A stretch of DNA of 64,000 bases from Planctomycetota bacterium. Its GTDB lineage: Bacteria > Planctomycetota > B15-G4. This document shows, one piece after another, positions 1 to 64,000 of this stretch; the first letter of the stretch is position 1; the number at the start of each line of letters is the position of its first letter. The stretch is from NCBI GenBank assembly GCA_038212275.1, contig JBBQUR010000012.1, positions 93,115-157,114 of the forward strand. Direction: 5' to 3'. A program made the position numbers and the translations under genes. The notes below the pieces were generated by a model that was given only the letters and a program-made list of their open reading frames with translations, ran no database searches and was not told where the DNA came from.

Positions 1-75
1 CAGGAAGAGCGCGTCGTCGTCGGACAGCTGGGCGCCGTCCGCGACCTTGGAGGAGATGCTGGCAAGTGTGGGCAT
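1..75 (-). CDS. partial CDS (first 25 codons; continues past window start), unknown protein
   Basis: Minus-strand ATG at 75..73 reads MPTLASISSKVADGAQLSDDDALFL with G/C-rich third positions; truncated by the window edge so absent from the ORF track. Confidence 0.3.
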   Translation of the reverse strand, partial: MPTLASISSKVADGAQLSDDDALFL

Positions 76-164
76 GCGCGAAGCGTTATAACGTCCCGCA
101 TCGGAGGAGGCACGGGCTCGACCGGGCGCGGCCATCCGGCGAGGCGTCTAGCGGGAGCATCGTC

Positions 165-3155
165 ATGGTTGGCACATCGGGGAAGGCTCGTCGCACGTCG
201 CGAACGATGGTCGCGTGCGTCGTCGCGGTCGCGCTCCTGTGCATCGGGCTGGCGTGGTGGATGAGCGGCGACGCGCCGACGGACCTCGGGCGTTCGTCAC
301 CACTGCGCTCCGCGGAACGCGCAGCGGATCATGCCGACCTGCCCTTCACTGACGCCGGGCAGCACGCGCCGGAGTCGGCGACGGGATCGCTGCCGAAGCT
401 GTCTCCGGCGCCGACGCAGGCCTTGACCGCAAGCTCCGGGTCGGCGGCGCCCTGGGCCCGGCTGATCGGGCGCGTGCTGCGTCCGGATGGCACGCCGGCC
501 GCGGATGTGAACGTCGTGCATCCGTTGCAGCCGGGCGTGAACCTCGCCGGGCAACTTCGTGACAACCCTCCGCGCACGGCAGCCGACGGCAGTTTCGAGA
601 TCGGGATCGGCCAGACCGGCACCGCGCCGGGTGCATCGCTCATGCTGCTCGACGGGCCGCCGGCCTCACGCGTTCTGGTGCACGTGCCGGCACCGCACGC
701 AGGCGACAACGACCTCGGTGACGTCGTCCTCGCGGACGGCGCCGGACTCTCCGGCCGCATCGTGGACCCGGACGGGCTGCCGGTGGCTCGCGCCTACGTG
801 ACGGTGCGCGCTCCGAGCGACCGCGACAACGGGGGCGAGCTCTTCGACGGGAACCCCGACGACGTCGCCTGGCAGAACCTCGCGGCGGCGTTCACCTCCG
901 ACGACGGCCGCTTCCTCCTCACAGGCCTGCCCGCCGCCGAGATGGAACTGTACGCCCGTGCCGACGGATTTCAGGAATACACGCTACGCGGCCTCGCTCC
1001 GCGACGCGCGGAGCTCACGGAGCTGGGCGACCTCGCGCTGAGCGAGGGCCGCGTGCTGTCGGGCGTGCTGCTCGACGCGGACGGCGCGCCGGTCGCGGGC
1101 CGGCAGGTCATGGCGTGGGCCGAGCGGTCCTTCCCGCGCGGCTCCACCGAGGCGCGCGTCGACCTGGGCCGGACGTCGGGTTTCACGCTGAGCGACGCGC
1201 TGGGCGGCTTCCGCATCGCGGGTCTGCAGCCCGGCGTGTACGAGCTGGACGCGTGGGCCGAGGGCCACGCCTTCACGCGCCTGCACGACGTGGCCGACGA
1301 GCAGCGCGATGTCGTGCTGCGCCTGCGGCGTGCGGGTCGCGTGCTGCTCACGCTGCGCGACGCACGCACGCAGGCGCCGCTCGGCGCTGCAGAGGTCGAG
1401 GCGAGCATGGCGCCGCGCACCGGAGGTGGATACTCGTCCGACAACGCGTACGTCGTCACCGCCGGTGCCGACGCGGGCTTCGCCGAAGGCATGTATGTGG
1501 TGGACGGCCTGGGCGATGACACCACGATCCTCAGCGTGAGCAGGGAGGGCTACTCGCCTTCGAGCGCGACGATCGAAGGCCTCGCTCCGGGCCAGCAGCG
1601 CGAACTGCTGCTCGACCTCGCGCCGCGCGTCGTGCTCTCCGGAGTCGTGCAGGACCAGTTCGAGCAGCCGGTCGCCGGAGCGATGGTCCAGGCCGGAGCG
1701 CACGCCGGGCCCGCGACAGGCACTCCGACACGCATGCGCCGTCCCCCGGAAGACGGCCGGTTCCGCTTCGACGATCTGGCTATCGGGAGCTGGCAGGTGT
1801 GGGCGTACGCGCCAGGGCACGGCAAGGCCGACAACTACGCGGTCGAGATTCCGCCGGAGGGGCTCTCCGACGTGATCGTGTTCCTGCCGGTGCTGGGCCG
1901 TGCGGCGGGGCTCGTCACGGCGAGCGACGGCACGGCCATGCCCGGAGCGAGCGTCGTCGCGGCGGAGGTGGAGGCGATGCCCTTGCGCGGCGCGCCGCCG
2001 CACGCGGGCCGCATCGTCATCGGCCCGAGAGACTCGCATGAGAAGGGCGCGGCGGCCACGTGCGATGCCGACGGCCGCTTCGTTGTCGACGGCCTCTGGC
2101 CCGGCACGTGGTTGATGGCCGCCACGCTCGGGCCGCCGGCGGAGGCCAGGGCGCGGCTGGCGTCGCTCGCGGCAGCCGAAGCGGCAGCGCTTGCCTCACC
2201 GGGCCGGCCACTCGCGGTGGTGGGCGCCGACGTGCGCCGCGTCACCATCGTGGATGGCGAGGCGACGAGCGCAGACCTCGTGGTGCCGGTGCCCGCGCAG
2301 CTCCGCGGCCGCGCGCTGTCGGACGGCCGGCCGATCGCCGGCGCGCGCGTCGTGCTCGGTGCGTTGAATGGCGACAGCGCCACCGTCCTCGCGTCCACCG
2401 ACACCGATGCCGACGGAGGTTTTGAGTTCTCGCCGGTCGCGCCCGGGCAGTGCGTCGTGATGGCCTCCAGCCCGGACGAGATCGTTCCGCGCGGGCGCCG
2501 CGTGGCGCTGCACGACGGCGAGCAGGCCTACGTCGAGCTCTCGTTCCACGGACCCACATTGCACGGCGTCGTCGTCGACGAGTCGAGCGGGCGCCCCGTC
2601 GGCGACGTGGACGTGAGCGCCTACGCCAGCAAGCTGTACGCGGGCGACGGCCTCACGCTGGCCGACCTCGATCAGAAGGCGATGCAGGTGCTCAGCTCGG
2701 CCGGCCTCCGAGGCACGACGTTCCGCGCCGACGCTCAGGGCCGCTTCGAGATCCCGCACCTCCCGCCCGGCCAGTGGGTCTGCTTCGCAGAGGGTGACCG
2801 ATGGCTCCCGGCGGACAACGTCCGCGTCGAGCTGCCGGACGACTGGACACCCGATTCCATCAAGCTGCCGGTCACGGCCGGCGCGCTCGTGCAGGGCAGC
2901 ATCCGCTACGCCTTCGGAGGCGGGTGGCCGCCCTCCGTGGAGGTGCAGCTCTACGCTCCGGAACGCGACGGCATCGTGAAGCTCGACCATCCGCGAGACG
3001 GTCACTACCTCATCGGCGGCGTGACGCCCGGCACCTACGAGTTGCGTCTGCGCGACCTGCAGCCGGGGAAGAATGCGCCGTACGTCGTGGCCGTGCCGGT
3101 CACGCTGGCCGCCGGCGCGGTCGTCACGGTGGACCTGATTTACGAAGACTCGTGA
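165..3155 (+). CDS. membrane-anchored large protein with at least six carboxypeptidase-regulatory-like (CarbopepD_reg / Ig-like beta-sandwich) repeats
   Basis: ORF 66..3155; internal ATG at 165 (aa34) precedes basic stretch KARRTSR plus hydrophobic helix VACVVAVALLCIGLAWW; repeated G(R/V)(V/I)xDxxGxPxAxAxV motifs (GRVLRPDGTPAADVNVV, GRIVDPDGLPVARAYVTV, SGVLLDADGAPVAGRQVMA, GRALSDGRPIAGARVVLG, HGVVVDESSGRPVGDVDVS). Confidence 0.7.
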   Translation: MVGTSGKARRTSRTMVACVVAVALLCIGLAWWMSGDAPTDLGRSSPLRSAERAADHADLPFTDAGQHAPESATGSLPKLSPAPTQALTASSGSAAPWARLIGRVLRPDGTPAADVNVVHPLQPGVNLAGQLRDNPPRTAADGSFEIGIGQTGTAPGASLMLLDGPPASRVLVHVPAPHAGDNDLGDVVLADGAGLSGRIVDPDGLPVARAYVTVRAPSDRDNGGELFDGNPDDVAWQNLAAAFTSDDGRFLLTGLPAAEMELYARADGFQEYTLRGLAPRRAELTELGDLALSEGRVLSGVLLDADGAPVAGRQVMAWAERSFPRGSTEARVDLGRTSGFTLSDALGGFRIAGLQPGVYELDAWAEGHAFTRLHDVADEQRDVVLRLRRAGRVLLTLRDARTQAPLGAAEVEASMAPRTGGGYSSDNAYVVTAGADAGFAEGMYVVDGLGDDTTILSVSREGYSPSSATIEGLAPGQQRELLLDLAPRVVLSGVVQDQFEQPVAGAMVQAGAHAGPATGTPTRMRRPPEDGRFRFDDLAIGSWQVWAYAPGHGKADNYAVEIPPEGLSDVIVFLPVLGRAAGLVTASDGTAMPGASVVAAEVEAMPLRGAPPHAGRIVIGPRDSHEKGAAATCDADGRFVVDGLWPGTWLMAATLGPPAEARARLASLAAAEAAALASPGRPLAVVGADVRRVTIVDGEATSADLVVPVPAQLRGRALSDGRPIAGARVVLGALNGDSATVLASTDTDADGGFEFSPVAPGQCVVMASSPDEIVPRGRRVALHDGEQAYVELSFHGPTLHGVVVDESSGRPVGDVDVSAYASKLYAGDGLTLADLDQKAMQVLSSAGLRGTTFRADAQGRFEIPHLPPGQWVCFAEGDRWLPADNVRVELPDDWTPDSIKLPVTAGALVQGSIRYAFGGGWPPSVEVQLYAPERDGIVKLDHPRDGHYLIGGVTPGTYELRLRDLQPGKNAPYVVAVPVTLAAGAVVTVDLIYEDS

Positions 3156-3197
3156 AGGCGCGCCGCGGCGTGCGGTGCGCGCCCGCAGCGTGAGGCC

Positions 3198-4919
3198 TCA
3201 CGGCGTGATCTCGAGTTCCGCCACCGGAGTCCAGCGCGCGGCGAGGCTCGCGCCGTCGGCCTCGCCGCGCGGGATGGCCAGCGTCTGCACGAAGGCGCGG
3301 CCGGGCGACAGCGGGGGCACGGGCAGGCGCGCCACGCCGTCGTCTCCCGCGACGAGCAGCGGCTGCACGGGCACGGTGGTCGCGGCATCCAGCCACCAGG
3401 CGCCGCGCAGCGACCAGTCCGGCACCTCGCGCAGCGTCGTGGCGACGAAGACCTGGTAGCGGTCACCCGGCCGCCCGCGGATGGTGAGCGCACGCGGCTG
3501 GCCCGGCTCCGAGACAAGCCGCACCTGCGGTGAAAAGCGCGCCAGCGCACCGGCCCGCAGGGCGCAGCCTCGCGCCGCCTGCACGACGACATCGGACAGG
3601 CCTGCGGCATTGGTCATCAGCGTGCCTTGCACCGTGTCGGGCGTGATGGCGTGCAGGTCGAGCAGCGGCGCGCCGCCGACGATCACGGCCGGCAGCGGTT
3701 GCGAGTCCGACCAGCCCGAGAGCGTGATCGTCAGCGGTTCATCGCCGAAGATGCTCGCGACGTCGGGTGTCACGGAGACGATCGTCATGCCGCCGGACGG
3801 GTCGGCCGCGAGCGCCACGGCGAGGGGGGAAGGCAGTGCCGGCGCGCTGCCGGGCACCACGGAGCCGTCGGGCTCGGTACGCAGCAACTCCGCGATCACG
3901 GCGTCCGCGATCGGCGGCGCCAGCGCGGCCGTGGCTTCCGGCGAAGGGTGCACGTAATCCACGAAAAAGTTCGCGAGGTCCCGGTGCGTGGCCTCCAGCA
4001 GCGCCTGCCCGTCCAGCGCCGGGACGCCGGCGGCGCGCGCCGCGGCCAGCACCGCCTCGGCGTCCTCCGCCACGCGCGGATGTTCGTCGATCGTCTTGAG
4101 CGGGTGCGGCGCCGACATGACCACGCAGCGCGCCCCGGCTGCAGCACAGGCCGCGATCATCGCGGACACGTTGGCGCCGACGTCCCCGGCACTCACGCGG
4201 AAGCCTCGCGGCGGGCTGCCCGCCATCCAGCCGTCCATGATCTCCTTGAGCGGCACGCCTTCGAGCTTGCGCAGCACCGCGGCGCCGACGCGCGTGTGCA
4301 TGCGCAACCAGTCCAGCGGCGTGGGGTCGGACAGCTCGGCGAGCAGCTCGCGGTCGGGGCGACGCAGCGCCGGCGCCTGGTCGTTCCACGCGGCGGGGTA
4401 GAGCACCACCGCATCGGGATGCAGCGTGTCGAGCGCCTCCTGCAGCAGCAGTTGCAACTGCACGGTGGAGTAGCCGGGCACGCCGAGGCTCAGCACCGCG
4501 ACGCGATCGGCGGTGAGCCCGCGCGCGGTGAGCGCATCCTGCACGCGCGTGCCGAGCATGTTGGCGGCATCCACCGAGGCGCCGTAGACGCACGAGTCCC
4601 CGACGAGCACGACGCGCAGCAGCGTCGGCGGCGCGGGTTCCGGGGGGCGGCCGCGGAAGGCCCAGCTGCCGGTCGCGTCGCGGCCCAGGTGCTCGGGGCC
4701 GTGGCGGTGATCGGCGGCGAGGGTGTAGAAACGCCCGGCGTGCGTGACGTAGCGGCCCTCGGGGTCCTCGGCGACGGCGCGCGTCACGCGCTTGAATTGG
4801 AACTCGCGCGGATCCCGCACGAGGCCGCTGGCCCACAGGCCCAGCTCGGCCATGGCCAGCAGGACGAGCAGCAACCCGGAGAAGAGCAGGGTGCGCGCAA
4901 TCCACGGACGCCGGAGCAT
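3198..4919 (-). CDS. membrane-anchored SGNH/GDSL-family hydrolase with C-terminal beta-rich (IPT/Ig-like) region
   Basis: ORF 3198..5150 minus; internal start M78 (MLRRPWIARTLLFSGLLLVLLAMAEL = signal anchor) at 4919; VVLVGDSCVYGAS block typical of SGNH hydrolase serine motif (GDS). Confidence 0.65.
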   Translation of the reverse strand: MLRRPWIARTLLFSGLLLVLLAMAELGLWASGLVRDPREFQFKRVTRAVAEDPEGRYVTHAGRFYTLAADHRHGPEHLGRDATGSWAFRGRPPEPAPPTLLRVVLVGDSCVYGASVDAANMLGTRVQDALTARGLTADRVAVLSLGVPGYSTVQLQLLLQEALDTLHPDAVVLYPAAWNDQAPALRRPDRELLAELSDPTPLDWLRMHTRVGAAVLRKLEGVPLKEIMDGWMAGSPPRGFRVSAGDVGANVSAMIAACAAAGARCVVMSAPHPLKTIDEHPRVAEDAEAVLAAARAAGVPALDGQALLEATHRDLANFFVDYVHPSPEATAALAPPIADAVIAELLRTEPDGSVVPGSAPALPSPLAVALAADPSGGMTIVSVTPDVASIFGDEPLTITLSGWSDSQPLPAVIVGGAPLLDLHAITPDTVQGTLMTNAAGLSDVVVQAARGCALRAGALARFSPQVRLVSEPGQPRALTIRGRPGDRYQVFVATTLREVPDWSLRGAWWLDAATTVPVQPLLVAGDDGVARLPVPPLSPGRAFVQTLAIPRGEADGASLAARWTPVAELEITP

Positions 4920-5124
4920 GCCGCGCGACCCTAGCACAGGGAGGCGACCGCCGAAGGGACGAGTCGTCGGCGATCGGGCCGCATGCCCTCGTCTTGATCG
5001 TCGTCGCGGCGCGGCCCAGAATGCGCCGCCCGGCGGTGGCCGATGCGGAAGGGAGCGCGCAGCGCGGCCCGCGCATGCTCCGCCGGCCGGGCCAGCCCCC
5101 GGAGCCGACGTGCCCGCGACCTCG

Positions 5125-6534
5125 ATGGAACAGATCGTCAACCTCGCCAAGCGGCGCGGCTTCGTGTTTCCCGCCAGCGAGATCTACGGCGGCCTGAGCT
5201 CCTGCTGGGACTACGGCCCGCTCGGCGTGGAACTCAAGCGCAACGTGAAGGATGCCTGGTGGCGTTCGATGGTCTCCACGCGCCGCGACGTCGTGGGCCT
5301 CGACAGCGCCGTGCTGCAGCACCCGCAGGTCTGGCGCACATCCGGCCACGTCGACAACTTCAGCGACCCGCTCGTGGACTGCCGCAAGTGCAAGGCACGC
5401 TTCCGCGCCGATGACCTCGAGAACGCGAAGTGCAGCCAGCGCCACGACGCGCCGATCAACGACGAGTGCAAGTCGAACTTCACCGCGCCGCGCGCCTTCA
5501 ACCTGATGTTCAGCACGCACCTCGGGCCGGTGGAGGGTGAGGGAAGCCTGGCCTATCTGCGCCCCGAGACCGCGCAGGGCATCTTCACGAACTACCTGAA
5601 CGTGCAGACCACCGCGCGCCTCAAGCCGCCTTTCGGCGTGGCGCAGATCGGCAAGTCCTTCCGCAACGAGATCACGCCCGGCAACTTCATCTTCCGCACG
5701 CGCGAATTCGAGCAGATGGAGATGGAGTACTTCGTGCCGCCCGCGGACTGGGAACGCTGGTTCGACTACTGGCGCGACGCGCGTTTCCAGTGGTACGTGG
5801 ACCTCGGCGTGAACCCGGACAATCTGCGTCGCCGTGATCACGAGAGCACGGAACTCGCGCACTACAGCAACGCGACGACGGACATCGAGTACCGGTTTCC
5901 GATCGGCTGGAAGGAGCTCGAAGGGGTCGCGTCGCGCACGGACTTCGACCTCAAGCGGCACAGCGAAGCCTCGGGCAAGCAGCTCGAATACTTCGACGGG
6001 CAGACGCGCGAGCGCTTCATGCCCTGGGTCATCGAGCCCGCGGCCGGCGTGGACCGCGCCCTGCTGGCCTTCCTCGCCGACGCCTTCGAGGAGCAGAACG
6101 TGGCCGGCGCGGAGAAGGCGACCTCCGAAAAGGCGAGCTCCGACAAGCCCGGTGCCGACAAGGCCAGCGCCGACAAGACCGAAGGCGGCAAGGACGAGGA
6201 AGACATCCGTACGGTGCTGCACCTGCATCCGCGCCTCGCTCCGATCAAGGTGGCCATCTTCCCGCTGGTGAAGAAGGAAGGCATGCCGGAGTTCGCGAAC
6301 AAGCTGGAAGAGGAGCTGCGCCGGCACGGCGTGTCCACCTTCTACGACCAGTCCGGCGCCATCGGGCGGCGCTACCGCCGGCAGGACGAGATCGGCACGC
6401 CGTGGTGCGTGACCGTGGATGGCGAGTCCGCCGCCAACGGCAGCGTCACGCTGCGCGATCGCGACAGCATGAAGCAGGAGCGCATCGCCGCAACATCGCT
6501 CGCCGCCCTCGTGGCGGAGAAGCTGACCGGATGA
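5125..6534 (+). CDS. glyQS: glycine--tRNA ligase, dimeric class II (GlyQS type)
   Basis: MEQIVNLAKRRGFVFPASEIYGGLSSCWDYGPLGVELKRNVKDAWW... matches alpha2-type GlyRS N-terminus; start ATG aa112 of ORF 4792..6534; carries K/D/A-rich low-complexity insert around 6100..6200. Confidence 0.95.
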   Translation: MEQIVNLAKRRGFVFPASEIYGGLSSCWDYGPLGVELKRNVKDAWWRSMVSTRRDVVGLDSAVLQHPQVWRTSGHVDNFSDPLVDCRKCKARFRADDLENAKCSQRHDAPINDECKSNFTAPRAFNLMFSTHLGPVEGEGSLAYLRPETAQGIFTNYLNVQTTARLKPPFGVAQIGKSFRNEITPGNFIFRTREFEQMEMEYFVPPADWERWFDYWRDARFQWYVDLGVNPDNLRRRDHESTELAHYSNATTDIEYRFPIGWKELEGVASRTDFDLKRHSEASGKQLEYFDGQTRERFMPWVIEPAAGVDRALLAFLADAFEEQNVAGAEKATSEKASSDKPGADKASADKTEGGKDEEDIRTVLHLHPRLAPIKVAIFPLVKKEGMPEFANKLEEELRRHGVSTFYDQSGAIGRRYRRQDEIGTPWCVTVDGESAANGSVTLRDRDSMKQERIAATSLAALVAEKLTG

Positions 6535-6609
6535 GCGCACGACGATGACTCGGCGGGCCAGCCGCGGACTGCGCGCAGCGTGGCGGCGCCCGGCGCCGGG
6601 CGGTGCCGC

Positions 6610-8400
6610 GTGAAGGCACGACGGGCGCGTGGCGGCGGCAAGCTGGTCGTCACGGGGCAACCCATGGCGCCGGGGCTCGCCGTCGGCACGCCGCTCTTCC
6701 ACGGCGAGCTGGACGTGGACATCCCCGTCCGCACGATCCGCGAGGCGGACGTGCCGGCCGAGCATCGGCGCTTGCGCGAGGCGATGGCAGTGGCCCGCAC
6801 GCAACTGGCCGAGGTCGAGCGCCGCATCGAAGAGCAGGTCGGCGCAAGCGACGCGCGCATCTTCTCGGTGCAGGGGCTGTTGCTCGAAGACCCGTCCTTC
6901 GGGACCGGCATCGAGGAGCGCATCAGCGAGGGCCTCGTCAACGCCGAGGTCGCCGTGCGCGACGAGGTCACCTCGTGGAGCGCCCGCCTCAAGGCTGTCT
7001 CGGCCGGTGATGGCCGCGACGCCGGCACCGACCTGCGGGACGTGGGGCGCCAGCTGCTGCGCGTGCTCGTCGGCCACAACGCCGCCGTGACGCTCGGTGA
7101 CGGCACGGAGCGCGTGGTGCTGGTGACGCGCGAGCTGCTGCCGAGCGATGCGGCCGTCATGGACCGCGCGCGCCTCGCGGCCATCGTCACGGCGAGCGGC
7201 GGCGCGGCGAGTCACGCGGCCATCCTCGCGCGCAGCCTCGGCATTCCCGCCGTCACGGGAGTGGACGTCATGGCGCTGCCTGCGCGCGGCGGCCACTGGA
7301 TCGTGGATGGCAGCGCGGGGCTGGTCATCGTCAACCCGACGACGGCCGACCTGGACCTCGCGGCGCAGAAGAGCCAGGACTACCAGCAGTTCCGTCACGA
7401 GCTCATGGCGCAGGCACGCGGCTTCGCGTGCACGGCCGACGGCGTGGCCATCGAGCTGCTGCTCAACGTGGAGAACTTCGAGGAGCTGCCCGCGGAGCTG
7501 CTCGACGACCTGCGCGGCGTCGGCCTCTACCGCACCGAATTTCTCTTCATGCACCGGCCGTCCTTCCCCAGCGAGGAAGAGCAGTTCCGGCACTACGTCA
7601 ACGCGCTGAAGCGTGTCGGCGACAGCGAGATCACCTTCCGCACCATCGACGTCGGCGGCGACAAGCCGCTGCCCTATCTCTCCGTCCCGAGCGAGCCCAA
7701 TCCCGTGCTCGGCTGGCGCGGCATCCGGCTGTCGCTCGAGTGGCCGGACATGTTCTACAGCCAGATGCGCGCGCTGCTGCGGGCCTCGGCCCACGGGCAC
7801 ATCCGCATCCTGCTGCCGATGATCACGATGGTGGAGGAGTTCCGCCGCGCGCGCGCGATCATGTCCGAGATCCAGTCCGACCTGCGCCGGCGCGGCGTGC
7901 CCTTCGATACGGACGTGCCGCTCGGCGCGATGGTGGAGGTGCCGGCCGCGGCCCTCGCGGCGCGCAGCCTCGCCGAGGAGGCCGACTTCCTCTCCATCGG
8001 CACGAATGACCTGTCGCAGTACGCGCTGGCGGTGGACCGGAACAACGCGCGCGTCGCGTCGCTCTACCAGCCGCTGCACCCGGGCATCCTCAACCTCGTG
8101 CGCATGGTCGTGCAGGCTGCGGACGCGACGGGGACGCCGGTCTCGCTCTGCGGCGAGATGGCCGGCGACGCGGAGGCCACGCTGCTGCTGCTCGGCATCG
8201 GGCTGCGATCGTTCAGCATGTCGCCCTATCACCTGCCCGTGGTGAAGCGCGTCATCGGCGTCGTCTCGCTGGACGAGGCGCACGCCGTCGCGCACGAGGT
8301 CATGGAGCTGGGCAGCACCACCGAGGTCCGCGCGACGCTGCGACGGCACACGCTGCGGCTCGTCCCCGAACTGGCCGCGTGGCTCGCGCCGGAACGTTGA
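6610..8400 (+). CDS. ptsI: phosphoenolpyruvate-protein phosphotransferase (PTS enzyme I)
   Basis: SGGAASHAAILARSLGIPAVTG (phosphohistidine region) and FLSIGTNDLSQYALAVDRNNARVASLYQPLHPGILNLV (PEP-utilizer C-terminal signature); GTG at 6610 chosen so the N-terminus aligns with EI (alt ATG 6664). Confidence 0.9.
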   Translation: MKARRARGGGKLVVTGQPMAPGLAVGTPLFHGELDVDIPVRTIREADVPAEHRRLREAMAVARTQLAEVERRIEEQVGASDARIFSVQGLLLEDPSFGTGIEERISEGLVNAEVAVRDEVTSWSARLKAVSAGDGRDAGTDLRDVGRQLLRVLVGHNAAVTLGDGTERVVLVTRELLPSDAAVMDRARLAAIVTASGGAASHAAILARSLGIPAVTGVDVMALPARGGHWIVDGSAGLVIVNPTTADLDLAAQKSQDYQQFRHELMAQARGFACTADGVAIELLLNVENFEELPAELLDDLRGVGLYRTEFLFMHRPSFPSEEEQFRHYVNALKRVGDSEITFRTIDVGGDKPLPYLSVPSEPNPVLGWRGIRLSLEWPDMFYSQMRALLRASAHGHIRILLPMITMVEEFRRARAIMSEIQSDLRRRGVPFDTDVPLGAMVEVPAAALAARSLAEEADFLSIGTNDLSQYALAVDRNNARVASLYQPLHPGILNLVRMVVQAADATGTPVSLCGEMAGDAEATLLLLGIGLRSFSMSPYHLPVVKRVIGVVSLDEAHAVAHEVMELGSTTEVRATLRRHTLRLVPELAAWLAPER

Positions 8401-9134
8401 GCGGCGGAGCCGGCCCCGGCACCGTTGTCCTGCTGCACGGACTCAACCGCACGCAGCTCTCCATGGCGCCGCTCGCGTGGAGGCTTCGGCGCGCGGGCTA
8501 TCGCACGACCAACCTCTACTATCCGAGCCGCAGGCGCGGCATCGACGAGCACGCCGAAACGCTGCTGGCCCGACTGCGCCGCGAGCATGTCGCCGACGAC
8601 GGGCCTTTCCACTTCGTCGGCCACAGCCTGGGATGCATCGTGACGCGCGCCGCGCTGCAACGCTGCGCCCCCGACGACCTGCCGCGAAACCGTCCGGGGC
8701 GCTGCGTGATGCTCGGGCCGCCCAACCACGGCAGCGAACTGGCGCAGGCGCTCCACGGCTCGCGCTTCTGGCGCGTCGTGTACGGCGAGCGGGCCTTCCG
8801 CGAACTGGCCACGCGCGAACTCATCGAGGCCTACGGGACGCCGCCGCTGCCGTGCGGCATCATCGCCGGCGCGCGGGGCGACGGGCGCGGCTGGAATCCA
8901 GCACTTCCCGGCGACGACGACGGCGTCGTCACGCTCGATGGCACGCACCTTCCCGGCGAAGCGGATCATCTCGTGCTGCACGCGGTGCACACCGTGTTGC
9001 CGTGGAAGCGCGAGACCGCGCGGCAGGTGCTCGCCTTCCTCGCCACCGGACGCTTCGCTAGGATGCCCGCGACGACCTCGCCGCACGCCGGGCGCGTGCC
9101 GCACGACCCTTCCGCTCCGGAGACCGAACGATGA
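8379..9134 (+). CDS. alpha/beta-hydrolase fold protein (lipase/esterase-like, GHSLG nucleophile elbow)
   Basis: VVLLHGLN ... FHFVGHSLGCIVTRAAL; start overlaps end of ptsI by 22 nt; stop overlaps next start (ATGA). Confidence 0.7.
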   Translation: MARAGTLSGGAGPGTVVLLHGLNRTQLSMAPLAWRLRRAGYRTTNLYYPSRRRGIDEHAETLLARLRREHVADDGPFHFVGHSLGCIVTRAALQRCAPDDLPRNRPGRCVMLGPPNHGSELAQALHGSRFWRVVYGERAFRELATRELIEAYGTPPLPCGIIAGARGDGRGWNPALPGDDDGVVTLDGTHLPGEADHLVLHAVHTVLPWKRETARQVLAFLATGRFARMPATTSPHAGRVPHDPSAPETER

Positions 9135-9733
9135 TCCGTCCGACGATGCTGCTGTGCTGCGCCGCCATCCTGCCCGCGCTGCTGTCCTGCTCCGCATCGC
9201 GCGAGTCGGAGCACCCGCGTCCGACGACGATCAGCGAGAAGGCGCCGCGCTGGACCTTCGATCCGGCCTCGGGCTGGGACGAGGAGGCGCAGCCCTTCGT
9301 CTATTACGCCACGGGACGCGCGGCCATCCACCTGAACCTGGACCTGGCCGAGGAGAACGCGAAGGCCGACGCGCTGGCCGACGTGCAGTCCTTCCTGGAG
9401 ACGACGATCGAGAGGCTCAACGAAGGCTGGGCCAGCGAGGCCGGCGACCTGCTCGACCGCAACGCGCTCACCTCGTACATCAACGATGAGCAGTTCACGC
9501 GCGAGGTCATCTCCGGCTCGCTGTCCGGCGCGCGCGTCATCGGCAGGTGGAACGATGACAACTACTACTACATCTGGGTCAAGTACAACGCCGAGGACGC
9601 CTTCCTCGGCAACTACACCAAGAGTGTCGCGAGCCGGCTCAAGGAGCAGACCCGCGAGATGACCACCGCGGATCGCGAGCGCATGCGCAAGGAACTCGAG
9701 CGGGTCGTTGCGGATCGGAACGCGCAGCAGTGA
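9131..9733 (+). CDS. LPP20-like lipoprotein
   Basis: Signal peptide with lipobox LLSC; LNLDLAEENAKADALADVQSFLETTIERL resembles LPP20-family core; ATGA overlap with upstream and downstream genes. Confidence 0.6.
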   Translation: MIRPTMLLCCAAILPALLSCSASRESEHPRPTTISEKAPRWTFDPASGWDEEAQPFVYYATGRAAIHLNLDLAEENAKADALADVQSFLETTIERLNEGWASEAGDLLDRNALTSYINDEQFTREVISGSLSGARVIGRWNDDNYYYIWVKYNAEDAFLGNYTKSVASRLKEQTREMTTADRERMRKELERVVADRNAQQ

Positions 9734-10206
9734 CCGAGGCGTGCGCCGCTCCGGCGGCGACGGGCACGCCGGCTGCGAAGGACGCGCCTGCTGTGAAGGA
9801 CGCGCCGGCTGTGAAGGACGCGCCGGCTGCGACGCGGTGGCTCGTGCTCCTGCTCGGACTCGTTCTCTGCGTCTCGAGTGTCGGCTGCGCCAGCTGTCCC
9901 CCGGCCTGGGTGGACAGCCCGCCCGAGTCGGACGATGCGCTCTACGCAAGCGGCTCGTGCGGCGAGGTCTTCGTGGATGCGGACGCGCGCCAGATCGCGC
10001 TGACGCGTGCCGCGCGCCGCCTGGCTGACCGGCTGGGGCTGGACGTCGAGCCGCGCATGGCGGTCGTCTACGCGGATGGCCGGCTCTTCGTGGAAGCCGT
10101 GACGCCCGGTGGGCCGACCGACGCGCTGGACGGCCTTCAGCTGGTGGAGCAGGTCGTGTGCGACCACGTGACCTTCGTGCTCGTGCGCCTGCCGCGCCGC
10201 GGCTGA
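9730..10206 (+). CDS. lipoprotein, second LPP20-like domain protein, with (KDAPAV)x3 N-terminal repeat
   Basis: Lipobox-like VSSVGC after hydrophobic segment; ...ARQIALTRAARRLADRLGLDVEPRMAVVYADGRLFVEAV pattern similar to preceding gene; ATGA start overlap. Confidence 0.55.
   Translation: MTEACAAPAATGTPAAKDAPAVKDAPAVKDAPAATRWLVLLLGLVLCVSSVGCASCPPAWVDSPPESDDALYASGSCGEVFVDADARQIALTRAARRLADRLGLDVEPRMAVVYADGRLFVEAVTPGGPTDALDGLQLVEQVVCDHVTFVLVRLPRRG
9775..9828 (+). repeat. 18-bp x3 in-frame tandem repeat (gtgaaggacgcgccggct) encoding KDAPAV x3
   Basis: Three consecutive near-identical 18-nt units read directly from sequence. Confidence 0.8.
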
Positions 10207-10520
10207 TGGCTCCCGGAGCGCGCAGCATCCGCGGCGCGATGGGCGCCTATGCGGCGGCAGGCGTCGTCGCCGTGGCGCTGCTGGCGCTCGTCCTGTGGAT
10301 CGGCGGGCCGGAGCCGGAGCGCAGTTTCGTCGCGCTGCCCGGGGACTCGCCGTGGGCCTCCGCCGCGCTTGACGATGGCCGCAGCCTGCGCACGGTGCTG
10401 CGCGGCCAGCGCATCGAGGCGCCGCCAGCGCACTACCGGGTGACCTTGCTCGACGCGGAGGGCCGCAGCGAAGAGCGCGCACTGGAGGTCAACGGGCCGC
10501 TGACCACGCTCCTGCCTTGA
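10206..10520 (+). CDS. small single-pass membrane protein
   Basis: ATG at 10206 overlaps upstream TGA (TGATG); MAPGARSIRGAMGAYAAAGVVAVALLALVLWIGG hydrophobic helix; last gene of co-directional run. Confidence 0.5.
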   Translation: MAPGARSIRGAMGAYAAAGVVAVALLALVLWIGGPEPERSFVALPGDSPWASAALDDGRSLRTVLRGQRIEAPPAHYRVTLLDAEGRSEERALEVNGPLTTLLP

Positions 10521-10568
10521 TCGCGCGCTCGTGCAGACCGCGTTCTCGCCCCGACCACGCCTTCGCTC

Positions 10569-10652
10569 AGGCCAACCACGCAGGCGCTCAGGCCAACCGC
10601 GCAGGCGCTCCGACCAACCGCGCAGGCGCTCAGCTCAACCACGCAGGCGCGT
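10569..10652. repeat. 21-bp x4 direct tandem repeat (caggccaaccacgcaggcgct consensus) in convergent intergenic gap
   Basis: Units at 10569-10589, 10590-10610, 10611-10631, 10632-10652 with 1-3 mismatches each; lies between stop of 10206..10520(+) and stop of 10677..12608(-). Confidence 0.8.
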
Positions 10653-10676
10653 TGACCTCGCGGTCGGGCGGAACGC

Positions 10677-12608
10677 TCAGCGCGGCTGCGCGGAACGCTC
10701 CGCCAGCGTCAGCGCGACGGGCAGGTCCTGCTCGGGGCTTAGGGTCACGTGCGCGCGCCCCTCGAACTGGAGCGCCTCCCACAGGTTGCCCGGAGTCGCC
10801 ACGACGTCGTACTCGCCGGGCGGCAGCGCCAGCATGCGGAAAGCGCCCTCGCCGTCGGTGACGGTCTGCTGCTGGTGCATGGCCGAGGTGACGCCGATGC
10901 GCACGCCGGCACGCGGCCGTCCGTCGGGGCCGATCACGTTGCCGGACAGCGTGCAGCCGAGCGGGAGCGTGAGCGCGCCGACGTCCGTGTCCACCTCGTC
11001 GGTCACACGCACGTCCCGGACATGCAGCGGCGGCGCGTCGGCAGGGCGGGCCGACAGCGTGTAGGTACCCGGCGGCACGTGCTGCAGCAGGAAGCTGCCG
11101 TCGGCGCCGGTGAGCACCATGAGCCCGTGCACGGGCGCCGTCGGAAAGGTGGACTCGAGCGACAGCGAGGGGTCGTAGTCGGCTTCGCGAAGCTCGATGC
11201 GCGTGCCGGCCTGGGCCGGCTGCACGCGGCCCTTCACGCTGCCGCCGCGCAGCAGATACACCTCGAGGCGGGCGACGGGCACGTCGGCGCCGAGGATCAC
11301 GTCCGAGCTGGTCGTGACGGCGAAGCCTTCGGCGTAAATCTCGAAGCGATAGCTGCCGGGGCGCAGACCGTCGAACACGAACGAGCCCGGCGGGCTCGTC
11401 TCGCGGAAGGCTCGGTCCATCGGGCCCGTGCCGAGCAGTCCCGCGCCGGAACGGCCGTCCGGGCGGAGGCGCACGCTGAACTCGGCCGGCGGAGTCGTCG
11501 CGCAGCGCAGCTGGCCATCGACGGCGAGCGCGGGCTGCACGCGCACCGTGTGCTCGTCGCCGTCGGCAGGCAGTTGCAGCGTGTGATCCAGGTACACGAG
11601 CGGCGACTGCACCTCGATGTCGTACAGGCCGCTGGCCATGTCGGACATCGCGAAGCGCCCATCGGCGCCCGTGGTCGTCGTCTGCAGGCGGTAGGTGTTC
11701 TGCGCGCGCTGCCGCTGCGAGACGCGCAACGTGAGCCCGGCCACCGGCTTTTCGAAGCTGTCGAGGACGAGTCCGCGGAGCGACGCGTCCGCCTTTTCGA
11801 GTCGGAAGTCCTGCCGCCAGCGGCCATCGGACGTGCCGAGCACCATCGAGAGCACCAGGGTCACCGGAGCGTAAGCGTCGGCGTCGGCCACGACCTCGTA
11901 CTGGCGCAGCGCGAGGTGCGCGAAGGTGTAGTTGCCCTCCGCGTCCGTGAGCGCCGAGAGCGGAACGGCAGGCGTCGCACCGCGTTGCTCGCGCTGCAGG
12001 TCCGTGAGCTTGACGACGGCGCCCTCGATCGGCTTTCCGGCGTCGTCCGTCACCGTGCCCAGCAGCAGCAGGCCGTCTTCCAGCAGGATGTCTCCGAGGT
12101 CGCGCAGCTCGCCCGCGCCGATGGTGAACGGCTCGCGCAGCACGGGCGCATGGTCGGCGTGCTCGACTTCGATGCCGAGCTCGGAGGTCACCGGCAGCGT
12201 CGCGAACAGAAAGCGGCCGTCCGTGCCCGAGGTGATGGCGGCGCCCTGGTCCTCGCGCGTGCGATAGGGCTGGCCCGGCCCGCTCAGAAAGGCCGTCACG
12301 CTCGCGCCGGGAATCGGCCTGCCGGTGCGGTCGATGACGCGGCCGGCAGCTTGCGCAAGCGCCGGGCCGCGCGCGGAAAGGACCTGAGGCGTCGCCGGGG
12401 CCGCGGCAGAAGGTGCGCGGCTGTCACCGGGCGACTCAGTGGGCCGCGGCAGCACGGCCGGGCTGGCGGGGCCGGGAGCAGGATCGTTCTGGACGGTGCC
12501 CGGCGTGGTGGGAGCCTGATCTCCGTCCGCACGCAGCATCCACCAGGCGCCGCTCAGCAGCGCGAGCACCAGAGTGCAGATGAGCAGAAGTGAGGCGCGC
12601 GAGTTCAC
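10677..12608 (-). CDS. membrane-anchored protein with multiple CarbopepD_reg-like repeats (paralog of 165..3155)
   Basis: N-terminal anchor MNSRASLLLICTLVLALLSGAWW; repeats GRVIDRTGRPIPGASVTAF, GTVTDDAGKPIEGAVVKL, GLVLDSFEKPVAGLTLRV, GNVIGPDGRPRAGVRIGV. Confidence 0.7.
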   Translation of the reverse strand: MNSRASLLLICTLVLALLSGAWWMLRADGDQAPTTPGTVQNDPAPGPASPAVLPRPTESPGDSRAPSAAAPATPQVLSARGPALAQAAGRVIDRTGRPIPGASVTAFLSGPGQPYRTREDQGAAITSGTDGRFLFATLPVTSELGIEVEHADHAPVLREPFTIGAGELRDLGDILLEDGLLLLGTVTDDAGKPIEGAVVKLTDLQREQRGATPAVPLSALTDAEGNYTFAHLALRQYEVVADADAYAPVTLVLSMVLGTSDGRWRQDFRLEKADASLRGLVLDSFEKPVAGLTLRVSQRQRAQNTYRLQTTTTGADGRFAMSDMASGLYDIEVQSPLVYLDHTLQLPADGDEHTVRVQPALAVDGQLRCATTPPAEFSVRLRPDGRSGAGLLGTGPMDRAFRETSPPGSFVFDGLRPGSYRFEIYAEGFAVTTSSDVILGADVPVARLEVYLLRGGSVKGRVQPAQAGTRIELREADYDPSLSLESTFPTAPVHGLMVLTGADGSFLLQHVPPGTYTLSARPADAPPLHVRDVRVTDEVDTDVGALTLPLGCTLSGNVIGPDGRPRAGVRIGVTSAMHQQQTVTDGEGAFRMLALPPGEYDVVATPGNLWEALQFEGRAHVTLSPEQDLPVALTLAERSAQPR

Positions 12609-12617
12609 CGCGCCAGT

Positions 12618-12830
12618 CTAAGCACCCGCGTCAGCCGACGCACGGCGGCGCACGAACGAGTTCCAGGTGTAGTAGGACTCGGCGTGCTCCCGGCTCATCG
12701 GCTTGCCGAGGCACCGGTCGCGCTCGCAGCGGCGGCGACCTTCGTCGTCCACCACGATGACCTGCAGTTCGCGATCGAGGATCGCGCGCCATTCGTCGTA
12801 GGTCATCTCGATCGAGCAGTCATGGCCCAT
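12618..12830 (-). CDS. small hypothetical protein (70 aa, Cys-containing)
   Basis: ORF with strong GC3 bias immediately upstream of the CarbopepD-repeat gene on the same strand; RRCERDRC motif; no recognisable family. Confidence 0.35.
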   Translation of the reverse strand: MGHDCSIEMTYDEWRAILDRELQVIVVDDEGRRRCERDRCLGKPMSREHAESYYTWNSFVRRRASADAGA

Positions 12831-13131
12831 GAGGGTCCTTATCGGTCGCCAGGGGGTTGTTCTTCACCGGTGCGCGGGGCGAAGTGCCTCGCACCGGACG
12901 TGTCGAGAGGCCGGTCGGAGGCCGGCAAGGCGGCAGCTGGCCACGGTGGCGCGGCCTCGGCGCCGCACGGCGGACGGCCCCGGGGAAGCATTTCGGGCCC
13001 CGGATTGCCTGCATGTCCGCATTGACGCCAGTCGATACGGCGACGAGGCCCGGAGGTCACCGCGGCCGATCCGGCCTCGTGGCCAGTCCTTCTCGACAGC
13101 AGTCGCGCCAGTCATCAGGGAGCCGAACTCC

Positions 13132-14721
13132 ATGCGCCTCCAAGCAAACTCGATCCTTCGACTGCCGACATGTCTCCTGGCAGTTTTCCTCCCGGGATGC
13201 CTTGTCGTGGACGCCTCGCCGTCGTTACAGCGGGCTGCGGACGGCGCGCCGGAGGCCAGCGCTGCGCAGGCCATGAACGGCGCGCCACGGACGCGGGCGG
13301 GCGCCGGATCGTCGACCCTGGCCGGGGGCGCGACGCGGGGCGGCAGCACCGCGGCACCCGACGACGAAGCGCTCTCCAAGGGTGATTCCGACGGGCTTCT
13401 CGCGCTGCAGCTCCTCACGGCGGGCGCGCAGGCCCTGGCACAGGGGCACGCCGAGGAAGCCCTGCTGCTGCTGGAAAAGGCGCCCTCGGGCACCGCGGCC
13501 GACGGCGACCGGCATTTCCTCTGCGGCGTCGCGATGCTGCAGCTCGACCGACTCGACGACTCCGTCGCGGAGCTGCGCGCTTCGGCAGCCATTCAGCCGG
13601 ATGACGTGTCGACGCACTGCGTCCTCGGCCGCGTGCTGCGCAGTGTCGGTGACCTGCCCGGCGCCGCCGCCGAGTTGGAGCTGGCCATCGCGCTCGAGCC
13701 GGGCGACGCACACCTTCACACGCTGCTGGGTCATCTGCTGCTCGAGCAGGAGGACTTCGGCGGCGCCTTCGACGCGCTGCGGGCCGCGGTGGAACTCGAT
13801 GCCGGCGAAGTCGACGCGCATCGAGGCCTGGCGCTCATCTTTGCAGCCAGCGGCGATCCGGAGCACGCGGCGCTTGCCTGGCGCCAGGCGCTCGCGCTGG
13901 CGCCCGACGAGGCCGAGCTGCACGCCGGCCTTGCTTCGACGCTGCGCGCGCAGGGGCTCTACGCCGACGCACTTCCCTCCTGTGTGCGCGCCGCCGAACT
14001 TCAGCCGGAGAACTCCGTCTACGTGGCCAACATCGCCTCCACGTTGACGGTACTCGGCCGGTTCGACGAGGCTCGGGAGGCCTTCGAGCGATCGCTGATT
14101 CTCGGACTGCCTGCGGGCGAGCCGAGCGCGCTGGTTCACGCCAACTTCGCCGACCTGCTCGAACGGCTCGGCGATCTCGATGGCGCCGCCGGCGAATACC
14201 TCGCGGCGCTCGCCGAGGAACCGCGTTTGTCCTCCGCCCGCGAGGCGCTGGGCCTGCTGCAGCTCGATCTCGGCGACACCGTCGCCGCCCGGGAGCAACT
14301 GCAGCGCGCTCTGAACACGGGTGGGCTGACCGCCGAGGGCCTCATGCACCTCGCCCGGTTGCAGGAGCAGTGCGGCGACGCGGAGGGCGCGCGGCTTTGT
14401 GCGCGGATTCTCGCCGATGATGACGGCGGCAGCGACGAGGTGGCCTTTCGCCGCGCGCAGCTGATGGTGTTCTCGGACGACCCGGAGATCCGCGACGCCG
14501 CCACGGCCGTCACCATCCTCCGCCAGTTGCTCGACGGCACGCGCGACGCCAACGGCGCCGTGTGGAACCTGCTCGGCGAGGCGCTGGCGCGGGAGGGCGC
14601 CTTCGCCGGTGCGGTCGAGGCCGTCAGCCGTGCGGTGGAACTGGCGGGACCCGACCATCCCGCTGCAGGGCGCTACCGCACGCTCCGCGAGCAGTATCTG
14701 GCCAACCTCGCGGGGCACTGA
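13132..14721 (+). CDS. TPR-repeat lipoprotein
   Basis: Internal ATG (aa102 of ORF 12829..14721) gives MRLQANSILRLPTCLLAVFLPGC signal with lipobox; multiple 34-aa TPR-like units (AxxxLxxAxxLxP...). Confidence 0.7.
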   Translation: MRLQANSILRLPTCLLAVFLPGCLVVDASPSLQRAADGAPEASAAQAMNGAPRTRAGAGSSTLAGGATRGGSTAAPDDEALSKGDSDGLLALQLLTAGAQALAQGHAEEALLLLEKAPSGTAADGDRHFLCGVAMLQLDRLDDSVAELRASAAIQPDDVSTHCVLGRVLRSVGDLPGAAAELELAIALEPGDAHLHTLLGHLLLEQEDFGGAFDALRAAVELDAGEVDAHRGLALIFAASGDPEHAALAWRQALALAPDEAELHAGLASTLRAQGLYADALPSCVRAAELQPENSVYVANIASTLTVLGRFDEAREAFERSLILGLPAGEPSALVHANFADLLERLGDLDGAAGEYLAALAEEPRLSSAREALGLLQLDLGDTVAAREQLQRALNTGGLTAEGLMHLARLQEQCGDAEGARLCARILADDDGGSDEVAFRRAQLMVFSDDPEIRDAATAVTILRQLLDGTRDANGAVWNLLGEALAREGAFAGAVEAVSRAVELAGPDHPAAGRYRTLREQYLANLAGH

Positions 14722-14772
14722 GCACGGCGCGGACCTGCGGCGCGGCTCGCGCGCTGTCGCTACGATGCGAGC

Positions 14773-14937
14773 ATGTCCACGCCGCGCCTGATCCAGCTTG
14801 TCGGTCTGCTCATCGTCACCGCGGTGATGATCGTGTCGTACCTCGTGTCGAACATGCTGCTGCAGTTCGGCGGGCTTGCTGCGGGCGCGCTGGTCTTCCT
14901 CATCGGGCGTGGCATGGAGAGTCGCGGCGGCAAGTGA
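14773..14937 (+). CDS. small two-helix membrane protein (54 aa)
   Basis: ATG..TGA ORF below the 60-aa track cut-off: MSTPRLIQLVGLLIVTAVMIVSYLVSNMLLQFGGLAAGALVFLIGRGMESRGGK; two hydrophobic helices, high GC3. Confidence 0.4.
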   Translation: MSTPRLIQLVGLLIVTAVMIVSYLVSNMLLQFGGLAAGALVFLIGRGMESRGGK

Positions 14938-14976
14938 GTGGCGCCTGGCCGCATCGCCTCGTCGCCGCACGGCGCT

Positions 14977-15858
14977 TCAGGCGCGCGGGTGGCTGCGGCC
15001 GTAGACATCCTTGAGCCGGCCGATCGAAACGTGCGTGTAGATCTGCGTCGTCGACAGGCTCTCGTGGCCGAGCAGTTCCTGCACCGTGCGCAGGTCTGCG
15101 CCGCGGTCGAGCAGGTGTGTCGCGAAGGAGTGGCGCAGCGTGTGGGGGCTGGTGTCGCCCGGCAAGCCGGCGGCCAGCGCGTGCTGCTTCACGAGACGCG
15201 CGATGCTGCGCGTCGTGAGCCTGCCTCCGTCGCGCGCGTTGACGAACAGCGCGTGCTCGCCCGCGCGCCGGCGGGCCGCGAGCAGGCGCGAGCGCGTCGG
15301 CAGCCATGCCTCCAGCGCGGCGCGCGCGGGGGCGCCCAGCAGTCCCAGCCGCTCCTTGCGACCCTTGCCGAACAGGCGAAGGCTGCCGCCTGGAAGGTCC
15401 ATCGCGTCGAGGTCGAGCCGCGAACATTCCTCCACGCGCATGCCGGTCGAGTACAGCGCCTCGAGGATGGCTCGGTCGCGCACGGCCGTGGGCTCGTCGC
15501 CCGCGGGCGCGGCGAGCAGCGCGACGAGGGCGGATTCGTCGAGCACGCGCGGCAGCGGCGCGGCGCGGCGCGGAGCGCGCAGCGGCACGGTCGGGTCGGA
15601 GCGCGCACGTCCGGTGCTCGCGAGCCAGCCGAAGAAGCCGCGCAGCGCGGCCTGCTTGCGGGCCAGCGTCGCACGGCTGGGGGACGGCAGGCTTGCCAGC
15701 CATTCACGCAGCAGCAGTGTGTCGATGCTGCGGGCGTCGGTGGTGCCGCGCTCGGCCGCGAAGGCAAGCAGCGCGGACACGTCGCTGCGATAGGCTCGCA
15801 GCGTGTGTGCGCTGGCCTGCTGCGTCGTCTGCAAGCCATCGAGCCAGGCGGTGAGCAT
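14977..15858 (-). CDS. tyrosine recombinase XerC/XerD family
   Basis: HTLRHSFATHLLDRGADLRTVQELLGHESLSTTQIYTHV...SHPRA canonical Xer C-terminus; start M76 (MLTAWLDGL) of ORF 14977..16083. Confidence 0.9.
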   Translation of the reverse strand: MLTAWLDGLQTTQQASAHTLRAYRSDVSALLAFAAERGTTDARSIDTLLLREWLASLPSPSRATLARKQAALRGFFGWLASTGRARSDPTVPLRAPRRAAPLPRVLDESALVALLAAPAGDEPTAVRDRAILEALYSTGMRVEECSRLDLDAMDLPGGSLRLFGKGRKERLGLLGAPARAALEAWLPTRSRLLAARRRAGEHALFVNARDGGRLTTRSIARLVKQHALAAGLPGDTSPHTLRHSFATHLLDRGADLRTVQELLGHESLSTTQIYTHVSIGRLKDVYGRSHPRA

Positions 15859-16012
15859 GGGCCGAGGATTCCCTCCGCAGCCGCCCGGCTCAAGTCCCAA
15901 GGCCTCGGGAGCTAGAATCGGCCGCGTGCCCGACCCCGCTCCTCCCGACCCGATCGCCCTGGAACCGGCCGCTGAGTCGTGGTGCGTTTCCGCCGGTTCG
16001 GCCCGGGCCAGC

Positions 16013-17386
16013 ATGGCGGAGCTGGCCGCGGCGCTGCCCGCCGAGCGCTGGCCCTTGCTCCTCGACAGCGGGCCGCGCCGCACCGATCTCGCACAATGGC
16101 ACCTGCTGCTCTTCGATCCGGTCGCGCGTTTTCAGCACCGCGCAGTTCCCGGCGAGAACGGCTTGCAGGCATTGCAGGTGGCACTGGAGCGTTGCTGGCC
16201 GGGTGTGCGCCGCGCCGCCGGAGCTGCGGCGGGCCGTGCAGGCACGGCGGCCCTCGGCAGCGTTCCGGCCTTCACGGGCGGCGCGGCAGGCTGGTTCGGC
16301 TACGACCTTGGTCGAGAACTGGAGCGGGTGCCGGCGCGCTGCCCTCCCGACGCCGACGTCCCGGATCTCTGCGTCGGTCTCTACCCGTTCGCGCTGGCCG
16401 AAGACGTGGGCAGCGGCCGCCGGCTGATCGTGGGGCGCGGCAGCAGCGAGGAGGCGCATCGCTTCCTTGCGGAGGTGACGGCGCTCGTTGCCGCCGCGAC
16501 GCCATTGGTGCCGCTTTTGCCGGCTCCGGCCGCCAGCGGCCTGTCGCCCGAGACCAGCCTGGACCGGCTCGCCTACATGGCCGCCGTGGAGGCTGCGCGC
16601 GAGCACATCCTCGACGGCGACATTTACCAGGTGAACCTGTGCCAGCGGCTGCAGTTCCCATTCGATGGAGACTCCGCGGCGCTGCAACTCGCGTGGCGGA
16701 ACCGGTTTCCGGCGCCGTTCGGCGCGCTCATGAGGATTCCGGGTCTGGCGATCGTGTCGAGTTCGCCGGAGTTGTTCCTGCGCAAGCGGGGCAGTCGCGT
16801 CGAGAGCAGGCCGATCAAGGGCACGGCCCCGCGCTCCGCCGATCCGCGAGTCGACGCCGGGCTGCGGGAGTCGCTGGAGGCCTCCGCGAAGGAGCGCGCC
16901 GAACTGGCCATGATCGTCGATATCGTGCGCAACGACCTCGGTCGCACGGCGGAGATCGGAAGCGTCGCGGTGGAGGGCGGTTTCCGCACGGATTCGTGGA
17001 GCGACGTCCATCATCGCGTCGCGACGGTGAGCGCGCGCGTGCCGGACGAGGTCACGGCGCTGGAGGTGATGGCGACCGCGTTTCCGCCGGCCTCGGTGAC
17101 CGGCGCGCCGAAGCTGGCCGCGCAGGCCGTCATCGAGGAACTCGAGCCGCGACGCCGGCACGTGTACACGGGGGCGATTGGCTGGATCGGTGCCGATGGC
17201 GACATGGACCTCTCCGTCGCCATCCGGATCGCCACGCTCACGGAGGGGCGCCTGCTGGCCAGCTTTGGCGGGGGCATCACGCTGGCATCCGACCCCGCCG
17301 CGGAGTACGAGGAGACACTTCACAAGGCGCGCGCGCTGTGCGATGTGCTCGGCGCGCGCGGCCCATTCACCGGGACCTCCGCATGA
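16013..17386 (+). CDS. pabB: aminodeoxychorismate synthase component I (chorismate-binding enzyme)
   Basis: SRVESRPIKGTAPR ... IVDIVRNDLGR ... YTGAIGWIGADGDMDLSVAIRIATL ... GGGITLASDPAAEYEETLHKA; stop overlaps pabC start (ATGA); alternative upstream ATG at 15857. Confidence 0.85.
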   Translation: MAELAAALPAERWPLLLDSGPRRTDLAQWHLLLFDPVARFQHRAVPGENGLQALQVALERCWPGVRRAAGAAAGRAGTAALGSVPAFTGGAAGWFGYDLGRELERVPARCPPDADVPDLCVGLYPFALAEDVGSGRRLIVGRGSSEEAHRFLAEVTALVAAATPLVPLLPAPAASGLSPETSLDRLAYMAAVEAAREHILDGDIYQVNLCQRLQFPFDGDSAALQLAWRNRFPAPFGALMRIPGLAIVSSSPELFLRKRGSRVESRPIKGTAPRSADPRVDAGLRESLEASAKERAELAMIVDIVRNDLGRTAEIGSVAVEGGFRTDSWSDVHHRVATVSARVPDEVTALEVMATAFPPASVTGAPKLAAQAVIEELEPRRRHVYTGAIGWIGADGDMDLSVAIRIATLTEGRLLASFGGGITLASDPAAEYEETLHKARALCDVLGARGPFTGTSA

Positions 17387-18252
17387 TTTTCGCTCTGGGC
17401 TGGATCGACGGCGACATCAGGCCTGTCGAAGAGCTGGCCGTGTCGGCGCTCGATCGGACGGTGCTGTACGGCCTGGGTGCCTTCGAGACCGTGCGCCTGC
17501 ACGGCGGGCACCCGTTTCTCTTCGACCGGCACCTGGCGCGGTTGCGCAGTTCGCTCGCCGCGGTGGGGCTTCCGGCACCGCCGGCGCTGGAGCTGCTTCC
17601 GCGCGGCGTGGTCGAGCTGGCAGCACGCGCCGACGCGCCGAGTGCGCTGTGCCGCGTGACCGTGACGGCCGGTGCCAGCGTCTCCGAAGCCCACATCCGC
17701 GGCACCGGGATGAGAGTCCTCGTGCAGTTGCGCTCCGTGCCGCCGGTGGCCATCGGTCCGGTGCGCGTGGGAGTGGCGCCGTTCGCGCACGACAGCCGCT
17801 CGCCGCTCGCCGGCGTGAAGTCCACCAGCTACCTGAGCCACTACCTGCAGCGCGAGGCGGCGGAGGCGGACGGCCGCCTCGACGACCTCATGCTGGACAC
17901 GGACGGAAACGTGACGGAAGGCACGGTGTCGAATGCCTTCGGCGTGCGGCGCGGTGAACTCATCACGTCGCCGGTCAGCACGAAGATCCTGCCGGGCGTG
18001 ACGCGCGGCGCAGTGCTGGAGCTGGCGAGGGAGCTTCAGCTGACCATTCACGAGAGCCCGCTGCGCCTGGCCGAACTGGCCGAGCTGGACGAGTTCTTCC
18101 TGACCGGCGCAGGCAAGTGCCTGGTGGGGGTCGACGAGCTCGCCGGGCACCGCCTGCCCGTCGAACGGCCGGTGACGGCGGGCTTGAGGACCGCCCTCAT
18201 CCGGCGCATCGCCACCTTCTGTGGGGTCGCCCCCGAGAGCATTCACATCTGA
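17383..18252 (+). CDS. pabC: aminodeoxychorismate lyase (class IV PLP aminotransferase fold)
   Basis: 289-aa class-IV fold protein (LYGLGAFETVRLHGGHPFLFDRHLARL...) translationally coupled to pabB. Confidence 0.72.
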   Translation: MIFALGWIDGDIRPVEELAVSALDRTVLYGLGAFETVRLHGGHPFLFDRHLARLRSSLAAVGLPAPPALELLPRGVVELAARADAPSALCRVTVTAGASVSEAHIRGTGMRVLVQLRSVPPVAIGPVRVGVAPFAHDSRSPLAGVKSTSYLSHYLQREAAEADGRLDDLMLDTDGNVTEGTVSNAFGVRRGELITSPVSTKILPGVTRGAVLELARELQLTIHESPLRLAELAELDEFFLTGAGKCLVGVDELAGHRLPVERPVTAGLRTALIRRIATFCGVAPESIHI

Positions 18253-18341
18253 GTGCCGGTTCGGTGCGCCACTCCGGCGGGGATGCGTTGCGTCTTCCCG
18301 CAGACCGGACTTACGATGCTCGGGATTCCGAAGAGATCGGC

Positions 18342-19265
18342 ATGACCATGCGAAGATCAACCCTGCACCGTCATCGCGCGGGCCTGCTGTTCCTGGCGCT
18401 CGTGCTGCCAGGTGCGCCTGCCTTTGCGCAGGACGACGGTCGCCCCCCCGAAGGCACGGACTCGGCCCAGTCCGCCGAGGCGGCTGCCCAGGCTGCCGAT
18501 GCCGCTGCCATGGGTGCCGTCGAGATCATGGACGCGGCACTGAACGACCGCGACCCGGCAAAGATCAAGCCGGTGTTCACCACGCTCGACGAGCAGTGGG
18601 CGAACCTGTCGCCGAAGACCATCAAGCGCGTGAACAAGTCGATCAGCGGGATGTTCGCGAAGCTCAAGCCGCGTGAATCGCGCGACATCGACACGCTGGG
18701 CGAGGACGCGAAGAACGGCCGCTTCGACCCGGAAGAAGGCAGCCGGAGACTTGCCACCGACACGCAGAAGCAGGACGTGCTCGACTGCTATCACTCGGCG
18801 ATCGGCCTGCTGTACGACAAGCCGGACGGCCCCGCTGTGCTGCTGCCAGTTCTCAAGTTGCAGCACGTGAAGGTCTGGCCCGACGTGCAGGTGCTGGTGC
18901 TCGAAGGCCTCGGCTATCGCGGAGAGGGGGCGCTCGAGAAGGAATTCGAAGGCTATCTGCGCCACGAGAATCCGGCGGTCGCGTCCGCCGCCGCGAGCGC
19001 GATGGGACATCTGCAGGACCAGCCGATGGATGTTCGTCGCCGCGCCGTGACCGCGCTGGTGGATGCGTTCAGCGCCGCACAGAAGGCTTCCGACAAGGAG
19101 GCCTCGAAGGTCGGCGAGGACGACGAGCGCCCCGCGCGTCGCTATTACTCCAGCGTGATGCTCGCGTTCCGGGAAGCGCTCACATCCCTGACGCGCCAGT
19201 CGTTCGACAAGCCCCCCGAATGGCGCGAGTGGCTCGACGCTCACGGCAAGGATGCCTCCTGGTGA
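18342..19265 (+). CDS. secreted protein with HEAT/PBS-lyase-like repeats
   Basis: MTMRRSTLHRHRAGLLFLALVLPGAPAFA signal peptide (aa76 of ORF 18117..19265); alpha-helical repeat-like ENPAVASAAASAMG segments. Confidence 0.55.
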   Translation: MTMRRSTLHRHRAGLLFLALVLPGAPAFAQDDGRPPEGTDSAQSAEAAAQAADAAAMGAVEIMDAALNDRDPAKIKPVFTTLDEQWANLSPKTIKRVNKSISGMFAKLKPRESRDIDTLGEDAKNGRFDPEEGSRRLATDTQKQDVLDCYHSAIGLLYDKPDGPAVLLPVLKLQHVKVWPDVQVLVLEGLGYRGEGALEKEFEGYLRHENPAVASAAASAMGHLQDQPMDVRRRAVTALVDAFSAAQKASDKEASKVGEDDERPARRYYSSVMLAFREALTSLTRQSFDKPPEWREWLDAHGKDASW

Positions 19266-19861
19266 GTGTCTGGGGTCTGATCCGCACCAGGCTGATCAAC
19301 CCGCTCGTCCGGGCGCAGGGCACGCCCAAATCGATTGCGCGCGGAACCGCGCTCGGCACGTGGCTCACGCTCACGCCGACCGTCGGCATCCAGATGACCA
19401 TCGCCGCGTTCATCGGCATTCCGTGGGGAGCGAACATGCCGATCGCGATCGCCATCATCTGGCTCTCCAACCCCTTCACGATCATTCCGCTCTACTACAG
19501 CTACTACTGGTTCGGGACAGTGCTCCTTCCCGGCCCGGCGCGCTCCTACGCCGACGTGACGGACGCGGTGAGAGTGCGCATCGAGGCCGTCACGCAGCAC
19601 GGCGAGGGCGTCCTGACGGCATTGCGGACGCTGGGGGCGGACATCGGCACCCCGATGGTCGTGGGCTCTCTGGTCATCGCCACGGGGATTGCCGTTCCGG
19701 CGTACTTCATCACGCTGCACTGGGCGCAACGGCGGCAGGCGCGAAGGCAGCGGGAACACGAGGCGGCGGGCGCCGTCCAATCGCCTGTCGTCCCGCCGAC
19801 GGGTTTCGGTGGGCCACTTCCGCCCGCCGTGCCCGGCACCCCGAAGGCCAGCAGCCCGTGA
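19262..19861 (+). CDS. DUF2062-family membrane protein
   Basis: GTG at 19262 overlaps upstream TGA (GTGA); RGTALGTWLTLTPTVGIQMTIAAFIGIPWGANMPIAIAIIWLSNPFTIIPLYY matches DUF2062 topology/motifs. Confidence 0.65.
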   Translation: MSVWGLIRTRLINPLVRAQGTPKSIARGTALGTWLTLTPTVGIQMTIAAFIGIPWGANMPIAIAIIWLSNPFTIIPLYYSYYWFGTVLLPGPARSYADVTDAVRVRIEAVTQHGEGVLTALRTLGADIGTPMVVGSLVIATGIAVPAYFITLHWAQRRQARRQREHEAAGAVQSPVVPPTGFGGPLPPAVPGTPKASSP

Positions 19862-21453
19862 CCGACAGCGACGACCTCCTCACCCTGCAAGTCGACGGCG
19901 ACGACGGCGACGACGGCCGCCAGGACGCAGGCGCACCGAGCGCGCGTCGCGTGGAGGCCAGCGATACCTCTGGCGCCACGGGAGGCCGGTCGACAGCGCG
20001 AAGCCCGGTCGGACTGAGCGGTTCCGAGCTGGTGACGCTGTCCTCGGAGGCGCGCCTTGCGACGGCGTTGCTGCTGCAGGCACAGGCGCTGGAAGGCATG
20101 CGGCAGGCGCATTCCGACCTGCTCTCCAGACTGGATGCAGGCGGCGGCGCGCGGCGGTCCGAGGAACTGCACTCGGCTCTGCGCGAAGTGCAGCAGGTGC
20201 AGCAGCAGACGCTCGGACAGCTCGCGCGGGCGCGCCATCGTGCAAGCCAACGCACGGCGATGTTCGTCGCGTTGCTCGTGCTCGGGGCCCTGGCTGCGGG
20301 GTGGCTCGTGCAATCCTCGCGTGCCGATGTGAGCCGCGCCGTTGCCGACGCCCGGGCCGAACTGGTTGGAAAAGCGGCTGCAGACCGGGCCGATCTCGAG
20401 ACTTCCCTCAAGGCAGCCATGACCGCGACCGCAAGCCAGCAGGACGCGATGCTTGAAGAGCTCGTTGCGGGCCTGCGCGGCAACGAGGCGCAGCTGCGTG
20501 ATCGTCTGGATCGCACGAGTACCGAGCGCGACGAGGCACGCGCGCAGTTGGCCGGCAAGCATCAGGAGGTCGCCGGGCTTCAGTCCGAACTAGTCGCTGA
20601 AACACAGGGCCGCGACTCGATGGAACTGGAGCTGCACAAGACGCGCGACGAACGCAATCGACAGATCGGCGAGGCGTCACGGCTGCGCGAGCAGCTCATC
20701 GATCGGGACCGGCAGCTCGAAGAGTTGACCAACACGATCAGCAAGGTGCGAACGGACATGGAGGCCCGGGCAGCAGCCCCGGACGGCCGGATCGTGAACT
20801 CGGCCATTCACCCGGAATCGTTCGCGGGGCGGTTGACGACGGCGCTCCGAGGCAGCGGCGCCAAGGAAGCGACGGTCCTCGAAGCAGGTCCGGTGGTCGA
20901 CGGCGCGCTCACCGGAGTGCTCGTGATGCTTGGAGGCTCCGACAGCGTCTCAGGGCGCGTGGTGCGCGCAGAGACGGCCCGGCTGCTTGTGGAGCGCGGC
21001 ATGGCGCTGCTGCGGCTCGAGTCCGTGCAGGAGCCGGACCGCGAGACTCCCACCGCGAGCCTGGACGTCGCATTGCCCGAACTTGATCCGGCGGCATGGC
21101 GAGCGCTCGGCCTGGAGGCGCCGGGCGACTTCGTGCCGATTTCGAAGGTGTCCGAAGCGCTTGGAGCGCTGTTGTCGCCACAGGGATACGTCGTCGTCCG
21201 GCTCGAGAGCTTCGATGGTCTCACGCTGGGTGGACTTGAACTGCGCCAGGAGGACACCCGAGGGACCTGCTTGCGCACCTTGATGGCAGCGACAGGAGAG
21301 GTCCGACCGGTCGGGCCGGAACTGGCACTGGAAGGCGGCTCGATTCTCGTGGGCGACGATGCCCGCCCGTTTTTTCAGGGGCAATGCCGAGTGCCGCTGC
21401 CCGGTGCCGACTATGGCGCCTGGCTGGCGGCCACGAGGAGCGACTCGAAGTGA
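19858..21453 (+). CDS. membrane-anchored coiled-coil protein with C-terminal globular domain
   Basis: GTG at 19858 overlaps DUF2062 TGA (GTGA); N-terminal DGDDGDDG, one TM helix MFVALLVLGALAAGWLV, ~200 aa heptad-rich region (LQSELVAETQGRDSMELELHKTRDERNRQIGEASRLREQLIDRDRQLEELTNTISKVRTDMEA). Confidence 0.55.
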   Translation: MTDSDDLLTLQVDGDDGDDGRQDAGAPSARRVEASDTSGATGGRSTARSPVGLSGSELVTLSSEARLATALLLQAQALEGMRQAHSDLLSRLDAGGGARRSEELHSALREVQQVQQQTLGQLARARHRASQRTAMFVALLVLGALAAGWLVQSSRADVSRAVADARAELVGKAAADRADLETSLKAAMTATASQQDAMLEELVAGLRGNEAQLRDRLDRTSTERDEARAQLAGKHQEVAGLQSELVAETQGRDSMELELHKTRDERNRQIGEASRLREQLIDRDRQLEELTNTISKVRTDMEARAAAPDGRIVNSAIHPESFAGRLTTALRGSGAKEATVLEAGPVVDGALTGVLVMLGGSDSVSGRVVRAETARLLVERGMALLRLESVQEPDRETPTASLDVALPELDPAAWRALGLEAPGDFVPISKVSEALGALLSPQGYVVVRLESFDGLTLGGLELRQEDTRGTCLRTLMAATGEVRPVGPELALEGGSILVGDDARPFFQGQCRVPLPGADYGAWLAATRSDSK

Positions 21454-22334
21454 GCGGCGCCGAAGCCCTGGAGCAGTTTCTGAGGGCGAGCCGCGAACTC
21501 GTCGAGCCCGCGATCTCCGCATGGTTGCCTTCCGAGGCACAGGCCGGTCCGCTGGCGGCGGCCATGCGCCACATCGCTTTCGCCGGTGGCAAGCGGCTCC
21601 GGCCCGCGCTGGCGCTGCTCGGATGCCGGCACGCCGGGGGGCAGCCCGAGCAGGCGCTCGGCGCTGCGGTCGCCGTCGAGCTGATTCACGCCTATTCGCT
21701 CGTGCACGACGATCTGCCGTGCATGGACGATGCCACGCTCCGCCGCGGCAAGCCCTGCGTCCACATCGTCTGGGGTGACGGTCTCGCCGTCCTGGCGGGG
21801 GATGGGCTGCTGACGCTCGCCTTCGAGGTGCTCGCGCGACACACGCCACCGGGCTGCCCCGTGGGTGCCATGGTGGTGGCGCTCGCTGACGCCGCAGGCT
21901 GGTCCGGGATGGTTGGCGGGCAGGTCGAGGACCTGGCGGCCGAGGGACAGGTTCCCGACCTCGATCGCGTGCGCCGCATTCACGCCGGCAAGACGGCCGC
22001 CATGATGGCGGTGTCGCTGCAACTCGGCGCCCTGGCGGGGGGCGCCACCGCCCGGGATGCTGCTGCACTCGCCCGGGCAGGGCGCGATTTCGGCCTGGCC
22101 TTCCAGATCGTCGACGATCTTCTGGACGTCCAGGGCACCACCGCCGAACTGGGCAAGCAGGCGGGCGCAGACGCAGAACGGGCAAAGATGACATGGCCGG
22201 CGGTGGCTGGCGTGGAACAGAGCTGGCGCGACGCGCGGGATCTCGTGTCCGGAGCGCTGGACGGCATCCCGCCAGGCGTTTGCCGCCCGCTGCTCGAGGC
22301 ACTCGGGGCGACCATCGTGCCGCGGCGATCCTGA
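21450..22334 (+). CDS. ispA: (2E,6E)-farnesyl/geranyl diphosphate synthase (polyprenyl synthetase)
   Basis: LIHAYSLVHDDLPCMDDATLRRGKPCVH first Asp-rich motif; GTG at 21450 overlaps upstream TGA; precedes dxs as in the classical ispA-dxs arrangement. Confidence 0.9.
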   Translation: MSGAEALEQFLRASRELVEPAISAWLPSEAQAGPLAAAMRHIAFAGGKRLRPALALLGCRHAGGQPEQALGAAVAVELIHAYSLVHDDLPCMDDATLRRGKPCVHIVWGDGLAVLAGDGLLTLAFEVLARHTPPGCPVGAMVVALADAAGWSGMVGGQVEDLAAEGQVPDLDRVRRIHAGKTAAMMAVSLQLGALAGGATARDAAALARAGRDFGLAFQIVDDLLDVQGTTAELGKQAGADAERAKMTWPAVAGVEQSWRDARDLVSGALDGIPPGVCRPLLEALGATIVPRRS

Positions 22335-22392
22335 AACTCGTCGGTCGCGGCCGCAGGACTCGAGGCGGGCAGGTCTGACCCGGTTTATGTAG

Positions 22393-22407
22393 GGTGTGTC
22401 ACACACC
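22393..22407. promoter_or_regulatory. near-perfect 15-bp palindrome GGTGTGTcACACACC about 30 bp upstream of dxs start
   Basis: 7-bp arms perfectly complementary around a single central base; located in 103-bp ispA-dxs spacer. Confidence 0.5.
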
Positions 22408-22437
22408 GTTTCGCGACTGGAGCCCAGGTCCGCCCGC

Positions 22438-24351
22438 ATGTCCATCTTCGAACATGTCGACTATCCGGAGGACTTGCGCCGGCTCTCCGTGGATGACCTT
22501 CCGGTCCTCGCGGCGGACATGCGCGCGGAACTCATCGACGCGATCAGCCAGACCGGGGGGCATCTGGGCTCCGGGCTTGGAGTGCTCGAGCTGACGATTG
22601 CGCTCCACTACGTGCACGACTTCCGGAAGGACCGCCTGGTCTTCGATGTGGGACACCAGTGCTACCCGCACAAGCTGCTCACGGGACGCAAGCACCTCAT
22701 TCGTACCATGCGCCAGGCCGACGGATTGTGCGGCTTCCCGCATCCGGCCGAGAGCGAGTTCGATCTCTTTCACACGGGCCACGCGGGAACATCCATTTCG
22801 CTGGGGCTTGGGCTTGCGGCTGCGGACAAGCTGACGGGACACGGCGACCGCCGCACGGTTGTCGTGATCGGCGATGCGGGCTACGGCGCAGGTGTCGCGT
22901 TCGAAGCGATGAACCACGCGAGTGAGGCGGGCGTCGACCTGCTCGTGATCCTGAATGACAATGAGATGTCCATCAGCCCGACGGTCGGAGCGATGTCGCG
23001 CTACTTCACGCGCGTGCGCACCGGGCCGCTCATCACCGGCGCGAAAAAGGAACTGGCGGAGCTCATCCGGCATATTCCGGTCATCGGCGAGAAAGTGGAT
23101 CGCTCCATTCGCGAGAGTCTTGCGGTGATGAAGTCCGTGCTCGTGCCGGGGCATGTGTTCGAGGAGTTCGGTTTCAGCTATTTCGGCCCGATGGATGGCC
23201 ATGATCTCCCGCGCCTCGTGCATACGTTGCAGGATCTCAAGCAGCGACCCGGCCTCAGTTTCCTGCATCTCGTGACCAGGAAGGGCGCCGGTTGCGAAAT
23301 GGCGGCCGGCGATCCTCAGCGTCTGCACGGCGTGAAGGCGAAAGCCAAGCCGCCCGCCTCCGGGACGGCTGGGCAGGCTGCTGGCGCCGCCAGGATTGCG
23401 CGTCCGACGTACACGGACGTGTTCGCAGAGTGCGTGACGCGTCACGCGATGGACGATGCACGCATCGTCGGCGTCACGGCGGCCATGCCGGACGGCACCG
23501 GGCTCAAGCAGCTGGCCGAGGCGCTTCCCGGTCGATGCTTCGATGTCGGCATCTGCGAGCAGCACGCCGTGGCCTTTGGTGGTGGCCTCGCCAAGGGGAC
23601 CTTGCTGCCCGTCGTGGCCATCTACTCCACGTTCCTCCAGCGGGGTTATGACGAGCTCTTTCAGGAGCTGCTCATTCAGAACGCGCCCGTCGTGATCGCG
23701 CTGGATCGAGCCGGATTGGTTGAAGACGGAGCCACGCACCACGGCCTCTTCGATATTGCCTACCTCCGTACGCTCCCGAACGTGGTGCTCATGGCGCCGG
23801 CCAACGCCGAGGAACTCCAGGCGATGCTCGGCGCCGCCCTTTCGATGGGTGTTCCGGTTGCGGTTCGCTACCCGCGTGACAGTGCGCCGGCCGCCGACGG
23901 GCCCGTGGCACCCGTGGAACTCGGTCGTGCCGTCCGCCTGCGCAAGGGCTCCGACGTCGTGCTCGCCGCGTACGGCACCATGGTGCCTCTCGCAATGTCC
24001 GCGGCAAGGCATCTGGCAGACGCCGGCATCCAGGCGACCGTGATCAATGCACGCTTTGCCAAGCCCGTTGACGCAGCGATGATCAGTGCTTCACTCGAGC
24101 ACGCCAGGATGCTTGTCACGCTGGAGGAGCACGCGGTGTGCGGCGGGTTCGGATCTGCCGTCCTGGAAGCTCTGGCTGCACGCGACGGAATTCTCCCCCC
24201 TACGCTCATGATCGGGGTCCCTGACAGGTTCATCGAGCATGGCTCGCGGGACAGCTTGCTGGCGAAGCTCGGCTTCACGCCACAGGCTATCGCGGACAGG
24301 GTCCTGCAAGCCTTGCGCGTGGGCGCTCTTCAGCCCGTCAGCGGCAGCTAG
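22438..24351 (+). CDS. dxs: 1-deoxy-D-xylulose-5-phosphate synthase
   Basis: MSIFEHVDYPEDLRRLSVDDLPVLAADMRAELIDAISQTGGHLGSGLGVLELTIALHYV... thiamine-diphosphate and transketolase-like blocks throughout. Confidence 0.95.
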   Translation: MSIFEHVDYPEDLRRLSVDDLPVLAADMRAELIDAISQTGGHLGSGLGVLELTIALHYVHDFRKDRLVFDVGHQCYPHKLLTGRKHLIRTMRQADGLCGFPHPAESEFDLFHTGHAGTSISLGLGLAAADKLTGHGDRRTVVVIGDAGYGAGVAFEAMNHASEAGVDLLVILNDNEMSISPTVGAMSRYFTRVRTGPLITGAKKELAELIRHIPVIGEKVDRSIRESLAVMKSVLVPGHVFEEFGFSYFGPMDGHDLPRLVHTLQDLKQRPGLSFLHLVTRKGAGCEMAAGDPQRLHGVKAKAKPPASGTAGQAAGAARIARPTYTDVFAECVTRHAMDDARIVGVTAAMPDGTGLKQLAEALPGRCFDVGICEQHAVAFGGGLAKGTLLPVVAIYSTFLQRGYDELFQELLIQNAPVVIALDRAGLVEDGATHHGLFDIAYLRTLPNVVLMAPANAEELQAMLGAALSMGVPVAVRYPRDSAPAADGPVAPVELGRAVRLRKGSDVVLAAYGTMVPLAMSAARHLADAGIQATVINARFAKPVDAAMISASLEHARMLVTLEEHAVCGGFGSAVLEALAARDGILPPTLMIGVPDRFIEHGSRDSLLAKLGFTPQAIADRVLQALRVGALQPVSGS

Positions 24352-24586
24352 CAGGGGGCCACTGGCGCCTGCCGATCGTCAAGTTCCGGCGCTCGAACAG
24401 GCTGGCTGGCCTGGGTCGAGTTCCGGACATGAGGGTTCTGTCAGCAGGAATTGGCGGTTGCCGTCCGTGGCTGTCGGTGCGGGCGTAGAAAGCATCCGTT
24501 GCGGCCGTACCCGCGATGCTCTCAATCCGCACCGGCCCGCGCGCCGAAGTCCCAGTTGGCCAATCTCATCGGATAGACTCCGCCTC

Positions 24587-27500
24587 ATGTTCAAGCTGAT
24601 TTCAGTTTTGATGGCCGCTCTGCTCTGGATCTCTCCGGGGCTCCAGGCCCAGACGCCGGGCGCATATCCGCACCTCGTCCTGACGGACGGCCACGGAACA
24701 TCGATTCCGGGGCCGGGTGGCCCCTTCGACAACTCGGGGCTGTTTCCGGCCTTCTCGGGCTTGTCCTTCAAGGCTCAAGTGACCTACCAGTCGGCCGGGC
24801 AGCCGAACAGCAATGTTCTGTGGGGCCTCCTCGTGTCGGTGGCCAAGACTCCCCTGCCGCTCAATGTCACGCCTCCCTCCCTCCTGACGATGCCCCCCTT
24901 CATCCTGATGCTGCCGGTACCGCCCAACCTGAGCGGAGGGGGATTCGGCGAGATGCCGCTCTACGTGCCGGCGGGCGTGTATTCGGCGGAGACATACGTG
25001 CAGGGCATGGTGTACGACGTGACTTCGGCGCCGACGATGCGCCTCACGAACGGGCTCAAGGTCACGGTCGAGGTGCCCCAGTTCTCGGTGAACCTCGTGT
25101 TCACCCGCAGCAAGCCTGCCGGTGGCGATGGGCAACTCAAGGACGTGGGCGTCATCGACATCGATGCCGACACGCTGAACACGCTCAAGCCGATCGGCAC
25201 GAAGGCGCCACCCGAGGCTCTGCCGGGCCCTCCGCCGCTGGCAGATGACTACCGATTTCTCGCGATCCTTCCCAACGCCGGCGATGAACCAGTCAACCCG
25301 CTGGCGCGACCGATCACCCGCATCCAGGGAAGCGTCGCGTTCGATGCGACGACAATTCCCGTGAAGGACACTCGGTACTTTCCGACGACGGGCCGGATCC
25401 TGATCGCATTCTCGGCGGGCGATCCCGCACAGAACAACCTGTGGAAGTCCAAGGCGACCACGACCCTTGCGCCCAATGCCGAAGTCGTCAGTTACAACGG
25501 CACGACCCCCACGAGTTTCCTCAATTGCAAGCGCGCCCAGCTGGGTTCGAGGGGTTCCTCCGTTGCCGGAGGATTCTTCCACGTGAACGACGAGATGGTG
25601 GTGGGGTTCTTCACCATGGCGACCACGGTGGATGCCCGGTTGCGGACTCGCGTGGGACTTGACGCCGACAATCGTGACACTCCGCACGTTGTCGTCCCGC
25701 AATTCACCTTCGATGCAGGGGGCGACCTCGGAACGGTCACGCGCGATCTGGACATCTATCGCTACGAAACCCTCGCAAACAAGATCCAGGGTTTCATGGT
25801 GCTCGACCGCATCACGGGCTTGTGGCGCGCGATACCGGGCACGGCGAAGAATGAATTGGAAGGGCGGTGGGACCCGATGGTGGCCATCGCGCCGGATGGG
25901 CGCAGCATGATCGCGCACCTGGAAATTCCAGGCGGCCTGTTTGGCTGGGACAACAACCCGGATGGAATCGTGGCCATCCGCCTGGATGGGCTGAACTGGC
26001 CTGCCAGCGGCAGCGAGGCCTGGATGATTCCCTACCAGACGGATCCGGATCCCGTCAATTCCATCGTGAGCGATGTGCGCTCGCGTCGTGTCTGGATGCC
26101 TGCTGCGGCGATCATCGGAGCCAATCCGGACAACTACGTCGCGTACGTCGGACTTGCTCACAAGTGGAGGCTCAATCCCAACAGTCCGGGCAGTGGCAAC
26201 CTGCCTGACTTCGGATACGAGGCGGAGTACGTCGCTGAAGAGGTGATCGTCCGCGACATGATCGAGTGTCCGCTCACACCGCCCGCTTCGACAAAATCGG
26301 TGCCATCGATGCCGAGGCCTTATCTCACCGGCTCGTTCGGCAACAACGGACAGGGAGGCAAGATCATTCGCTTCGATCCTGACGTGCAGCGATTGGTCAA
26401 CAACACGCAGCTCCTGCTCACCGCAGGGGCCGCTGGGAGCAAGGAGGATGTGTTCGTCATTCGAAGCGTCTCGGTGGGGCAGGACGGGGCACCACACCAC
26501 TCGCTCGTGAATCTCTCCGGATTCACGCAAGCTCAGGAAAGCAACCTGCAGACGGATGTCCGGGCGTTCAGATCCGGCGGGCACGGCAACGGGCGGAAAG
26601 TCGCCGTGTCGCCTGACAATTCGCGTGTTGCGTGGGCCTTCAAGGACCGATTCAACACTGGCGACGAACGCCGCGATTGGCTCAACGTGGCGTCCACCAG
26701 CGGCTCGAGCTACAGCAAGATCAAACACGTCTACAAGAACGCCAACGAGCAGTTCAAGATTGCCGGGCCCCTTACGAATGACCGTGCGATCTGCGGCTTG
26801 CGCTTCATCGACAACACGCGTCTCATCTTCATGATGGGTCTGGACAGGTACGACGATCCCCTCGCCGTGAACTCCAGCAATGCTCCGCAGATGGACCTGT
26901 TTCTCTACGACACCACGACCGATGTCATCACCAATCTGACCAAGACCGGAAACGCGGCGGGCGACGGATTTTCGGCCTTGGGGCAGATGACTCCGGCCGG
27001 ATACTTCGCTGCTCCAGGAGGGGGTTTTGCCTACGTGATCCGGGCGGGAGGCATTGGTTCGGTTCAGTTCCCGAGCAGCCCCTCGCTATTCCTGACGCCA
27101 GGCACGGCTGTCACGAACATCATCGGCATCAACATGGCCACGCTGGACGTGTTCGCCGTGACCGGGACCGAGATCAGCGGATCTGCGCTCGTCCCGAATC
27201 TGACGCTCGCTTCGGGTGACTTGGCTGCCCCGTCGGAGACTGTTGCTTCGATGAACTTCGTCTCGGCAACTGGCGTGCAGGACGGGATCATCTATTTCAG
27301 CGCTCATCGGGCGGGAGGCAATGGATCGGATGACGTGTTCGCGCTTGATCGCGACAGTCCGTTCGTCACGTTCGGGGCAACCAGTGCGACCATGTCCGGC
27401 GTGCACGTCACCAACATCGCGCCCGACCCGTATGGCGGTCGCGTTGCCTTCGCCCGCACGGCAACAAGCGATGCATTCGGCCCGACGCAGCATCCGTACG

Positions 27501-27826
27501 TGGTGGATCTCGACAACTTCCTGTTCGAGCGTGATCTGCTGCCGAAGTATGTCTCCGGAGGCAATCCTCTCGGGCGCGTGATGGATGGCAGTTTTCATTT
27601 CATCGCGCCGACTGGAAGCGCTGGCGACGCATTCGTGTTTGCATTCGGTCTTATCGCACTGAACGGGGGAATTGCCGGTCTGGCCACGCCGGCCTACTAC
27701 CCCCTCGGCGCCGTGTCGGACCTGCTCGCCGAGCCGATCCCCGTGATCATTCCGCTGGTCGACACGTTTCTTCTCGGCCAGGACTTCCGGTTTTACATCG
27801 CCGCAGCAGGGCCGTCGAAGAACTGA
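24587..27826 (+). CDS. large secreted protein with PD40/WD40-like beta-propeller-type repeats
   Basis: Signal peptide MFKLISVLMAALLWISPGLQAQ (aa117 of ORF 24239..27826); repeated xAxxPDGxxxA segments (VAIAPDGRSMIA, AVSPDNSRVAWAF); visibly lower GC and more A/T-ending codons than flanking genes. Confidence 0.65.
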   Translation: MFKLISVLMAALLWISPGLQAQTPGAYPHLVLTDGHGTSIPGPGGPFDNSGLFPAFSGLSFKAQVTYQSAGQPNSNVLWGLLVSVAKTPLPLNVTPPSLLTMPPFILMLPVPPNLSGGGFGEMPLYVPAGVYSAETYVQGMVYDVTSAPTMRLTNGLKVTVEVPQFSVNLVFTRSKPAGGDGQLKDVGVIDIDADTLNTLKPIGTKAPPEALPGPPPLADDYRFLAILPNAGDEPVNPLARPITRIQGSVAFDATTIPVKDTRYFPTTGRILIAFSAGDPAQNNLWKSKATTTLAPNAEVVSYNGTTPTSFLNCKRAQLGSRGSSVAGGFFHVNDEMVVGFFTMATTVDARLRTRVGLDADNRDTPHVVVPQFTFDAGGDLGTVTRDLDIYRYETLANKIQGFMVLDRITGLWRAIPGTAKNELEGRWDPMVAIAPDGRSMIAHLEIPGGLFGWDNNPDGIVAIRLDGLNWPASGSEAWMIPYQTDPDPVNSIVSDVRSRRVWMPAAAIIGANPDNYVAYVGLAHKWRLNPNSPGSGNLPDFGYEAEYVAEEVIVRDMIECPLTPPASTKSVPSMPRPYLTGSFGNNGQGGKIIRFDPDVQRLVNNTQLLLTAGAAGSKEDVFVIRSVSVGQDGAPHHSLVNLSGFTQAQESNLQTDVRAFRSGGHGNGRKVAVSPDNSRVAWAFKDRFNTGDERRDWLNVASTSGSSYSKIKHVYKNANEQFKIAGPLTNDRAICGLRFIDNTRLIFMMGLDRYDDPLAVNSSNAPQMDLFLYDTTTDVITNLTKTGNAAGDGFSALGQMTPAGYFAAPGGGFAYVIRAGGIGSVQFPSSPSLFLTPGTAVTNIIGINMATLDVFAVTGTEISGSALVPNLTLASGDLAAPSETVASMNFVSATGVQDGIIYFSAHRAGGNGSDDVFALDRDSPFVTFGATSATMSGVHVTNIAPDPYGGRVAFARTATSDAFGPTQHPYVVDLDNFLFERDLLPKYVSGGNPLGRVMDGSFHFIAPTGSAGDAFVFAFGLIALNGGIAGLATPAYYPLGAVSDLLAEPIPVIIPLVDTFLLGQDFRFYIAAAGPSKN

Positions 27827-27841
27827 CGTGGCGGGGACCTG

Positions 27842-28609
27842 TTGAAGCGTCTCGATCCGTCAACGCTGGGCAAGGCGGACGTGCTGCTCGTTGCTCCCCA
27901 TCAGGATGACGAAGCACTCGGATGCGGCGGAACGGCTCACCTGCTGGTCCGCGCAGGTGCGCGAGTGCAGATCGTCATCGCCGCAAGTGGCGAAGGCGGA
28001 ATTGTCGGCGGCGTGTCGGCGGCGCAGCGTGAGGATGAGTCTCGTCGATGCTGCATGGTCCTTGGAACATTGCCACCGCTCTTCCTGCGCCAGCCGTCCG
28101 CAAGCTTGCGCGCAGATCCGTGGCAGGCGGGGAAGCTGCTGGAAGCGCTTGTCGGTCGCGAGTGTTGCGACGTGATGCTGGTACCTTCGCCGCTGGAGCG
28201 CCACGAGACTCATCGGGCTACGCTCGTCGCTGCGGCGTGTGCCGGTGTCGCCCGGCGCGACGGCCGCTGGTACGGGTACGGTGTCTGGGATGCCATACCG
28301 GCGTGGCCCGGCGTCATGGAAGTCGATATCACCTCGGCTCGAAGCGCCAAGACACAGGCCATTGCTGCGCATCACAGTCAGGTCTCCGGACGTGCGTTGG
28401 CAGCCGCCATGGCGGCTCGCGACATGGAACAGGCAGTCTTCGCCCGGATCACGGGGATCGAGGAACGCAGGGCCGTGGAGCGGCTCATGGAACTGCCGCT
28501 GCTGGCCGGTGGAGCAGCGCGCGACGTTCACGAGGCTCGGGCTCGCATCGCAGCCGGCCTCTCGGCCAATCTGGGTCTCTGGGCCGAATCGCTCTGGCCA
28601 TCCGCGTGA
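27842..28609 (+). CDS. PIG-L/LmbE-family N-acetylglucosaminyl deacetylase
   Basis: LLVAPHQDDEALGCGGT matches the LmbE-type motif (reference form xHPDDExxGxGGT, as I recall it); apparent TTG start at 27842 (start uncertain). Confidence 0.7.
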   Translation: MKRLDPSTLGKADVLLVAPHQDDEALGCGGTAHLLVRAGARVQIVIAASGEGGIVGGVSAAQREDESRRCCMVLGTLPPLFLRQPSASLRADPWQAGKLLEALVGRECCDVMLVPSPLERHETHRATLVAAACAGVARRDGRWYGYGVWDAIPAWPGVMEVDITSARSAKTQAIAAHHSQVSGRALAAAMAARDMEQAVFARITGIEERRAVERLMELPLLAGGAARDVHEARARIAAGLSANLGLWAESLWPSA

Positions 28610-28634
28610 GGAGCTCGTCCTCCGGCGGAATGGC

Positions 28635-29621
28635 TCAGCCGGATTCACCCGCCCGAGCCTGCTGATTGCGCTGTCCCGTGGCCCAGACCGCAAGCAGCAC
28701 GATCATCAACATGCCGACGAGAACGGGCGGGGAAAGCAGCGAAGCGAACAGACCTGTCCAGCCGACGGCCGCATCGGCTGCGCCGAGGGAATAGGCCGGC
28801 TGCGCATAAGATGCCAGGTCTGCGACTCGATCGATGAGCAGGGCGATGCGTCCGAGCACCGTGAATCCGAACATGCTGCCGAACGTGAGCATGAGCACGA
28901 CGATGCCAAGCCGCGACATGCCACCGAGCAACCTGTTGCGCCGGTAAGTGAAAATGAAGTGTGACAGCACGCAGATCAGGCCGACGAGGAAGACAAGGTT
29001 GGAGAGCAGCGAGAAGCCGATGCTGTTCTCGAATCGCACGCCATCGGTCCATGGAACCGCAGACGGCGATATCAGCGGGACCATGGTCTCCTTGATCTGG
29101 ATCACGAGCTTGCTCTGCGTCTCACCGGTCATCTTGATGGCGGCGTAGATCCCCACCATTGCGGCCAGCGGCCAGCGCGGAGCCCATGAGTCTCTGGAAA
29201 ACAGCCGTACGAGCAGCATCACCGAGAAGAGCAGCGCCACGCAGCGCAACGCGATGGCCAGGCCGGGCTGTACCTGAAAGCCTCCGAGGTCCACAAGCTG
29301 CAGGCCCGTGACGGCATCGGCGCCGGCGAGGAGCTGTTCGTTGGCCGCGAGCTTGTCGTGCGCCTGAATGATGTACTCGCGTACCGGGCCGAGGATCCCC
29401 GTCTCGTAATTCTCGAGCGTGTACCAGGCTGCACCGACGCCGACGAACAGGTGTTCAGCCAGCTTGTAAAACGGGTTGTCGCGATACAGGAAGCTGAACA
29501 CAGCAAGTGTGAGAAAGCACACGATCCAACCGCCGAGGATGTCCGGAGTGGCAGCAGTATCCAGTGAAAACCACGCTGGCGCGGTGGCTCCAGCGGAAGT
29601 CTGAAGCAGCAATGGAATCAC
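28635..29621 (-). CDS. polytopic membrane protein (cluster gene A), unknown function
   Basis: GTG start (aa27 of ORF 28635..29699) overlaps stop of gene B as GTGA; multiple hydrophobic helices. Confidence 0.55.
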   Translation of the reverse strand: MIPLLLQTSAGATAPAWFSLDTAATPDILGGWIVCFLTLAVFSFLYRDNPFYKLAEHLFVGVGAAWYTLENYETGILGPVREYIIQAHDKLAANEQLLAGADAVTGLQLVDLGGFQVQPGLAIALRCVALLFSVMLLVRLFSRDSWAPRWPLAAMVGIYAAIKMTGETQSKLVIQIKETMVPLISPSAVPWTDGVRFENSIGFSLLSNLVFLVGLICVLSHFIFTYRRNRLLGGMSRLGIVVLMLTFGSMFGFTVLGRIALLIDRVADLASYAQPAYSLGAADAAVGWTGLFASLLSPPVLVGMLMIVLLAVWATGQRNQQARAGESG

Positions 29622-30463
29622 CGGGTGGCCCTCCGCCTTCCGAGGAAGTACGCGACGTTTCCGAAGGCGATCAGTCCGATGATCAGCAGGTGTGACCATG
29701 ACTGGACCAGCATGCGCCGCTGATCCTCATCACGTTCTTCGTGCACGGCTTCAGTGGCTTCTCCGACGAGTTGCAGATACTGGGTGGCGCCGGTGAATGC
29801 ACCGAGGAATCCCTTGAGCTGGTTCGGGTAGTACGCAAAGAGCGCCGTCGTTTGAACCGCGGTCGTGCCACAGATCACCGGCACCTGGTACCGACCTCCG
29901 ACCTGTGCAATCCATTCGAGGATGCCGGGATATCCGGCAGAGGCCGAGACGAGCAGCGAGATGCCGCGAAAGCTGTCGCTCACATCCGCCAGGAGGGGAA
30001 TGTCCCGCAATGGTGAATGGTTGCGATCATCGGTGGAGTACGTGGACTTGAGCGACTGTCCGATGAGCCCCATGGCCACATCGTCGCCGGGCGTGTATCC
30101 GAGCTCCACCCAGTCGACTCCGTAGACCTTTCCGTACTGGGGTGCTATCTCGCTGAAGTACTTCTGAGTGAACGGCGGCGCTGCCGGCCAGGTTGCCACG
30201 TTGATGACACGCAGGTTGTGGCGCAGGAGATGGTGAATCGTCGCGATGTACATCGGCTCGATTTCGGCAGCGCTGGCCGGATCAAAGTCGGCGGAGAGCA
30301 TCACGATCGAGCCCTCGGGAAGGCTCTCGATTTCGTCGAAGTAGCTCTGGACATACTCGCTGACCGGGATCGTCTCGGTCTCACCGAGCGCGTACATCAC
30401 CACCACGACCAGACCCATGGCCAGGAAGATCCAGCGCCTGTCGATATCGAGCGGACTGGCCAT
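29618..30463 (-). CDS. membrane protein with N- and C-terminal TM helices and large intervening domain (cluster gene B)
   Basis: MASPLDIDRRWIFLAMGLVVVVMYAL ... HLLIIGLIAFGNVAYFLG; 3-nt gap to gene C stop. Confidence 0.55.
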   Translation of the reverse strand: MASPLDIDRRWIFLAMGLVVVVMYALGETETIPVSEYVQSYFDEIESLPEGSIVMLSADFDPASAAEIEPMYIATIHHLLRHNLRVINVATWPAAPPFTQKYFSEIAPQYGKVYGVDWVELGYTPGDDVAMGLIGQSLKSTYSTDDRNHSPLRDIPLLADVSDSFRGISLLVSASAGYPGILEWIAQVGGRYQVPVICGTTAVQTTALFAYYPNQLKGFLGAFTGATQYLQLVGEATEAVHEERDEDQRRMLVQSWSHLLIIGLIAFGNVAYFLGRRRATR

Positions 30464-30466
30464 GGA

Positions 30467-31297
30467 TTACTCCGACAGGTAACTGCGCTCGATGCCGAGC
30501 ACGATGCGCAGCCCGGTCGCGAGTCCACCGAGCGTGGCGCCGATGATGATCGCGCGCAGGCCCGCCTTGGTGACGTAGGTCATGAGAAAGGCCTGCGCGC
30601 GGCTGGCGTAGCCGCCAGTAAGTTCGTCGCCGATGGGGACTTGTCCGAGCATCACGATGCAGCCGGCGACCAGCAGGAGCGTGGCTTCGATCGACCGGGC
30701 GCGGAAGGCACGAAATGCCGCGGAGGCCACGTAGAACGCGAGCAGGCTGAACATCGTGGATTGCAGCGGGACGAAGAACTTGTTGTAGATCCAGAGCTTG
30801 AAGGTCGGCTCCGTGTCATTCGCGATCTCGGTGAGAAGGAAGGCCCTCGGTTCGAGCCCGGCGCCCGTGCGATATGTGGCGGTGACTTGCGTGCGCTCGA
30901 CCAGATACCCCTCGACCGAGCTGCCGTCGACGAAGGTGATCGTTCGTGCGGGCACCAGCAGCCGCAGCACGGAGGGAGGCAAGTCCTTGACATGGATCTC
31001 GGCAAGGCCGATCACGAGAAAGGCCGTCATGGAGACGAGCAGCACCGCCTTGTAGGCCCAGTCCTCATGCCGTGTCGCGATCTGCTTCAGGTTGATCCGG
31101 AAGAGGTTCGCGATTCCGAGAATGAACGCCACCGCGAACAGGATCTTTGCCCACTCGAGCAGTTCCGCGTTGACGGCCTGCCAGGGGGATGCCGGAACGG
31201 GGGGGATGGCAGTCGGATTCGAGGTCGGTGCGAAGAACGAGATCGTGATGAGCAGGCCGCACAGGACGGTGAGAAAAATGGGGATCTCGCGCTTCAC
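30467..31297 (-). CDS. polytopic membrane protein (cluster gene C)
   Basis: MKREIPIFLTVLCGLLITISFFAP plus several further hydrophobic segments. Confidence 0.55.
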   Translation of the reverse strand: MKREIPIFLTVLCGLLITISFFAPTSNPTAIPPVPASPWQAVNAELLEWAKILFAVAFILGIANLFRINLKQIATRHEDWAYKAVLLVSMTAFLVIGLAEIHVKDLPPSVLRLLVPARTITFVDGSSVEGYLVERTQVTATYRTGAGLEPRAFLLTEIANDTEPTFKLWIYNKFFVPLQSTMFSLLAFYVASAAFRAFRARSIEATLLLVAGCIVMLGQVPIGDELTGGYASRAQAFLMTYVTKAGLRAIIIGATLGGLATGLRIVLGIERSYLSE

Positions 31298-31303
31298 CGC
31301 AGG

Positions 31304-32203
31304 TCAGCCGAACAGTCGTTGGTAGAGCGCGAACAACTCCGCAGCCGTGCCGGGGTGGCTGCTGTCGCTGATGGTGGCCGCGTCCATTGCCGCGACGGTG
31401 GCGAGCCACACGCCGACGATGAAGAGTGCAGCGGCGAGCACCTTCGTGATGTCGCTCGCTCGAATCGTGCCTACGAGTCCCGGCTCGCGCGTCAGGTACG
31501 CGGTGACGGCGAAGTACTCCTCTCCCATGATCGTGTAGTCGCACGCGGCGACGAAGAACGGCAGCTGCTCGTACCGCGCCGTGCCTGCCAGCTGGATCGC
31601 GCCCGTGCCGTAGCCCGTCTCGGCGAGGATGAGCGACTCCGCGAAGAACATGCCCATCATCACGTTGGCCGCCGGCTTTTCGCGATTCATGATGCCCGCG
31701 ATGCCGGCGCAATACGCGAACTGCTCGTCGGAGAGGTAGCGCACGTTGTCCGGAATGAACGCGTCAGGGCGCCCTGCGTCGGCGCAGCCCTGCTTGACCG
31801 CCTCTTCCGCGAACGCGAGCACGACCGAGTTCTTGACCGGCACGATGATGGGTGTCCCGAACTCCGCCGCCTTGCGTGCGACGTGCCTCAGAATCATCAT
31901 CGAATAGATCGTCTGGATCTCCTTGATCTCGTCCGTGCCCGGCACGTACAGCACCGGCCTGCCCATCTCGGTGGCGCGACCGATGGCCTCGTCCAGCGCG
32001 TCGAGTCCGTTGATGCGCCGGATCTCGATCTTCTCGCCGCGGCGCGCGCGCCGTTGCTGGAAGAACATGATCGCGCCGAACGCCAGGATGGCCACGAGCG
32101 TCGGCAGCTTGTTGGTGGCGACCCAGGGGCCGAGGTCAAGCGCCCGCTCGTTGAGCCAGCGAGTGATTGCTTCGACCCATGTCGCGCCGGAAGAAACATC
32201 CAT
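31304..32203 (-). CDS. membrane-anchored protein with cytoplasmic domain (cluster gene D)
   Basis: One N-terminal and one C-terminal hydrophobic helix; start codon shares 1 nt with gene E stop. Confidence 0.55.
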   Translation of the reverse strand: MDVSSGATWVEAITRWLNERALDLGPWVATNKLPTLVAILAFGAIMFFQQRRARRGEKIEIRRINGLDALDEAIGRATEMGRPVLYVPGTDEIKEIQTIYSMMILRHVARKAAEFGTPIIVPVKNSVVLAFAEEAVKQGCADAGRPDAFIPDNVRYLSDEQFAYCAGIAGIMNREKPAANVMMGMFFAESLILAETGYGTGAIQLAGTARYEQLPFFVAACDYTIMGEEYFAVTAYLTREPGLVGTIRASDITKVLAAALFIVGVWLATVAAMDAATISDSSHPGTAAELFALYQRLFG

Positions 32204-33327
32204 CAGACGCGCTCGTCCACGAGTTCGACATTGGCGCGCGGGAGCGTGACCAGCTGTCCGCCCGGCAGCGTCACCGTGAGAATACGCACCTCGGCTTCGG
32301 TGTCCAGCTTGGCCGGCTCGGGTGGCAGGGCGGACACTTTGCCGATGGCGCCGAAATGCGGATCGCGAATGATGCGCACGACGCTCTGCAGCGCCAGGTT
32401 GCCGGTATCGACGGCAGTGACTTCGATGTGGCCAATGTCGGCGGGAATCAGCACTTCCGGGCGCAGCACCCCCGCGCGGATCTGCGTGGCGCCGCTCACG
32501 GAGGCAATGCGGCCTTCATTCGTCGAGAGCAGTCGATGCGTACGCGGCGACATGGCAAGCGGCCCGAATCCCTCGGTGACGACGACCGTCAGGCCGACGG
32601 TCTCCTGGCCGGTGATCGCAACGCCAAGGTCGAAGCCGAGCAGTCCCTTGAGGTCGGCCGCGTCGATCCCGCCGGTGATGAGCGCCGCGGCGCCGACTTC
32701 GATACAGCGGCGCAGGACGGCGAGATCCGCGAGTGCACCACCGATGAGCACCATGCCGCGATGCTCGGCCACGATGTCGTCGGGCTGAATCGGACGAGTC
32801 GGGTCGGTGCAGGCCACCTTGACCTGCCCATGCACCTCCGGGCCGATGCCGAAGATTCCCTGCACCATGGTGCCGCGCGCCGTCACTTCCACGCCGAATC
32901 CCTGCGTGACGCGGCTGATCCTGCCCGCGACGTAGGCTCTCACGTCGACAGGGACCGGCGCCTCGCGAAAGAGTGCCTGTCCGGACACCTTGCTCACGGA
33001 CTCGAGCACTCCGGCGGCAGGTGCGAAGGCGGTCTGTTTCATCAGGCCGAAGATGCCCTTGCTTCGTGCCACCGGCTGCTCTTTCGTCACCGTGCTGCCC
33101 TCCTTGACGAGGAGCAGCTCCGGGACGTCAGCGGGCACAACGCCGAGCGTGCGTGAGAGCGCCAGGCTGACGACGTGACCAGGCAGCAGCGCGCGAGCCA
33201 CCACGGTCTGTGGCTCTACCTGGTCCCCGACGCTTACCAGCACGTCGCCACGGATCGGCAGCAGGCGCGAGCGCACGTACTCCGCCGCAGCCGAAACCTT
33301 CAGTCTGGGAGTGTAGGCGTGGCCCAT
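32203..33327 (-). CDS. soluble protein with barrel-sandwich-hybrid-like N-terminal segment (cluster gene E)
   Basis: LLPIRGDVLVSVGDQVEPQTVVARAL resembles biotinyl/lipoyl-type hybrid motif; no further family recognised. Confidence 0.5.
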   Translation of the reverse strand: MGHAYTPRLKVSAAAEYVRSRLLPIRGDVLVSVGDQVEPQTVVARALLPGHVVSLALSRTLGVVPADVPELLLVKEGSTVTKEQPVARSKGIFGLMKQTAFAPAAGVLESVSKVSGQALFREAPVPVDVRAYVAGRISRVTQGFGVEVTARGTMVQGIFGIGPEVHGQVKVACTDPTRPIQPDDIVAEHRGMVLIGGALADLAVLRRCIEVGAAALITGGIDAADLKGLLGFDLGVAITGQETVGLTVVVTEGFGPLAMSPRTHRLLSTNEGRIASVSGATQIRAGVLRPEVLIPADIGHIEVTAVDTGNLALQSVVRIIRDPHFGAIGKVSALPPEPAKLDTEAEVRILTVTLPGGQLVTLPRANVELVDERV

Positions 33328-33339
33328 GAGTGCTCCTCT

Positions 33340-35304
33340 TCAGGCGTCCGACGTGGCGCGTGGCGGCACGTGCGGGGCCACTGCCGTGAGTGAGGTCGCG
33401 GACGCCTGGCGTGCTCCCGGGTACAGGTCCAGGGCATCGATCCAGGCGTCGATGGCCGCGACGCGTGCCGCTGCGGCTTGCGGCATGATGAGCGGGCGCC
33501 CGCGTCCGTCGAGGAGCAGGCCGACCTCTCCGCCCTCCAACTCCGTGTCGAGCGGCACGCCGGGACCCGCTCCCACGTCGATGCCGCGTGCGGGTTCAAT
33601 GCGGCACGCGACCCGGACGCCGCCCGCCAGCGGGATCCGCCCCAGCGTGCCCGCACCGATCGACAGGACTCGCCGGCCCTCAGGGAAGTCGATGGAGAGA
33701 CTCGCGAGCGGCCTTCCTCCCCTGGTCGTGCCGACCGGCGCGACGCACGTGCCGAGCATGATGAGGCAGTCGCGCTCGAAGACTGCGGTAGCCGCCTCGG
33801 GGTGCACGGTGGAGAGCACACCGAGCTGCGGCATCATGAAAATGCTGTCCACCGCAAGGCGCGTGACGCCAGCCGGTTCGAAAGAGTCCATGAGCATGAG
33901 AGCTGCCTGCACGCGACGCGGGGCGTGGCTCAGGACGCCGCCGCTGCCCACGAGCAGGTCCAGTCTCAGCATGTCGACGAGCGTGCTGCCGGAACCCTTC
34001 TGCGAGAAGGCCTCGGAGATGTCACGCGACTGGCGCAGGCCCTTCAACTCGGTCGCGAATTCCTTGTGCTGGATGAGCGACAACCGAAGCGCCTCGCGCG
34101 CGAGGGCCTGCTCGACCTGCAGATCGCGCAGCATCGACGGAATCGTGGTGGGGCGCACCATCTTGTTCTTGATGCGGTTGCGCAGCTCGCTCTCGTCGAT
34201 GTCGAACGGGACCCAGCGCAGCACGTTCTCGAGCCCGGTCTGGGCGAGCACGTTGCTGATCGAGTAGCTCATTCCGTAGTTGGCGGAGACTGTGCGGTTG
34301 AAGACGCCGTGGAAGACGGAAAACACGTCCGTAGTGGCTCCGCCGATGTCGACGCCCAGGACCGAAATGCCGCGCTGTCTTGCGATGGTCTGAATGATGA
34401 GGCCCACGGCGCCGGGCGTCGGCATGACGGGCGCCGAGGTCCAGGTCAGGAGCTTGTCGTAGCCGGGTGCCTGGGCCATGACGTGTTCCATGAACAGATC
34501 GTGGATCCGGTCGCGCGCCGGCGCGAGGTTTTCGTGCTCGAGCGTCGGTCGCAGGTTGTCCACTACCGACAATTCGGTCTTGGCGTCGAGCGCATCGCGC
34601 ACCGCCTGCACGGCATCCCTGTTCCCGGCATAGACCACCGGCAGGCGGTAGCTGGCGCCAAGGCGCGGTTTGGGATCGGCCGCGCCGATGAGCTCGGCCA
34701 ACTCCGCGACGTGGCTCACGGTGCCGCCGTCCACGCCGCCCGAGAGCAGGATCATGTCGGGACGAAGGTGGCGGATGCGCGCGATCTTCTCGTGCGGCTT
34801 GCGCGGGTCGTTGCTGCACAGCACGTCCATCACGATGGCGCCGGCGCCGAGAGCAGCCCGCTCGGCGGACTCGGCGGTCATCGTGCGCACCACGCCGGCG
34901 ACGAGCATCTGCAGGCCGCCGCCGGCGCTGCTCGTGGAGAGGTAGAGGTCCACGCCCTCGTCGCCGCGGCGAGGCGTGATGATGCGGCCGTCATCACCGA
35001 CCAGGCGTCGCCCGCAGAGTTCCTGAATCTCGGTCACGGCGTTGATGACCCCGACGGTGACGTCGTCGAAGGGCGTCTCGACGGTGGTGGGGGCTTCGCC
35101 GCGCACGGCCAGCCGGTAGCCCTCCGGCATCAATTCGATGAGGATCGCCTTCGTGGTGGTGCTGCCGCAGTCGGTCGCGAGGATCGACCGTATCGGTCCT
35201 CCATCCGCTGAACTCGGCTGCGCGACGCGCGGCACGGCGTCGGCCGTGGAGGCGGCGGCATGCGGGGCCGCGTGCCCTCCGGCGGAGACTTTCCCGCGAC
35301 TCAC
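33340..35304 (-). CDS. ASKHA/actin-fold ATPase, GlmL/MutL (EutA-like) family, with long C-terminal extension (cluster gene F)
   Basis: Phosphate-1 ILATDCGSTTTKAILI and phosphate-2 LGVDIGGATTDVF motifs; GTG at 35304 placed 1 nt after the stop of gene G (start uncertain). Confidence 0.65.
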   Translation of the reverse strand: MSRGKVSAGGHAAPHAAASTADAVPRVAQPSSADGGPIRSILATDCGSTTTKAILIELMPEGYRLAVRGEAPTTVETPFDDVTVGVINAVTEIQELCGRRLVGDDGRIITPRRGDEGVDLYLSTSSAGGGLQMLVAGVVRTMTAESAERAALGAGAIVMDVLCSNDPRKPHEKIARIRHLRPDMILLSGGVDGGTVSHVAELAELIGAADPKPRLGASYRLPVVYAGNRDAVQAVRDALDAKTELSVVDNLRPTLEHENLAPARDRIHDLFMEHVMAQAPGYDKLLTWTSAPVMPTPGAVGLIIQTIARQRGISVLGVDIGGATTDVFSVFHGVFNRTVSANYGMSYSISNVLAQTGLENVLRWVPFDIDESELRNRIKNKMVRPTTIPSMLRDLQVEQALAREALRLSLIQHKEFATELKGLRQSRDISEAFSQKGSGSTLVDMLRLDLLVGSGGVLSHAPRRVQAALMLMDSFEPAGVTRLAVDSIFMMPQLGVLSTVHPEAATAVFERDCLIMLGTCVAPVGTTRGGRPLASLSIDFPEGRRVLSIGAGTLGRIPLAGGVRVACRIEPARGIDVGAGPGVPLDTELEGGEVGLLLDGRGRPLIMPQAAAARVAAIDAWIDALDLYPGARQASATSLTAVAPHVPPRATSDA

Positions 35305-35305
35305 G

Positions 35306-35602
35306 TCAGTTCTCCTGATGAGTTTTCCGGCGCCGGTGTTCACCCTCGGCCTCATCGATGATGCGGATGAACTCGGGAATGGCCTCGCGACGTTCGAGCA
35401 GCCGCGCCAGTTCGTCGATTCGCGTCGCCGGAATCCCGGCGCGCCAGACAGGGGACACCACGTGCAGCATCGAGGCCGTGACGAGGTTCATGGGAGACAC
35501 CGTTTCAAGCAGCATCATGGCCGGGACCGCAAGCCTCCTCGCGACGATCGAACGGGCGGCCTCCTCCATGAGGGTCCTCTCCCGTTCCGAAAACTGACTC
35601 AT
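35306..35602 (-). CDS. small soluble protein (98 aa) (cluster gene G)
   Basis: MSQFSERERTLMEEAARSIVARRL...; ATG overlaps stop of gene H (ATGA); coding-like GC3. Confidence 0.45.
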   Translation of the reverse strand: MSQFSERERTLMEEAARSIVARRLAVPAMMLLETVSPMNLVTASMLHVVSPVWRAGIPATRIDELARLLERREAIPEFIRIIDEAEGEHRRRKTHQEN

Positions 35603-36057
35603 GCGACCCGTCGGTTCCGGATGTAAGTCGACACCTGCGCGGCGAGTTCGCTCCGTTGGTCGGTGCGCAGAAAGAGGCCCCGATCCCTGACCCAGCGCGA
35701 GGGCCGGTGCAGCGGCGACAGGTGCACGCCGTGGCGTTCCTGCGTGACGGCCCGAAGCTCGGTCCAGGCCAGCCGGCGCGGAGCCTGCAGAGGGCCATGC
35801 TCCATGGCACCCATGGCATCGAGCTCGTAGGTGCGCGGCAGGAACCAGGCTCGCAGGCTGCCGAACAGCAGCAGGGCGGCCAGGCTGGCGCTGCCGACCG
35901 AACCCGACACCGAGTAGACCAGGACGGAGGCCAGTCCCAAGGTTGCCAGGATCGCGAGCGTGCGCAGCGGCTGTGCTGCAGCCGGATGCACGGTCCAGCG
36001 CAGTGCGGCCTCTGCCCCGGTGGCGGGCTCGGTGGTGGTCTCGAAGGGTGCCAGCAT
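35599..36057 (-). CDS. membrane protein with TM hairpin and PH-like domain (cluster gene H, first gene)
   Basis: RTLAILATLGLASVLVYSVSGSVGSASLAALLLFGSL then globular C-terminus; 60-bp divergent spacer to GT2 gene. Confidence 0.5.
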   Translation of the reverse strand: MLAPFETTTEPATGAEAALRWTVHPAAAQPLRTLAILATLGLASVLVYSVSGSVGSASLAALLLFGSLRAWFLPRTYELDAMGAMEHGPLQAPRRLAWTELRAVTQERHGVHLSPLHRPSRWVRDRGLFLRTDQRSELAAQVSTYIRNRRVA

Positions 36058-36117
36058 GCGGTTCGCATCCTAACCGCGCGGCTTGCATGGGCGCGACCTG
36101 CGCCCGATCATGGGCGA

Positions 36118-36891
36118 GTGCCGCTCTCGGTCTGCATCATCACGCTGGACGAGCACGAGAATCTGCCGCGCTGTCTCGCAAGCGTGGCAGGGCTTGCCAC
36201 TCAGCTCGTGGTGGTGGACAGCCATTCGAGCGATGACACGCAACGGATCGCGCGCGAAGCCGGAGCGACCGTCATCGAGCGTGACTTCAAGGGGCACGTG
36301 GACCAGAAGTCCTTCGCGCTCGCGCAGGCCAGCGAGGACTGGGTGCTCTGCCTCGATGCGGACGAGTGGCTGGACGACACGCTGCGTGCCGAGGTGCAAC
36401 GCCTCATCCGAGGCGAACTGAAGGACGTCGCGGACGGATATCAGCTCAACCGGCGCACCGAGTACCTGGGGGCCTGGATCGACCACTGCGGGTGGTCACC
36501 CGAGTGGAGGCTTCGACTCGTTCGCCGCGGGACCGCCGCCTGGGTTGGCGACGACCCGCACGATCGCCTGGAGGGGCGGGGGCCTGTCGGCAGGCTCGCC
36601 GGGCGACTCTGCCACAGACCCTACCGGAGCCTTGGCGAGCACCTTGCCAAGGTCAACCGGTACACGGACACCATGGCCGCCGCCCGTCACGCCGCGGGCG
36701 AACGCTGCTCGATCGCCCGGCTGCTCCTCCGGCCGGCAGGCCGTTTCGGGCGCATGTACGTCCTGCAGGCCGGCTTCGTGGATGGCTGGCGCGGCCTGGT
36801 CGTGTGCGCGATGGGGTCGTTCTACGTGTTTCTCAAGTACGCGAAGCTCCGCGCACTCTCCGACGCCGGCGCGCCGCCGCCTGCGCGCTGA
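36118..36891 (+). CDS. family-2 glycosyltransferase
   Basis: VPLSVCIITLDEHENLPRCLASV ... VVDSHSSDDT ... CLDADEW (DxD) typical GT2; GTG start at 36118. Confidence 0.75.
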   Translation: MPLSVCIITLDEHENLPRCLASVAGLATQLVVVDSHSSDDTQRIAREAGATVIERDFKGHVDQKSFALAQASEDWVLCLDADEWLDDTLRAEVQRLIRGELKDVADGYQLNRRTEYLGAWIDHCGWSPEWRLRLVRRGTAAWVGDDPHDRLEGRGPVGRLAGRLCHRPYRSLGEHLAKVNRYTDTMAAARHAAGERCSIARLLLRPAGRFGRMYVLQAGFVDGWRGLVVCAMGSFYVFLKYAKLRALSDAGAPPPAR

Positions 36892-37179
36892 CTCGCGGCT
36901 CGAAACGTAGAGCGCAGGCGACCGTTCCGGAACGCCTCGTCGGGGGCGAGAGTCAGCGAGACTTCGTGCCGCCGGGCCAACGGCAGGATTCCGCGCCTTC
37001 GGTCCGTACCGGATTTGCCCTCTCCGGAATCCGGGCCTCTCCCCCGCAGCCTCATTCGCGGGGTACACTTCCCGGCTCACTTGACCTCATCAAGAGATCT
37101 GGTCGATAGACGCTGCCGACGCCCTACCCGATTCATGTCGCTGCGCCAGACCGGGTCCTTACCTCTGGAGTTTCCTTCC

Positions 37180-38706
37180 ATGAAGTCCGTTTCGCTCGCA
37201 CTCGGTTCCCTTGCGTTGGCGCTTGCTGCGCAATCGACGCCTGCACAACTCATTTCCCAGACCGCTGAGTTCGGTGCGTTCTACACAGACGACGCGTCGG
37301 GCCTCAATGTCGGGGTCAACCTCGATCTGGCCAGCGGTCCGATGTACTTCCTGCTCGCATCGTTCGATGGCTTTCAGTCGCTGCCGGCCCTGCTCGGTCC
37401 CTATGCGCTGACTCCGGATGGCAGCGCGCTGTTTCTTGCCAATGTCGATCCCGCGATCGCGGCTCTGCTGCCCGAGCAGTTCAAGATCGACTTCCGGCCG
37501 CTTTACGCCGGCGGGAGCGGCGTCACCACCACACAGGCCGCTTCGATCATCCTGAATGACGACGGTTGCGAGGCACTCAACTTCAACTTCAAGGCCGGCG
37601 GAGCTCCGACGACCGCCGGTGAAGTCGTGAACACGCAGTGGGCCCCGATCGGCCTGCTCATCTCCGGCGAGAGCCAGCTCATTACGCAGCCGAACAAGGT
37701 CATCGTGTTCGACACGGCCAATCCGACCGGCGGGGACGACGACCTCATGACCCCGGGCCCCGGTCCGGGCAACACGGTCGCGCTCGGCAACATCCTGATC
37801 CTGGCCGAGAACGACGTGGATGCGAACAACGACGGCATCGTGGACGACCCCGATGACGCGTTCAACGGCGGCCTGATGCACTTCAACTTCGACCAGCCGC
37901 AGACGATGTGCTCCGTGACGTTCGTGGACGTCGACGACGTGGATCCGGGCCAGGGCATCACCCGTTGCCGCTTCTACGCGGACAACGCCGGCACGATCTT
38001 CCTCGGCTCGATCATCTGCCCGCCCGGCCCGGACAACAACGTGAAGACGCTCTACTTCAACGTCGAGAACGTGCGCCGCATGGACGTGAAGTTCGGTGGA
38101 TCAGGCGGGCTCGGGCTCGTCAGCTACTGCCCGACGTGCATCAACTTCGACGAGACCAGCAAGGACATCCCGCTGAACTACCCGGCCGGCACGATCATCA
38201 CCAACCAGTTCGCCAACCTGGGCTTCAACGTGTCCGCGGTGAACAAGAACGGCGGCTACATGCCGGCCGTGATCTTCGACTCGGCCAACCCGACCGGTGG
38301 TGACACCGATCTGGCGACGCCCGGTTACGGCTTCGGCAACAACGTCGCCGAGGGCAAGATCCTGATCATCCAGGAGCACAACGTCGACGCGAACAACGAC
38401 GGGTTGATCGACGATCCGGACGACAACGCCGACGGTGGCAACATGTTCTTCGACTTCGACTTCGACGTGCACGTCGACAACCTGACCTTCATCGACGTGG
38501 ACGGCCTCGAGATGTCGTGGGTGCAGGGCATCGATTCGAACAACCAGATCGTGGGCACCGTCAACCTCGCGAACCTGGGTGACAACTCGCGTCAGACCAT
38601 CAACATCGACCTCGACAACGTGCGCCGGTTCAAGGTGCACTTCGGCGGGTCCGGTTCGGTGGCCGGCTTCTGCTTCTGCTCGAACCCGCCGAACGACAAC
38701 CAGTAA
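37180..38706 (+). CDS. secreted protein with internally duplicated ~150-aa Asp-rich domain
   Basis: Signal peptide MKSVSLALGSLALALAAQ; two copies of FDxANPTGGDxDL...ILIxxENDVDANNDGxxDDPDD...FxFD...VRRxxVxFGGSG; lower GC than neighbours. Confidence 0.65.
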   Translation: MKSVSLALGSLALALAAQSTPAQLISQTAEFGAFYTDDASGLNVGVNLDLASGPMYFLLASFDGFQSLPALLGPYALTPDGSALFLANVDPAIAALLPEQFKIDFRPLYAGGSGVTTTQAASIILNDDGCEALNFNFKAGGAPTTAGEVVNTQWAPIGLLISGESQLITQPNKVIVFDTANPTGGDDDLMTPGPGPGNTVALGNILILAENDVDANNDGIVDDPDDAFNGGLMHFNFDQPQTMCSVTFVDVDDVDPGQGITRCRFYADNAGTIFLGSIICPPGPDNNVKTLYFNVENVRRMDVKFGGSGGLGLVSYCPTCINFDETSKDIPLNYPAGTIITNQFANLGFNVSAVNKNGGYMPAVIFDSANPTGGDTDLATPGYGFGNNVAEGKILIIQEHNVDANNDGLIDDPDDNADGGNMFFDFDFDVHVDNLTFIDVDGLEMSWVQGIDSNNQIVGTVNLANLGDNSRQTINIDLDNVRRFKVHFGGSGSVAGFCFCSNPPNDNQ

Positions 38707-38810
38707 GGCGCTGACAGAACCAACGGCCTGACCGTCAGCAGCACGGCCACGGCGAGACCGCAGAGGCGGCCTCCCGTGTGCCGTGCTGCTGCGCTTTCCG
38801 GGGCCTGCCG

Positions 38811-40178
38811 TCAGGGCGCCGGCAGGCAGAACATGGTGGCGATGAGCAGGCCGGCCACGGCAAGTCCCCACACGACGGCCCTTCGTGCGCCGTGCTGCGG
38901 CGTGACCCTGTGCCGCAGCCGGTCCTCCAGCAATGCCAAGGCGTGTCCCGCGAAGGGCAGCATGAAGGGCACCATGGTGTGCCGGTAGCGCGCAGACGAC
39001 ACGGTCAGGGCGAGGGTGGCCGCCAGCATCAGCAGCGCGAGGAGCGCGACCCTCGTCAACATGCTCCTCGGGGCGCACGCCAGTCCCGCTGCACCGAGCG
39101 CGAACAACAGCACCGCACACGCGCTGCACAGCAACTGCACGCGTCTTCCCCAGCCCGCTGGCAGGACCCACGCCTGGCGGGAGAGCGTGAGGTGCGACGA
39201 CGCATCAGGTGAAAACCCGTCGAAGGTCAGCGCGATCCAGATGGGAAGCGCATCCTCGGGACCGACCGCCATGCGCAGCCGGGCCCAGGCTCGCTCCGCA
39301 GTCAGTCCCGGGTACTCGAACAGCGCCCTGCGGAACACCTCGTGCGCATGTTCCATGCGTCCTGCCACATCGAGGTCGATGTACTCCTTGAAGAAGTGTC
39401 GCGACGATTCGCCGGGAGGCGTGTTGTCGAGCCCCATCGAAAGGTGACCGAAGGTTCCCGAGAGGATCGAGACGCCGTAGCGCTGCTGCGTCGAGATGAG
39501 CCACGGGAGAGTGACGAGCAGCGCCACGACACCGGTCGCCATCGCGAGACCCAGCCTCGGCAGGAAGCGGGGCGTCGGCCGCAACAGCAGCGCCAGCACG
39601 AAGACGCCGGTCATCGGTACGAGCAGCTCCTTGGTGAGGATGCCCAGCCCGAGGATCGCGCCGAGGACCAGCGCGCGTGAGGCGACGGACGTGCCGCGCC
39701 GGTCAAGCGCGCGGTCCAGGCCGTCGAGCGCCAGCAGGGCAGCCGCGACGACGAGCACGGCCACCGTCTCGGCCATGATCACGGCCGTGGAGAACAGGAC
39801 GGCCTGCGGCAACAGCGCGTAGATCCAGCCCGCCGCCAGCGCCGCGCGCTCTCCGAAATGGCGGCGCGTGAGCTGCATCAGCAGCGCGAGTGCGACCAGG
39901 TCCATGCCGATCTGGATCAGATACGCGCCTGGCCAGGCAGCCGGCGGCGTCACCGTCGTGTCGAGGCCTGGCGCCAGCAGCATGCGGAACAGCGGCGGGC
40001 GGACGCCGAGCGCCAGTGCGGAGAAGTACCCGCTCGATCGGAACTCCTGGGCAAGGAACACGTAGCCGAGCGCATCGCCGGATGGGGCGATCTGGCTGCC
40101 CAGCGGCAGGCACGCGAGGCGCACGACGAGAGCGACGATGAGCGGCCAGATCAGAGTCTGGCGCGCCCTGCCTGTCAT
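38811..40178 (-). CDS. PMT-family (ArnT-like, GT39/GT83-type) membrane glycosyltransferase
   Basis: About 11 hydrophobic segments, N-terminal LIVALVVRLACLPLGSQIAPSGDALGY loop typical of PMT_2 family; ATG overlaps ygiQ stop (ATGA). Confidence 0.65.
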   Translation of the reverse strand: MTGRARQTLIWPLIVALVVRLACLPLGSQIAPSGDALGYVFLAQEFRSSGYFSALALGVRPPLFRMLLAPGLDTTVTPPAAWPGAYLIQIGMDLVALALLMQLTRRHFGERAALAAGWIYALLPQAVLFSTAVIMAETVAVLVVAAALLALDGLDRALDRRGTSVASRALVLGAILGLGILTKELLVPMTGVFVLALLLRPTPRFLPRLGLAMATGVVALLVTLPWLISTQQRYGVSILSGTFGHLSMGLDNTPPGESSRHFFKEYIDLDVAGRMEHAHEVFRRALFEYPGLTAERAWARLRMAVGPEDALPIWIALTFDGFSPDASSHLTLSRQAWVLPAGWGRRVQLLCSACAVLLFALGAAGLACAPRSMLTRVALLALLMLAATLALTVSSARYRHTMVPFMLPFAGHALALLEDRLRHRVTPQHGARRAVVWGLAVAGLLIATMFCLPAP

Positions 40179-42187
40179 GTGCCGTTGCCGCCGCGCGGCC
40201 GCCGGCCAGGACTGGAGCCGGTCGCGGGCCCAGGCGGCTTGCGGGTCGTGTTCCGGACAGGCCGCTTGCGCGGATCGAGCAAGCCGCGCTCGTGCACGAA
40301 ACGGCCGAACTCCTCGACGCGACGACCGGCCCGAGCGCCCAGCGCCGCAGCGGGAGGATGGGCCTTGATCAGGCATTGTGGCCCGTCGCCGATGAGATCC
40401 TCCCTGCCAGCCGCTTTCAGGGCGGCCTCGACGGTCAACCAGTTCTCCGGCTTGAAGAACTGCATGAGCGCACGCTGCATGCGGCGGTCCGTGAGCTTGC
40501 GACGCACGGGCAGTTCCTCGAGCGTGTGTGGATCCATGCCCGTGTGCCACGCCGACGTGGCCAGGTCCATCGGCGCCGGGATGAAGTCCTGAACCTGCTG
40601 AGGCCGGTAACCGGCCTGCTTGAGGAACACCGCCAGCTCGATCATGTCGGAAAGGTCGCTCCCCGGATGGCTGGCGATGAAGTACGGGACGAGGTATTGC
40701 TCCTTTCCGACGGCACGGCTCGCTTCGTCGAAGCGCTCGGCAAAGTCCGTGAAGCTGCGGGTCGGCGGTTTCTTCATCGCGGCCAGCACGCGTTCGCTCA
40801 CGTGCTCCGGCGCCACCTTGAGGTGCCCGCTCACGTGGTGAGCGGCCAGCTCGCGCAGATACTCGGGACTCAGGGTGGCGAGATCCATGCGCACGCCCGA
40901 GGCGACGAACACCCGCTTGACGCCGGGGCGCGCGCGGGCCGCACGCATGAGGCCGATGAGCGGCCCGTGATCCGTTCCGAGATGTCGGCAGATGCCCGGA
41001 AAGACGCACGACAGGCGCCGACAGCTCTTCTCGACGTCAGGCTGCGTGCAGCGCATCTTGTACATGTTGGCGGTGGGGCCGCCGATGTCGCTGATGTTGC
41101 CCTTGAACTCCGGGTCCGCGGCGGCTGCGTCGATCTCGCGCAACACCGAGGCCTCGCTGCGCGACTGGATCACGCGGCCCTGGTGCGTGGTGATCGAGCA
41201 GAAGGAGCAGCCGGCAAAGCAGCCGCGCATGATCGTCACGCTGTCGCGGATCATGCGCTCGGCCGGCACCGCGAGCTTGTAGGACGGATGTCGCCGCCGC
41301 GTGAACGGCCGGTCGTACACCGCGTCCATCTCGTCCTCGGAAAGCGGCATGGCGGGCGGGTTCTGCACGACGAGCCGGTCGCCGTGCGCCTGCACCAGTC
41401 GGCGTGCGTTGAACGGGTTGGACTCGCGGTGAATGGCGCGCGTGGCGAGGCTGAATGCACGCTTGTCGGCAGTCACCTCCTCGAAGGATGGCAGGCGCAC
41501 TGTCGCGGCGTCGGGCCCGTCCTGTGCGGCGCGCGCAGGATCGGGCGTGCCGGTGGAGGACATCACGGGTGCGAAGGCCGGAAGCGTCTGCCGCGCACCG
41601 AGGAGATAGGCAGTGCCCCGGATGTCCGTCAGCGCGCGGACGTCTTCGCCGGCGTCCAGGCGCCGGGCGATGTCGACGACGGCGCGTTCGCCCATGCCGA
41701 AGACGAGCAGATCGCACTTGGACGAGACGAGCATCGACGGGCGCACCGTGTCGGACCAGTAGTCGTAGTGCGCAAGCCTGCGCAGCGAGGCCTCGACGCC
41801 ACCGGCGATGACCGGCACGCCGGGCGCGGCCTCGCGGCAACGCTGGCTGTAGACGTTGGTGGCGCGGTCAGGCCGTTGACCCGACACGCCGCCCGGCGTG
41901 TACGCATCGTCACTGCGCGGCAGCTTGTTCGCCGTGTAGTGGTTGATCATCGAGTCCATGTTCCCGGCGGAGACGCCGTAGAACAGGCGCGGGATACCCA
42001 GCGACGAGAACGCCTTGCTGTCCTTCCAGGCGGGCTGCGCGAGGATGGCGACGCGGAAGCCCGCGGCCTCCAGCGTGCGACCGATGAGCGCCGCAGCGAA
42101 CGACGGGTGGTCGACGTATGCGTCGCCCGACACGATGACGATGTCGGGACGGTCCCAGCCCAGCGCGGCCACGTCGGCAGCCGTCAT
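40175..42187 (-). CDS. ygiQ: YgiQ-family radical SAM protein (UPF0313)
   Basis: LPMTAADVAALGWDRPDIVIVSGDAYVDHPSFAAALIGRTLEAAGFRVAILAQPAW matches YgiQ N-domain; CxxxCxxC radical SAM motif (RGCFAGCSFCS); start set at M79 of ORF (uncertain). Confidence 0.85.
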   Translation of the reverse strand: MTAADVAALGWDRPDIVIVSGDAYVDHPSFAAALIGRTLEAAGFRVAILAQPAWKDSKAFSSLGIPRLFYGVSAGNMDSMINHYTANKLPRSDDAYTPGGVSGQRPDRATNVYSQRCREAAPGVPVIAGGVEASLRRLAHYDYWSDTVRPSMLVSSKCDLLVFGMGERAVVDIARRLDAGEDVRALTDIRGTAYLLGARQTLPAFAPVMSSTGTPDPARAAQDGPDAATVRLPSFEEVTADKRAFSLATRAIHRESNPFNARRLVQAHGDRLVVQNPPAMPLSEDEMDAVYDRPFTRRRHPSYKLAVPAERMIRDSVTIMRGCFAGCSFCSITTHQGRVIQSRSEASVLREIDAAAADPEFKGNISDIGGPTANMYKMRCTQPDVEKSCRRLSCVFPGICRHLGTDHGPLIGLMRAARARPGVKRVFVASGVRMDLATLSPEYLRELAAHHVSGHLKVAPEHVSERVLAAMKKPPTRSFTDFAERFDEASRAVGKEQYLVPYFIASHPGSDLSDMIELAVFLKQAGYRPQQVQDFIPAPMDLATSAWHTGMDPHTLEELPVRRKLTDRRMQRALMQFFKPENWLTVEAALKAAGREDLIGDGPQCLIKAHPPAAALGARAGRRVEEFGRFVHERGLLDPRKRPVRNTTRKPPGPATGSSPGRRPRGGNGT

Positions 42188-42359
42188 GGGGAGGGGCACG
42201 AGCGAAGGTCCGCCCGCACGCTTTGCAGCCTCACGCCCGGCGCGCGTGCCGATCGCCTTGTGCCGCGCGGGATGCGCCTGTCCCGCGGCCTGGGCGCCCG
42301 GCCGGCGATCCTCGTGGCCAGCGCCCGGGGATCCGCCGCTCGGGCTGCGCCTGGTCACG

Positions 42360-42494
42360 CTACTTGGCGAGTTCCCGTCGGCCTGCGGCCCGGCGGCGAC
42401 GGACGACCTTGCGCCCGCCACGCGTCTTCATGCGCGTGCGAAAACCGACCTTGCGGCGGCGCTTGGTGTTGCTGTTGCGCACCTTCGTGTGCAT
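42360..42494 (-). CDS. rpmH: 50S ribosomal protein L34
   Basis: MHTKVRNSNTKRRRKVGFRTRMKTRGGRKVVRRRRAAGRRELAK, 44 aa, canonical L34 pattern (GFRxRM). Confidence 0.85.
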   Translation of the reverse strand: MHTKVRNSNTKRRRKVGFRTRMKTRGGRKVVRRRRAAGRRELAK

Positions 42495-42535
42495 CACGAA
42501 CTCCGGATTCTGAAGGGACCGACGAACAGCCCATC

Positions 42536-43543
42536 CTACGCGGGCGGACGCAGCCGTCGCAACTGTATGAGCGCCACGGCCAGTTCGGGAGGAAGGGGCG
42601 AGCAGACGGCCTTTGCGTCGCGGGAGCCGCCGCCCCCCGAAAGTCCCGCCACGGACGGCACGAAACGCTCGGCATGCACCGCCGGGCGCACCAGGATCGG
42701 CCGCTCGGGGCGGCCTCGTTTGGCGCGGTACTCCAGCTTCAGCTGTGACAGCAGGAGCCGGTCGTCCTCGCCGTAGAGCTTGTCGCAGAGGGCGGGCATG
42801 CCGGCTGCGGCGAGGTGCGCCCGGACCTGATGGCTGCGGCCGCCGCCTTCGGGCCACAGCCGAAGCAGGACAAAGCCTCGCAGCGCCTCCTCGACGCGCC
42901 AGGCCGTGGCACACGGATCTCCGCGGTCCGGGTCGGCCACGAGGCGGACGTCGCTCTTCTTGTGCTTGCCCAGCGGCACGTCGATGCGCCCCTCGGTGTC
43001 GTGCAGGGTTCCTCGCACCAGGGCCAGGTACTCCACGCGGGCCTCGCCGGCGCGGAAGGCCCCGGCAAGTGCTTCTTCCGCGGCCCGGCCGAGCGCTGCC
43101 ACGACGACACCGGAGGTCTCCTTGTCCAACCGGTGCACGGGGCGTGCCGAGGGCCACCTCTCGCGCAGCAGATCCACGGCTGCCGCGCCGCCGCGCCGGC
43201 TTTCGCCGAAGGGCATGCCCGACGGCTTGTCGAGCACCACGAGCGACTGGTCCTCGTGGAGCAGGGGCATGTCCATGTCCTTCGTGGGCGCCAGCTCCTC
43301 TGCAGGCTGCAGCAGCTCCACGCTGTCCCCGGCGCGCAGCGTTGCGCCTGCGCCGGCCACCTCGCCATTCAGGAGGATCTGCTGCGCCCTTGCACTGGCG
43401 AGCAGGCGCTTGCGATCCAGCGGACCCGCGACGGCATCCAGGAAGTCGAAGAGCGAGTGCCCCTTGTGTTCGCGCCCGACCTCGAAGCGCCGGGCCTCGG
43501 TCCTGTCGGTCGGCGCGGCGGGATCGTCGGAGTCTGTTTTCAC
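42536..43543 (-). CDS. RluA-family pseudouridine synthase
   Basis: HRLDKETSGVVVAA catalytic-Asp motif; 335 aa. Confidence 0.85.
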   Translation of the reverse strand: MKTDSDDPAAPTDRTEARRFEVGREHKGHSLFDFLDAVAGPLDRKRLLASARAQQILLNGEVAGAGATLRAGDSVELLQPAEELAPTKDMDMPLLHEDQSLVVLDKPSGMPFGESRRGGAAAVDLLRERWPSARPVHRLDKETSGVVVAALGRAAEEALAGAFRAGEARVEYLALVRGTLHDTEGRIDVPLGKHKKSDVRLVADPDRGDPCATAWRVEEALRGFVLLRLWPEGGGRSHQVRAHLAAAGMPALCDKLYGEDDRLLLSQLKLEYRAKRGRPERPILVRPAVHAERFVPSVAGLSGGGGSRDAKAVCSPLPPELAVALIQLRRLRPPA

Positions 43544-43547
43544 GCCC

Positions 43548-45434
43548 CTACTGTACGTGCAGGCCCCACAGGTTGCTCACGGTGTCCACGTGACTGCTCG
43601 CCGTCAGGTTGACGGCCTGCATCACGATGCGCACACCCGACAGGGCCGGGATGTTGGGGATGGCGCCGATCAACGTGATGTCGCCCGCCGCGTTGAGCGG
43701 GACGGGCAGCAGGCCCGCAGGCGGCAGGACGGAGGCCGTGATCGTGTATCCGCCCTTGATGGGCGTGATGAGCTCGGACAGGGAGACGACGAGGTAGGCC
43801 AGCACGCTCGTGCCGGCATCGCTGTCCAGGTTCAGCGTGACGTCTGCTCCCACGGCGACGGGATCCGGCGTGCTGCTGAATTTGGCCGTCCATGGGACGC
43901 TGATGACCCGCACGTCCAGCGTGCCGTTGCCCGGCACCTGGACGATGAGCGATTCCGTTGCGGGGTCGCTCTCGACGCCGGTGACCAGACTGCCATCCGA
44001 CGTGCGGACGAGGTAGCTGGGCGGGGAGTCGAATCCCGTGAGGCGCAGCTTGTAGCCCAGGTTGTCCGACGACCGGGCGACCACGTGAAGCGGCCAGACG
44101 CCGCCGAGGCCGGCTGTGCCCGCATTGGCGACGACGGCACTCAAGTTCGTCACGTTCTCGACCACCAGCGTGTCGCCTGCCGCGCTTCCGTCGAGGTAGC
44201 TGAAGACGGTCGCGACGGCCTGGGTCGCTTTTGCAAAGCCCACGCTTGCGCTGATGTCGAGTTGTCCGTGAAAGGCAGCCGGCGAGCGGACCACGGTCTT
44301 GGTCGCAAAGAAGTCGAACAGCGCCACTTCATCGAGGACGGCCCAGCTGTGGGGCTTCGGCACCAGGGTCACCGGGTCCACCGTGCCGGTGACCACGTGC
44401 GTCTCCACCGTGCCGCCAACGGACGAGATCAGCGAGGCGACTTGAGCGCCCATCGCCGGCGGATTCTCCACCAGGGTGTCGCCCGTATCCCAGGTCATGT
44501 AGACGGGAATGTTGCCGAGATTGTCGCCCATCGAGATGGACGGGCTGTACGTTCCCGGCGCCGGCGGGTAGGAGCCGGGCACGTTGTAGAGCGTGCTGGC
44601 CTGCTGGTACCGGAACAGCTGCTGAATCACGGAGCCGCCGAAGTTGTACGGATTCTCCAGGATGACCTTCACCGCGCTGTTGCCGAGGTTATAGCTCTCC
44701 GCCCAGTCGTACGTGCCGCTCACGAGACCCAGCGCCGCGATCATGATCCCCTCGGGATCACGGTGCCTCGACACGAAGTTGGCGCACGCGCCGGCGCCCA
44801 TCGACCAGCCCGCCATGTACAGTCGATCGGCATCGATCGAGAAATTGTCGAGCATGTAGTGGATCGCCGCCTCGACGTTCTGTTGCGCCGGGGGTGTGCC
44901 GAAGACGGCGCCATCGATGCCCGTCACCGCCAGGTAGATCCACCCGCGCGCGTTGCATTCTTCATCGACGGTCGACTGCAGCTGCACGCTGTTCGCCGAA
45001 AAACCATAGCCATGCCACGCGATGACCATCGGGCGGGCGTCGCCCGGCACATAGTTCTCTGGCAGCTGGTACCACATGATCTCGGCCACGTCGGTGCCGG
45101 TGCCGCTTGAACCTGCCGGGATGGTCACCTGCACCAGCGTGGGCCCGACATCAGCCGGCGACGCGGTGAACTCCTGGTTCACGAAGCGCCTGTCCTCGAA
45201 GAACATCGAGTCGCGCGGACTGTTGTCGGTGACCGGCGGCAACTCGGGAAAGCCGAGGTTGCCGTTGACCGCGCGCTGGAGTGCCTGCTGCTCGGCCTCC
45301 GCCTGCTGGAACCTCGCCGACTGATCGACGGCCTTGGGGTTCGGCCGCACCTGGGCAATCGCCTGTGCCTGAGCGGTGGCCATGCAGGTCAGTACGGCCG
45401 CCAAGGTCACCGACGCACGACGGAACATCCTCAT
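43548..45434 (-). CDS. secreted alpha/beta-hydrolase (esterase, PHB-depolymerase-like) with C-terminal beta domain
   Basis: Signal peptide; AWHGYGFSANS ... LYMAGWSMGAG nucleophile elbow; paralog of 45595..47466. Confidence 0.65.
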   Translation of the reverse strand: MRMFRRASVTLAAVLTCMATAQAQAIAQVRPNPKAVDQSARFQQAEAEQQALQRAVNGNLGFPELPPVTDNSPRDSMFFEDRRFVNQEFTASPADVGPTLVQVTIPAGSSGTGTDVAEIMWYQLPENYVPGDARPMVIAWHGYGFSANSVQLQSTVDEECNARGWIYLAVTGIDGAVFGTPPAQQNVEAAIHYMLDNFSIDADRLYMAGWSMGAGACANFVSRHRDPEGIMIAALGLVSGTYDWAESYNLGNSAVKVILENPYNFGGSVIQQLFRYQQASTLYNVPGSYPPAPGTYSPSISMGDNLGNIPVYMTWDTGDTLVENPPAMGAQVASLISSVGGTVETHVVTGTVDPVTLVPKPHSWAVLDEVALFDFFATKTVVRSPAAFHGQLDISASVGFAKATQAVATVFSYLDGSAAGDTLVVENVTNLSAVVANAGTAGLGGVWPLHVVARSSDNLGYKLRLTGFDSPPSYLVRTSDGSLVTGVESDPATESLIVQVPGNGTLDVRVISVPWTAKFSSTPDPVAVGADVTLNLDSDAGTSVLAYLVVSLSELITPIKGGYTITASVLPPAGLLPVPLNAAGDITLIGAIPNIPALSGVRIVMQAVNLTASSHVDTVSNLWGLHVQ

Positions 45435-45594
45435 GGCCAGAACCTCGGGCGGGAGGGCGCGGCGTCCGTGTCTCAGGGAAGCGTCGGACAGGCCGGGAAG
45501 CGGGGCAGTCTAGCTGGCATCCCGCATTCTGGCCAGACGCGGCGGACCTCCAGACGCCTGCATCGGCCCTTCACGAGAGGCTCCGCGCCGCACC

Positions 45595-47466
45595 CTATTG
45601 GATGTCGAAGCGGAACGCGTTGCTCACGTCGCCAAGGGCGTGGCCTTCGTGCTGGATGACGGCCTGCATGAGCAGAGAAAGCCCCGACAGACCTGCCACC
45701 TCCGGTAGCTTCGCCTCCACGACGGCCCCCCCTGCGGCGTCCAACGGGATCGCGATCAGCAGGGCGGGCGGGACGGGCGGCACCATGATCTGCAGCGACC
45801 CGGCCAGGGTCATGAGGTGCGCGTGGACGCCCAGGATGACCCACGCCAGCTTGCCCCCCGGGACGGACTCCACGTGCAGTGACAGCTGGCCGCCCGGGGC
45901 GGCCGGGTCAGGGGCGACCCACAGGCGTGCGTTCCAGGGCACGGAGTGCACGAGCACGTCCACGCTCCCGCCTCCGGGCACCGTGACCATCAGCGCGTCC
46001 GACAACGGGTCGGATTCCATGGGCTCCACGAGGCTCCCGTCGGCCGTCTGCAGCAGGTAGCTCGGCGGCGTGTCGAAGCCTTGCAGCCGGAGCACGAAGC
46101 CGGCCTTGTCCGCAGAACTCGCCTGCACGCGGAGCGGCCAGCGGCCCGCGAGTCCGGCCAGGCCGGCATCGACGGACACTTCGCTCGCGTTCTCGACGTC
46201 GTGCACCCACAGGCGCGGCTCGACGTCATCGAGGCCTCCGGAGAGGCGCGTGAAGGTCCCGGGCGTGCGCTGCGTGACCCCCGCGAAGGCGACGGCGCCG
46301 GTCTCTCCGAGCTGCGCGCTCCACTTCGCCGGGACGCGCGTCGCCGTGAGCGGCGCCAGCGTGTTCATCAGTTCCTCTTCATCCAGCACGGCCCAGCTGT
46401 GCGGAGCGCTCCCGCCCGTCTTCGGATTGAGAGTTCCCGACACGGGTCGCAGCGTGACGTCGTCGCCCCAGGTCGACAGCAGCTTGCCGAGTGTCTCGCT
46501 CTGGGCGGGGAGGTAGGTGAGCGTGTCCTTGAGGTCCCACGTGATGTAAACCGGCGTGCCGTGCAGGTTGCGGGCCATCGCCAGCAGGTCCAGGCAGACA
46601 CCCGGCGTCGGCGGGTAGGTGGTCGGGTCGAAGTAGAGATCGCTGCTGCGCTGGTACGCGAAGGGAACGGTCATCGGCGAGCCGCCGAAGTTCCAGGTGT
46701 TCTCCAGCCACGGCTGGACCGACTTGTCCTCGTGATAGGCCGTGGTCCAGTCGTAACTGCCGGAGACGAGGCCGACGCCCGCGATCATCAGGCCTTTCGG
46801 GTCGCGGTGTCGCGCGGCGAAGTTCGCCACGATGCCTGCGCCCATGGAGAAGCCCACCAGGTACACGCGATCGGGATCCACGGAGTACTTGTCGGAGATC
46901 CAGCGGATGGCGGCCTCGGCGTTCTGCTGCACCGCGGGCGCGCCGAACAACTTGTCGTCGATGCCGGTGACTGCGAGGTAGATCCAGCCCCACGAATCGC
47001 ACTGCTCATCGAGCGTGGTCTGCGCGGCGACGCTCTTCGCGGAGCTGCCGAAGCCGTGCCAGGCGACGAGCAGCGGACGCTTTCCACCCTTCTTGTAGTA
47101 GTCCGACGGCAACTGGTACTGGATGAGCTCGGACATGCCCGTGCCGGTGAGCGTGGCGGACACCCACGCATCCACGAGCGGGGGCGTGAGCACGGAGGTC
47201 GGCCCGTAGCCGGGCGGATACTCGTTCGAAGCGGGCGTCACTTCGTCACGATCCGTGAACAGCATCGTGTTGCGCGGAGACAACGCGAGGATCTTCGGCA
47301 GCTCGGGCAGGTCCACCACGGGCTTCGGCACGTCGCCCTTGGCGATGACGGTGACGCCGCTCTGTGCCGCGGCCGACGCGCTCACCGTCCATCCGGCCAG
47401 CAGCACCAGGAGGAGTGCACTCAACCCGGGTGCATGCGGAGTCTCGGCGGTCGGAGGGGCGCTCAT
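45595..47466 (-). CDS. secreted alpha/beta-hydrolase (esterase) paralog
   Basis: Start M54 of ORF 45595..47625; VAWHGFGSSAKS ... VYLVGFSMGAG; same architecture as downstream paralog. Confidence 0.65.
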   Translation of the reverse strand: MSAPPTAETPHAPGLSALLLVLLAGWTVSASAAAQSGVTVIAKGDVPKPVVDLPELPKILALSPRNTMLFTDRDEVTPASNEYPPGYGPTSVLTPPLVDAWVSATLTGTGMSELIQYQLPSDYYKKGGKRPLLVAWHGFGSSAKSVAAQTTLDEQCDSWGWIYLAVTGIDDKLFGAPAVQQNAEAAIRWISDKYSVDPDRVYLVGFSMGAGIVANFAARHRDPKGLMIAGVGLVSGSYDWTTAYHEDKSVQPWLENTWNFGGSPMTVPFAYQRSSDLYFDPTTYPPTPGVCLDLLAMARNLHGTPVYITWDLKDTLTYLPAQSETLGKLLSTWGDDVTLRPVSGTLNPKTGGSAPHSWAVLDEEELMNTLAPLTATRVPAKWSAQLGETGAVAFAGVTQRTPGTFTRLSGGLDDVEPRLWVHDVENASEVSVDAGLAGLAGRWPLRVQASSADKAGFVLRLQGFDTPPSYLLQTADGSLVEPMESDPLSDALMVTVPGGGSVDVLVHSVPWNARLWVAPDPAAPGGQLSLHVESVPGGKLAWVILGVHAHLMTLAGSLQIMVPPVPPALLIAIPLDAAGGAVVEAKLPEVAGLSGLSLLMQAVIQHEGHALGDVSNAFRFDIQ

Positions 47467-47509
47467 GGAAGCCTCTTCGGAGGATTCCGAGTTGCCGCTT
47501 GAGTCCCCG

Positions 47510-48736
47510 TCAACGGTCCTGCGAAAGCTTTGCCTGCAGCTTCTCGAGGCTCGGACGGATGCCCAGCTCGTCGGCGGGGTACAGCTCGAGGAGCGCCTCG
47601 TATTGTTCGATGGCGCGCTCGACATCGCCGGCTTCGGTGCCGAGTTCGTACATCTCGGCGAGCTGCAGGCGGGCGCGCGCGAGATCTTCCTTGTCGGTCG
47701 CGGACGCGACGATGCGTTGAAAGTCCGCGCGCGCCTCGTCCTTCTGGCCGAGCTTCAGCAGGAGCATGCCGAGGTTCTGGCGTGCCCGCGAGTAGTCCGG
47801 GTTCACGGCGAGCGATTTCTCGAACAACTCGCGAGCTTCGTTCCAGCGGCGCTCCTCGGTGCGGATGAAGCCGAGATTGTAGAACGCGCGTTCGTCGTCG
47901 TTCTTGAGCGAGAGCACGTGCATGAGGGCCTTCTCTGCCGTCGCACGAAGGCGCGCGTCCTTGCCCATCGACTGGTAGAGGTTCAGGTAGGCGGTGGCCA
48001 CGCCGTAGGCGGCTTCCGCGTCCGTCGGATCCGCAGCGAGACGCGCCTGGTAGCTGGAGAGAAAGTCGTGCAGCTTCGTGAGCCGCGTGGCGAGCTCCTC
48101 GTGCTGTGCCGCGTCGTCCGCCGCGGCCGGGCCGGCGCGCGCGCCGATCTGCGCAAGCGCATGGTGCGCTTCGGCTGCCTGTCGGCTGTAGGGGTCCTCG
48201 AGGAGATAGTCGCGGAAGCGTCGCGTGGCTTCCTCGTCCTTGTCGGACAGCAAGGCGCTGCGCCCGGCGACGAAGAGCACGATGGGATCGCGCCCCGCGA
48301 CGGCCAGCGCGCGGTCGAGATGCGGCGCGGCTTCCTTCAGCTGGCCGCTGTCAAGCAGCAGCTGGGCGAGGAGCGCATGCCCGCGGCCGTCGCCGGGGTG
48401 CGCGCGGAGCTGGCGCTCCCACGCTTCCCGCGCCTCGGGGACGCGGCCCAGTTCCGAGAGCGCCATCGCGCGCAGGTGATCGGCGCCGTCGGGCAGCAGC
48501 CCGCGCACCGCTCGCGCATCCAGCGCCTGCAGCGCGCGACGGGCGTCCTGCGCGGCCAGCGCGGCCGCCACGTCCGGCATCGCGGCCTCGACCGCCGAGG
48601 GTTCCCACGGCGTGACGGGTCCGGCATCCTCGCCGCAACCGGACAGCATCAGCGACGCGAGCAGCGCGACCGTGATGAGGCGACGCGCGAGCGCGCACAC
48701 TTGCGGAGTGTCATGGAGCCGGCCGCGGGTCATCAC
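47510..48736 (-). CDS. TPR-repeat lipoprotein
   Basis: Lipobox LMLSGC; several TPR-like helical pairs; start overlaps stop of upstream CRTAC1-like gene by 4 nt. Confidence 0.65.
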   Translation of the reverse strand: MMTRGRLHDTPQVCALARRLITVALLASLMLSGCGEDAGPVTPWEPSAVEAAMPDVAAALAAQDARRALQALDARAVRGLLPDGADHLRAMALSELGRVPEAREAWERQLRAHPGDGRGHALLAQLLLDSGQLKEAAPHLDRALAVAGRDPIVLFVAGRSALLSDKDEEATRRFRDYLLEDPYSRQAAEAHHALAQIGARAGPAAADDAAQHEELATRLTKLHDFLSSYQARLAADPTDAEAAYGVATAYLNLYQSMGKDARLRATAEKALMHVLSLKNDDERAFYNLGFIRTEERRWNEARELFEKSLAVNPDYSRARQNLGMLLLKLGQKDEARADFQRIVASATDKEDLARARLQLAEMYELGTEAGDVERAIEQYEALLELYPADELGIRPSLEKLQAKLSQDR

Positions 48737-50502
48737 GGCGCCAGCGCCGAGTGAAACGGACTGCGCTTCACGACGCCGCTGCCGCGCTGGACCACGACTT
48801 GCTCGCCGAACCGCAGCGTGGCGGCATCCAGGCTTTCCCGCTGGCCGCCCGGCCAGAGCACGCTGGCTGCGCGCACCTCGCCGTGGCCCGTGAGGTGCAG
48901 GCGCGCGTCGTTGCTCCCCTGGAACCCCGAGGAGGACACGGTCTGCGCAACGGCCACGCCGTCCTCGAGCTCGAGGCGCAGCGTTGCGCCGAGCACCGGC
49001 CCGTGCTCGTCGCGCAGCGTCACGAGGAGTTGTCGTTCCGGAGCATTGACGCCGTTGAGGTAGAGCCGAGGCGTGCCGTCCAGCGTCAGCGTGAGGAGGT
49101 CGAGGTCGCCATCGCCGTCGAGGTCGCCGCGCACCGAGGCGCGCCCGCGGTAATCGCCCGCATCGGGAAACACGTTGTCGGAGAAGCGGAGTCCCGGCCG
49201 CCCGTCGAGGAGCTGCTGCGGTTGCGCGTAGCGGCTTCCGGACGCCGGGTCATCCGCTTCCGGGTAGACGTGGCCATTGCTCACGTAGAGGTCCAGCCAG
49301 CCGTCCGCGTCGAAGTCCGCGAGGTTCACGCCCCAGCCGAGCATCGGGCGGCTGCTCTCCGCGAGCCCCGCCACGGCTGCCATGTCGCGGAAGAGCAGGC
49401 GGCCGTCGTTGCGGTAGAGGGAATTGCTCTCGTCCGAGAAGTTCGTCACCACGAGATCGAAGTCGCCGTCGCGGTCGATGTCGCCGAAGTCGACGCCCAT
49501 GCCGGCCTGGGCGCGTCCCGCAAGATCCGTCGCCGCGCCGGAGAGCGCGCTGCGATCCTCGAAGCTGCCGTCGCCGCGGTTGCGCAGCACGAAGTTGTCG
49601 ACGGAGTCATTGGCGACGTAAAGATCGGGCCAGCCGTCCGCATCGAGGTCCGCGAAGAGCACGCCGAGGCCGTATGCCGTGCCCGCCGCGCGTATGCCGC
49701 TGGTCTCGCTGGCGTCGCGGAAATGACCATCCGTGTCGGTGCCGAGCAGCAGCACGTCGGGCTGCGGCGGCAGGCCGTGCGGCCCGCACATCACCTGCAG
49801 TCCGTGAAAGGTGCACGGGACGTCGCCCACCTTGCCGAGCGGAGGGTTGGCAGGATCGATGTCGAGGTAGCGAGCCAGGTAGATGTCCAGCAGGCCGTCG
49901 CCGTTGGCGTCCGCAAGGGCGAGGCTCGTCGTCCAGTCGCGTGCCGAGGTGCGGCCCGGCAACGCCCGCTTCTCGAAGCGACAGCTGCCGCCGGGCTCCG
50001 TGCGGTTGAGGAAAAGAGCGTCCTCGCCGATGCCGCCGATGACGAGATCGGGCCGACCGTCCCGATCGATGTCGCCCACTGCGATGCCGGACGGCCAGCC
50101 CTCCATGACGAGGCCGGTGTCGCGCTGCCTCGCGAAGCGCGGGACGCCGTCCTTCACGCCCTCGTTGAGCAGCACGACGTGTTCGACGGTGTCGCCTGCC
50201 ACGACGCGTGCGCGTGTGCTTCCGTCCACGAGCACCACGTCCAGGTCGCCGTCACCGTCGAGGTCCACCAGCGCGGCGCCGGTGCCGTTCACCTCGAGAA
50301 TGGTCTGCTTGACCTCGGCGCTTCCGCCTCCGCAGAGCGGCACGTCGAGTCCGGCCTGCGCCGCGCACTCGCGCCAGGCGGGAGGCGGGGCACGGTCGCA
50401 GCCGCCGGCGATCGCGGCGAGCAGCGGGCCCGAGGCGACTCCTGCGCCGGCGATCAACGCGCGGCGGATCGTGACGGCGGACGTGCGGAGGGCGAACGGC
50501 AT
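48733..50502 (-). CDS. CRTAC1-family lipoprotein (FG-GAP/VCBS repeats plus ASPIC/UnbV-like C-terminus)
   Basis: Start MPFALRTSAV...IAGGC lipobox; repeated DxDxDGxxD (LDGDGDLDVVL, IDRDGRPDLV, ANGDGLLDIY, DADGWPDLYV, DRDGDFDLVV, DADGWLDLYV, LDGDGDLDLL). Confidence 0.75.
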   Translation of the reverse strand: MPFALRTSAVTIRRALIAGAGVASGPLLAAIAGGCDRAPPPAWRECAAQAGLDVPLCGGGSAEVKQTILEVNGTGAALVDLDGDGDLDVVLVDGSTRARVVAGDTVEHVVLLNEGVKDGVPRFARQRDTGLVMEGWPSGIAVGDIDRDGRPDLVIGGIGEDALFLNRTEPGGSCRFEKRALPGRTSARDWTTSLALADANGDGLLDIYLARYLDIDPANPPLGKVGDVPCTFHGLQVMCGPHGLPPQPDVLLLGTDTDGHFRDASETSGIRAAGTAYGLGVLFADLDADGWPDLYVANDSVDNFVLRNRGDGSFEDRSALSGAATDLAGRAQAGMGVDFGDIDRDGDFDLVVTNFSDESNSLYRNDGRLLFRDMAAVAGLAESSRPMLGWGVNLADFDADGWLDLYVSNGHVYPEADDPASGSRYAQPQQLLDGRPGLRFSDNVFPDAGDYRGRASVRGDLDGDGDLDLLTLTLDGTPRLYLNGVNAPERQLLVTLRDEHGPVLGATLRLELEDGVAVAQTVSSSGFQGSNDARLHLTGHGEVRAASVLWPGGQRESLDAATLRFGEQVVVQRGSGVVKRSPFHSALAP

Positions 50503-50586
50503 GCATCGCAGGATATAAGATCGCCTGCCTCGCGCGTCCGTCCTTCCGGCACGGCCGGCCTGCGAGGGCCCGTCCAGGAGAGCTCC

Positions 50587-51603
50587 TTGTTCGATCTTCG
50601 CAGCGATACGGTCACTCGCCCGACGCCCGCGATGCGCGAGGCGATGGCCTGCGCCGAGGTCGGCGACGACGTCTTCGGCGAGGACCCGACCGTCAACCGC
50701 CTGCAGGCCCGCGCGGCGGAACTCTTCGGCAAGCAGGCCGCGCTCTTCGTGCCGTCGGGCACGATGGGCAACCAGCTCTGCCTCGGTGCCCTGACGAGGC
50801 CGGGCGAAGAGATCATCGCGGAGTCGTCGGCGCACATCCTGCTCAACGAAGGCGGCTCCGCGTCGCGGCTGTGGGGTTGCCAGATCACGACGGTCTGCGG
50901 CACGGCCGGCGCGCCGTCTCTGGAGGATGTCGCCGCCGCGGTGCGCTCGCCGGACGTGCACCACCCCGTGACTTCCGTGCTCTCGCTCGAGAACACGCAC
51001 AACTACTCCGGCGGTTCCGTGCTGCCGCAGGTACACGTGGACGCGCTGGCTGCGCTCGGCCGGCGGCTCGGCCTCCGGCTGCACATGGACGGCGCGCGCG
51101 TGTTCAATGCGCAGGTCGCGAGCGGCGTCCCGGTGGCGCGCATCTGCCGCGACATGGACCTCGTGTCCGTCTGCCTGTCCAAGGGACTCGGCGCGCCGGT
51201 GGGTTCGCTGGTGGTGGGCAGCACCGAACTCGTCGCGACGTGCAGGCGTCTGCGCAAGGCGCTTGGCGGGGGCATGCGGCAGGCCGGCGTGCTCGCGGCT
51301 GCGGGCCTGCTGGCGCTGGAAGAGGGCCCTGCCTTGCTCGCCGCGGACCACCGACGTGCCGCCGCGCTCGCCCGCGAGCTGGCCGCGCTTCCAGGATGCG
51401 TGATCGACCCGGCCTCCGTGGCCACCAACATCGTCTTCGTCACGACACGCACGGACGCGAAGGCGGCGGAGGTCGCGCTGGCCGCGCGGGGCGTGCTGGC
51501 CATCGCGCTCGGGCAGACCCGGCTGCGCTTTGTCTTCCATCGCGATGTCGACGACGACGCGCTGACGGCCGCGACCGCGGCCTGCCGCGAGGTCTTCCGC
51601 TGA
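50587..51603 (+). CDS. ltaE: low-specificity L-threonine aldolase
   Basis: FDLRSDTVTRPTPAMREAMACAEVGDDVFGEDPTVNRLQARAAELFGKQAALFVPSGTMGNQ; TTG start at 50587 preceded by AGGAGA. Confidence 0.85.
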   Translation: MFDLRSDTVTRPTPAMREAMACAEVGDDVFGEDPTVNRLQARAAELFGKQAALFVPSGTMGNQLCLGALTRPGEEIIAESSAHILLNEGGSASRLWGCQITTVCGTAGAPSLEDVAAAVRSPDVHHPVTSVLSLENTHNYSGGSVLPQVHVDALAALGRRLGLRLHMDGARVFNAQVASGVPVARICRDMDLVSVCLSKGLGAPVGSLVVGSTELVATCRRLRKALGGGMRQAGVLAAAGLLALEEGPALLAADHRRAAALARELAALPGCVIDPASVATNIVFVTTRTDAKAAEVALAARGVLAIALGQTRLRFVFHRDVDDDALTAATAACREVFR

Positions 51604-51681
51604 GGTGCGGACGGCCCCCGGCGGGCGTCGTGCGTCCATCGCACGGACCGGGCCGTGCGGATTCGCAGCGCTCGCCGTCCG

Positions 51682-53334
51682 TCAGCCGCTGAGGTCGCGG
51701 CTGCAGTCCACGCGCAGGAAGAGGCGCCCGACGCACCAGACGCAGACGGCCGTGACCGTACCCAGCGCCATCAGCCCGACGAGGAAGGAGACGACGCTGC
51801 GCGCCTGCGTTCCGTCCACACCCAGCGATGGCAGGCCGAACCATGCGGCCGCGGCAAAGAGCCCTGTCACTGCGAGCGCCGCCCCGATGACGAGCATGAT
51901 GGCGAGCATCACCATGTAGAGGCGCAGCACGGTGGCGGCATCGGGCGTGCCGTGTTCTCCGCCCGGTCGCAACGGCGCCATCAGATGGGCGCCGTTCCAC
52001 ACGCTGAGCTGGAGCAGGTTGAACACCGGCAGCGCCACGTAGACACCGAGCAGGGCGAGCCGGTACTCCGGCGGGCACACGAAGAGCGACCAGCCTGAAA
52101 ACACGAGCTGGATCACGTAGAGCGCGAGTGCGGAGGCAAGCAGCTGGCCCGCGGCGAGCACGCCCGGCGGGGTGGGCAGCGTGCGCAACCATGGCAGGCA
52201 GTCGTAGTCCGAGCGGAAGTCGCAGCGCACGAACATCGGGCCGGAGACGACCAGCACACCCAGCATCGCGAGCCCGACGACGGCTGGCCCGGCCTTGTGC
52301 GTGAAGTGCACCGAGACGCCCGTCGCGACGGTCATCATCAGCAGCAGCGCGTAGGACTTGCGCGTTCGCAGCAGCACCGTGAGTTGACGCCAGCAGTGCA
52401 CGCCGGCGCCTCCGAGCTGCGGAAGCATCGGCAGCAGCGAACCGCCCACATGTTCTCTGGGGCCGTCGACGAACACGCGACCGTTGCGCACGGACTCCAG
52501 CGCCTTGGCCTGCACGAGGCTGGCCTTGTGCGCCGCCTCGCGCACATCGCCGCGAAAGCTCAGGATGCGCGCCGCGAGCGCTGCGAGAATCGCGAGCACG
52601 AGCGCCATCCCGACCCCGTATGGCAGCGAACCCGGAAGTTCACCGCCGCAGATCACCGTCGTGAAAGGGAGCATGGGGAGGATGGCATGTCGCAGCGAGG
52701 CGGTGCCGAGCAACGCGCGGCCGTCCTGAACCCATGCCAGCCCGACGGCGCCGACGAACAGCGCCACCATCGCGGCCAGCAACCAGCGCGCCCGGCGCCG
52801 CCGCGTCTCACCGGGCCAGCGCAGGCAGGTGAGGTCGACGCTCACCGGCATCAGCATCATGAATTGCAGGTAGAGGCCGTATCCCAGCGCGGTGGTCAGG
52901 AAGCCGGTGCCGGCGGGGCGCACGAACACCGCGAACATCAAGGCGCCCGACAACGACTTGGCGAGCACGCCGAGCATGTGCGTGAGCAGGAGCGCACGGG
53001 AGCTCACCGGGGCCGGGAACAGGAAGTGCACCTCTTCCGGCCGGAACACGATGACGCCCTGCCGCACGGCGGTCCAGGCCGAGAGCAGCGGCAGCAGCAG
53101 CAGGCAGACGCCGAGTTCGTTCAGCCCGAGTTTCGGAAGGCCGCGAGGCTGGCCCGCGATGTGCTCCGGCAGCAGCGCGACCGTCGTGATGCCGAACGCC
53201 ATCAGCAGGAAGAGCACGAGGCGCAGCGGCCGCTTGAGGTCACGGCAGAAGCTTCGCGCTCGCGCCTTCAGCCGCAGGCGCATCAGGGACAGGAGCGCGC
53301 CAAGCCCCGAAAAGGCAGCCTGCCGCCGGCTCAC
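51682..53334 (-). CDS. ABC exporter permease (multi-pass, putative-ABC-exporter family)
   Basis: About 12 hydrophobic helices; GTG start at 53334 overlaps ATPase TGA (GTGA); alternative ATG at 53283. Confidence 0.6.
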   Translation of the reverse strand: MSRRQAAFSGLGALLSLMRLRLKARARSFCRDLKRPLRLVLFLLMAFGITTVALLPEHIAGQPRGLPKLGLNELGVCLLLLPLLSAWTAVRQGVIVFRPEEVHFLFPAPVSSRALLLTHMLGVLAKSLSGALMFAVFVRPAGTGFLTTALGYGLYLQFMMLMPVSVDLTCLRWPGETRRRRARWLLAAMVALFVGAVGLAWVQDGRALLGTASLRHAILPMLPFTTVICGGELPGSLPYGVGMALVLAILAALAARILSFRGDVREAAHKASLVQAKALESVRNGRVFVDGPREHVGGSLLPMLPQLGGAGVHCWRQLTVLLRTRKSYALLLMMTVATGVSVHFTHKAGPAVVGLAMLGVLVVSGPMFVRCDFRSDYDCLPWLRTLPTPPGVLAAGQLLASALALYVIQLVFSGWSLFVCPPEYRLALLGVYVALPVFNLLQLSVWNGAHLMAPLRPGGEHGTPDAATVLRLYMVMLAIMLVIGAALAVTGLFAAAAWFGLPSLGVDGTQARSVVSFLVGLMALGTVTAVCVWCVGRLFLRVDCSRDLSG

Positions 53335-54059
53335 GCGGAAGCGGGACCGGCGTCGCCGGCTCCGGTGGCCCGCAGGAAGACCTCTTCGAGCGAGCCAAGG
53401 TTTCCCCGCACCTCGGCCAGCGTGCCCGCGAGTCGCACGCGCCCCTGGTGCAGGATCACGAAGCGATGACAGAGCCGCTCGATGATCTCGAGCTCGTGGC
53501 TGCTGACGAGGACGGCGCTGCCCGCCGCGGCGCGCGACGCGACGGCGTCGCACATGCTGCGCCGGCCGGGCGGGTCGAGGCCCGACAGCGGCTCATCGAG
53601 CAGCAGCGCCGCGGGCTCGTGCAGGAAGGCACAGGAGATGGCCAGCTTCTGGCGCATGCCACGCGAAAGGCTGGAGGCCGTGGCGCGGCGCTTCTCCGTG
53701 AGCTCGAACCTCTGGAGCAGCGCGTCGATGGCCGGGCCCGCGTCGCGCACGCCGTACAGCCTCGCGACGAAAAGCATGTGCTCGAGGACGGTGAGCTGCT
53801 CGAAGAGCATGGGCGTGTCGGGGACGAAGGCCAGCGCGGCGCGAGCCTCGATGCCGTCCGCGACCAGCGGGTGCCCGTCGATGACGATGCTCCCGGCATC
53901 GGGCTGCAGGATGCCGCAGAGCATGCGCAGGAGCGTGGTCTTGCCGGCCCCGTTCACGCCCACGAGGCCGACGATCTCGCCGCGTCCGACCTCGAGGTCC
54001 ACGCGGTCCACCGCCAGCAGCCTGTCGAAAGACTTCGTCAGGCCCGAGACCTCGATCAT
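53331..54059 (-). CDS. ABC transporter ATP-binding protein
   Basis: Walker A GVNGAGKTT, signature LSRGMRQKL, Walker B LLLDEPLSGLD. Confidence 0.85.
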   Translation of the reverse strand: MIEVSGLTKSFDRLLAVDRVDLEVGRGEIVGLVGVNGAGKTTLLRMLCGILQPDAGSIVIDGHPLVADGIEARAALAFVPDTPMLFEQLTVLEHMLFVARLYGVRDAGPAIDALLQRFELTEKRRATASSLSRGMRQKLAISCAFLHEPAALLLDEPLSGLDPPGRRSMCDAVASRAAAGSAVLVSSHELEIIERLCHRFVILHQGRVRLAGTLAEVRGNLGSLEEVFLRATGAGDAGPASA

Positions 54060-54178
54060 GCGGCGGATTGTAGGGTCGGCGCGTCACCGCGTCGACACGG
54101 TGGGGGTGATGGCGGCCCGCACCGGTCGCCGCTAGAGTGATCGGACTTTCCCGGCATTGAAAAGTCCGTGAGCCCGAG

Positions 54179-57091
54179 GTGATGACCATGAAGCTGCTGA
54201 ACACCACACTGGCCCTGCTCTGCGTGAGTTCCGCCCTGCTTGCGCAGCGAGCCTCCGGCGAACCGAGGCACTGGGAGCACGAGACCTCCGACCTGCCCGT
54301 CAACTCGCGCATGCACTTCGGCACGCTGCCCAACGGCGTGCGCTGGGCGTGGATGGCGAACAGCGAGCCGCGCCAGCGCGTCTACGCCCGGCTGCACGTG
54401 GACGTCGGCAGCCTCGGCGAGGCCGACTCCGAGCAGGGCATGGCGCACTTTCTCGAGCACATGGCCTTCAACGGCAGCGAGCACTTCGCCGCCGGCACGC
54501 TGGTGGAGTGGTTTCAGAAGCACGGCATGGCCTTCGGTGCGGACACGAACGCGTCGACCGGCTTCAGCGAGACGATCTACAAGCTCGACCTGCCGACCAG
54601 CGACGAGGCGACGCTGCGCTCGGGGCTCACGATGCTCGGTGACGTGGCGCACGGCCTGCTGCTCGCGCCCGAGGAAGTCGCTGCGGAAATCGGCGTCATC
54701 GACGGCGAGGAGCGCGAGCGCGACTCGGTCAATTTCCGCGCCGCCATCGCGGGGCTGAAGGACGAGTTCGGCGGCACGATCGTCGCATCGCGCATCCCGA
54801 TCGGTGTGCAGTCCGTGCGTGCGGCGTTCACCTCGCCGACGGTGCGTGCCTTCTACGAGCGCTGGTACCGGCCCGAGAATTTCACGGTGGTCATCGTCGG
54901 TGATCTCGGCGCGTTGGACCCCGTGGCGATGATCACCGAGGCCTTCGGCGACATCGCCGCGCCCGAGTCGTCGCCGGAGCCCGAACCCGCCCTCGGCACG
55001 CCGCGCAACGCGACGGACACCTTCGCCTTCTACAGCAACGAGATTCCGGTCGTGACGCTGTCCGCGGAGCGGCTCAAGCCCTGGGTGGACGAGCCCTTCG
55101 ACAAGGCGCACCAGCTCCGCGACCTGCCGCTCGAGTACGCGCGCCGCATGCTGAACACGCGCTTCCGCGAGCTGGCCAAGAAGGAGGGCGCGCCCTTCCT
55201 CGCCGCATCCGTTTCCGAGGCCGGCGGCCTGCACGTGCTGGATGGCGAGGAACTTTCGGTCACGGCCGAGCCGGGCAAGTGGAAGGAAGCCTTCTCGTCC
55301 GCGGAGCAGGAATTGCGCAGGGCGCAGATCTTCGGCTTCCAGCAGGCCGAGCTCGACGAGTTGCGCGCCGATGCGCTGCATGACCTCGACGAGGCCGTGG
55401 CCCGCGAGGCCACGCGCGCGACGAGCAGCTACGTCAACGAGATGCTGCTCGCCGCCGAGGAGCGCTACGTCCCGACGGATGCGGCCACGGACCTCGCGGT
55501 GTTCAAGCCGGCCATCGAGGCGCTCACGGTGGAGGCGGCGCAGGCCGCGTTCGCTTCGGCGTGGAAGGAAGGCCGCCTTCGGCTCTCCGCGATCGGCGGC
55601 CTCGACCTCGGCGCCGACGCCGGTGCGGCGCTCAAGGCCGCGTGGGAAGCGAGCGGCAAGGTCGAGGTGCTCGCGCCCGCCGCGGTCACCACGGCCGCGT
55701 TCGCGTACGCCTCGTCGGCCGACGACGCGGGCGAAGTCGTGGAGAAGAACCACGTCGAAGATCTCGACTTCTGGCAGGTGCGCTTCGCCAACGGCGTGCG
55801 CCTGAACGTCAAGCGCACCGACTTCCGCGAGCGCCAGGTGCTCCTGAACGTGCGCGTGGGCCAGGGCCTGCTGTCCCTCGACCCGGCGATGGCCGAGCTC
55901 GAGACGGCCGCCGACGCCACGTTCACGGCGGGCGGCCTGCAGGCGCACAGCGCCGACGACCTGCGCCGACTCACGGCGGGCCGCCAGGTGGGCGTGTCCT
56001 TCGGCGTGGGCCAGGATGCCTTCACGCTGGGCTCGGGCGGACGCGGCGGAGGCACCACCGCCGACGACCTGCTTCTGCAGCTCGAGTTGACGACGGCCTT
56101 CCTCGTGCACCCCGGCTTTCGCGACGAGGGCCTGCGCGAGTTCAAGCAGAACCTCGAGCCGATGTACGAGCAGCTCGCACACCAGCCGTCCGGGCCGATC
56201 CAGACTCGCTTCCAGGGTGAACTCCACGGCGGCGACCCGCGCTTCGGCTTCCCCACGCAGGACAAGTTCCAGGCCGTCACGGCCGACGCGCTGAAGGCGT
56301 GGATGCTCCCGGAGCTGACCACCGGCCCGGTCGAGGTCTCGATCGTCGGCGACGTGGACGTGGACGCCGCGATCGCTGCGGTGGCACGCACGCTGGGCAA
56401 GCTGCCCACGCGCGGCGCGGCCAAGGACCACAGCGACCGGCTCACGGTGAAGCTCGTGTCCGGCCTGCACGAGTCCGCCACGGTGCCGACCGAGGTGCCG
56501 CAGTCGCTCGTCTTCCTCGTGTTCCCGACCACCGACGGGCAGCAGGCATTGCAGCGTCGCCAGCTCTCGCTGCTCGGCAGCGTGGTGTCGGACCGCCTGC
56601 GCGTCGAAGTGCGCGAGAAGCTCGGCGTCGCGTACAGCCCGCAGGCCGCCAACCAGAGCAGCATGGTCTTCCCCGGTCTCGGCATGACACTGCTCAACGT
56701 CGCCGCCGAGCCGGCCAAGGCCGACGCCGTGCTGGCGGCGTGCCTCGCCGTGACGGACTCGCTGGCGGCGGACGGCGTGTCCGCCGATGAGCTCGAGCGG
56801 CAGCGCGAGCCGCTGCTCAAGCGCCTGCGCGACCAGATGCGCACGAACGCCTTCTGGCTCAATCTCCTCGGAGACTGCCAGACCCGCCCGCAGGTGGTGG
56901 CCGAGATGCGCTCGCTGCAATCCGACTACGAGTCGATGAAGCCCGAGGATCTCTCTCTGCTGGCCAGGAACTACCTGGCCCGCGACAAGGCTTCCTGGAT
57001 CGTCGTCTCGCCGGAAGCCTCGGCGACGCCGGCGGACGCAGCGCCCGAGGGGGCGTCTGAGCCGGTGCCGGTGCCGCCACGGGGCGGCTGA
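54179..57091 (+). CDS. M16-family zinc peptidase, fused two-pair (about 970 aa), secreted
   Basis: Inverted zinc motif HFLEHMAFNGS near the N-terminus; signal peptide MMTMKLLNTTLALLCVSSALLAQ. Confidence 0.85.
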   Translation: MMTMKLLNTTLALLCVSSALLAQRASGEPRHWEHETSDLPVNSRMHFGTLPNGVRWAWMANSEPRQRVYARLHVDVGSLGEADSEQGMAHFLEHMAFNGSEHFAAGTLVEWFQKHGMAFGADTNASTGFSETIYKLDLPTSDEATLRSGLTMLGDVAHGLLLAPEEVAAEIGVIDGEERERDSVNFRAAIAGLKDEFGGTIVASRIPIGVQSVRAAFTSPTVRAFYERWYRPENFTVVIVGDLGALDPVAMITEAFGDIAAPESSPEPEPALGTPRNATDTFAFYSNEIPVVTLSAERLKPWVDEPFDKAHQLRDLPLEYARRMLNTRFRELAKKEGAPFLAASVSEAGGLHVLDGEELSVTAEPGKWKEAFSSAEQELRRAQIFGFQQAELDELRADALHDLDEAVAREATRATSSYVNEMLLAAEERYVPTDAATDLAVFKPAIEALTVEAAQAAFASAWKEGRLRLSAIGGLDLGADAGAALKAAWEASGKVEVLAPAAVTTAAFAYASSADDAGEVVEKNHVEDLDFWQVRFANGVRLNVKRTDFRERQVLLNVRVGQGLLSLDPAMAELETAADATFTAGGLQAHSADDLRRLTAGRQVGVSFGVGQDAFTLGSGGRGGGTTADDLLLQLELTTAFLVHPGFRDEGLREFKQNLEPMYEQLAHQPSGPIQTRFQGELHGGDPRFGFPTQDKFQAVTADALKAWMLPELTTGPVEVSIVGDVDVDAAIAAVARTLGKLPTRGAAKDHSDRLTVKLVSGLHESATVPTEVPQSLVFLVFPTTDGQQALQRRQLSLLGSVVSDRLRVEVREKLGVAYSPQAANQSSMVFPGLGMTLLNVAAEPAKADAVLAACLAVTDSLAADGVSADELERQREPLLKRLRDQMRTNAFWLNLLGDCQTRPQVVAEMRSLQSDYESMKPEDLSLLARNYLARDKASWIVVSPEASATPADAAPEGASEPVPVPPRGG

Positions 57092-57432
57092 CGGCTGCGC
57101 ACCTGAGACGTGGATGAAGACTTCGCAGTGCTCGGCAGCTCGCCGTCCAGGCGTTCAATCCCCGCGTTCGAGGGCCGGCGTCATGAAGCGCAAGCGCCGG
57201 GAGTGCTGACCGCCTCGCCCGGCACGGAAAAGCGTGCCTCGGCGAGCGCGGGACGGGAGGTTTGTCCGGCGCGAAGGGCGCCGCTCCCGGAAACATGACG
57301 CGGCCCGTTGCCTCAGGGGCGCAGCGCCGGACAATCCTCCCGCCCCGCGCACTCACCGCCTCACACGACTCCCGACCTCCACGCCACAGTGCGGTCAGCA
57401 CTCCCTGCGCGTAAGCAAAACAAAGCCGTCCC

Positions 57433-57948
57433 TCAACAGCCCTCCGGCGGTCGTCCCCGGAACACATCCGCCCGCGGCGCCGGGTTGCCTGCGAGCCGGC
57501 GCCACGCGTTGATCTGGCCCACGTGCGTGAGGGCGTCGGCGAGCGGCCCGTTGATCATGTTCCAGAAGGGCGCCGCGCCCTTGGCGTGCGCGAGGCTGCA
57601 TCGGGAGAGTTGATCGTCGCTCATCACGAGCAATCTCGTGCGGATCGCCACCAGGTGCTCCAGCGTCCGCCGGCGCAGGCCGGGCAGATCGGCGGGCGAG
57701 CTCTCGCTGACGGCGCCGTCCAGATTCCTGTCGAGCCAGGCGGCGAGGCGGCAGATGTGGTTGACCAGTTCGAGCAGCGACATGCTGTCGGGGCCCGGGC
57801 TGAAGTCTCCGTCCCCGGGACGCAGGCCCTCGGTGGCCCAGCGGTAGCGGAAGCCGAGTCCGTCGACGAGTCGCAGCACGACGGCGGCGGCGCCGGGAGC
57901 GGCGGGCGGATCGGGAATCTCGTGGTAGGGCAGAGGCTCATGGTTCAT
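57433..57948 (-). CDS. DinB/YfiT-like (DinB_2) metal-dependent hydrolase-fold protein
   Basis: Start M34 (MNHEPLPYHEIP) of ORF 57433..58047; four-helix-bundle style spacing with conserved His (LVNHICRL, LEHLVAI). Confidence 0.5.
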   Translation of the reverse strand: MNHEPLPYHEIPDPPAAPGAAAVVLRLVDGLGFRYRWATEGLRPGDGDFSPGPDSMSLLELVNHICRLAAWLDRNLDGAVSESSPADLPGLRRRTLEHLVAIRTRLLVMSDDQLSRCSLAHAKGAAPFWNMINGPLADALTHVGQINAWRRLAGNPAPRADVFRGRPPEGC

Positions 57949-58033
57949 CGGGGCGAGGATACCTGCGCGATCCTTTCGCGGCTGCCCTCCGTGCGCTATG
58001 ACGTGACCCCCGCACATCGGAGGCAGTTCTGGC

Positions 58034-58456
58034 ATGGGTGGCATCAATCCCTACATCGAGCAGGTCCGTGCGGACCTGCCGACGGAGAAGTACACGCTGA
58101 GCTTCGTGCTCGGTGACTCCGGCGACGTGCGCGACGTGCTGGTGGATCCCGCGAAACTCCCGTACGGCCACGACGGCCAGCCGGGCAGCGTGCTCGACAT
58201 CGCCATGGGAGCGGGCATCCACCTCGACCATGCCTGCGGAGGCGTGAGCGCGTGTTCGACGTGCCATGTGATCGTCGAGCAGGGCTCGGAGAGCTGCAAC
58301 GAGATCGCCGATGCGGAGGACGACCAGCTCGACAACGCGGTGGGTCTCACACCGAAGTCGCGGCTCGGGTGCCAGTGCATTCCCGATGGGTCGCAGAGCG
58401 TGCGCGTGCGCATCCCGGAGTGGAATCGCAACGCGGTGACCGAGGGCGCGCACTGA
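58034..58456 (+). CDS. fdx: [2Fe-2S] ferredoxin, adrenodoxin/ISC type
   Basis: HACGGVSACSTCHV (C-x5-C-x2-C) and downstream LGCQC fourth Cys. Confidence 0.75.
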   Translation: MGGINPYIEQVRADLPTEKYTLSFVLGDSGDVRDVLVDPAKLPYGHDGQPGSVLDIAMGAGIHLDHACGGVSACSTCHVIVEQGSESCNEIADAEDDQLDNAVGLTPKSRLGCQCIPDGSQSVRVRIPEWNRNAVTEGAH

Positions 58457-58537
58457 CCACATGACCTCCGGGTCCGCGGGACGCGCTGAGCTGCCGAGCC
58501 GCAGGGCCGGCGATCAAGTCGACCCCGCGCGCGGACG

Positions 58538-58951
58538 ATGAGCGTGGTGTCCCTCGCCGGCGCGCTGTGGTCCTGCGCGCCCTCGGATGCCGACGCCATG
58601 AGTTCCTGTTCTGTTCGCACGGTGCGCACGTCCCTGATCTTCGGCCTGCCGGCCAGCACGCTCGCGATGATGCTGCTGTTTCTGGCGGCGCTCGACTCGT
58701 TCGCGACCATCGGCTTCCTGCGCCGCCACGTCGGCACCGAGCTCAATCCGATCATGAACTGGCTGCTGTCGTTCGGAGACGCGGAGTTCCTGCTCATCAA
58801 GCTGCTGCTGACGGCGCTGTGCGCGCGCTGGATCATGCTGCGAGCCTGGCACCCGTATGCGCGCATCGCGGCGCTGATCGGCCTGGCGCTCTACGTTCCG
58901 ATCGTGGGCCTGCACATCTTCATCAACTTCGCGAACAGCTTCGCGCAGTGA
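58538..58951 (+). CDS. small multi-pass membrane protein (DUF5658-like)
   Basis: ELNPIMNWLL and flanking hydrophobic helices; start uncertain (alt ATG 58598). Confidence 0.45.
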   Translation: MSVVSLAGALWSCAPSDADAMSSCSVRTVRTSLIFGLPASTLAMMLLFLAALDSFATIGFLRRHVGTELNPIMNWLLSFGDAEFLLIKLLLTALCARWIMLRAWHPYARIAALIGLALYVPIVGLHIFINFANSFAQ

Positions 58952-59159
58952 GCCGGCGAAGGCGCTGACCTGCGCTGCATGACTCGGGCGTCCCCCTCGA
59001 GGCTGTCGCGCCCGGGTCGGAGATGACTTGTCGGGTTCCCCGGCCATGCGGCTGACGGAGGGGCCGGTTGCCGCGAAGCGCCAGTGATCCCGTGGCGCCG
59101 GCCGTGCAGGCAGCGCATCATGAAACGCGCCGGAACCTCCCGGCTCCGGGGACCACGAG

Positions 59160-59786
59160 ATGCACAGTCGACTCGCGCCGAACGTCCTGCTGATGCTGAC
59201 CGGGTTGCTGCTCTGCTGCCAGAGCTGCACGCAGCTCGCGACGTACGGCGAGGACCGCGTGCGCGACCTGTCCGACGTGATCGACATGCGCTACGGGGTC
59301 GGCTTCGGGCTCGGCGCGAGCGTGCAGTTCTTCGAGCTCTTCGGCACCGGCCTCGGATGCTCGACCGAGTCCTATCAACGGCAGTGGTTCGGCCGGAAGT
59401 CCGTGGAAGTGCGCGACGGGCTGTTCGCGCAGGGACTCATCATCGGCTACGACGGCGACGAGCTGCGGCTCCACACTGAGTATCCCCGTCCTGCAGACAG
59501 CGGAAGCACGACAGGGACGTTCTCCGCAGTCATCTGGAGAACCACGGGTCGCGATCCCGCGATGACGGGAGACGACGCCTGGTTCACGGAGCCGGGAGGC
59601 GACTTCCCGAAGCTCGAAGGATTTCGAATCGGCGGAGCCGTCTTCCTGCCCGGCGTGAACGGGGGGCTCTACTTCAACGCCGGCGAAGTCGTCGATTTCG
59701 TCTGCGGCCTCGTCGGCTACGACCTGATGAACGACGACGGCTACCCGAAGTTCTTCACGCCCGAACCGGTGGCACCGGAAGGCTGA
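59160..59786 (+). CDS. hypothetical lipoprotein
   Basis: MHSRLAPNVLLMLTGLLLCCQSC signal/lipobox-like; Gly/aromatic-rich mature part. Confidence 0.5.
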   Translation: MHSRLAPNVLLMLTGLLLCCQSCTQLATYGEDRVRDLSDVIDMRYGVGFGLGASVQFFELFGTGLGCSTESYQRQWFGRKSVEVRDGLFAQGLIIGYDGDELRLHTEYPRPADSGSTTGTFSAVIWRTTGRDPAMTGDDAWFTEPGGDFPKLEGFRIGGAVFLPGVNGGLYFNAGEVVDFVCGLVGYDLMNDDGYPKFFTPEPVAPEG

Positions 59787-59861
59787 ACGACTCGCGCTCG
59801 GTCCCGGCTGACCGCGAGAGCGCGGTGCGCTGAACTCGCTGCGAACGCAGGCCTCTGCGCA

Positions 59862-59945
59862 TGGTGCGAGGAGGGGGAGTCGAACCCCCACGGATTGCTC
59901 CACCGGATCCTAAGTCCGGCGCGTCTGCCGTTCCGCCACCCTCGC
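59862..59945 (-). tRNA. tRNA-Leu (anticodon UAG), class II, CCA encoded
   Basis: Reverse complement GCGAGGGUGGCGGAACGGCAGACGCGCCGGACUUAGGAUCCGG...GGGGGUUCGACUCCCCCUCCUCGCACCA; 7-bp acceptor stem pairs, anticodon loop CUUAGGA, long variable arm, T-loop UUCGACU; near-identical layout to E. coli tRNA-Leu. Confidence 0.8.
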
Positions 59946-59977
59946 GCTGTGCGGCGCATTGTAGAGTGGGCGCGATC

Positions 59978-62512
59978 ATGACACGGAAGCTGTTTCAGCC
60001 GCGATCGGGCTCCCGCCGGGACGCCCTGGGCCACGCTGCACGGGGCGCCTTCCGTGGCGCGGCGCTGCTTGCGCACATCGCGCACGTCGCGCTGATCACG
60101 CTGATCACGGCATGCGGCTCGGCGGATCCGGCGGCGTCGCCGGACGGGGCCACGTCGCCGACCTCCTTCCAGCGACTGGCGCTTGCGCCGGCTGCCGAGG
60201 CCGCGCCGATCGCAGCGACCGCGGAGGTCGTCGCCTTCGACCTGCTCGACGGCAGCGCGGACTGGATCGTCGAGGCGCCCGAGCGCGCGACGATCCAGCG
60301 GCCGGGCGCACCCCGGGACGAGGACGGCCGCCTGCTGCAGTTGAAGGCGGAGCGCGTCGACCAGCTCGTGCGCGTGACGCGTCGCGGCGACTTCGACCCG
60401 GCCGGGTTCAACGAGCTGCGCGTGCCGATCCAGCTCAACGGACACGGCGCCGTGCGCGTGGAGTTCCATCGGGCGGGCCGCATCGCCGCGCAGACGGAGG
60501 CCACGCTGCTGCACTCGGGCGGCGAGCTCGTCCCGATCACGCTGCCCATTCCGCTGGAGGTGCGTGCGGCCGGGCCCTTCAACGCGCTGGCGCTGCGCCT
60601 CGACGGCGATGCACGGACCTATGCGCTGCGCGGCTTCTCGCTGCGTCGCGCTGCCGCGGCCGCGCTGCTGCCGGACCCCGCGCTCGCGCCGGAACTGGTG
60701 CTCGTGGACGGGGAGGCGCGCCGCGGCGTCGGAGTCTGCTCGGGGCGCGACGTCGTCGCCCGCTTCCGCGTGCCGCGCGACGGCTGGTTGACGTGGTCCT
60801 GCGCGCAGCCGCCCTCGGTGCGTCGCCTCGGCACGGGCGTCACGCTGGAGATCCGCGTGGCGGTGACCGAGGACGCTTCCGGAGAACACGCCTCCGGAGC
60901 GGACGCCTCCGCGCGAGAGGGCGACGCCTCGGCCAGCGACACGCCGCCGCTCGAGCAGCGCATCGCCTTCGAGCGCGCGCTCGACGAGGCCTCGCGCTGG
61001 CATGCCGGCCGCATGGCGCTGGGCTCGCTGGCCGGTCGCGACGTCACGCTGCGCTTGCGCTGCCGCGCGGACGATGGCGGCGAGGCGGGCTGCGTCGTCG
61101 CCGAAGCCGCGCTGGAGCAGCCCGCCGGCAGCGGCCCCGCGGCGCATCGCCCCGACGTGCTGCTCATCACGACGGACACGCACCGCGGCGACCACCTCGG
61201 CGCCGCGCACTCCGGCGTGGTCATCGACACGCCGAGCCTCGACGCCCTCGCCGCGCGCGGCGTGTTCTTCAGCGATGCCTTCTCGCCGGCCAACGTCACC
61301 AATCCCTCGCACATGGCGCTCATGACGGGCGTGCACCCGCGCGACGTCGGCATCCTGGAAAACGTCACGGCGCTGTCCGACGTGGCGCCCACGCTGGCCG
61401 AGAGCTTCCGCGACGCGGGCTACGCGACCTGGGCCGTGCTCTCCACGGAACACCTCGGGCCGCGCGGCAGCGGCCTCGGCCAGGGCTTCGACCGCGTGAG
61501 CTGGCCGCCCTACGTGCCGCGACCCTCCGGCGCCTCGATCGACGTGCTGGAGCGCTGGCTTCCCGAGCGCGACGGCCGGCCGCTTTTCGTGTGGCTGCAC
61601 GTCTTCGACGCCCATTGGAAGTACGCGCCGCCCGCAGCCTTCGATCGCCGCTACTACCCGCGCGACAAGGACCCCGCGGATGCAGCGCTTCCGCCGCTGA
61701 ACCTGCCGGAGGGCGTCCTCCCGCCCGACATGGCCGGACTGCGCGACCTCGAGTTCCCGCGCGCGCAATATCGCGCCGAGATCGCCTCGCTGGACCACGA
61801 GCTCTCGCGCCTGCTCGACGCCGGACCGCTGAGCGGTGCACTCATCGCCTTCGTCGGCGACCACGGCGAGTCGCTCGGGCAGCACGGCATCTGGTTCAAC
61901 CACGACGGCCTGTATCCGGACACGCTGCACATCCCGCTGATTCTTGCGCTGCCGCGCGCGGTCGGCGCGGAGCACGCCGGCGCCGCGTCGCCAGCGGGCA
62001 CGCGCGTGACGCTGCCGGTGAGCCACCTCGATGTGGCGCGCACGCTGCTCGACCTCGCCGGGCTGGCCGAGGCGCCCTTCCCCGGGCGCGACCTGCCGCT
62101 GCAGGACGCGGGGGCCACGGAGAGCGCGCCGCGTTTCGCGCTGGCGGCCGGAGGACTGTGCGCCTCGGTCACGTGGCGCGGTCAGCACCTCATCCTGTCG
62201 CTGGCCGGCTACCGCACGCCGCGCATGGAGCACGCTGTGCAGAAGCATCAGGTCGAGCTGTACGACCTGTCGGCGGATCCGGGTTGCGATCACGATCTCG
62301 CGGACGAGCGGCCGCAGGCCGCGCAACAGCTGCGGGCCCGGCTCATCGACTGGTTGCGTGCGGCGTCGGACCGCGGCTGGGCCGCCGAGTCCGGCACCGG
62401 TGGCGCCGACCTGGAGGGTCTCGAACAGCTTGGCTACACCGGCGCCGCCATCGGCCCGGCCAAGGCACTCTGGACCGACGACGACTGCGCCTGGTGCCGC
62501 CGCTTCCGCTGA
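59978..62512 (+). CDS. lipoprotein with N-terminal unknown domain fused to sulfatase-like (alkaline-phosphatase superfamily) hydrolase/transferase domain
   Basis: Lipobox LITAC; C-terminal half VLLITTDTHRGDHLG ... FSPANVTNPSHMALMTG ... LFVWLHVFDAHWKY; the nucleophile position is T-N-P-S-H rather than C/S-x-P-x-R. Confidence 0.7.
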   Translation: MTRKLFQPRSGSRRDALGHAARGAFRGAALLAHIAHVALITLITACGSADPAASPDGATSPTSFQRLALAPAAEAAPIAATAEVVAFDLLDGSADWIVEAPERATIQRPGAPRDEDGRLLQLKAERVDQLVRVTRRGDFDPAGFNELRVPIQLNGHGAVRVEFHRAGRIAAQTEATLLHSGGELVPITLPIPLEVRAAGPFNALALRLDGDARTYALRGFSLRRAAAAALLPDPALAPELVLVDGEARRGVGVCSGRDVVARFRVPRDGWLTWSCAQPPSVRRLGTGVTLEIRVAVTEDASGEHASGADASAREGDASASDTPPLEQRIAFERALDEASRWHAGRMALGSLAGRDVTLRLRCRADDGGEAGCVVAEAALEQPAGSGPAAHRPDVLLITTDTHRGDHLGAAHSGVVIDTPSLDALAARGVFFSDAFSPANVTNPSHMALMTGVHPRDVGILENVTALSDVAPTLAESFRDAGYATWAVLSTEHLGPRGSGLGQGFDRVSWPPYVPRPSGASIDVLERWLPERDGRPLFVWLHVFDAHWKYAPPAAFDRRYYPRDKDPADAALPPLNLPEGVLPPDMAGLRDLEFPRAQYRAEIASLDHELSRLLDAGPLSGALIAFVGDHGESLGQHGIWFNHDGLYPDTLHIPLILALPRAVGAEHAGAASPAGTRVTLPVSHLDVARTLLDLAGLAEAPFPGRDLPLQDAGATESAPRFALAAGGLCASVTWRGQHLILSLAGYRTPRMEHAVQKHQVELYDLSADPGCDHDLADERPQAAQQLRARLIDWLRAASDRGWAAESGTGGADLEGLEQLGYTGAAIGPAKALWTDDDCAWCRRFR

Positions 62513-62577
62513 CGCGTCGCGCCGTGCGCCGCAAGCGATGCCGTCCCGCGTGCCGGGGCACCGTGCGCAACACGGAG

Positions 62578-63993
62578 TCAGCCGGGCGCTGCGGCGCGCA
62601 GCACGAGCAGACGCGGCTCGGTGTATTCCTCGATGGCCGCCGCCAGACCTTCGCGTCCGAAGCCGCTGTCCTTCGTGCCGCCGTAGGGCATGTTGTCCAC
62701 GCGGAAGTTCGGCGCGTCGTTGAGCATGACGCCGCCGTAGCGCAGCGTGCGGAAGGCAGCCAGCGCGCGGCCGAGGTCGTTGGTGTAGACGCCGGCCTGC
62801 AGGCCGTAGCGCGTGTCGTTGGCGGAGGCGAGCGCTTCGGGCCAGCTCGTGAAGCGCTCGATCAGCGTCACCGGCCCGAACACTTCCTCGCGGCAGAGGC
62901 GTGCGCCGGACGGCACGCCGGTCAGCACCGTCGGCTGCACGACGCTGCCGATCGCCTCGCCGCCGCACAGCAGGCGCGCGCCGCCTGCCACGGCCTCGCG
63001 CGTCCAGGCCAGCACGCGTTCGACATGGCGCGCCTCGATGAGCGGGCCCACGACGGTGTCCTCGTCGAGCGGATCGCCGCAGGCCACCGCGCGCGTCGCC
63101 TCCACGAAACGCGCCGTGAACTCGTCCGCGATCGACTCGTGCACCAGCAGCCTCTGCGCGCGGACGCAGACCTGCCCCGCGTTGGCCCAGGCCGCGCTCA
63201 GCAGCGTCGGCAGCGCAGCCGTCAGGTCGGTTCCCTCGTCGAGGAGGCAGGGCGCGTTGCCGCCCAGCTCGAGCAGCACCTGCTTGCGTCCGGCCAGCGC
63301 CTTGAGCTGCCAGCCGACGTCCGCGCTGCCGGTGAACGACAGCACCGCCATGCGCTCATCCACGACCATGCGCTGCGCCACGTCCGGCGGACAATGCACG
63401 ACCGAGAGCGCGCCCGGCGGCAGGCCGGCGTCCTCGCAGAGTTGCGCGAGCCGGTGCGCCGTGAGCGGGCACTGCGGCGGCGGTTTCAGCACGACGGCCG
63501 CGCCGGCCGCGATCGCGGGCGCCAGCTTGTGCGCGACGAGGTTCAACGGGAAGTTGAAGGGCGAGATGGCCGCGACGGGGCCGCGCGGCACGCGCACGGT
63601 GAGCGCGAGCCGGCCCTCGCCGTGGGCGGCCAGGTCCATCGGCACGACCTCGCCCGTGTTGCGCGAGACCTCGGCCGCCGCGAGCTCGAACGTCAGCCTG
63701 GCGCGCGCGACCTCGATGCGACAGTAGCGGATCGGCTTGCCGCTCTCGCGTGCGATGAGCAGCGCCAGGTCGCGGCTCGTCTCGCCGATGCGCCGCGCCA
63801 CCTGGTTGAGGATGGCCACCCGTCGGTGGCTCGGCAGCGCGGCCATCGCGGGCTGCGCCTCCACGGCGGCGGCGATCGCGTCGTCCATGTCCGCCGCGCC
63901 GCCGACCGCGACCTCTCCCACGACGCCTCCGTCGTAGGGGCTGCGGATCGTGTCCCGGATCCCGGTCTCGCGCCGGGCTCCTCCGATGCGCAA
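62578..63993 (-). CDS. NAD(P)-dependent aldehyde dehydrogenase
   Basis: LELGGNAP (Glu active-site block), GQVCVRAQR (catalytic Cys), FGPV..., 471 aa. Confidence 0.9.
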   Translation of the reverse strand: MRIGGARRETGIRDTIRSPYDGGVVGEVAVGGAADMDDAIAAAVEAQPAMAALPSHRRVAILNQVARRIGETSRDLALLIARESGKPIRYCRIEVARARLTFELAAAEVSRNTGEVVPMDLAAHGEGRLALTVRVPRGPVAAISPFNFPLNLVAHKLAPAIAAGAAVVLKPPPQCPLTAHRLAQLCEDAGLPPGALSVVHCPPDVAQRMVVDERMAVLSFTGSADVGWQLKALAGRKQVLLELGGNAPCLLDEGTDLTAALPTLLSAAWANAGQVCVRAQRLLVHESIADEFTARFVEATRAVACGDPLDEDTVVGPLIEARHVERVLAWTREAVAGGARLLCGGEAIGSVVQPTVLTGVPSGARLCREEVFGPVTLIERFTSWPEALASANDTRYGLQAGVYTNDLGRALAAFRTLRYGGVMLNDAPNFRVDNMPYGGTKDSGFGREGLAAAIEEYTEPRLLVLRAAAPG

Positions 63994-64000
63994 CGGCTCG

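Follow-up and report, generated by a model that had tools for sequence, protein, structure and literature searches.

A candidate lineage-specific envelope gene set of Planctomycetota, with a divergent LPP20-like lipoprotein and a small membrane protein at its predicted core

In a 64,000-nucleotide stretch of Planctomycetota DNA (the window), four short, closely packed genes lie downstream of ptsI; a sequence-only reading had taken them for a coupled envelope module. We asked whether these genes do form a unit, which of them would belong to it, and what the two lipoproteins that they encode might be. The features concerned are as follows.

6580-8400, plus strand: ptsI (PTS enzyme I), with Pfam PEP-utilizers_C, PEP-utilizers_N and mobile-domain matches (E 3e-104)
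8379-9134, plus strand: ORF1, alpha/beta-hydrolase, 251 aa, with the motif VGHSLGC
9131-9733, plus strand: ORF2, lipoprotein A, 200 aa, with a signal peptide ending in LLSC
9730-10206, plus strand (9811-10206 from the latest start): ORF3, lipoprotein B, 158 aa from 9730, with the lipobox SVGC followed by ASCPPAW
10206-10520, plus strand: ORF4, small bitopic membrane protein, 104 aa, with a single TM helix
9766-9819, plus strand: 18-bp tandem repeat in three near-perfect copies, within a Tandem Repeats Finder (TRF) array at 9747-9832

The four reading frames, the GHSLG motif, the two lipoboxes and the 104-aa membrane protein are all present where they had been described. The claimed series of start-stop overlaps holds in part: ORF1 and ORF2 share an ATGA (9131-9134) and ORF3 and ORF4 a TGATG (10204-10208), but the junction between ORF2 and ORF3 reads GTGA rather than ATGA. 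Coupling also starts before ORF1, from ptsI. If ORF1 begins at GTG 8379, it overlaps the ptsI stop region by 22 nt; if it begins at TTG 8397, the start in the L001 gene call, the protein is 245 aa long and the two genes share a TTGA. Because tight or overlapping junctions are usual in operons, this layout alone does not rise above chance expectation.

The mature regions of both lipoproteins had been called LPP20-like. Searched directly, the Pfam LPP20 model (PF02169, InterPro IPR024952; gathering threshold 25.9 bits) matches neither protein, even at E <= 1; superfamily membership was borne out by fold search and by profile-level homology. Direct Pfam and NCBIfam scans assign no curated family to A, B or ORF4, and lipoprotein A draws only a weak FlgT_N match (E 0.043). 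An exhaustive profile search with lipoprotein B gathered 59 representatives, and 25 of its 45 distant matches carry PF02169 (best E 1.7e-19), aligned over the same residues. When the mature domains were compared with these PF02169-bearing proteins by hhalign, B scored 99.4% (E 1.4e-21) and A 96.0% (E 4.6e-9). Run against the PDB, the same distant set matches HP1454 (E 4.6e-6) and a lipoprotein chain present in 52 copies in 9yec, presumably FlgP-like (E 5e-4), with a weak match to the annotated FlgP 8z5n_2 (E 0.24). The LPP20/SHS2-like fold is common to FlgP, Lpp20 and FlgT (PMC12222027), and its core, a strand, a helix across one face and two further strands forming a three-stranded antiparallel sheet, is predicted in the models here; a lipoprotein signal peptide and its lipobox cysteine are predicted too, by motif. 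These profile alignments support the placement of A and B as two very divergent members of the known LPP20/SHS2-like superfamily; the locus is not a new kind of system. A literature search on LPP20 in Planctomycetes returned nothing relevant.

The two proteins appear to elaborate this fold differently. The LPP20-fold domain of lipoprotein A is of the Lpp20/HP1456 type, has a helical insert and is followed by a conserved C-terminal helix pair. In the model of B, by contrast, a beta-hairpin separates the helix from the second core strand, at the position that helices occupy in A. The predicted order of elements in B is a helix at residues 59-74, the hairpin at 82-88 and 91-98, and strands at 110-117 and 120-128. 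Helix ALTRAARRLAD and hairpin RLSVVxxDGRLFVEA are both strongly conserved. Both lipoboxes were called from the motif only; the cysteine column is at least 90% conserved among 11 aligned A homologues, and the cysteine is kept in 67 of 69 B homologues, the mature part of B beginning at that residue (SVGC|ASCPPAW). We also considered whether A and B are recent paralogues. Full-length alignment by hhalign gave 86.5%, a value driven by the signal peptide and a PxW..YAxG motif; with mature domains only it fell to 6%, so that direct paralogy is not demonstrated. Sequence and profile matches of A, B and ORF4 to the PDB were likewise set aside as chance-level motif coincidences (the pyruvate dehydrogenase E2 peripheral-subunit-binding helix, H-NS and the FimD N-domain).

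Among characterized proteins, the near likenesses include Helicobacter pylori Lpp20 (HP1456) and its operon partners HP1454 and HP1457 (PF02169; PDB 5OK8, 4KZS), which are 13-20% identical to the lipoproteins here. The Lpp20 operon belongs to Campylobacterota, whereas A and B are planctomycetal and lack a direct Pfam match; lipoprotein A differs from Lpp20 in its additional conserved C-terminal helices, and to our knowledge the hp1454-1457 operon holds no counterpart of an ORF4-type membrane-anchored partner. The N-terminal domain of FlgT (PF16548; PDB 3W1E, 8Z5N), of the same fold class, is among the top structural matches of both A and B, but FlgT is a three-domain flagellar protein of about 350 aa and not a lipoprotein. 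At the sequence level neither A nor B shows a relationship to Francisella FTT_1539c (PDB 4QVR) or H. pylori Tip-alpha (3GIO), secreted proteins that are larger or dimeric and carry additional elements of a different kind.

FlgP, the basal-disk or H-ring lipoprotein of the flagellum (Campylobacter jejuni 9HMF; Vibrio 8Z5N), has an SHS2-like core in which a hairpin follows the helix and precedes the second strand, and an insert at this site correlates with ring formation in LPP20/SHS2-like proteins (PMC12222027). By that definition, and in element order only, the model of lipoprotein B carries a FlgP-type hairpin insert; its hairpin strands are shorter (7-8 residues), and the extra C-terminal helix of FlgP is missing. 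Might B, perhaps together with A, then be an accessory of the flagellar motor in the manner of FlgP or FlgT, forming an outer-membrane-associated ring or disk around the basal body of a motile stage? We consider this improbable. Lipoproteins of the FlgP type go with flagellar genes (flgQ, flgO, flgT, pfl), whereas B stands outside any flagellar gene context: no flagellar Pfam family occurs among 20 large genes of the window or among the called neighbours of 14 related loci. Moreover, non-flagellar Lpp20, FTT_1539c and Tip-alpha reach equally good similarity scores. Ring formation by B, drawn by analogy, would be hypothetical.

An alignment of 20 homologues resolves ORF4 into a cytoplasmic tail that is conserved (GARSIRGAMGAY), a single TM helix and, on the periplasmic side, a beta-rich domain of about 65 aa that contains a PPxxYRVTL motif. 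No Pfam family is assigned to it. Weak matches were seen to BiPBP_C, in 6 of the 20 members (best E 0.027), and to the FimD N-domain. A PEGA/CarboxypepD_reg-like identity, akin to the neighbouring protein with multiple CarboxypepD_reg domains, was examined and rejected, CarboxypepD_reg being matched in just one of the 20 (E 0.24).

The predicted lipoprotein signals agree with the envelope location proposed for the lipoproteins; the inclusion of the hydrolase in an envelope module does not hold up in the same way. ORF1 has the alpha/beta-hydrolase motifs in canonical order (oxyanion HG, the GHSLG elbow of GxSxG type, NHGS, Asp and His), and six orthologues show no variation in LLHGL, GHSLG, GDDDGVV and HTVLPW, where the candidate oxyanion and triad residues lie. 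It has neither a signal peptide nor a TM segment, however, so that it is not obvious that it shares the lipoproteins' compartment. Its best Pfam match, DUF7379, scores 31.4 bits, short of the cut-off of 33, with Thioesterase, Abhydrolase_6, Palm_thioest and DUF676 also below threshold; ORF1 thus belongs to no curated family at the Pfam threshold, and the NCBIfam scan was empty. DUF7379 is significant in some orthologues, including a confident precomputed match in that of L005, and our search of the literature on this family yielded nothing relevant. Small lipase/esterase-type hydrolases (DUF7379, DUF676/PGAP1-like and the N-domain of Legionella PlaB) have the same motif order, although ORF1 falls under every curated threshold and lacks the C-terminal domain of PlaB.

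These affinities raise the prospect of a lipid or lipoprotein remodelling unit, in which the hydrolase, as a PlaB-like phospholipase or thioesterase, would have membrane lipids or the acyl chains of A and B for substrates. The invariant candidate catalytic residues, a weak PlaB-phospholipase-like match over HSxG...NHGS (E 0.35) and the thioesterase-type and DUF676 matches fit such a role, as does the confinement of the hydrolase to loci that have lipoprotein A. Yet every family match is below threshold, the protein carries no export or membrane signal, and the gene is missing from 8 of 14 loci that retain B and ORF4; we regard this reading as very improbable.

To establish which genes stay together, we compared 14 distinct related Planctomycetota loci, using for the contig profile search a 10-sequence alignment; homologues were found in Planctomycetota MAGs only. 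Wherever the contig extends far enough, ptsI upstream, lipoprotein B and ORF4 are constant, and a convergent CarboxypepD_reg gene is present in all 14. Lipoprotein A occurs in 10 loci and the hydrolase, an accessory member of the cluster, in 6: six loci hold all four genes, four have A, B and ORF4 without the hydrolase, and four have B and ORF4 only. These counts do not support the proposal of a fixed four-gene module; they leave B and ORF4 as the constant pair. Junctions in the related loci range from a 4-nt overlap to a 69-nt gap, and the neighbours include glyS, ptsI, the CarboxypepD_reg protein, a TPR protein and xerC.

Within this narrow clade, gene order is conserved from glyS to xerC. 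Common descent may therefore account for the adjacency as much as a common function does, and the four genes could be functionally unrelated occupants of a compact, vertically inherited housekeeping region. Synteny does run well past them in all relatives, reaching from glyS as far as xerC and trpE/pabB; neither the hydrolase nor lipoprotein A is a constant occupant; the hydrolase has no signal peptide, whereas the other three products are exported; and a promoter and terminator scan of positions 4500-11000 was uninformative. This explanation is nevertheless the less probable one, though it deserves weight. In every locus, even where identity in B is as low as about 48%, B and ORF4 stand side by side, overlapping by 4 nt or parted by a short gap at most, and this adjacency holds while the content around it varies. 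Both genes are confined to the same clade, and the H. pylori hp1454-hp1457 operon provides a precedent for the clustering of LPP20-fold genes.

On balance, we lean towards a lineage-specific Planctomycetota envelope gene set whose core is lipoprotein B and ORF4. The core pair would be co-transcribed downstream of glyS-ptsI. Some lineages, this one included, would have acquired lipoprotein A as a second LPP20-fold lipoprotein of the Lpp20/HP1456-like kind with a C-terminal helical extension, and a subset of the A-carrying lineages the cytoplasmic alpha/beta-hydrolase between ptsI and A; that enzyme probably travels with the operon while serving a separate function. Once lipidated, A and B would be periplasm-facing proteins on a membrane. 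Position +2 is not Asp in either of them, which by the Escherichia coli rule, not established for Planctomycetota, would direct them to the outer membrane. By analogy with other LPP20-fold proteins, which are small protein-protein scaffolding modules, A and B are most likely a predicted envelope scaffold pair. We infer the B-ORF4 interaction, the oligomerization and the membrane assignment: B may self-associate or bind ORF4 through its conserved helix and hairpin, and a contact between B and ORF4 would join an inner-membrane protein to the lipoprotein layer. In a more elaborate version that we think very remote, B would assemble beneath the outer membrane into a ring or lattice unrelated to flagella, with ORF4 tethering it to the inner membrane, as part of an unrecognized envelope structure such as the pits or pores of planctomycetal cell surfaces, and the ORF4 tail GARSIRGAMGAY would couple that structure to a cytoplasmic partner.

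The gain here is at the level of annotation, and will not surprise specialists: two uncatalogued and very divergent LPP20/SHS2-like branches, found in neither Pfam nor NCBIfam, are added in a phylum with a poorly understood envelope architecture. The favoured gene set also defines a constant pair, a lipoprotein and a small bitopic protein, that is open to assembly tests. Should B, like FlgP, prove to oligomerize by way of its hairpin, there would be ring-forming LPP20 modules outside flagella.

The 18-bp repeat, in turn, bears on where lipoprotein B begins. That three copies are present proved correct: TRF reports a period of 18 over 4.8 copies (score 116), and a pattern search finds three adjacent copies where 0.25 chance matches would be expected across the window. 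In the ORF3 frame the repeat translates to (A)PAVKD, and every unit contains AAGGA, 10 nt and GTG. ORF3 could start at GTG 9730, 9793 or 9811, which would place its lipid cysteine at position 53, 32 or 26, respectively; the median position in 67 homologues is 22. The NCBI gene call (P0011, 137 aa) uses GTG 9793, and from the position of the cysteine the GTG at 9730, that of the GTGA junction, is probably not the real start. The repeat lies N-terminal to the hydrophobic core (h-region) of the signal peptide, and is therefore either cleaved off or untranslated, rather than part of mature B. It is missing from the N-termini of the closest relatives, and the window has about 27 nt more at this region than its closest relative, L023. 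The suggestion of a slippage-prone, phase-variable linker was rejected on these two grounds, position and absence in relatives. The repeat would instead be a strain-specific expansion in a variable region ahead of the signal-peptide core, leaving the mature protein unaffected.

Directly downstream of ptsI, four ORFs run in one direction between 8379 and 10520 with high third-position GC (the window has a G+C content of 69%), and two of them encode proteins with lipoboxes:

6580-8400, + strand: ptsI, immediately upstream of ORF1
8379-9134, + strand: ORF1, alpha/beta-hydrolase, 251 aa, with LLHGL, VGHSLGC, GDDDGVV and HTVLPW
9131-9733, + strand: ORF2, lipoprotein A, 200 aa, opening with a signal peptide whose last residues are LLSC
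9730-10206, + strand: ORF3, lipoprotein B, with SVGC, then ASCPPAW
10206-10520, + strand: ORF4, 104 aa, with a positively charged tail, then a single hydrophobic helix

The sequence-only reading had linked these genes by ATGA, ATGA and TGATG overlaps; the first (ORF1/ORF2) and last (ORF3/ORF4) are as described, but the ORF2/ORF3 junction is GTGA. Coupling also reaches upstream of the four genes, into ptsI: ORF1 overlaps the ptsI stop by 22 nt if it starts at GTG 8379, and forms a TTGA overlap from TTG 8397, the start in the gene call of the identical contig L001.

Both lipoproteins had been called LPP20-like, a claim that failed the direct Pfam test, as the PF02169 HMM matched neither A nor B at E <= 1. 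A FlgT_N match to A (E 0.043) was the sole Pfam match, and comparison of both proteins with NCBIfam and PDB sequences gave nothing meaningful. Structure, transitive homology and profile-profile comparison, which are more sensitive and for the most part independent of one another, nevertheless support the call. AF2 modelled B with confidence (pLDDT 92.6), as a strand (43-50), a helix (59-74), a hairpin (82-88/91-98), a short strand (101-103) and two further strands (110-117, 120-128); the model of A is acceptable (pLDDT 72.5; >80 over most of 51-200, ~60 at 101-120), with a strand (57-65), helices (70-104, 110-117, 120-133), strands (134-141, 145-153) and two C-terminal helices. The top Foldseek match of B was to the C. 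jejuni motor scaffold 9HMF, in a chain of 106 residues that is presumably FlgP (E 3e-3, probability 1.0); HP1454 and FlgT came next, with Lpp20 seventh. An exhaustive HMM search of 1.84 billion representatives with the B alignment returned just 59 proteins at E <= 1e-3 (10 at E <= 1e-30), and PF02169 occurs in 25 of 45 distant B-profile matches (best E 1.7e-19), across the residues that the B profile aligns. Profile-profile comparison, with signal peptides removed, against seven of these PF02169-matching proteins (three pass the gathering threshold and four narrowly miss it) gave 99.4% for B (E 1.4e-21, 104 columns) and 96.0% for A (E 4.6e-9, 108 columns). Against the PDB, this intermediate set matched HP1454 (E 4.6e-6), the 52-copy, presumably FlgP-like, lipoprotein chain of 9yec (E 5e-4) and, weakly, the annotated FlgP 8z5n_2 (E 0.24). 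Compared with each other, the A and B profiles scored 6%, with no detectable relationship beyond a PxW...YAxG motif. The best description of both is as divergent members of the LPP20/SHS2-like superfamily, on branches out of reach of current curated models.

FlgP, Lpp20, FlgT and dodecin have an SHS2-like core in common; a beta-hairpin between the helix and second strand builds the FlgP ring, and within the family ring formation correlates with an insert at this position (PMC12222027). Lpp20 is a three-stranded sheet with three flanking helices. In the AF2 models, B resembles FlgP in placing a beta-hairpin at the insert position, whereas A resembles Lpp20 in placing helices there. The most conserved parts of the B homologue alignment are this hairpin (RLSVVxxDGRLFVEA) and the helix (ALTRAARRLAD), the pattern expected of an interaction surface, which they may form. 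A rival reading is a FlgP/FlgT-like flagellar accessory; with no flagellar context in the 64-kb window or the related loci, we regard that as improbable.

Homologues come exclusively from metagenomes or Planctomycetota MAGs, one labelled Phycisphaerales, and the cluster is restricted to a clade within this phylum. The four genes are conserved together only in part: tblastn against 14 distinct related loci, combined with gene calls, revealed a core-versus-accessory pattern. Wherever a locus is long enough to show them, it contains ptsI, B, ORF4 and a convergent six-fold CarboxypepD_reg protein; A occurs in 10 of the 14 loci, and the hydrolase in six, solely among loci with A. B directly follows ptsI in four lineages (L010, L016, L018 and L025). 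A diverges far faster than B, with identities of 27-55% versus 55-68% in the same loci. ORF4 consists of a cytoplasmic tail, GARSIRGAMGAY, followed by a TM helix and then by ~65 residues in the periplasm, which include a PPxxYRVTL beta-hairpin motif. The tail (residues 1-15, 10206-10250) is nearly invariant among 20 homologues and, by tblastn, is kept even in loci L004 and L014, where gene callers begin at an internal Met; such conservation hints that the tail makes a specific contact in the cytoplasm or acts as a processing signal. ORF4 could not be placed in any family (BiPBP_C matches six of the 20 members, none better than E 0.027; FimD N-domain, E 0.054).

The clade shares a longer syntenic order, GDSL-like, glyS, ptsI, the cluster, CarboxypepD_reg protein, ~70-aa ORF, TPR protein, 54-aa ORF, xerC and trpE/pabB, and adjacency alone is therefore weak evidence of shared function. 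That the genes are unrelated neighbours within a syntenic housekeeping region is a minority reading of some weight; the better argument for shared function is that B and ORF4 stay constant and tightly spaced while adjoining content changes. We lean towards an envelope scaffold, a reading whose membrane assignment, interactions and oligomerisation are inferred, as is any role in physiology: lipidated B, plus A where present, would lie on a periplasm-facing membrane surface, and B would self-associate and/or bind the periplasmic domain of inner-membrane ORF4. The cluster is flanked by two large proteins built from CarboxypepD_reg repeats, together with a GDSL-like lipase/acylhydrolase (66-3155, +; 3198-5150, -; 10677-12608, -), which may mark a wider envelope-related neighbourhood; synteny of the convergent CarboxypepD_reg gene extends to all 14 related loci. 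The lipoproteins are a divergent addition to a known superfamily, from an under-studied phylum and with a clade-specific partner protein; to specialists they would be no surprise, the sole lead with upside being a FlgP-like hairpin in a non-flagellar context.

In the hydrolase, the HG, HSxG, Asp and His motifs are invariant among homologues. All its Pfam matches are sub-threshold (DUF7379, 31.4 versus 33 bits; Thioesterase, Abhydrolase_6, Palm_thioest), as is a PlaB-like stretch at E 0.35. Because its sequence lacks a signal peptide, the enzyme probably resides in the cytoplasm and is separable in function; that it forms a remodelling unit with the lipoproteins seems very unlikely.

The 18-bp repeat reported in lipoprotein B is real (TRF, 4.8 copies, score 116), with three near-perfect copies at 9766-9819 (0.25 expected in the window). 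It codes for (A)PAVKD, ahead of the signal peptide's hydrophobic core, and is not part of the mature protein, which removes its proposed role as a slippage-prone linker. Each unit reads AAGGA, 10 nt, GTG, so that two units offer a Shine-Dalgarno-like element and a candidate start codon; P0011, the NCBI-derived protein of the same genome (137 aa), starts at GTG 9793, within the repeat. The lipid cysteine has a median position of 22 in 67 B homologues, and falls at 53, 32 or 26 here for starts at 9730, 9793 or 9811. In the closest relatives, L023 and L008 (lipoprotein A identity 93% and 82%), the B N-termini are unrelated to that of the window, which has ~27 extra nucleotides; given these differences and its position before the signal-peptide core, the repeat is an expansion specific to this strain, in a hypervariable stretch preceding the signal. 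Low-complexity C-terminal tails occur in B homologues P0018, P0025 and L010 6001-6408 (PNAPHAPRAPRAP, EAEAEAEAEA and PPPEPEPEPASEPE), and homologue P0013 has a small N-terminal repeat, TGVTAVTGV; in several lineages, then, short repeats readily expand at the termini of this family.

A 21-bp tandem repeat (~4 copies, 10550-10654, core CAACCACGCAGGCGCTCAG, TRF score 132) occupies the convergent gap between the ends of ORF4 (10520) and the CarboxypepD_reg gene (10677, - strand); the rest of the window has no further match (0.09 chance matches expected), and the repeat may be a terminator, or REP-like. Two tiny ORFs keep their positions across relatives, for example in L002 at 9220-9423 and 11023-11187. 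The CarboxypepD_reg gene is closely followed by one of 64-71 aa (12618-12830, - strand, in the window), and the TPR gene by one of 54 aa; neither has a Pfam family. Elsewhere lie a DUF6754 protein (E 4e-105) adjoining an unassigned 276-aa ORF, a MutL-family (PF13941) protein and a DUF2062 protein (coordinates listed together as 31304-32203, -; 33340-35355, -; 19220-19861, +), genes unrelated to the lipoprotein cluster. The glycyl-tRNA synthetase ORF, mechanically listed at 4792-6534 (+), has 580 aa when counted from TTG 4792, ~130 more than the 437-452 aa of its homologues, and overlaps the divergent GDSL-like gene; its true start is probably near MEQIVNLAKRRGF.

Follow-up and report, generated by a model that had tools for sequence, protein, structure and literature searches.

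Genes and features of the locus

Five co-directional genes, here called A, B, C, ispA and dxs, lie downstream of a pabB–pabC-like pair in the window, by which we mean the whole 64-kb stretch of Planctomycetota DNA that was analyzed (Table 1). A sequence-only reading had described the five as encoding a HEAT-like protein, a DUF2062 membrane protein, a transmembrane coiled-coil protein, IspA and Dxs, and both the identities and the order are upheld here.

Table 1. Genes, protein regions and conserved spacer elements, numbered from the first nucleotide of the window
Feature	Position	Strand	Description
pabB	16013..17386	+	aminodeoxychorismate synthase component I; upstream context
pabC-like gene	17383..18252	+	class IV aminotransferase (Aminotran_4, 1.2e-49); ATGA overlap with pabB stop
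Promoter-like element upstream of A	18288..18317	+	TTGCGT, 18 nt, TACGAT
Gene A	18342..19265	+	exported HEAT-like alpha-solenoid protein, 307 aa; signal peptide ends AFA/QD
Gene B	19262..19861	+	DUF2062 polytopic inner-membrane protein, 199 aa; GTG start overlaps A stop
Gene C	19858..21453	+	bitopic membrane protein, 531 aa
C, N-terminal part			disordered acidic N-terminus, then conserved cytoplasmic helix
C, TM segment	aa 133-151 (nt 20254-20310)	+	single hydrophobic segment
C, periplasmic helical stalk	aa 177-303 (nt 20386-20766)	+	long helix, ~125 residues
C, tandem beta-domain	aa 322-526 (nt 20821-21435)	+	
ispA	21450..22334	+	farnesyl diphosphate synthase type; GTG start overlaps C stop
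Spacer motif GGTTTATGTAGGGTGTG	22382..22398	+	between ispA and dxs
dxs	22438..24351	+	DXP synthase; 103 nt after ispA, no overlap

The translation of ispA matches the polyprenyl_synt family (6e-57) and contains HAYSLVHDDLPCMDD, the first Asp-rich motif; its score against the NCBIfam FPPsyn model NF045485, 275.5 bits, is borderline against the cutoff of 275. By these family criteria the product is a predicted farnesyl diphosphate synthase. The assignment of dxs rests on 697.3 bits against TIGR00204 (cutoff 465.95) and on a DXP_synthase_N match of 2.7e-102, and that of pabB, whose start was set from orthologue lengths of 453-467 aa, on Pfam Chorismate_bind (3.1e-79) and the NCBIfam PabB models.

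The match of A to Pfam HEAT_2 (PF13646; E 7.3e-5, 23.4 bits) falls under the gathering cutoff of 27.7. The orthologue in lineage L021 scores above that cutoff, at 50.9 bits, several orthologues carry a precomputed PF13646 match, and the A-family profile matches PDB entries for alphaRep, a set of designed HEAT-like proteins (2.9e-4). Nine homologues of A were found, all from Planctomycetota where the source is named, and in some orthologues a lipobox replaces the signal peptide.

B belongs clearly to DUF2062 (PF09835; E 6.5e-32, 111 bits with the cutoff at 27.4; the match spans profile positions 9-146 of 147), and two stretches of the protein, aa 35-77 and 132-155, are hydrophobic. To our knowledge, DUF2062 has no established function. 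Our literature search on the family turned up nothing but Brucella BspA, mentioned as a type IV effector, a PDB sequence search gave no meaningful match, and the DUF2062 loci of Planctomycetia (L086 and L067) and of L010, a 4-Mb genome, have unrelated neighbors that offer no functional clue.

C has a cytoplasmic N-terminus, a periplasmic stalk and, at the tip of the stalk, a beta-domain made of two helix-plus-beta-meander repeats. Its family comprises about 114 clusters among 1.8 billion representatives. Searches of NCBIfam and Pfam at permissive E-values, with C and its distant relatives, returned coiled-coil noise only, and a PDB sequence and profile search with the C-terminal domain gave no relevant match. 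C defines a new protein family, and its periplasmic domain appears to resemble lipid-transfer beta-jellyrolls.

Two short elements in the spacers are conserved. The first, GCGTTGCG...TACGATG, is kept in the otherwise divergent pabC–A spacers of the window, L005, L001, L003 and L004 (alignment A3), and by this conservation it may serve as a promoter for A. The second, TGTAGG(G/C)TG, is conserved in the window, L005, L003 and L004, although the rest of the ispA–dxs spacer varies (alignment A4); judged by conservation again, GGTTTATGTAGGGTGTG could serve dxs as an internal promoter or a -10-like element. A sigma-70 consensus scan found no promoter in the A–ispA region and placed both conserved elements under its threshold. 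Rfam searches over the 64-kb window gave no match in the spacers, the GGTTTATGTAGGGTGTG motif included. Across the whole window Rfam matched a single tRNA, at 59865-59945, and nothing else.

Overlapping junctions and gene order in relatives

GTGA tetranucleotides, in which the stop codon of one gene overlaps the start codon of the next, join A to B (19262-19265), B to C (19858-19861) and C to ispA (21450-21453), exactly at the three positions given in the sequence-only reading. The overlaps end there, as a spacer (22335-22437) separates ispA from dxs. The overlaps are not due to chance: orthologous junctions repeat 4-nt (or 7-nt) overlaps although the proteins are only 37-79% identical. At the A/B junction A always ends in Trp (alignment A2), hence the conserved TGGTGA. 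The gene order and overlaps of the window are shared by L001, L003, L004, L005, L006, L008 and L013, whereas L015 has a 20-nt gap; overall, the C/ispA overlap is kept in eight of nine lineages of the clade.

A promoter or terminator ahead of ispA would have separated it from C, and there is no room for either. The sole terminator-like site (21349-21376) lies inside C and does not stand out from shuffled sequence, the scan having returned 3 sites versus 3.1 expected. None of the six orthologues examined shares its T6 run; they have TTCTTC or TTCTAT instead, and the site was rejected as a terminator. The four genes thus share a strand, are joined by stop/start overlaps and have no intervening terminator or promoter, as in a translationally coupled operon. 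Because both overlaps and gene order are conserved in nine lineages, all from one uncultured clade of Planctomycetota, A–B–C–ispA is, as far as genome comparison can tell, a real, translationally coupled unit.

By itself, an overlap of stop and start codons says little about shared function. Four-nucleotide overlaps are the commonest class of overlap, and the upstream pabB/pabC pair likewise overlaps, by an ATGA at 17383-17386, so that overlapping architecture is the local norm and not a peculiarity of the module.

Related loci were sought with a DUF2062 alignment, and 90 loci were scanned with HMMs for A and C. Joint occurrence of A, C and DUF2062 is confined to ~21 Planctomycetota lineages, all of which have the order A, B, (X), C, with X present in some lineages only; 55 other DUF2062 loci carry neither A nor C. 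By this distribution A–B–C is a stable, Planctomycetota-restricted cell-envelope module. Homologues of all three genes lie near ispA, with the module within ~5 kb upstream of ispA–dxs, in 16 of the 21 lineages for which the available sequence suffices, and two relatives, one of them L024, have no ispA within ~5 kb of the module. Neither of the two conditions under which the sequence-only reading was to fail, a promoter or terminator ahead of ispA or homologues never found near it, is thus borne out. The whole ~17-kb neighborhood is collinear in all close relatives.

The genes between C and ispA, however, vary. In L017, L021 and L027, A–B–X–C is followed by xseA–xseB–ispA–dxs, with a clear xseA (Exonuc_VII_L, 1e-99) and an xseB open reading frame of 76-79 aa; xseB and ispA are joined by a GTGA overlap in L021 and by TTGA in L017. 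L016, L023, L030 and L032 carry rny (RNase Y) between C and ispA, accompanied in L016 by ymdB, and in L026 C is followed in series by rny, ymdB and xseA. None of xseA, xseB and rny occurs in the 64-kb window. The suggestion that the module has taken the slot of xseB therefore does not hold: relatives keep xseA–xseB or rny(–ymdB) between C and ispA, and in the window clade the intervening genes appear to have been lost.

Origin of the contact between C and ispA

We consider it likely, with a probability of roughly 0.65, that A–B–C is a coupled module, which came to touch ispA when genes were lost from a conserved string of housekeeping genes. The ancestral string would have read pabB–pabC, A–B–(X)–C, rny–ymdB–xseA–xseB–ispA–dxs, and in the window clade X, rny, ymdB and xseAB would have disappeared from the locus, bringing C against ispA. 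Parsimony and outgroup comparison favor loss of the intervening genes over their insertion. Lacking an initiation region of its own, ispA would always be coupled to the preceding open reading frame, xseB in relatives and C in the window clade. Since ispA overlaps whichever gene precedes it, the coupling is a property of its position at the end of the operon. A, B and C would be made from one transcript, with the overlaps favoring coupled, roughly proportional synthesis of the three as a putative complex, and dxs is probably served by a further, separate promoter. The Lpt-like fold predicted for the C-terminal domain of C makes a periplasm-spanning structural or lipid-handling function the most likely role for the module. 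The persistence of the C–ispA overlap in nearly all lineages of the clade could also reflect selection for co-expression.

Two functional interpretations of the module compete with this reading. The first, which was the proposal of the sequence-only reading, holds that co-translation with ispA keeps the amount of an envelope machine in step with the availability of lipids derived from farnesyl diphosphate (such as undecaprenyl phosphate or hopanoids), with the beta-domain of C binding or moving such a lipid. Retention of the C/ispA overlap and proximity of the module to ispA–dxs in most informative lineages both speak for it, as does the likeness of the C-terminal domain of C to the lipid-carrying Lpt beta-jellyrolls. 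Nevertheless, unrelated housekeeping genes (xseA–xseB, rny, ymdB) separate C from ispA in at least eight lineages, ispA is not near the module in L024, and in relatives ispA overlaps xseB instead. Moreover, pabB–pabC is equally constant on the other side of the module, yet a link to folate would not be inferred from it; in a neighborhood that is collinear throughout, adjacency is a poor guide to function. Thus, the tight, co-directional and overlapped unit stands, whereas the functional tie to isoprenoid or undecaprenyl supply, given the variable intervening genes, seems unlikely.

The second interpretation assigns the module no isoprenoid role. It takes C to be a highly diverged analogue of LptC/LptA (or TolA), an inner-membrane-anchored periplasmic bridge with the DUF2062 and HEAT proteins as accessories, making up for what Planctomycetes lack in their reduced Lpt or Tol-Pal sets. 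Those sets are reported to be "largely reduced" (PMC8871954), which counts in its favor. The bitopic, N-in topology of C agrees with that of LptC, two of eight C-family members give a faint LptF_LptG Pfam match (E 0.027), and Lpt proteins dominate the Foldseek list obtained with C. The Foldseek E-values, however, are all >0.01, with TM-scores of <=0.31, and no sequence match to any Lpt family is significant, the window protein giving none at all to LptC (PF06835), OstA/LptA (PF03968) or LptF_LptG (PF03739). Further, lptB, lptF and lptG are not nearby, no lpt gene adjoins the module in any locus examined, and most of the sampled Planctomycetota loci lack the C family. On balance this analogy is doubtful.

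A bolder reading goes further. A, B, (X) and C might together form an undescribed, Planctomycetota-specific trans-periplasmic apparatus, in which an Lpt-like, lipid-binding beta-domain on a ~19 nm stalk supplies an LptC/LptA- or TolA-type bridge that sequence searches have missed in the phylum. The cargo of the bridge might be LPS or else an isoprenoid lipid. Although this proposal is improbable, such a bridge, if real, would give the coupling to ispA an adaptive reason to have been retained. Because the Planctomycete envelope is unusual and its Lpt and Tol-Pal sets are reduced, the triad is a reasonable, if unproven, candidate for missing envelope machinery.

Finally, that the overlaps are incidental, with true starts elsewhere and separately initiated neighbors, is very improbable: the window does have other in-frame starts (ATG at -42 and GTG at -33 upstream of B, ATG at -66 upstream of ispA), but these are not conserved, the overlapping GTG is the sole available start codon for C in L003, L005 and L006 and the only plausible one for B and ispA in L006, orthologue N-termini line up at the overlap positions (for B, at its GTG, alignment A6), and the Pfam and NCBIfam matches of ispA begin at residue 13 of the GTG-initiated protein.

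Comparison with known systems

Under the preferred reading of gene loss, the C–ispA arrangement is mostly ordinary, a lineage-specific variant of the widespread xseB–ispA–dxs order. Clustering of these three genes and polarity of xseB insertions on ispA have been documented elsewhere (PMC6979010, PMC12041025). In the clusters of Proteobacteria and Firmicutes, ispA is followed by dxs, lacks an initiation region of its own and depends on the upstream gene. L017, L021 and L027 match this cluster exactly, down to the overlapped xseB/ispA junctions of the first two. The window clade differs in having no xseA or xseB at this position and in having the membrane protein C as the upstream partner of ispA.

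A by-product of the comparison is the conserved HEAT/DUF2062/coiled-coil triad, which gives DUF2062, a family that includes Brucella BspA, two fixed partners in one phylum. Outside the A–B–C clade, in contrast, DUF2062 genes stand alone among unrelated neighbors.

For C, the fold that the C-terminal domain appears most to resemble is that of the Lpt beta-jellyrolls, found in LptC, LptA, the periplasmic domains of LptF/LptG and the N-terminal domain of LptD. C departs from these in sequence membership, in its poor structural scores and in its genomic surroundings, and also in build, with two repeats and a helical stalk of ~125 residues interposed between membrane and domain. TolA-type proteins combine a membrane anchor, a long periplasmic helix and a small C-terminal domain. 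The layout of C is similar, with an N-in anchor, a helical stalk able to cross much of the periplasm and a globular tip.

Overlapping starts and putative promoters

The window, which the source names of homologues place in an uncultured Planctomycetota genome, has a G+C content of ~70% and carries seven + strand genes between 16.0 and 24.4 kb, including the module of A (exported HEAT-like protein), B (DUF2062 membrane protein), and C (bitopic coiled-coil protein). GTGA tetranucleotides lie at 19262, 19858 and 21450, exactly as the sequence-only reading had it. C homologues are scarce (8 in a 5.8-billion-sequence index; 114 cluster representatives by profile search), and we compared the overlaps on their contigs and on contigs carrying distant homologues of A and B. 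Among these related loci (L numbers), close relatives keep the order pabB-pabC-A-B-C-ispA-dxs with 4-nt overlaps at the junctions, save for four: the C/ispA junction is readable as a 4-nt or 7-nt overlap in L003, is a 7-nt overlap (GTGGTAA) in L004 and a 20-nt gap in L015, and in L001 B is cleanly gone, leaving 13 nt from the stop of A (TGGTGA) to the GTGAC at which C starts.

Three observations together make the GTG starts of the overlapped genes well supported. First, an upstream in-frame stop leaves the overlapping GTG as the sole start codon for C in L003, L005, and L006, in a test reaching at least 30 nt into C (60 nt in L003 and L005); in L006 the argument is also valid for B and ispA. 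Second, orthologue N-termini align at these positions. Third, the C-terminal residue of A is always Trp, so that TGGTGA is kept. To judge from these sequences, the overlaps are under selection. We also found no promoter or terminator separating C from ispA. A hairpin with a T-run inside C was considered as a terminator and rejected, being neither conserved nor above shuffle expectation.

Transcription probably starts ahead of A and ahead of dxs. The pabC-A spacer is divergent save for GCGTTGCG and, after ~18 nt, TACGATG, a plausible -35/-10 pair; a promoter there would drive A-B-C-ispA, and dxs would have an extra promoter of its own. The ispA-dxs spacer holds a conserved TGTAGG(G/C)TG core, whose full 17-mer form, GGTTTATGTAGGGTGTG, is identical in L005, L003 and L004 sharing just the core. 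This motif, for which Rfam had no match, may serve dxs as an internal promoter or act as a leader element. The sole Rfam match in the window is a tRNA gene.

Features of the window and of related loci
Feature	Locus	Position	Strand	Remarks
54-aa ORF	window	14773-14937	+	between TPR gene and xerC
pabB	window	ends 17386	+	stop overlaps pabC start
pabC	window	17383-18252	+	overlaps pabB by ATGA at 17383
Putative -35/-10 pair	window	18288-18317		pabC-A spacer
A	window	18342-19265	+	weak HEAT_2 match; signal peptide
B	window	19262-19861	+	DUF2062, 6.5e-32
C	window	19858-21453	+	no family in Pfam or NCBIfam
Hairpin and T-run	window	21349-21376		inside C; rejected
ispA	window	21450-22334	+	polyprenyl synthase; barely above NCBIfam FPP-synthase cutoff (275.5 vs 275)
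TGTAGG(G/C)TG motif	window	22382-22398	+	ispA-dxs spacer
dxs	window	22438-24351	+	identity unambiguous; 103-nt spacer after ispA
1074-aa protein	window	24602-27826	+	no Pfam domain
PIG-L family deacetylase	window	27842-28609	+	
354-aa polytopic membrane protein	window	28638-29699	-	no family
DUF6754 protein	window	31307-32515	-	E 1e-104
tRNA	window	59865-59945	-	
X, separate gene	L021	7513-8220		
X, separate gene	L027	5340-6041		
X, separate gene	L024	7504-8208		
X, separate gene	L026	7535-8263		
X fused to DUF2062	L030	6965-8398		
X fused to DUF2062	L032	7001-8233		
X fused to DUF2062	L023	24-1346		
DUF2062 gene lost	L001	7985-8003		also L002

History of the C-ispA contact

A DUF2062 alignment search, at one genome per species, gave 80 loci; together with ten fetched earlier these made 90, which were queried with the window proteins and with HMMs of the A family and of the C-terminal part of C. 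Across these, DUF2062 was joined by A and C in ~21 Planctomycetota lineages and nowhere else, and the order was invariably A, B, (X), C. Neither gene occurs at the other 55 DUF2062 loci, where DUF2062 is flanked by unrelated genes. X, which matches no family, is a ~235-aa protein whose N-terminal segment is of membrane or lipobox-like type. The window's clade lacks X, and three lineages carry it as a C-terminal fusion to DUF2062. One lineage (GCA_035489175.1) has cleanly lost the DUF2062 gene with A and C kept, so that DUF2062 is dispensable for keeping them.

What stands downstream of C varies. ispA follows directly in the window and eight relatives. In L017, L021, and L027, C is followed by xseA, a 76-79 aa xseB ORF, ispA, and dxs, with ispA overlapping xseB by TTGA in L017 and by GTGA in L021; L020 has xseA-xseB and then the contig end. 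RNase Y, ispA, and dxs follow in L016 (plus ymdB), L023, L030, and L032. Before the locus ends, L026 has rny, ymdB, and xseA in series, and L022 has rny. No ispA was found within ~5 kb after C in L024, and L025 offers just ~1 kb beyond C. xseA, xseB, and rny are all missing from the 64-kb window.

Proteobacteria and Firmicutes have the order xseB-ispA-dxs (PMC6979010, PMC12041025), as do L017, L021, and L027, whereas in the window's clade C directly precedes ispA. Given this order elsewhere and the variable genes after C, the simplest history by parsimony is an ancestral string of module, rny, ymdB, xseA, xseB, ispA, and dxs, from which separate lineages would have shed separate pieces, the window's clade losing everything between C and ispA. 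On this sequence comparison, ispA is a passenger, invariably coupled to the gene ahead of it. The idea that the module took the xseB slot misread gene loss, since xseA-xseB or rny lie between C and ispA in relatives.

Co-expression of the module with ispA is very likely in the window's clade, and that part of the earlier interpretation stands. A functional tie to isoprenoid supply is not supported, in view of the variable genes after C and of the surroundings: in close relatives the whole ~17-kb neighbourhood is collinear (CarboxypepD_reg protein, TPR protein, 54-aa protein, xerC, pabBC, module, ispA, dxs, 1074-aa protein, PIG-L), and adjacency therefore says little about function.

Within this neighbourhood, the conserved 54-aa ORF encodes two hydrophobic segments (MSPPRLIQLLGLLIV...QFGGLGVGA...), has no Pfam match on record, and occupies the corresponding position in L001, L003, L004, L005, L006, and L008 (57-85% identical to the window). 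The 1074-aa/PIG-L pair is also found after dxs in L003, L004, L005, and L008; in L001 and L006 a long unannotated gene follows dxs, and the sequence ends ahead of the PIG-L position. G+C drops from ~0.72 to ~0.62 across 24-32 kb, and the 354-aa and DUF6754 proteins are encoded beyond PIG-L.

C protein and a possible envelope complex

We go no further than to propose that A, B, and C work together in an envelope complex, in which a helical stalk would let C extend a beta-domain across the periplasm. The HEAT_2 match of A is stronger in its orthologues, some of which have a lipobox instead of the signal peptide. Five basic residues just ahead of the membrane segment of C predict a cytoplasmic N-terminus. 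Structure models built on eight sequences predict that full-length C begins with an acidic, disordered N-terminus, followed by a conserved helix (aa 63-93), the membrane helix, a single long helix (aa 177-303), and a beta-rich domain at the C-terminus. Modelled on its own from the family alignment, the beta-rich domain is predicted with confidence (pLDDT 91.4, pTM 0.85) as two helix-plus-five-strand units. These show a weak in-register alignment to each other (hhalign E 0.017), and both end with LPxxDxxxW; C of some distant lineages has one unit only. The beta-domain may bind lipid.

Literature and database searches turned up no earlier description of the A-B-C triad or of the C family, which we regard as the findings most worth noting here. 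Sequence methods found nothing for C beyond a faint LptF_LptG match in 2 of 8 family members. In Foldseek searches with the predicted C-terminal domain, Lpt families came first with weak scores (E >= 0.012, TM <= 0.31), and we treat this likeness to Lpt proteins as a lead, not a classification. The Lpt and Tol-Pal sets of Planctomycetes have been reported to be reduced (PMC8871954), leaving room for an analogue such as the proposed complex.

Follow-up and report, generated by a model that had tools for sequence, protein, structure and literature searches.

What does an ATPase of the MutL/GlmL type do when it is encoded among membrane proteins? This question is raised by eight minus-strand genes, H-G-F-E-D-C-B-A (28635-36057), in a 64,000-nucleotide stretch of a Planctomycetota contig, hereafter the window. 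All eight ORFs of the initial annotation are present at these coordinates, and their start codons, stop codons and tight packing check out, with junctions that range from -4 to +12 nt (H>G -4, ATGA; G>F +1; F>E +12; E>D -1; D>C +6; C>B +3; B>A -4, GTGA) and are those of translational coupling. The absence of a B12-mutase partner also stands, as a scan of genes between 18 and 49 kb of the window turned up neither a B12 mutase nor a B12-binding gene. The GC content is 65.6% in the cluster vs. 69.7% in the remaining window; this confirms the modest dip noticed earlier but not its distinctness, since neighbouring genes between 23 and 39 kb share the lower GC (GC3 77-88%), and the dip is neither a signal nor a sign of foreign origin.

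The proposal of one coupled gene set is borne out by recurrence of the same order across phyla. A check of neighbourhood conservation recovered H-G-F-E-D-C-B-A in nine Planctomycetota genomes and one unassigned MAG, G-F-E-D-C-B-A in an Elusimicrobiaceae MAG, and the cluster order in Fermentibacteria-like and many unassigned metagenome contigs. E also retrieved 80 metagenome loci, dozens of which show this order. Environmental genomes that carry the system number in the thousands and represent about ten phyla. Of the 51 loci with at least 2.5 kb of sequence upstream of E, 41 have F beside E; D occurs in 33 of the 60 loci with at least 1.5 kb downstream of E, and no gene fusions among A-H occur in about 120 loci.

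These loci also revealed a modular organization. D-C-B-A often occurs without F or E within 10 kb: in WOR-3, TA06 and Stahlbacteria it is solitary, and Armatimonadota carry it as H-G-D-C-B-A. Where both are present, F-E is in places separated from D-C-B-A by unrelated genes or several kb, and in Candidatus Sabulitectum H-G-F-E lies ~5 kb apart from D-C-B-A. Two to three tandem D-C-B-A copies follow one H-G-F-E set in loci L061, L066, L081 and L093, and E is also found without F or D nearby, for example in WOR-3 after a TMEM260-like glycosyltransferase. Because D-C-B-A occurs with no F or E nearby and is multiplied behind a single H-G-F-E, this most widespread module is the core of the system, while F-E and H-G are separable accessory modules; the earlier view of a cluster built around the ATPase does not hold.

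The inner-membrane core comprises two bitopic (D, B) and two polytopic (C, A) proteins, whose annotated topologies agree with hydropathy and whose lengths of 299, 276, 281 and 328 aa, respectively, are also encoded on an identical Logan contig. D (31304-32203, minus strand), the first gene product of the module, belongs to the Pfam family DUF6754 (4e-105) and consists of an N-terminal TM segment, a Rossmann/USP-like alpha/beta domain and a C-terminal TM segment. Its loops are very strongly conserved (GLDA.DEA.GRATEMGRP..YVPG and AESL.LAETG..GAIQ.AGT...QLPFF..CDYTIMGEE), with 38 columns invariant across phyla; the Rossmann/USP-like fold match is generic, and the model has low confidence in the segment where conservation is highest. 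Since an fn3 domain and a signal peptide occur at the N-terminus of D in other phyla, the DUF6754 domain is probably cytoplasmic. B (29618-30463, minus strand) has a similar layout of two TM segments enclosing a conserved alpha/beta-type domain of ~225 aa, with invariant residues P70, D145, V203, G218 and A226 in an alignment of 27 orthologues. This domain is predicted to be periplasmic from the Arg clusters that flank both TMs, following the positive-inside rule. None of the 120 B homologues listed carries a Pfam domain, and a profile search of the PDB with B was empty. Comparison ruled out B as a paralogue of D, and likewise C as a paralogue of A.

C (30467-31297, minus strand) contains at least five and about six TM segments by hydropathy, with conserved motifs PLQATMFSLLAFY.ASAAFRAFRAR and LGIER.YL (24 orthologues aligned) and a lineage-specific insertion of ~60 aa between TM3 and TM4 (residues ~100-165). 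A (28635-29621, minus strand) has 5-6 core TM segments by hydropathy and the motifs LTLA..SFLY.DNPFYK.AEH and FG..FG.TV..R..LL..R (23 orthologues aligned); relative to the ~210-aa form of other phyla, that of Planctomycetota gains a loop and a further TM segment at the C-terminus. Like B, neither C nor A has a family; Pfam and NCBIfam gave no match for C or A, nor any likeness to known ion-coupled transporters. The initial annotation had placed A-E and G outside any characterised family; no member is indeed characterised, although D sits in a named family.

F (33340-35304, minus strand; 654 aa) is the ATPase. Translated from the GTG start at 35304, its product is identical to a protein on record in public collections. 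The assignment as a MutL/GlmL-type ASKHA ATPase was upheld, with residues 41-513 matching the Pfam MutL profile PF13941 over positions 1-450 of 450 (E = 6.9e-124) and the phosphate-1 and phosphate-2 motifs, ATDCGSTTTKA and GVDIGGATTDVFSV, invariant among 58 orthologues. F shares both features with GlmL, associated with glutamate (methylaspartate) mutase, and Or-4 of ornithine fermentation (NF040745, NF040744, TIGR01319). Unlike these proteins, it scores below all three curated NCBIfam cut-offs (GlmL 214 vs. 475 bits, Or-4 198 vs. 600, glmL_fam 147 vs. 204), is never found beside mutase subunits, and is linked to E and D-C-B-A. It also differs by an additional C-terminal domain (about 120-140 aa), conserved and specific to its family, within an extension that measures ~140 aa beyond the MutL profile (514-654, conserved to ~630) rather than the ~250 aa reported earlier. 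Hydropathy shows no TM segment in F, and sequence searches with the whole protein or the C-terminal profile identified no solved homologue.

E (32203-33327, minus strand; 374 aa), the usual partner of F, is a soluble protein with at least 7996 homologues and ~45-50% identity across environments; its single borderline hydropathy window (191-209, score 1.51) lies within a folded alpha/beta domain. A confident fold model divides E into a barrel-sandwich hybrid (~10-125), a swivelling beta/beta/alpha domain (~125-300) and a KOW/SH3-like domain (~315-370), with ranges assigned from secondary structure and aligned lengths. The first of these, suspected from the sequence beforehand, matches BCCP (2d5d; 7.7), NqrA and RnfC, and the last matches the KOW domains of Spt5 and NusG (7.5-8.2). 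The same barrel-sandwich fold is found in the N-terminal domains of NqrA and RnfC and in biotinyl/lipoyl carriers of the BCCP and GcvH type, but E lacks the Fe-S and flavin modules of the former and the canonical modification motifs of the latter, and its membrane partners are unrelated to Nqr and Rnf subunits. The swivelling domain, with conserved motifs QGIFGIG.E, TEGFG and GATQIRAGV.RPE, is of a type shared with the large subunit of diol dehydratase reactivase and with PEP-utilising enzymes (PTS enzyme I, PEP synthase/PPDK, rifampin phosphotransferase and the C-terminal domain of Bacillus pyruvate kinase). PEP-utilising enzymes carry the motif G-G-x-T-S-H; E has GATQIRAG at this position, and neither a PEP-binding nor an ATP-grasp domain is present. 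As the swivelling domain of E contains no invariant histidine, it is not a phospho-histidine carrier.

The third part of the system is a pair of small proteins, H (35599-36057, minus strand; 152 aa) and G (35306-35602, minus strand; 98 aa). In Planctomycetota and Armatimonadota, as at many metagenome loci, H precedes G. As annotated, H is a membrane protein, with a hydrophobic stretch of ~30 residues (34-63) that forms a hairpin or one to two TMs, and G has no predicted TM. The soluble C-terminal domain of H, for which the PH-like fold of the initial annotation is putative, carries the motif SL..FFLP..Y.LD...GV.LSPF..SRL..RG, and its conserved core is retained in 36 orthologues; in G, the motif TVPA..FLES..PLNF.GSQ.L.F..P precedes a charged tail (53 orthologues). 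Neither protein has a match in Pfam, NCBIfam, PADLOC or PHROGs. For the system as a whole, these databases and PDB sequence and fold searches returned no described counterpart, no Rfam element, riboswitch, defence family or phage family explained it, and literature searches for DUF6754 and PF13941 yielded no explaining paper. The system thus appears to be undescribed, as first proposed.

We tentatively favour, with a probability of roughly 40%, a modular inner-membrane machine served by an ATP-dependent, reactivase-like F-E accessory module, whose role is most likely substrate transport across, or handling at, the inner membrane, or envelope biogenesis. Because F is a MutL ASKHA ATPase and E folds with a swivelling domain, F plus E resembles a split version of the diol dehydratase reactivase large subunit. 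The pair shares its design of an actin-fold ATPase plus swivelling domain with the DdrA-DdrB reactivase of diol and glycerol dehydratases and the related EutA of ethanolamine ammonia-lyase. It differs from DdrA in that the two functions reside on separate polypeptides and that barrel-sandwich and KOW domains are added in E; no sequence-level homology to DdrA was detected, and the pair would presumably act on an integral membrane complex instead of a soluble B12 enzyme. With the D domain in the cytoplasm and the B domain in the periplasm, as topology predicts, ATP binding and hydrolysis in F would move the swivelling domain of E, which may dock onto the highly conserved cytoplasmic loops of D. 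Docking could then trigger a conformational switch or reset of the D-C-A transmembrane bundle and, through the bundle, act on the periplasmic B domain. Several paralogous D-C-B-A units, up to three at the loci above, could share a single H-G-F-E set. By analogy only, this recalls ECF transporters and the PTS, whose general proteins work with several EII complexes: one energising module serves several membrane units, and the soluble ATPase module is separable from the membrane module. However, none of the eight proteins resembles ABC/ECF or PTS EII components by sequence or fold, and the ATPase is of the ASKHA rather than the ABC type.

The strongest competitor, which we consider possible but distinctly less probable, regards D-C-B-A as a transporter or channel that works by itself on an ion gradient, with F-E and H-G as a maintenance, assembly or regulatory chaperone that repairs or gates it instead of powering every cycle. 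The core may indeed not need the ATPase, given how often F and E are missing within 10 kb, and both its solitary occurrence in many phyla and its physical separation from F-E are consistent with this arrangement. The nearest mechanistic analogues of F-E (GlmL, DdrA and EutA) are accessory or repair factors, and B12-enzyme reactivases repair rather than catalyse; to our knowledge, GlmL has no demonstrated biochemical function. Against this, the conservation of F and E ranks with the highest in the system, an unusual trait for accessories that can be dispensed with, the genes canonically form one tightly coupled operon, and C and A do not resemble known ion-coupled transporters.

In a second alternative, an unlikely one, the system is a membrane-bound metabolic "swinging-arm" enzyme complex with a link to glycine cleavage or carboxylation: E would be a carrier that shuttles an intermediate by means of its lipoyl/biotinyl-like barrel-sandwich domain and its swivelling domain, F the ATP-dependent activating enzyme, and D-C-B-A the coupling of the chemistry to the membrane. 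The genes gcvT-gcvH-gcvPA-gcvPB lie directly upstream of H with a stop/start overlap in nine metagenome loci and in loci L040 and L041, which span at least three E clades with ~52% mutual identity, but the linkage is absent from the window and from about half of the loci having upstream sequence. Similarly, accA occurs two genes after E in seven E-only loci, all of a single clade. Beyond the eight genes themselves, the recurrent neighbours of the 36 + 80 related loci include no family conserved across phyla; the glycine-cleavage genes, in a subset of loci, are the one consistent metabolic neighbour, and the operon conserves neither a carboxyltransferase nor any further catalytic subunit. In Pfam, E weakly matches Biotin_lipoyl and RnfC_N, some sources name it "biotin carboxyl carrier protein", and near-invariant K90 and K97 fall in the hairpin region that bears the modified lysine in biotinyl/lipoyl domains. 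However, inspection of the sequence found neither the biotinylation (A/V-M-K-M) nor the lipoylation (D-K-A) motif in E, the hairpin is ~6 residues longer than in those domains, and the swivelling domain offers no invariant His. The weak Hydantoinase_A match of F in Pfam, and its relation to the hydantoinase/acetone-carboxylase branch, would fit an activating enzyme. Irrespective of this alternative, glycine-cleavage genes upstream in three deep clades provide one lead to what the system acts on.

It is improbable that F is instead a polymerising actin-like protein and the operon a membrane-anchored cytoskeletal or divisome-like scaffold, even though its ASKHA fold, intact nucleotide motifs, very high conservation and adjacent membrane partners would suit such a role. 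Faint matches of F to MreB-like_C (E 0.029) and a phage partition protein family (E 0.005) are restricted to the common phosphate-2 region. Descriptions in Pfam and TIGRFAM connect the MutL family, of which F is part, with the hydantoinase branch, and we know of no polymer-forming member of this family. F is also missing near D-C-B-A in many phyla, and its constant partner E has mobile domains of the enzyme or reactivase type rather than filament-binding ones; the modelled fold of E suits a conformational switch of the reactivase kind better than a filament.

Finally, the notion that F is an ordinary GlmL-type reactivating or accessory protein for a B12 mutase encoded elsewhere, incidentally placed among membrane genes, is close to refuted: its full-length MutL match and best NCBIfam hits to GlmL and Or-4 are outweighed by scores far under the curated cut-offs, by the lack of mutase and B12-binding genes in the scanned part of the window and among the recurrent neighbour families of the 36 + 80 loci, and by an F-E-D-C-B-A linkage that is conserved across phyla.

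All eight open reading frames that the initial annotation had proposed are present on the minus strand of the window (28635–36057), in the transcription order H-G-F-E-D-C-B-A, and the tight packing it described was reproduced, with junctions from H to A of −4, +1, +12, −1, +6, +3, and −4 nt. The F product, read from a GTG at 35304, is 654 aa long and is an exact entry in public protein collections, and D, C, B, and A have the same lengths in a second, identical assembly. HMM searches with all eight proteins against Pfam, NCBIfam, PADLOC, and PHROGs, suggested by the same annotation, assigned F to the MutL family and D to DUF6754 and otherwise returned sub-threshold matches. F aligns over the complete Pfam MutL profile (PF13941; positions 1–450 of 450, 414.5 bits against a cut-off of 27, E = 6.9e-124) and D matches Pfam DUF6754 at 351 bits (cut-off 27, 4e-105); H, G, E, C, B, and A have nothing above threshold in the four collections. 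No ABC ATPase or PTS EIIA/B/C component was matched by any of the eight in Pfam or NCBIfam, none matched an anti-phage defence family in PADLOC, and PHROGs gave a single, faint match, with F (E 0.005). Searches of the PDB by sequence and by profile with B, D, E, F, and the C-terminal domain of F were empty apart from the fn3 extension that D carries in other phyla, and none of F, E, D, and B has a solved relative detectable from its sequence. A is unrelated to C and B to D, and gene fusions among A–H were absent from approximately 120 loci. Homologues of D (at least 5850) and E (at least 7996) are labelled in databases as hypothetical, DUF6754, or now and then “biotin carboxyl carrier protein”, and literature searches for “DUF6754”, “PF13941”, or GlmL-related phrases found no relevant paper. 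Five of the eight proteins belong to families without even a DUF number.

F contains the ASKHA phosphate-1 (DxGxT) and phosphate-2 (DxGGxT) motifs as ATDCGSTTTKA and GVDIGGATTDVFSV, both invariant in 58 orthologues, and on these conserved motifs it is classed as a putative ASKHA ATPase with predicted hydrolytic activity. Its best NCBIfam matches are GlmL (NF040745; 214.3 bits against a cut-off of 475) and Or-4 of the ornithine pathway (197.9 bits against a cut-off of 600), and TIGR01319 (glmL_fam) is likewise not reached (147.1 bits against 204.05). Because F falls far below the curated GlmL and Or-4 cut-offs, we consider it a distinct subfamily. The C-terminal extension, initially put at roughly 250 aa, is shorter: the conserved stretch past the Pfam profile spans 120–140 residues in the 58 orthologues, follows the pattern GTCVAP.G ... 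GG.VG.ILDGRGRP ... W..AL..YP, and has no detectable relative in the PDB.

E is a 374-aa soluble protein with three domains, a barrel-sandwich hybrid, a swivelling domain, and a KOW/SH3 domain, whose limits (~10–125, 125–300, and 315–370) were placed from secondary structure and aligned lengths. Fold matches to the first are BCCP (7.7), NqrA (7.9), and RnfC (7.7), and those to the last are Spt5, NusG, and NdhS (7.2–8.2). The first domain has the barrel-sandwich-hybrid fold of biotinyl/lipoyl carrier proteins. Its hairpin is longer than theirs, reads A-x-S-K90-G-I-F-G-x-M/F-K97 with K90 and K97 near-invariant, and lacks at its tip the canonical modified-lysine motif (A/V-M-K-M/L or D-K-A/V). No histidine occurs among the invariant columns of the swivelling domain in sets of 13 and 60 E sequences, and the domain is therefore not a phospho-carrier of the PEP-utilising type.

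Hydropathy analysis agrees with the membrane topology assigned earlier: H has one hydrophobic hairpin of ~30 residues, a transmembrane segment (TM) lies near each terminus of D and of B, and the polytopic members are C and A. Neither G nor F has a hydrophobic segment, and the only borderline window in E lies within a folded domain. D is 66–80% identical to proteins from Planctomycetota and Phycisphaerales MAGs. In other phyla D begins with a signal peptide and an fn3 domain, an arrangement that places the DUF6754 domain in the cytoplasm. D is also a candidate for a universal stress protein (USP) nucleotide-binding domain, which is marked by the USP fold and the ATP-binding motif G-x2-G-x9-G-[ST]; its conserved loops span residues 60–90 and 185–230. 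Arginine clusters beside both TMs of B would make its alpha/beta domain (~225 aa) periplasmic. In C, ~60 aa are inserted between TM3 and TM4 (residues ~100–165, window 30800–31000); only the C proteins of the two nearest Planctomycetota loci (L001 and L002) share this insertion, and all other orthologues lack it. A, too, has a loop specific to Planctomycetota, as well as an additional C-terminal TM.

The gene neighbourhood is conserved, the A–H order recurring across phyla. A genome scan with D recovered 36 loci, which were annotated with profile HMMs built from orthologues. Within this set, nine Planctomycetota genomes and one unassigned MAG have the full H-G-F-E-D-C-B-A order, and an Elusimicrobiaceae MAG has G-F-E-D-C-B-A. 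One further MAG shows F-E ahead of a tandem pair of D-C-B-A sets, three Armatimonadota MAGs have H-G-D-C-B-A with neither F nor E, and D-C-B-A stands by itself in MAGs of WOR-3, TA06, Stahlbacteria, and relatives. Scanning metagenomes with an E profile added 80 loci (E 41–51% identical to that of the window), again with H-G-F-E-D-C-B-A as the canonical order; of the 51 loci with at least 2.5 kb of sequence upstream of E, 41 contain F, and of the 60 with at least 1.5 kb downstream of it, 33 contain D. In L061, L081, L066, and L093 a single H-G-F-E precedes two or three D-C-B-A sets in tandem. In Candidatus Sabulitectum H-G-F-E and D-C-B-A lie ~5 kb apart on one contig. At some loci unrelated genes interrupt the G–F or the F–E junction, and the inserted or upstream genes are heterogeneous (HD domain, RCC1, DJ-1, M15 peptidase, SIR2, ABC permeases, S41 peptidase, and others); no additional neighbour family is kept across phyla in the 36 genome and 80 metagenome loci. 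These architectures indicate a modular system and revise the initial picture of a cluster built around the ATPase: the core is D-C-B-A, from which the soluble F-E pair and the membrane H-G pair are separable. We are highly confident that the eight genes form one conserved, modular, membrane-associated system.

D-C-B-A duplicated or triplicated beside a single-copy H-G-F-E was also seen in L055, L073, L011, L012, and L014. D occurs without a following C-B-A in L017 (6998–10765, unassigned MAG) and L020 (4992–8704, Ignavibacteria MAG), where it comes, with translational coupling, after ptsI (PTS enzyme I, an enzyme that shares the swivelling fold of E) and a gene for a PGI-like SIS-domain protein, and in L036 (Zixibacteria MAG) D lies at 7652–8518 with no C-B-A nearby. 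E lacks F or D nearby in L078, L088, L102, L103, L108, L112, and L115 and in L038 and L039; the first seven of these, all from one clade, have accA (acetyl-CoA carboxylase carboxyltransferase alpha) as the second gene downstream of E, and in the other two, both WOR-3 MAGs, the stop codon overlapped by E is that of a gene for a 1058-aa TMEM260-like/TPR protein of glycosyltransferase type. Defence-type genes lie near D-C-B-A in two unrelated MAGs (L022, 6344–9566, and L017, 13310–15004), with a PRTase, a BrxC/BrxD-like ATPase, and an ADP-ribosylglycohydrolase in one and GmrSD in the other. A defence-island interpretation of these two loci was rejected in view of the lack of a PADLOC match, the deep conservation, and the housekeeping-type synteny.

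In DdrAB, the reactivase uses ATP, swaps onto a Rossmann-like client subunit, and forces a conformational change. F, contributing the ATPase, and E, contributing the swivelling domain, may reproduce the DdrA design in trans, and from there on we infer the mechanism by analogy. Since the cytoplasmic domain of D is the only conserved Rossmann-like candidate client, we propose that F-E acts on D. D, anchored by two TMs, would sit in a unit whose other members are two polytopic proteins and one that faces the periplasm; F-E would be an ATP-dependent conformational switch on D whose action drives or resets the D-C-B-A unit, and a single F-E set could serve several D-C-B-A paralogues. We put the probability of this model as a whole at roughly 40%. 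The most parsimonious guess at its role is transport or envelope biogenesis.

The many loci with D-C-B-A only are consistent with a self-sufficient core that F-E merely maintains or regulates, an alternative that we regard as on balance unlikely. Less likely again is a swinging-arm metabolic complex tied to glycine cleavage or carboxylation, for which the main support comes from gcvT-gcvH-gcvPA-gcvPB placed directly upstream of H-G-F-E in nine metagenome loci and in L040 and L041, with the gcvPB stop overlapping the H start. These loci cover at least three E clades that are mutually only ~52% identical, and the BCCP-like domain of E with its conserved lysines fits the same idea, but a conserved catalytic partner and the modification motifs are both absent. 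In the window itself no gcv gene precedes H, and a divergent GT2 gene occupies that position. The gcv-linked loci include L040 (3001–11128), L042, L053, L060, L064, L068, L075, L082, L090, and L091. An actin-like filament scaffold appears quite improbable: F matches MreB-like_C only below threshold (15.4 bits against a cut-off of 27.8) and only in the phosphate-2 region, the E domains look enzymatic rather than structural, and we know of no polymer-forming member of the MutL family. That F is an ordinary helper of a B12 mutase is barely credible, as it is contradicted by the family cut-offs and by all neighbourhoods examined: as initially noted for this locus, no mutase partner is found among the scanned window genes (18–49 kb), GlmS/GlmE or another B12-dependent mutase is not a recurrent neighbour in the 36 genome or 80 metagenome loci, and, unlike for DdrA/EutA-type reactivases, the coenzyme-B12-dependent client is absent from the neighbourhoods.

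The ties of this system to known biology are at the superfamily or fold level only, and we therefore rate it as new in kind, although its function could be that of a new transporter of an ordinary substrate. It is large, deeply conserved, and well delimited, with a testable mechanistic hypothesis and with hosts mostly from uncultured lineages. More tentatively, and with considerable doubt, H-G-F-E with D-C-B-A might constitute a previously unrecognised class of ATP-powered inner-membrane machine in which a split, reactivase-like ASKHA ATPase (F together with E) energises or resets interchangeable four-protein membrane units, possibly tied to glycine metabolism. Such a machine would define a new superfamily of transporters or envelope-biogenesis systems, common in Planctomycetota and in many phyla that are largely uncultivated (WOR-3, Fermentibacteria, Zixibacteria, Elusimicrobia, Armatimonadota, and others) that are abundant in sediments, soils, and waters and whose cell biology is poorly understood, and thousands of “hypothetical” proteins (DUF6754 and four unnamed families) would gain a shared functional context. 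If the proposed switch on D is right, MutL/GlmL ATPases, which have been discussed only as presumed B12-mutase helpers and for which sequence searches detect no solved structure, would have their commonest and best-conserved use with a membrane complex. The combination of an ASKHA ATPase with a three-domain “mobile” adaptor and a four-subunit membrane unit that can be multiplied makes a concrete, testable design, in which a periplasmic domain might be coupled to cytoplasmic ATP hydrolysis with no ABC, AAA+, or P-type ATPase involved. Should the system prove to be a transporter of a common substrate confined to some lineages, a large DUF would still be retired and the MutL family redefined.

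Promoter and terminator scans of the region gave the same counts as shuffled sequence, and no riboswitch or other RNA element was found upstream of the operon in the window or in seven related loci. The window has a GC content of 69%. The lower GC initially attributed to the cluster is real, but the dip is small (65.6% vs. 69.7%) and reaches into the flanking genes (23–39 kb), with GC3 at 77–88%; since GC3 is native-like and the dip is shared by the flanks, a foreign origin by horizontal transfer was rejected. The cluster is flanked by a PIG-L deacetylase (27842–28609, plus strand) and by a family-2 glycosyltransferase divergent from H (~36083–36891, plus strand), and a PMT_2 (GT-C) glycosyltransferase lies at 38811–40142 on the minus strand. 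These glycan- or envelope-type genes, together with the Wzc-like GNVR/ParA protein that follows A in the WOR-3 locus L022, give a weak hint of an envelope-glycan theme. Encoded 4 kb upstream of the cluster is a radical SAM protein of the YgiQ type (Radical_SAM_N and DUF3362; 40175–42421, minus strand), and the sole Rfam match in the window is a single tRNA gene (59865–59945, minus strand). Two large plus-strand genes without any Pfam family (24590–27826 and 37015–38706) adjoin the cluster within the same lower-GC stretch, and one of them, encoding 563 aa, has an internally repeated acidic motif, DANNDG..DDPDD, whose sequence suggests a duplicated calcium-binding-like module.

Follow-up and report, generated by a model that had tools for sequence, protein, structure and literature searches.

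The 64 kb stretch of DNA that was analysed (hereafter, the window) carries a complete gene at positions 37180..38706 of the + strand, stop codon included, which encodes an exported, acidic protein of 508 aa and whose translation contains no internal stop codons. The longest possible ORF opens further upstream, at TTG 37015, while the ATG at 37180 leads straight into a typical signal peptide (MKSVSLALGSLALALAAQSTPAQ) and the homologues all begin at the equivalent point; because of this signal peptide and of the N-terminus common to the homologues, the start was assigned to ATG 37180 and not to TTG 37015. The signal peptide (37180..37248, + strand, approximately aa 1–23, as read from the sequence) lacks a lipobox cysteine, and the homologues have equivalent hydrophobic N-termini. 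AlphaFold2 placed a helix at aa 3–18 of this region with low pLDDT, and cleavage would occur at about aa 23. The protein had been described as secreted in an earlier reading made from the sequence alone (the sequence-only reading), in agreement with the signal peptide found here. An identical protein, without a name, is already present in a public collection (P0001).

For the mature part, a pI of approximately 4.05 was calculated, and AlphaFold2, run with a 50-sequence alignment, returned an all-beta model of high confidence (pLDDT 90.8, pTM 0.86) with three domains, at aa 24–127, 128–318 and 319–503. The first of these, at approximately aa 24–127 (37249..37560, + strand), is a family-specific, Ig/FN3-like beta-sandwich with strands at aa 30–124 (pLDDT >86), which is poorly conserved in alignment A1 and has no Pfam match. 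It is followed by repeat A (37561..38133, + strand, aa 128–318), a jelly-roll domain delimited by the domain HMM, the self-alignment and the AlphaFold2 model, and by repeat B (38134..38688, + strand, aa 319–503), a second copy of the same domain, which reached a pLDDT of 93.4 when modelled alone. The protein ends in FCFCSNPPNDNQ, with neither a PEP-CTERM sorting signal nor a match to PF07589, and no recognisable surface anchor was found along its 508 aa. The gene product is, in short, a Sec-exported, strongly acidic, all-beta protein in which a small Ig-like N-terminal domain precedes two jelly-roll modules.

The sequence-only reading had described these modules as tandem copies of roughly 150 aa. 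The duplication is established, since a BLASTP comparison of aa 131–330 with aa 331–508 aligned 174 columns at 42% identity (E 4e-42) and an HMM of the domain built from the family recognized two full copies in the ORF, scoring 242 and 236 bits, but no copy in the rest of the window, while the repeat unit proved longer than had been estimated, at about 185–190 aa. All of the sequence blocks quoted in that reading were found in both copies. The FDTANPTGGDDDL block of repeat A (37708..37746, + strand, aa 177–189) and its counterpart FDSANPTGGDTDL in repeat B (38275..38313, + strand, aa 366–378) contain columns that are invariant in alignments A1 and A2, and the former includes some of the acidic core that does not vary in the family (F, P, G, D, D, L). 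The Asp-rich block corresponds to ILILAENDVDANNDGIVDDPDD in repeat A (aa 205–226) and to ILIIQEHNVDANNDGLIDDPDD in repeat B (aa 394–415), a further block to VRRMDVKFGGSG and VRRFKVHFGGSG, and the Cys pairs to CPTC (317, 320) and FCFC (498, 500). At the DNA level no repeat was detected at the expected offset, and among 50 family members copy A shared 47% identity with copy A of other proteins, as compared with 42% with copy B of its own protein; the duplication is therefore an old one.

Upstream of the target gene, at a distance of 289 bp and in the same orientation, is a GT2 gene (Pfam PF00535), which is consequently co-directional with the target rather than divergent from it as had been stated, while the convergent orientation of the PMT_2-domain gene downstream was confirmed. 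The PMT_2 gene opens with an ATG at 40178 that shares bases with the stop codon of a YgiQ-type radical SAM gene, and this places the PMT_2 gene in the YgiQ transcription unit. The region from 28.6 to 51.7 kb of the window is collinear, that is, over about 20 kb, with L011, a MAG contig of Planctomycetota isolate OFTM9, the order common to both being an unnamed ORF, a MutL-family gene, a 152-aa ORF, GT2, the target, YgiQ and further genes. L011 contains no PMT_2 gene, and YgiQ directly follows the target there. The neighbouring genes of the two loci are 65–78% identical and the targets only 39%, as might be expected of a fast-evolving exposed protein or, alternatively, of paralog replacement at this site.

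With both transferase genes alongside, the target had been read as a possible surface glycoprotein, O-mannosylated or carrying other glycans that the neighbouring PMT_2-type (GT-C) and GT2 enzymes would attach, and the GT2–target adjacency indeed recurs in L001 and L011. These two loci, however, are syntenic with or closely related to the window, and the collinearity of L011 identifies the adjacency as ordinary synteny. When the GT2 and PMT_2 proteins of the window were compared by phmmer with 80 related loci, GT2 was detected only in L001 and L011 and a single weak PMT_2-like match was obtained; other relatives adjoin unrelated genes, such as P0004 (74% identical), which lies between gamma-glutamyltranspeptidase and FG-GAP protein genes, and P0010, which adjoins a sulfatase gene. 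Since the GT2/PMT_2 pairing is not kept across the loci of the relatives, the proposed co-occurrence with PMT-family genes, and the glycosylation locus that it would imply, found no support. Together with the assignment of PMT_2 to the YgiQ unit and the lack of any Ser/Thr/Pro-rich linker in the protein (S+T amount to 10–13% per domain), these data make such a glycoprotein very improbable, and two flanking glycosyltransferases are not enough to make a glycoprotein locus.

The gene has a GC content of 0.625, as compared with 0.675–0.70 in five neighbouring genes (approximately 0.69 in the flanks), which bears out the low GC noted in the sequence-only reading and would fit a recently acquired foreign gene. 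Its GC3, however, is 0.882, as compared with 0.82–0.87 in the neighbours, and the deficit is confined to codon positions 1 and 2 (0.59 and 0.41, respectively). The low GC is explained by an amino acid composition rich in Asn, Asp, Phe and Ile (Gly 11%, Asp 10%, Asn 9.3% and Phe 6.5%), and with GC3 at or above that of its neighbours the codon usage is not atypical, contrary to what had been stated, and gives no sign of foreign origin. In addition, the same slot is occupied in the collinear locus L011, and the family is an indigenous one with many paralogs in this planctomycete clade. Foreign acquisition is rejected on the basis of GC3 and synteny and is the least credible of the explanations considered here, a local drop in GC that leaves GC3 normal pointing to protein composition instead.

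In a collection clustered at 90%, we found 372 relatives of the full-length protein, almost all of about 500 aa, unnamed or 'hypothetical', and from Planctomycetota, including Saltatorellus ferox Poly30 (at least 4 paralogs, among them Poly30_09120, 09140, 15490 and 54810) and Engelhardtia mirabilis. Tandem paralog pairs are common in this family (L001, L006, L007, L008 and L009), and the window has one copy. For the domain, a degenerate-pattern scan of one genome per GTDB species yielded at least 477 confirmed stretches in Planctomycetota, Bacteroidota, Rhodobacteraceae, Gammaproteobacteria, Cyanobacteria, Chloroflexota, Myxococcota, Bdellovibrionota, Acidobacteriota, CPR bacteria and DPANN archaea, and an exhaustive HMMER search of 1.84 billion cluster representatives returned at least 5,455 proteins with E ≤ 1e-3 (4,208 with E ≤ 1e-10 and 1,780 with E ≤ 1e-30). 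Each domain-bearing ORF of the scanned loci has between one and three copies, the encoded proteins ranging from about 220 to about 5,000 aa, and the architectures of the domain are all those of exported or surface proteins. The smallest, of 220–240 aa in total, consist of a signal peptide, one domain and a PEP-CTERM anchor. In P0172 the domain stands beside CBM60, and elsewhere it is accompanied by RTX nonapeptide repeats, T9SS C-terminal sorting domains, SprB, HYR, SdrD_B, DUF7507 and cadherin/Big repeats, the giant adhesin-like carriers being substrates of type I or type IX secretion.

We then compared the domain with curated families, using copies of Pfam (2025) and NCBIfam (June 2026). No Pfam model covered it in the target, in 50 family members, in distant single-domain relatives or in proteins with the architectures just listed. 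The NCBIfam model LEVG (NF038121) scored 29.6 bits against a cut-off of 100, over profile positions 136–208 and the C-terminal half of the domain only, and the model of the flocculation protein PepA (NF033554) reached 47 bits against a cut-off of 80 in some relatives only. The single-domain relatives share the PEP-CTERM anchor with these surface proteins and owe part of their score to that tail alone, while the target has no such tail. Naming the single-domain PEP-CTERM relatives PepA, LEVG, XDP1 or similar was rejected, all scores being below the cut-offs (those of LEVG and PepA far below), as was naming the target a LEVG family PEP-CTERM protein, given its 29.6 bits and the lack of a PEP-CTERM signal. 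PepA-type proteins act in cell aggregation (PMC9850573). A literature search returned nothing on LEVG or on the structure 9Q5U. As judged from these copies of Pfam and NCBIfam, the domain family has neither a model nor a characterised member.

To describe the conserved site, we used alignment A2, which comprises 34 diverse domains. In the numbering of repeat B, the invariant positions are G20, F49, P54, G56, D58, D60, L61, E82, P96, D97, D98, D122 and S174. The motifs to which these positions correspond are FDxxxPTGGDxDL, LIIxE (its Glu), PDD, the xDxD strand (one Asp) and GSG (its Ser). The site is thus made up mostly of carboxylates and of Gly/Pro turns, the acidic and Gly/Pro residues being invariant across phyla, and the loop motifs of the domain are far better conserved than its strands. 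His, Tyr, Arg and Lys are absent from the invariant positions of A2, and a conserved aromatic platform such as that of many CBMs was not identified.

Both repeats of the target contain, in addition, a 12-residue match to the EF-hand-like pattern D-x-[DN]-x-[DN]-G-x-[ILV]-[DNST]-x-x-[DE], at D214–D225 of repeat A (37819..37854, + strand, DANNDGIVDDPD), where the residues are D-A-N-N-D-G-I-V-D-D-P-D, and at D403–D414 of repeat B (38386..38421, + strand, DANNDGLIDDPD). The two matches occupy homologous positions, and the pattern was found even once in only 0.9% of shuffled sequences, and at the level of the motif the calcium-loop reading of the Asp-rich block, which fits a canonical pattern, is a reasonable one. 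Comparison of long-loop domains (AENDVDANNDGLVDDPDDE) with short-loop domains (SEDGDSSDPDD) showed that the loop is an insertion of 8–9 residues. As this insertion is present in 62 of the 128 domain instances, and about half of the relatives do without it, the loop is an accessory grafted beside the invariant PDD and not the defining feature of the domain.

The same comparison bears on the thrombospondin type 3 repeats to which the pattern had been related. The likeness to TSP3, dockerin and EF-hand loops lies in the 12-residue D-x-N-x-D-G-x-V-D-x-x-D, which here occurs once per repeat, inserted in a beta-sandwich and lacking both the helix-loop-helix context and the Cys-rich TSP3 array. A single loop per 185-aa beta-sandwich, optional in relatives and without a Pfam match, does not constitute a thrombospondin type 3 repeat. 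The Pfam models of TSP_3, EF-hand and dockerin did not match the protein, and membership in TSP_3 was rejected in the absence of a match at E ≤ 1 to 5 and of a tandem array of short repeats.

Foldseek agreed with a beta-jelly-roll fold at TM ≤ 0.46, no solved structure being a close relative, and a profile search of PDB by sequence returned nothing above noise. On the predicted model, the fold class can be regarded as securely beta-jelly-roll and galactose-binding-domain-like, a class that includes CBMs, lectins and discoidin domains, and its nearest structural matches are binding modules without catalytic activity. B12 binding (DUF4465) and protein–protein contacts (IFT25 and the APC10/DOC domain) likewise make use of this fold, an observation that counts against a ligand-binding reading of the type discussed below, as do the lack of a CBM-type aromatic platform and of a surface anchor. 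In the model, the domain shares its fold class with the beta-sandwich CBMs of CAZy and with modules of the galactose-binding-domain-like kind (CBM4, CBM6, CBM22, CBM29, CBM32, CBM47/F-lectin and discoidin), from which it differs in its motifs, FDxxNPTGGDxDL, LIIxE, PDD and GSG being specific to its own family. Membership in a defined CAZy/Pfam CBM family was rejected, no CBM model having matched 50 members and the distant relatives. In CBM36 and CBM60, calcium takes a direct part in ligand binding, and we propose these two families as functional analogues. The putative CBM of an Aeromonas salmonicida RTX adhesin (PDB 9q5u) shows about 10% identity to the domain and no sequence-level relationship, and the target differs from such adhesins in being Sec-exported, 508 aa long and without RTX repeats or a split domain. 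The CBM of a related Aeromonas adhesin, AhLap of A. hydrophila, binds fucosylated glycans and aggregates cells (PMC12077191).

Considering these data, we judge it somewhat better than an even chance that the protein is a bivalent, calcium-dependent ligand-binding protein, probably a glycan-binding one, from a paralog-rich planctomycete family. This reading is favoured because the loop pattern is present in both repeats, the acidic residues are invariant, the pI is acidic, the contexts are those of exported proteins and the fold offers precedents; calcium binding, ligand binding and the nature of the ligand are what we infer from the fold class and from calcium-dependent CBMs (CBM36, CBM60 and the RTX-adhesin CBMs). 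Each module would bind one or more calcium ions through the invariant carboxylates (GGDxDL, the Glu of LIIxE, PDD and the Asp of xDxD), the planctomycete version adding the EF-hand-like DxNxDGxxDxxD loop to this acidic cluster. The loops organised by calcium would then take up a ligand, a glycan of a cell surface or an extracellular matrix being the most plausible one, and the tandem arrangement of the modules would confer bivalency, and with it avidity or cross-linking, of use in adhesion or in tying a matrix together.

Other functions of the domain were weighed against this reading. One is that of a purely structural spacer, stiffened by calcium and extending or rigidifying surface proteins with no ligand of its own; the domain is often found among extender-type repeats (SdrD_B, cadherin, DUF7507 and Big) in giant proteins, and calcium bound by its acidic clusters could have a structural role, as in the extender domains of RTX adhesins. 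However, it is also the sole globular domain of the PEP-CTERM proteins of 220–240 aa, it is present in one to three copies per giant protein and not in long arrays, and its loops are conserved in preference to its strands. Lone-domain proteins, few copies and conserved loops all speak for a functional site and not for a spacer, which we consider unlikely. If that site were catalytic, the domain could act as a small enzyme with a jelly-roll fold, such as a calcium-dependent lyase or hydrolase of glycans, in which the invariant carboxylates take part in catalysis. The retention of the same Asp, Glu and Ser residues from bacteria to DPANN archaea would be in agreement with this, jelly-roll folds host glycoside hydrolase and polysaccharide lyase families, and CBM60, one of the co-occurring domains, usually accompanies enzymes. 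Nevertheless, no match to an enzyme family was obtained in Pfam, NCBIfam or PDB sequences, a match that would have spoken against the sequence-only reading as well, and the domain has no invariant His, Tyr, Arg or Lys, one of which lyases usually need. Its top structural neighbours are also non-catalytic, and an enzyme seems still less likely than a spacer.

The third function considered was that the domain binds a cofactor or other small molecule, as do the vitamin B12-binding DUF4465/BtuJ proteins, which are among its closest structural neighbours. These proteins are defined by the conserved tyrosine of a GTPAYF/NTPAY HI-loop and by an aromatic-lined pocket (10.1101/2025.08.21.671476), neither of which has a counterpart in the conserved columns of our domain, where acidic and Gly/Pro residues prevail. 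The lack of a DUF4465 Pfam match, even at E ≤ 5, together with the missing HI-loop motif and aromatic pocket, excludes membership in DUF4465, and no btu or cobalamin genes were found nearby in the window. A B12-type binder is accordingly a very doubtful candidate. The domain is a candidate new family of CBM/lectin type, although its fold and the way in which it probably acts are well known.

Extending the ligand-binding reading to all relatives, we tentatively propose, at rather less than even odds, that the repeat unit represents a large, phylum-spanning family of calcium-dependent ligand-binding modules (a new CBM/lectin family), displayed on surface proteins of Bacteria and DPANN/CPR through at least four routes (Sec alone, exosortase/PEP-CTERM, type I and type IX secretion), of which the Saltatorellus/Engelhardtia clade may have expanded a bivalent, fast-evolving form for cell–cell or cell–matrix adhesion. 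The signature of such a family would be FDxxNPTGGDxDL...LIIxE...PDD...GSG. Should the domain bind glycans in a calcium-dependent manner, a single curated model would be enough to label a conserved stretch of thousands of surface proteins now called 'hypothetical', including many giant adhesins of marine, soil and candidate-phyla organisms, and the domain would offer a handle on attachment and aggregation in planctomycetes of the Saltatorellus clade.

Regarding the expression of the gene, no −24/−12 sigma-54 promoter was present upstream, between 36892 and 37180, and matches to such promoters across the window were no commoner than in shuffled sequences. When the partner genes of 20 planctomycete loci were clustered, the sole recurrent neighbour was a sigma-54 enhancer-binding protein, encoded in four of these loci.

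The region from 28600 to 51700 of the window was collinear across ~20 kb with positions 1600–21450 of L011, a contig from the MAG of Planctomycetota isolate OFTM9. The target protein was only 39% identical between the two loci, while its housekeeping neighbours were 65–78% identical; either the target evolves much more rapidly than the genes around it, or a paralog has taken its place at this site. Apart from the absence of the PMT_2 gene, the L011 locus followed the order of the window, so this gene is an insertion or deletion that distinguishes related genomes. In the window, the PMT_2-domain (GT-C) gene (38811–40178, minus strand) and a YgiQ-type radical SAM gene (40175–42421, minus strand) form a pair in which the stop codon of the latter overlaps the start ATG of the former (40178–40176). 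Because of this ATGA overlap, co-transcription and translational coupling of both genes are suggested.

On the other side of the target, a 152-aa ORF without a Pfam match (35599–36057, minus strand) lies divergent to the GT2 gene and has a protein-level counterpart in L011 (46% over 149 aa). The long GT2 ORF shares its 5′ portion with this conserved ORF, and GT2 translation therefore probably begins near 36100 and not at 35656.

The target-family member P0010 is preceded by a 212-aa gene without a Pfam family, located at 5134–5772 of locus L003 and at 2042–2680 of locus L004. Its 4-nt overlap with the start of P0010 was present in both of these independent assemblies, and the gene may encode a co-translated partner of P0010; none was seen upstream of the window gene.

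At four planctomycete loci, including that of Saltatorellus ferox, a sigma-54-dependent enhancer-binding protein of the NtrC-type AAA+ class, with the motifs GETGTGKE and GAFTGA, adjoined or separated tandem target-family paralogs. The activator genes were located at 11769–13208 of L006, 6184–7794 of L008 and 3709–5178 of L013 (all plus strand), and at 5365–7086 of L007 (minus strand). This arrangement is reminiscent of PEP-CTERM flocculation genes, whose control depends on RpoN (PMC9850573). A sigma-54 −24/−12 site was sought upstream of the window gene and none was found. L005 and L008, short JBLIHL01 contigs of a MAG labelled 'Paracoccaceae bacterium', both carried full-length 500-aa target-family members, in L008 as a tandem pair with the activator between them, an arrangement otherwise typical of Saltatorellus-clade Planctomycetota; the two contigs may be mis-binned.

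The long-loop version of the uncurated domain, with its DxDxDG insertion, was found in surface proteins of DPANN archaea (Woesearchaeota/Nanoarchaeia; L036, L054) and of CPR bacteria (Paceibacterota/Saccharibacteria MAGs; L053, L070); among organisms of the episymbiont type, the domain has therefore spread beyond a single domain of life. CBM60 is a calcium-dependent xylan-binding module. Two metagenomic proteins, P0172 and P0122, carry a CBM60 domain (at aa 22–109 and aa 2–41, respectively) directly upstream of the uncurated domain, each thus pairing it with a known calcium-dependent CBM.
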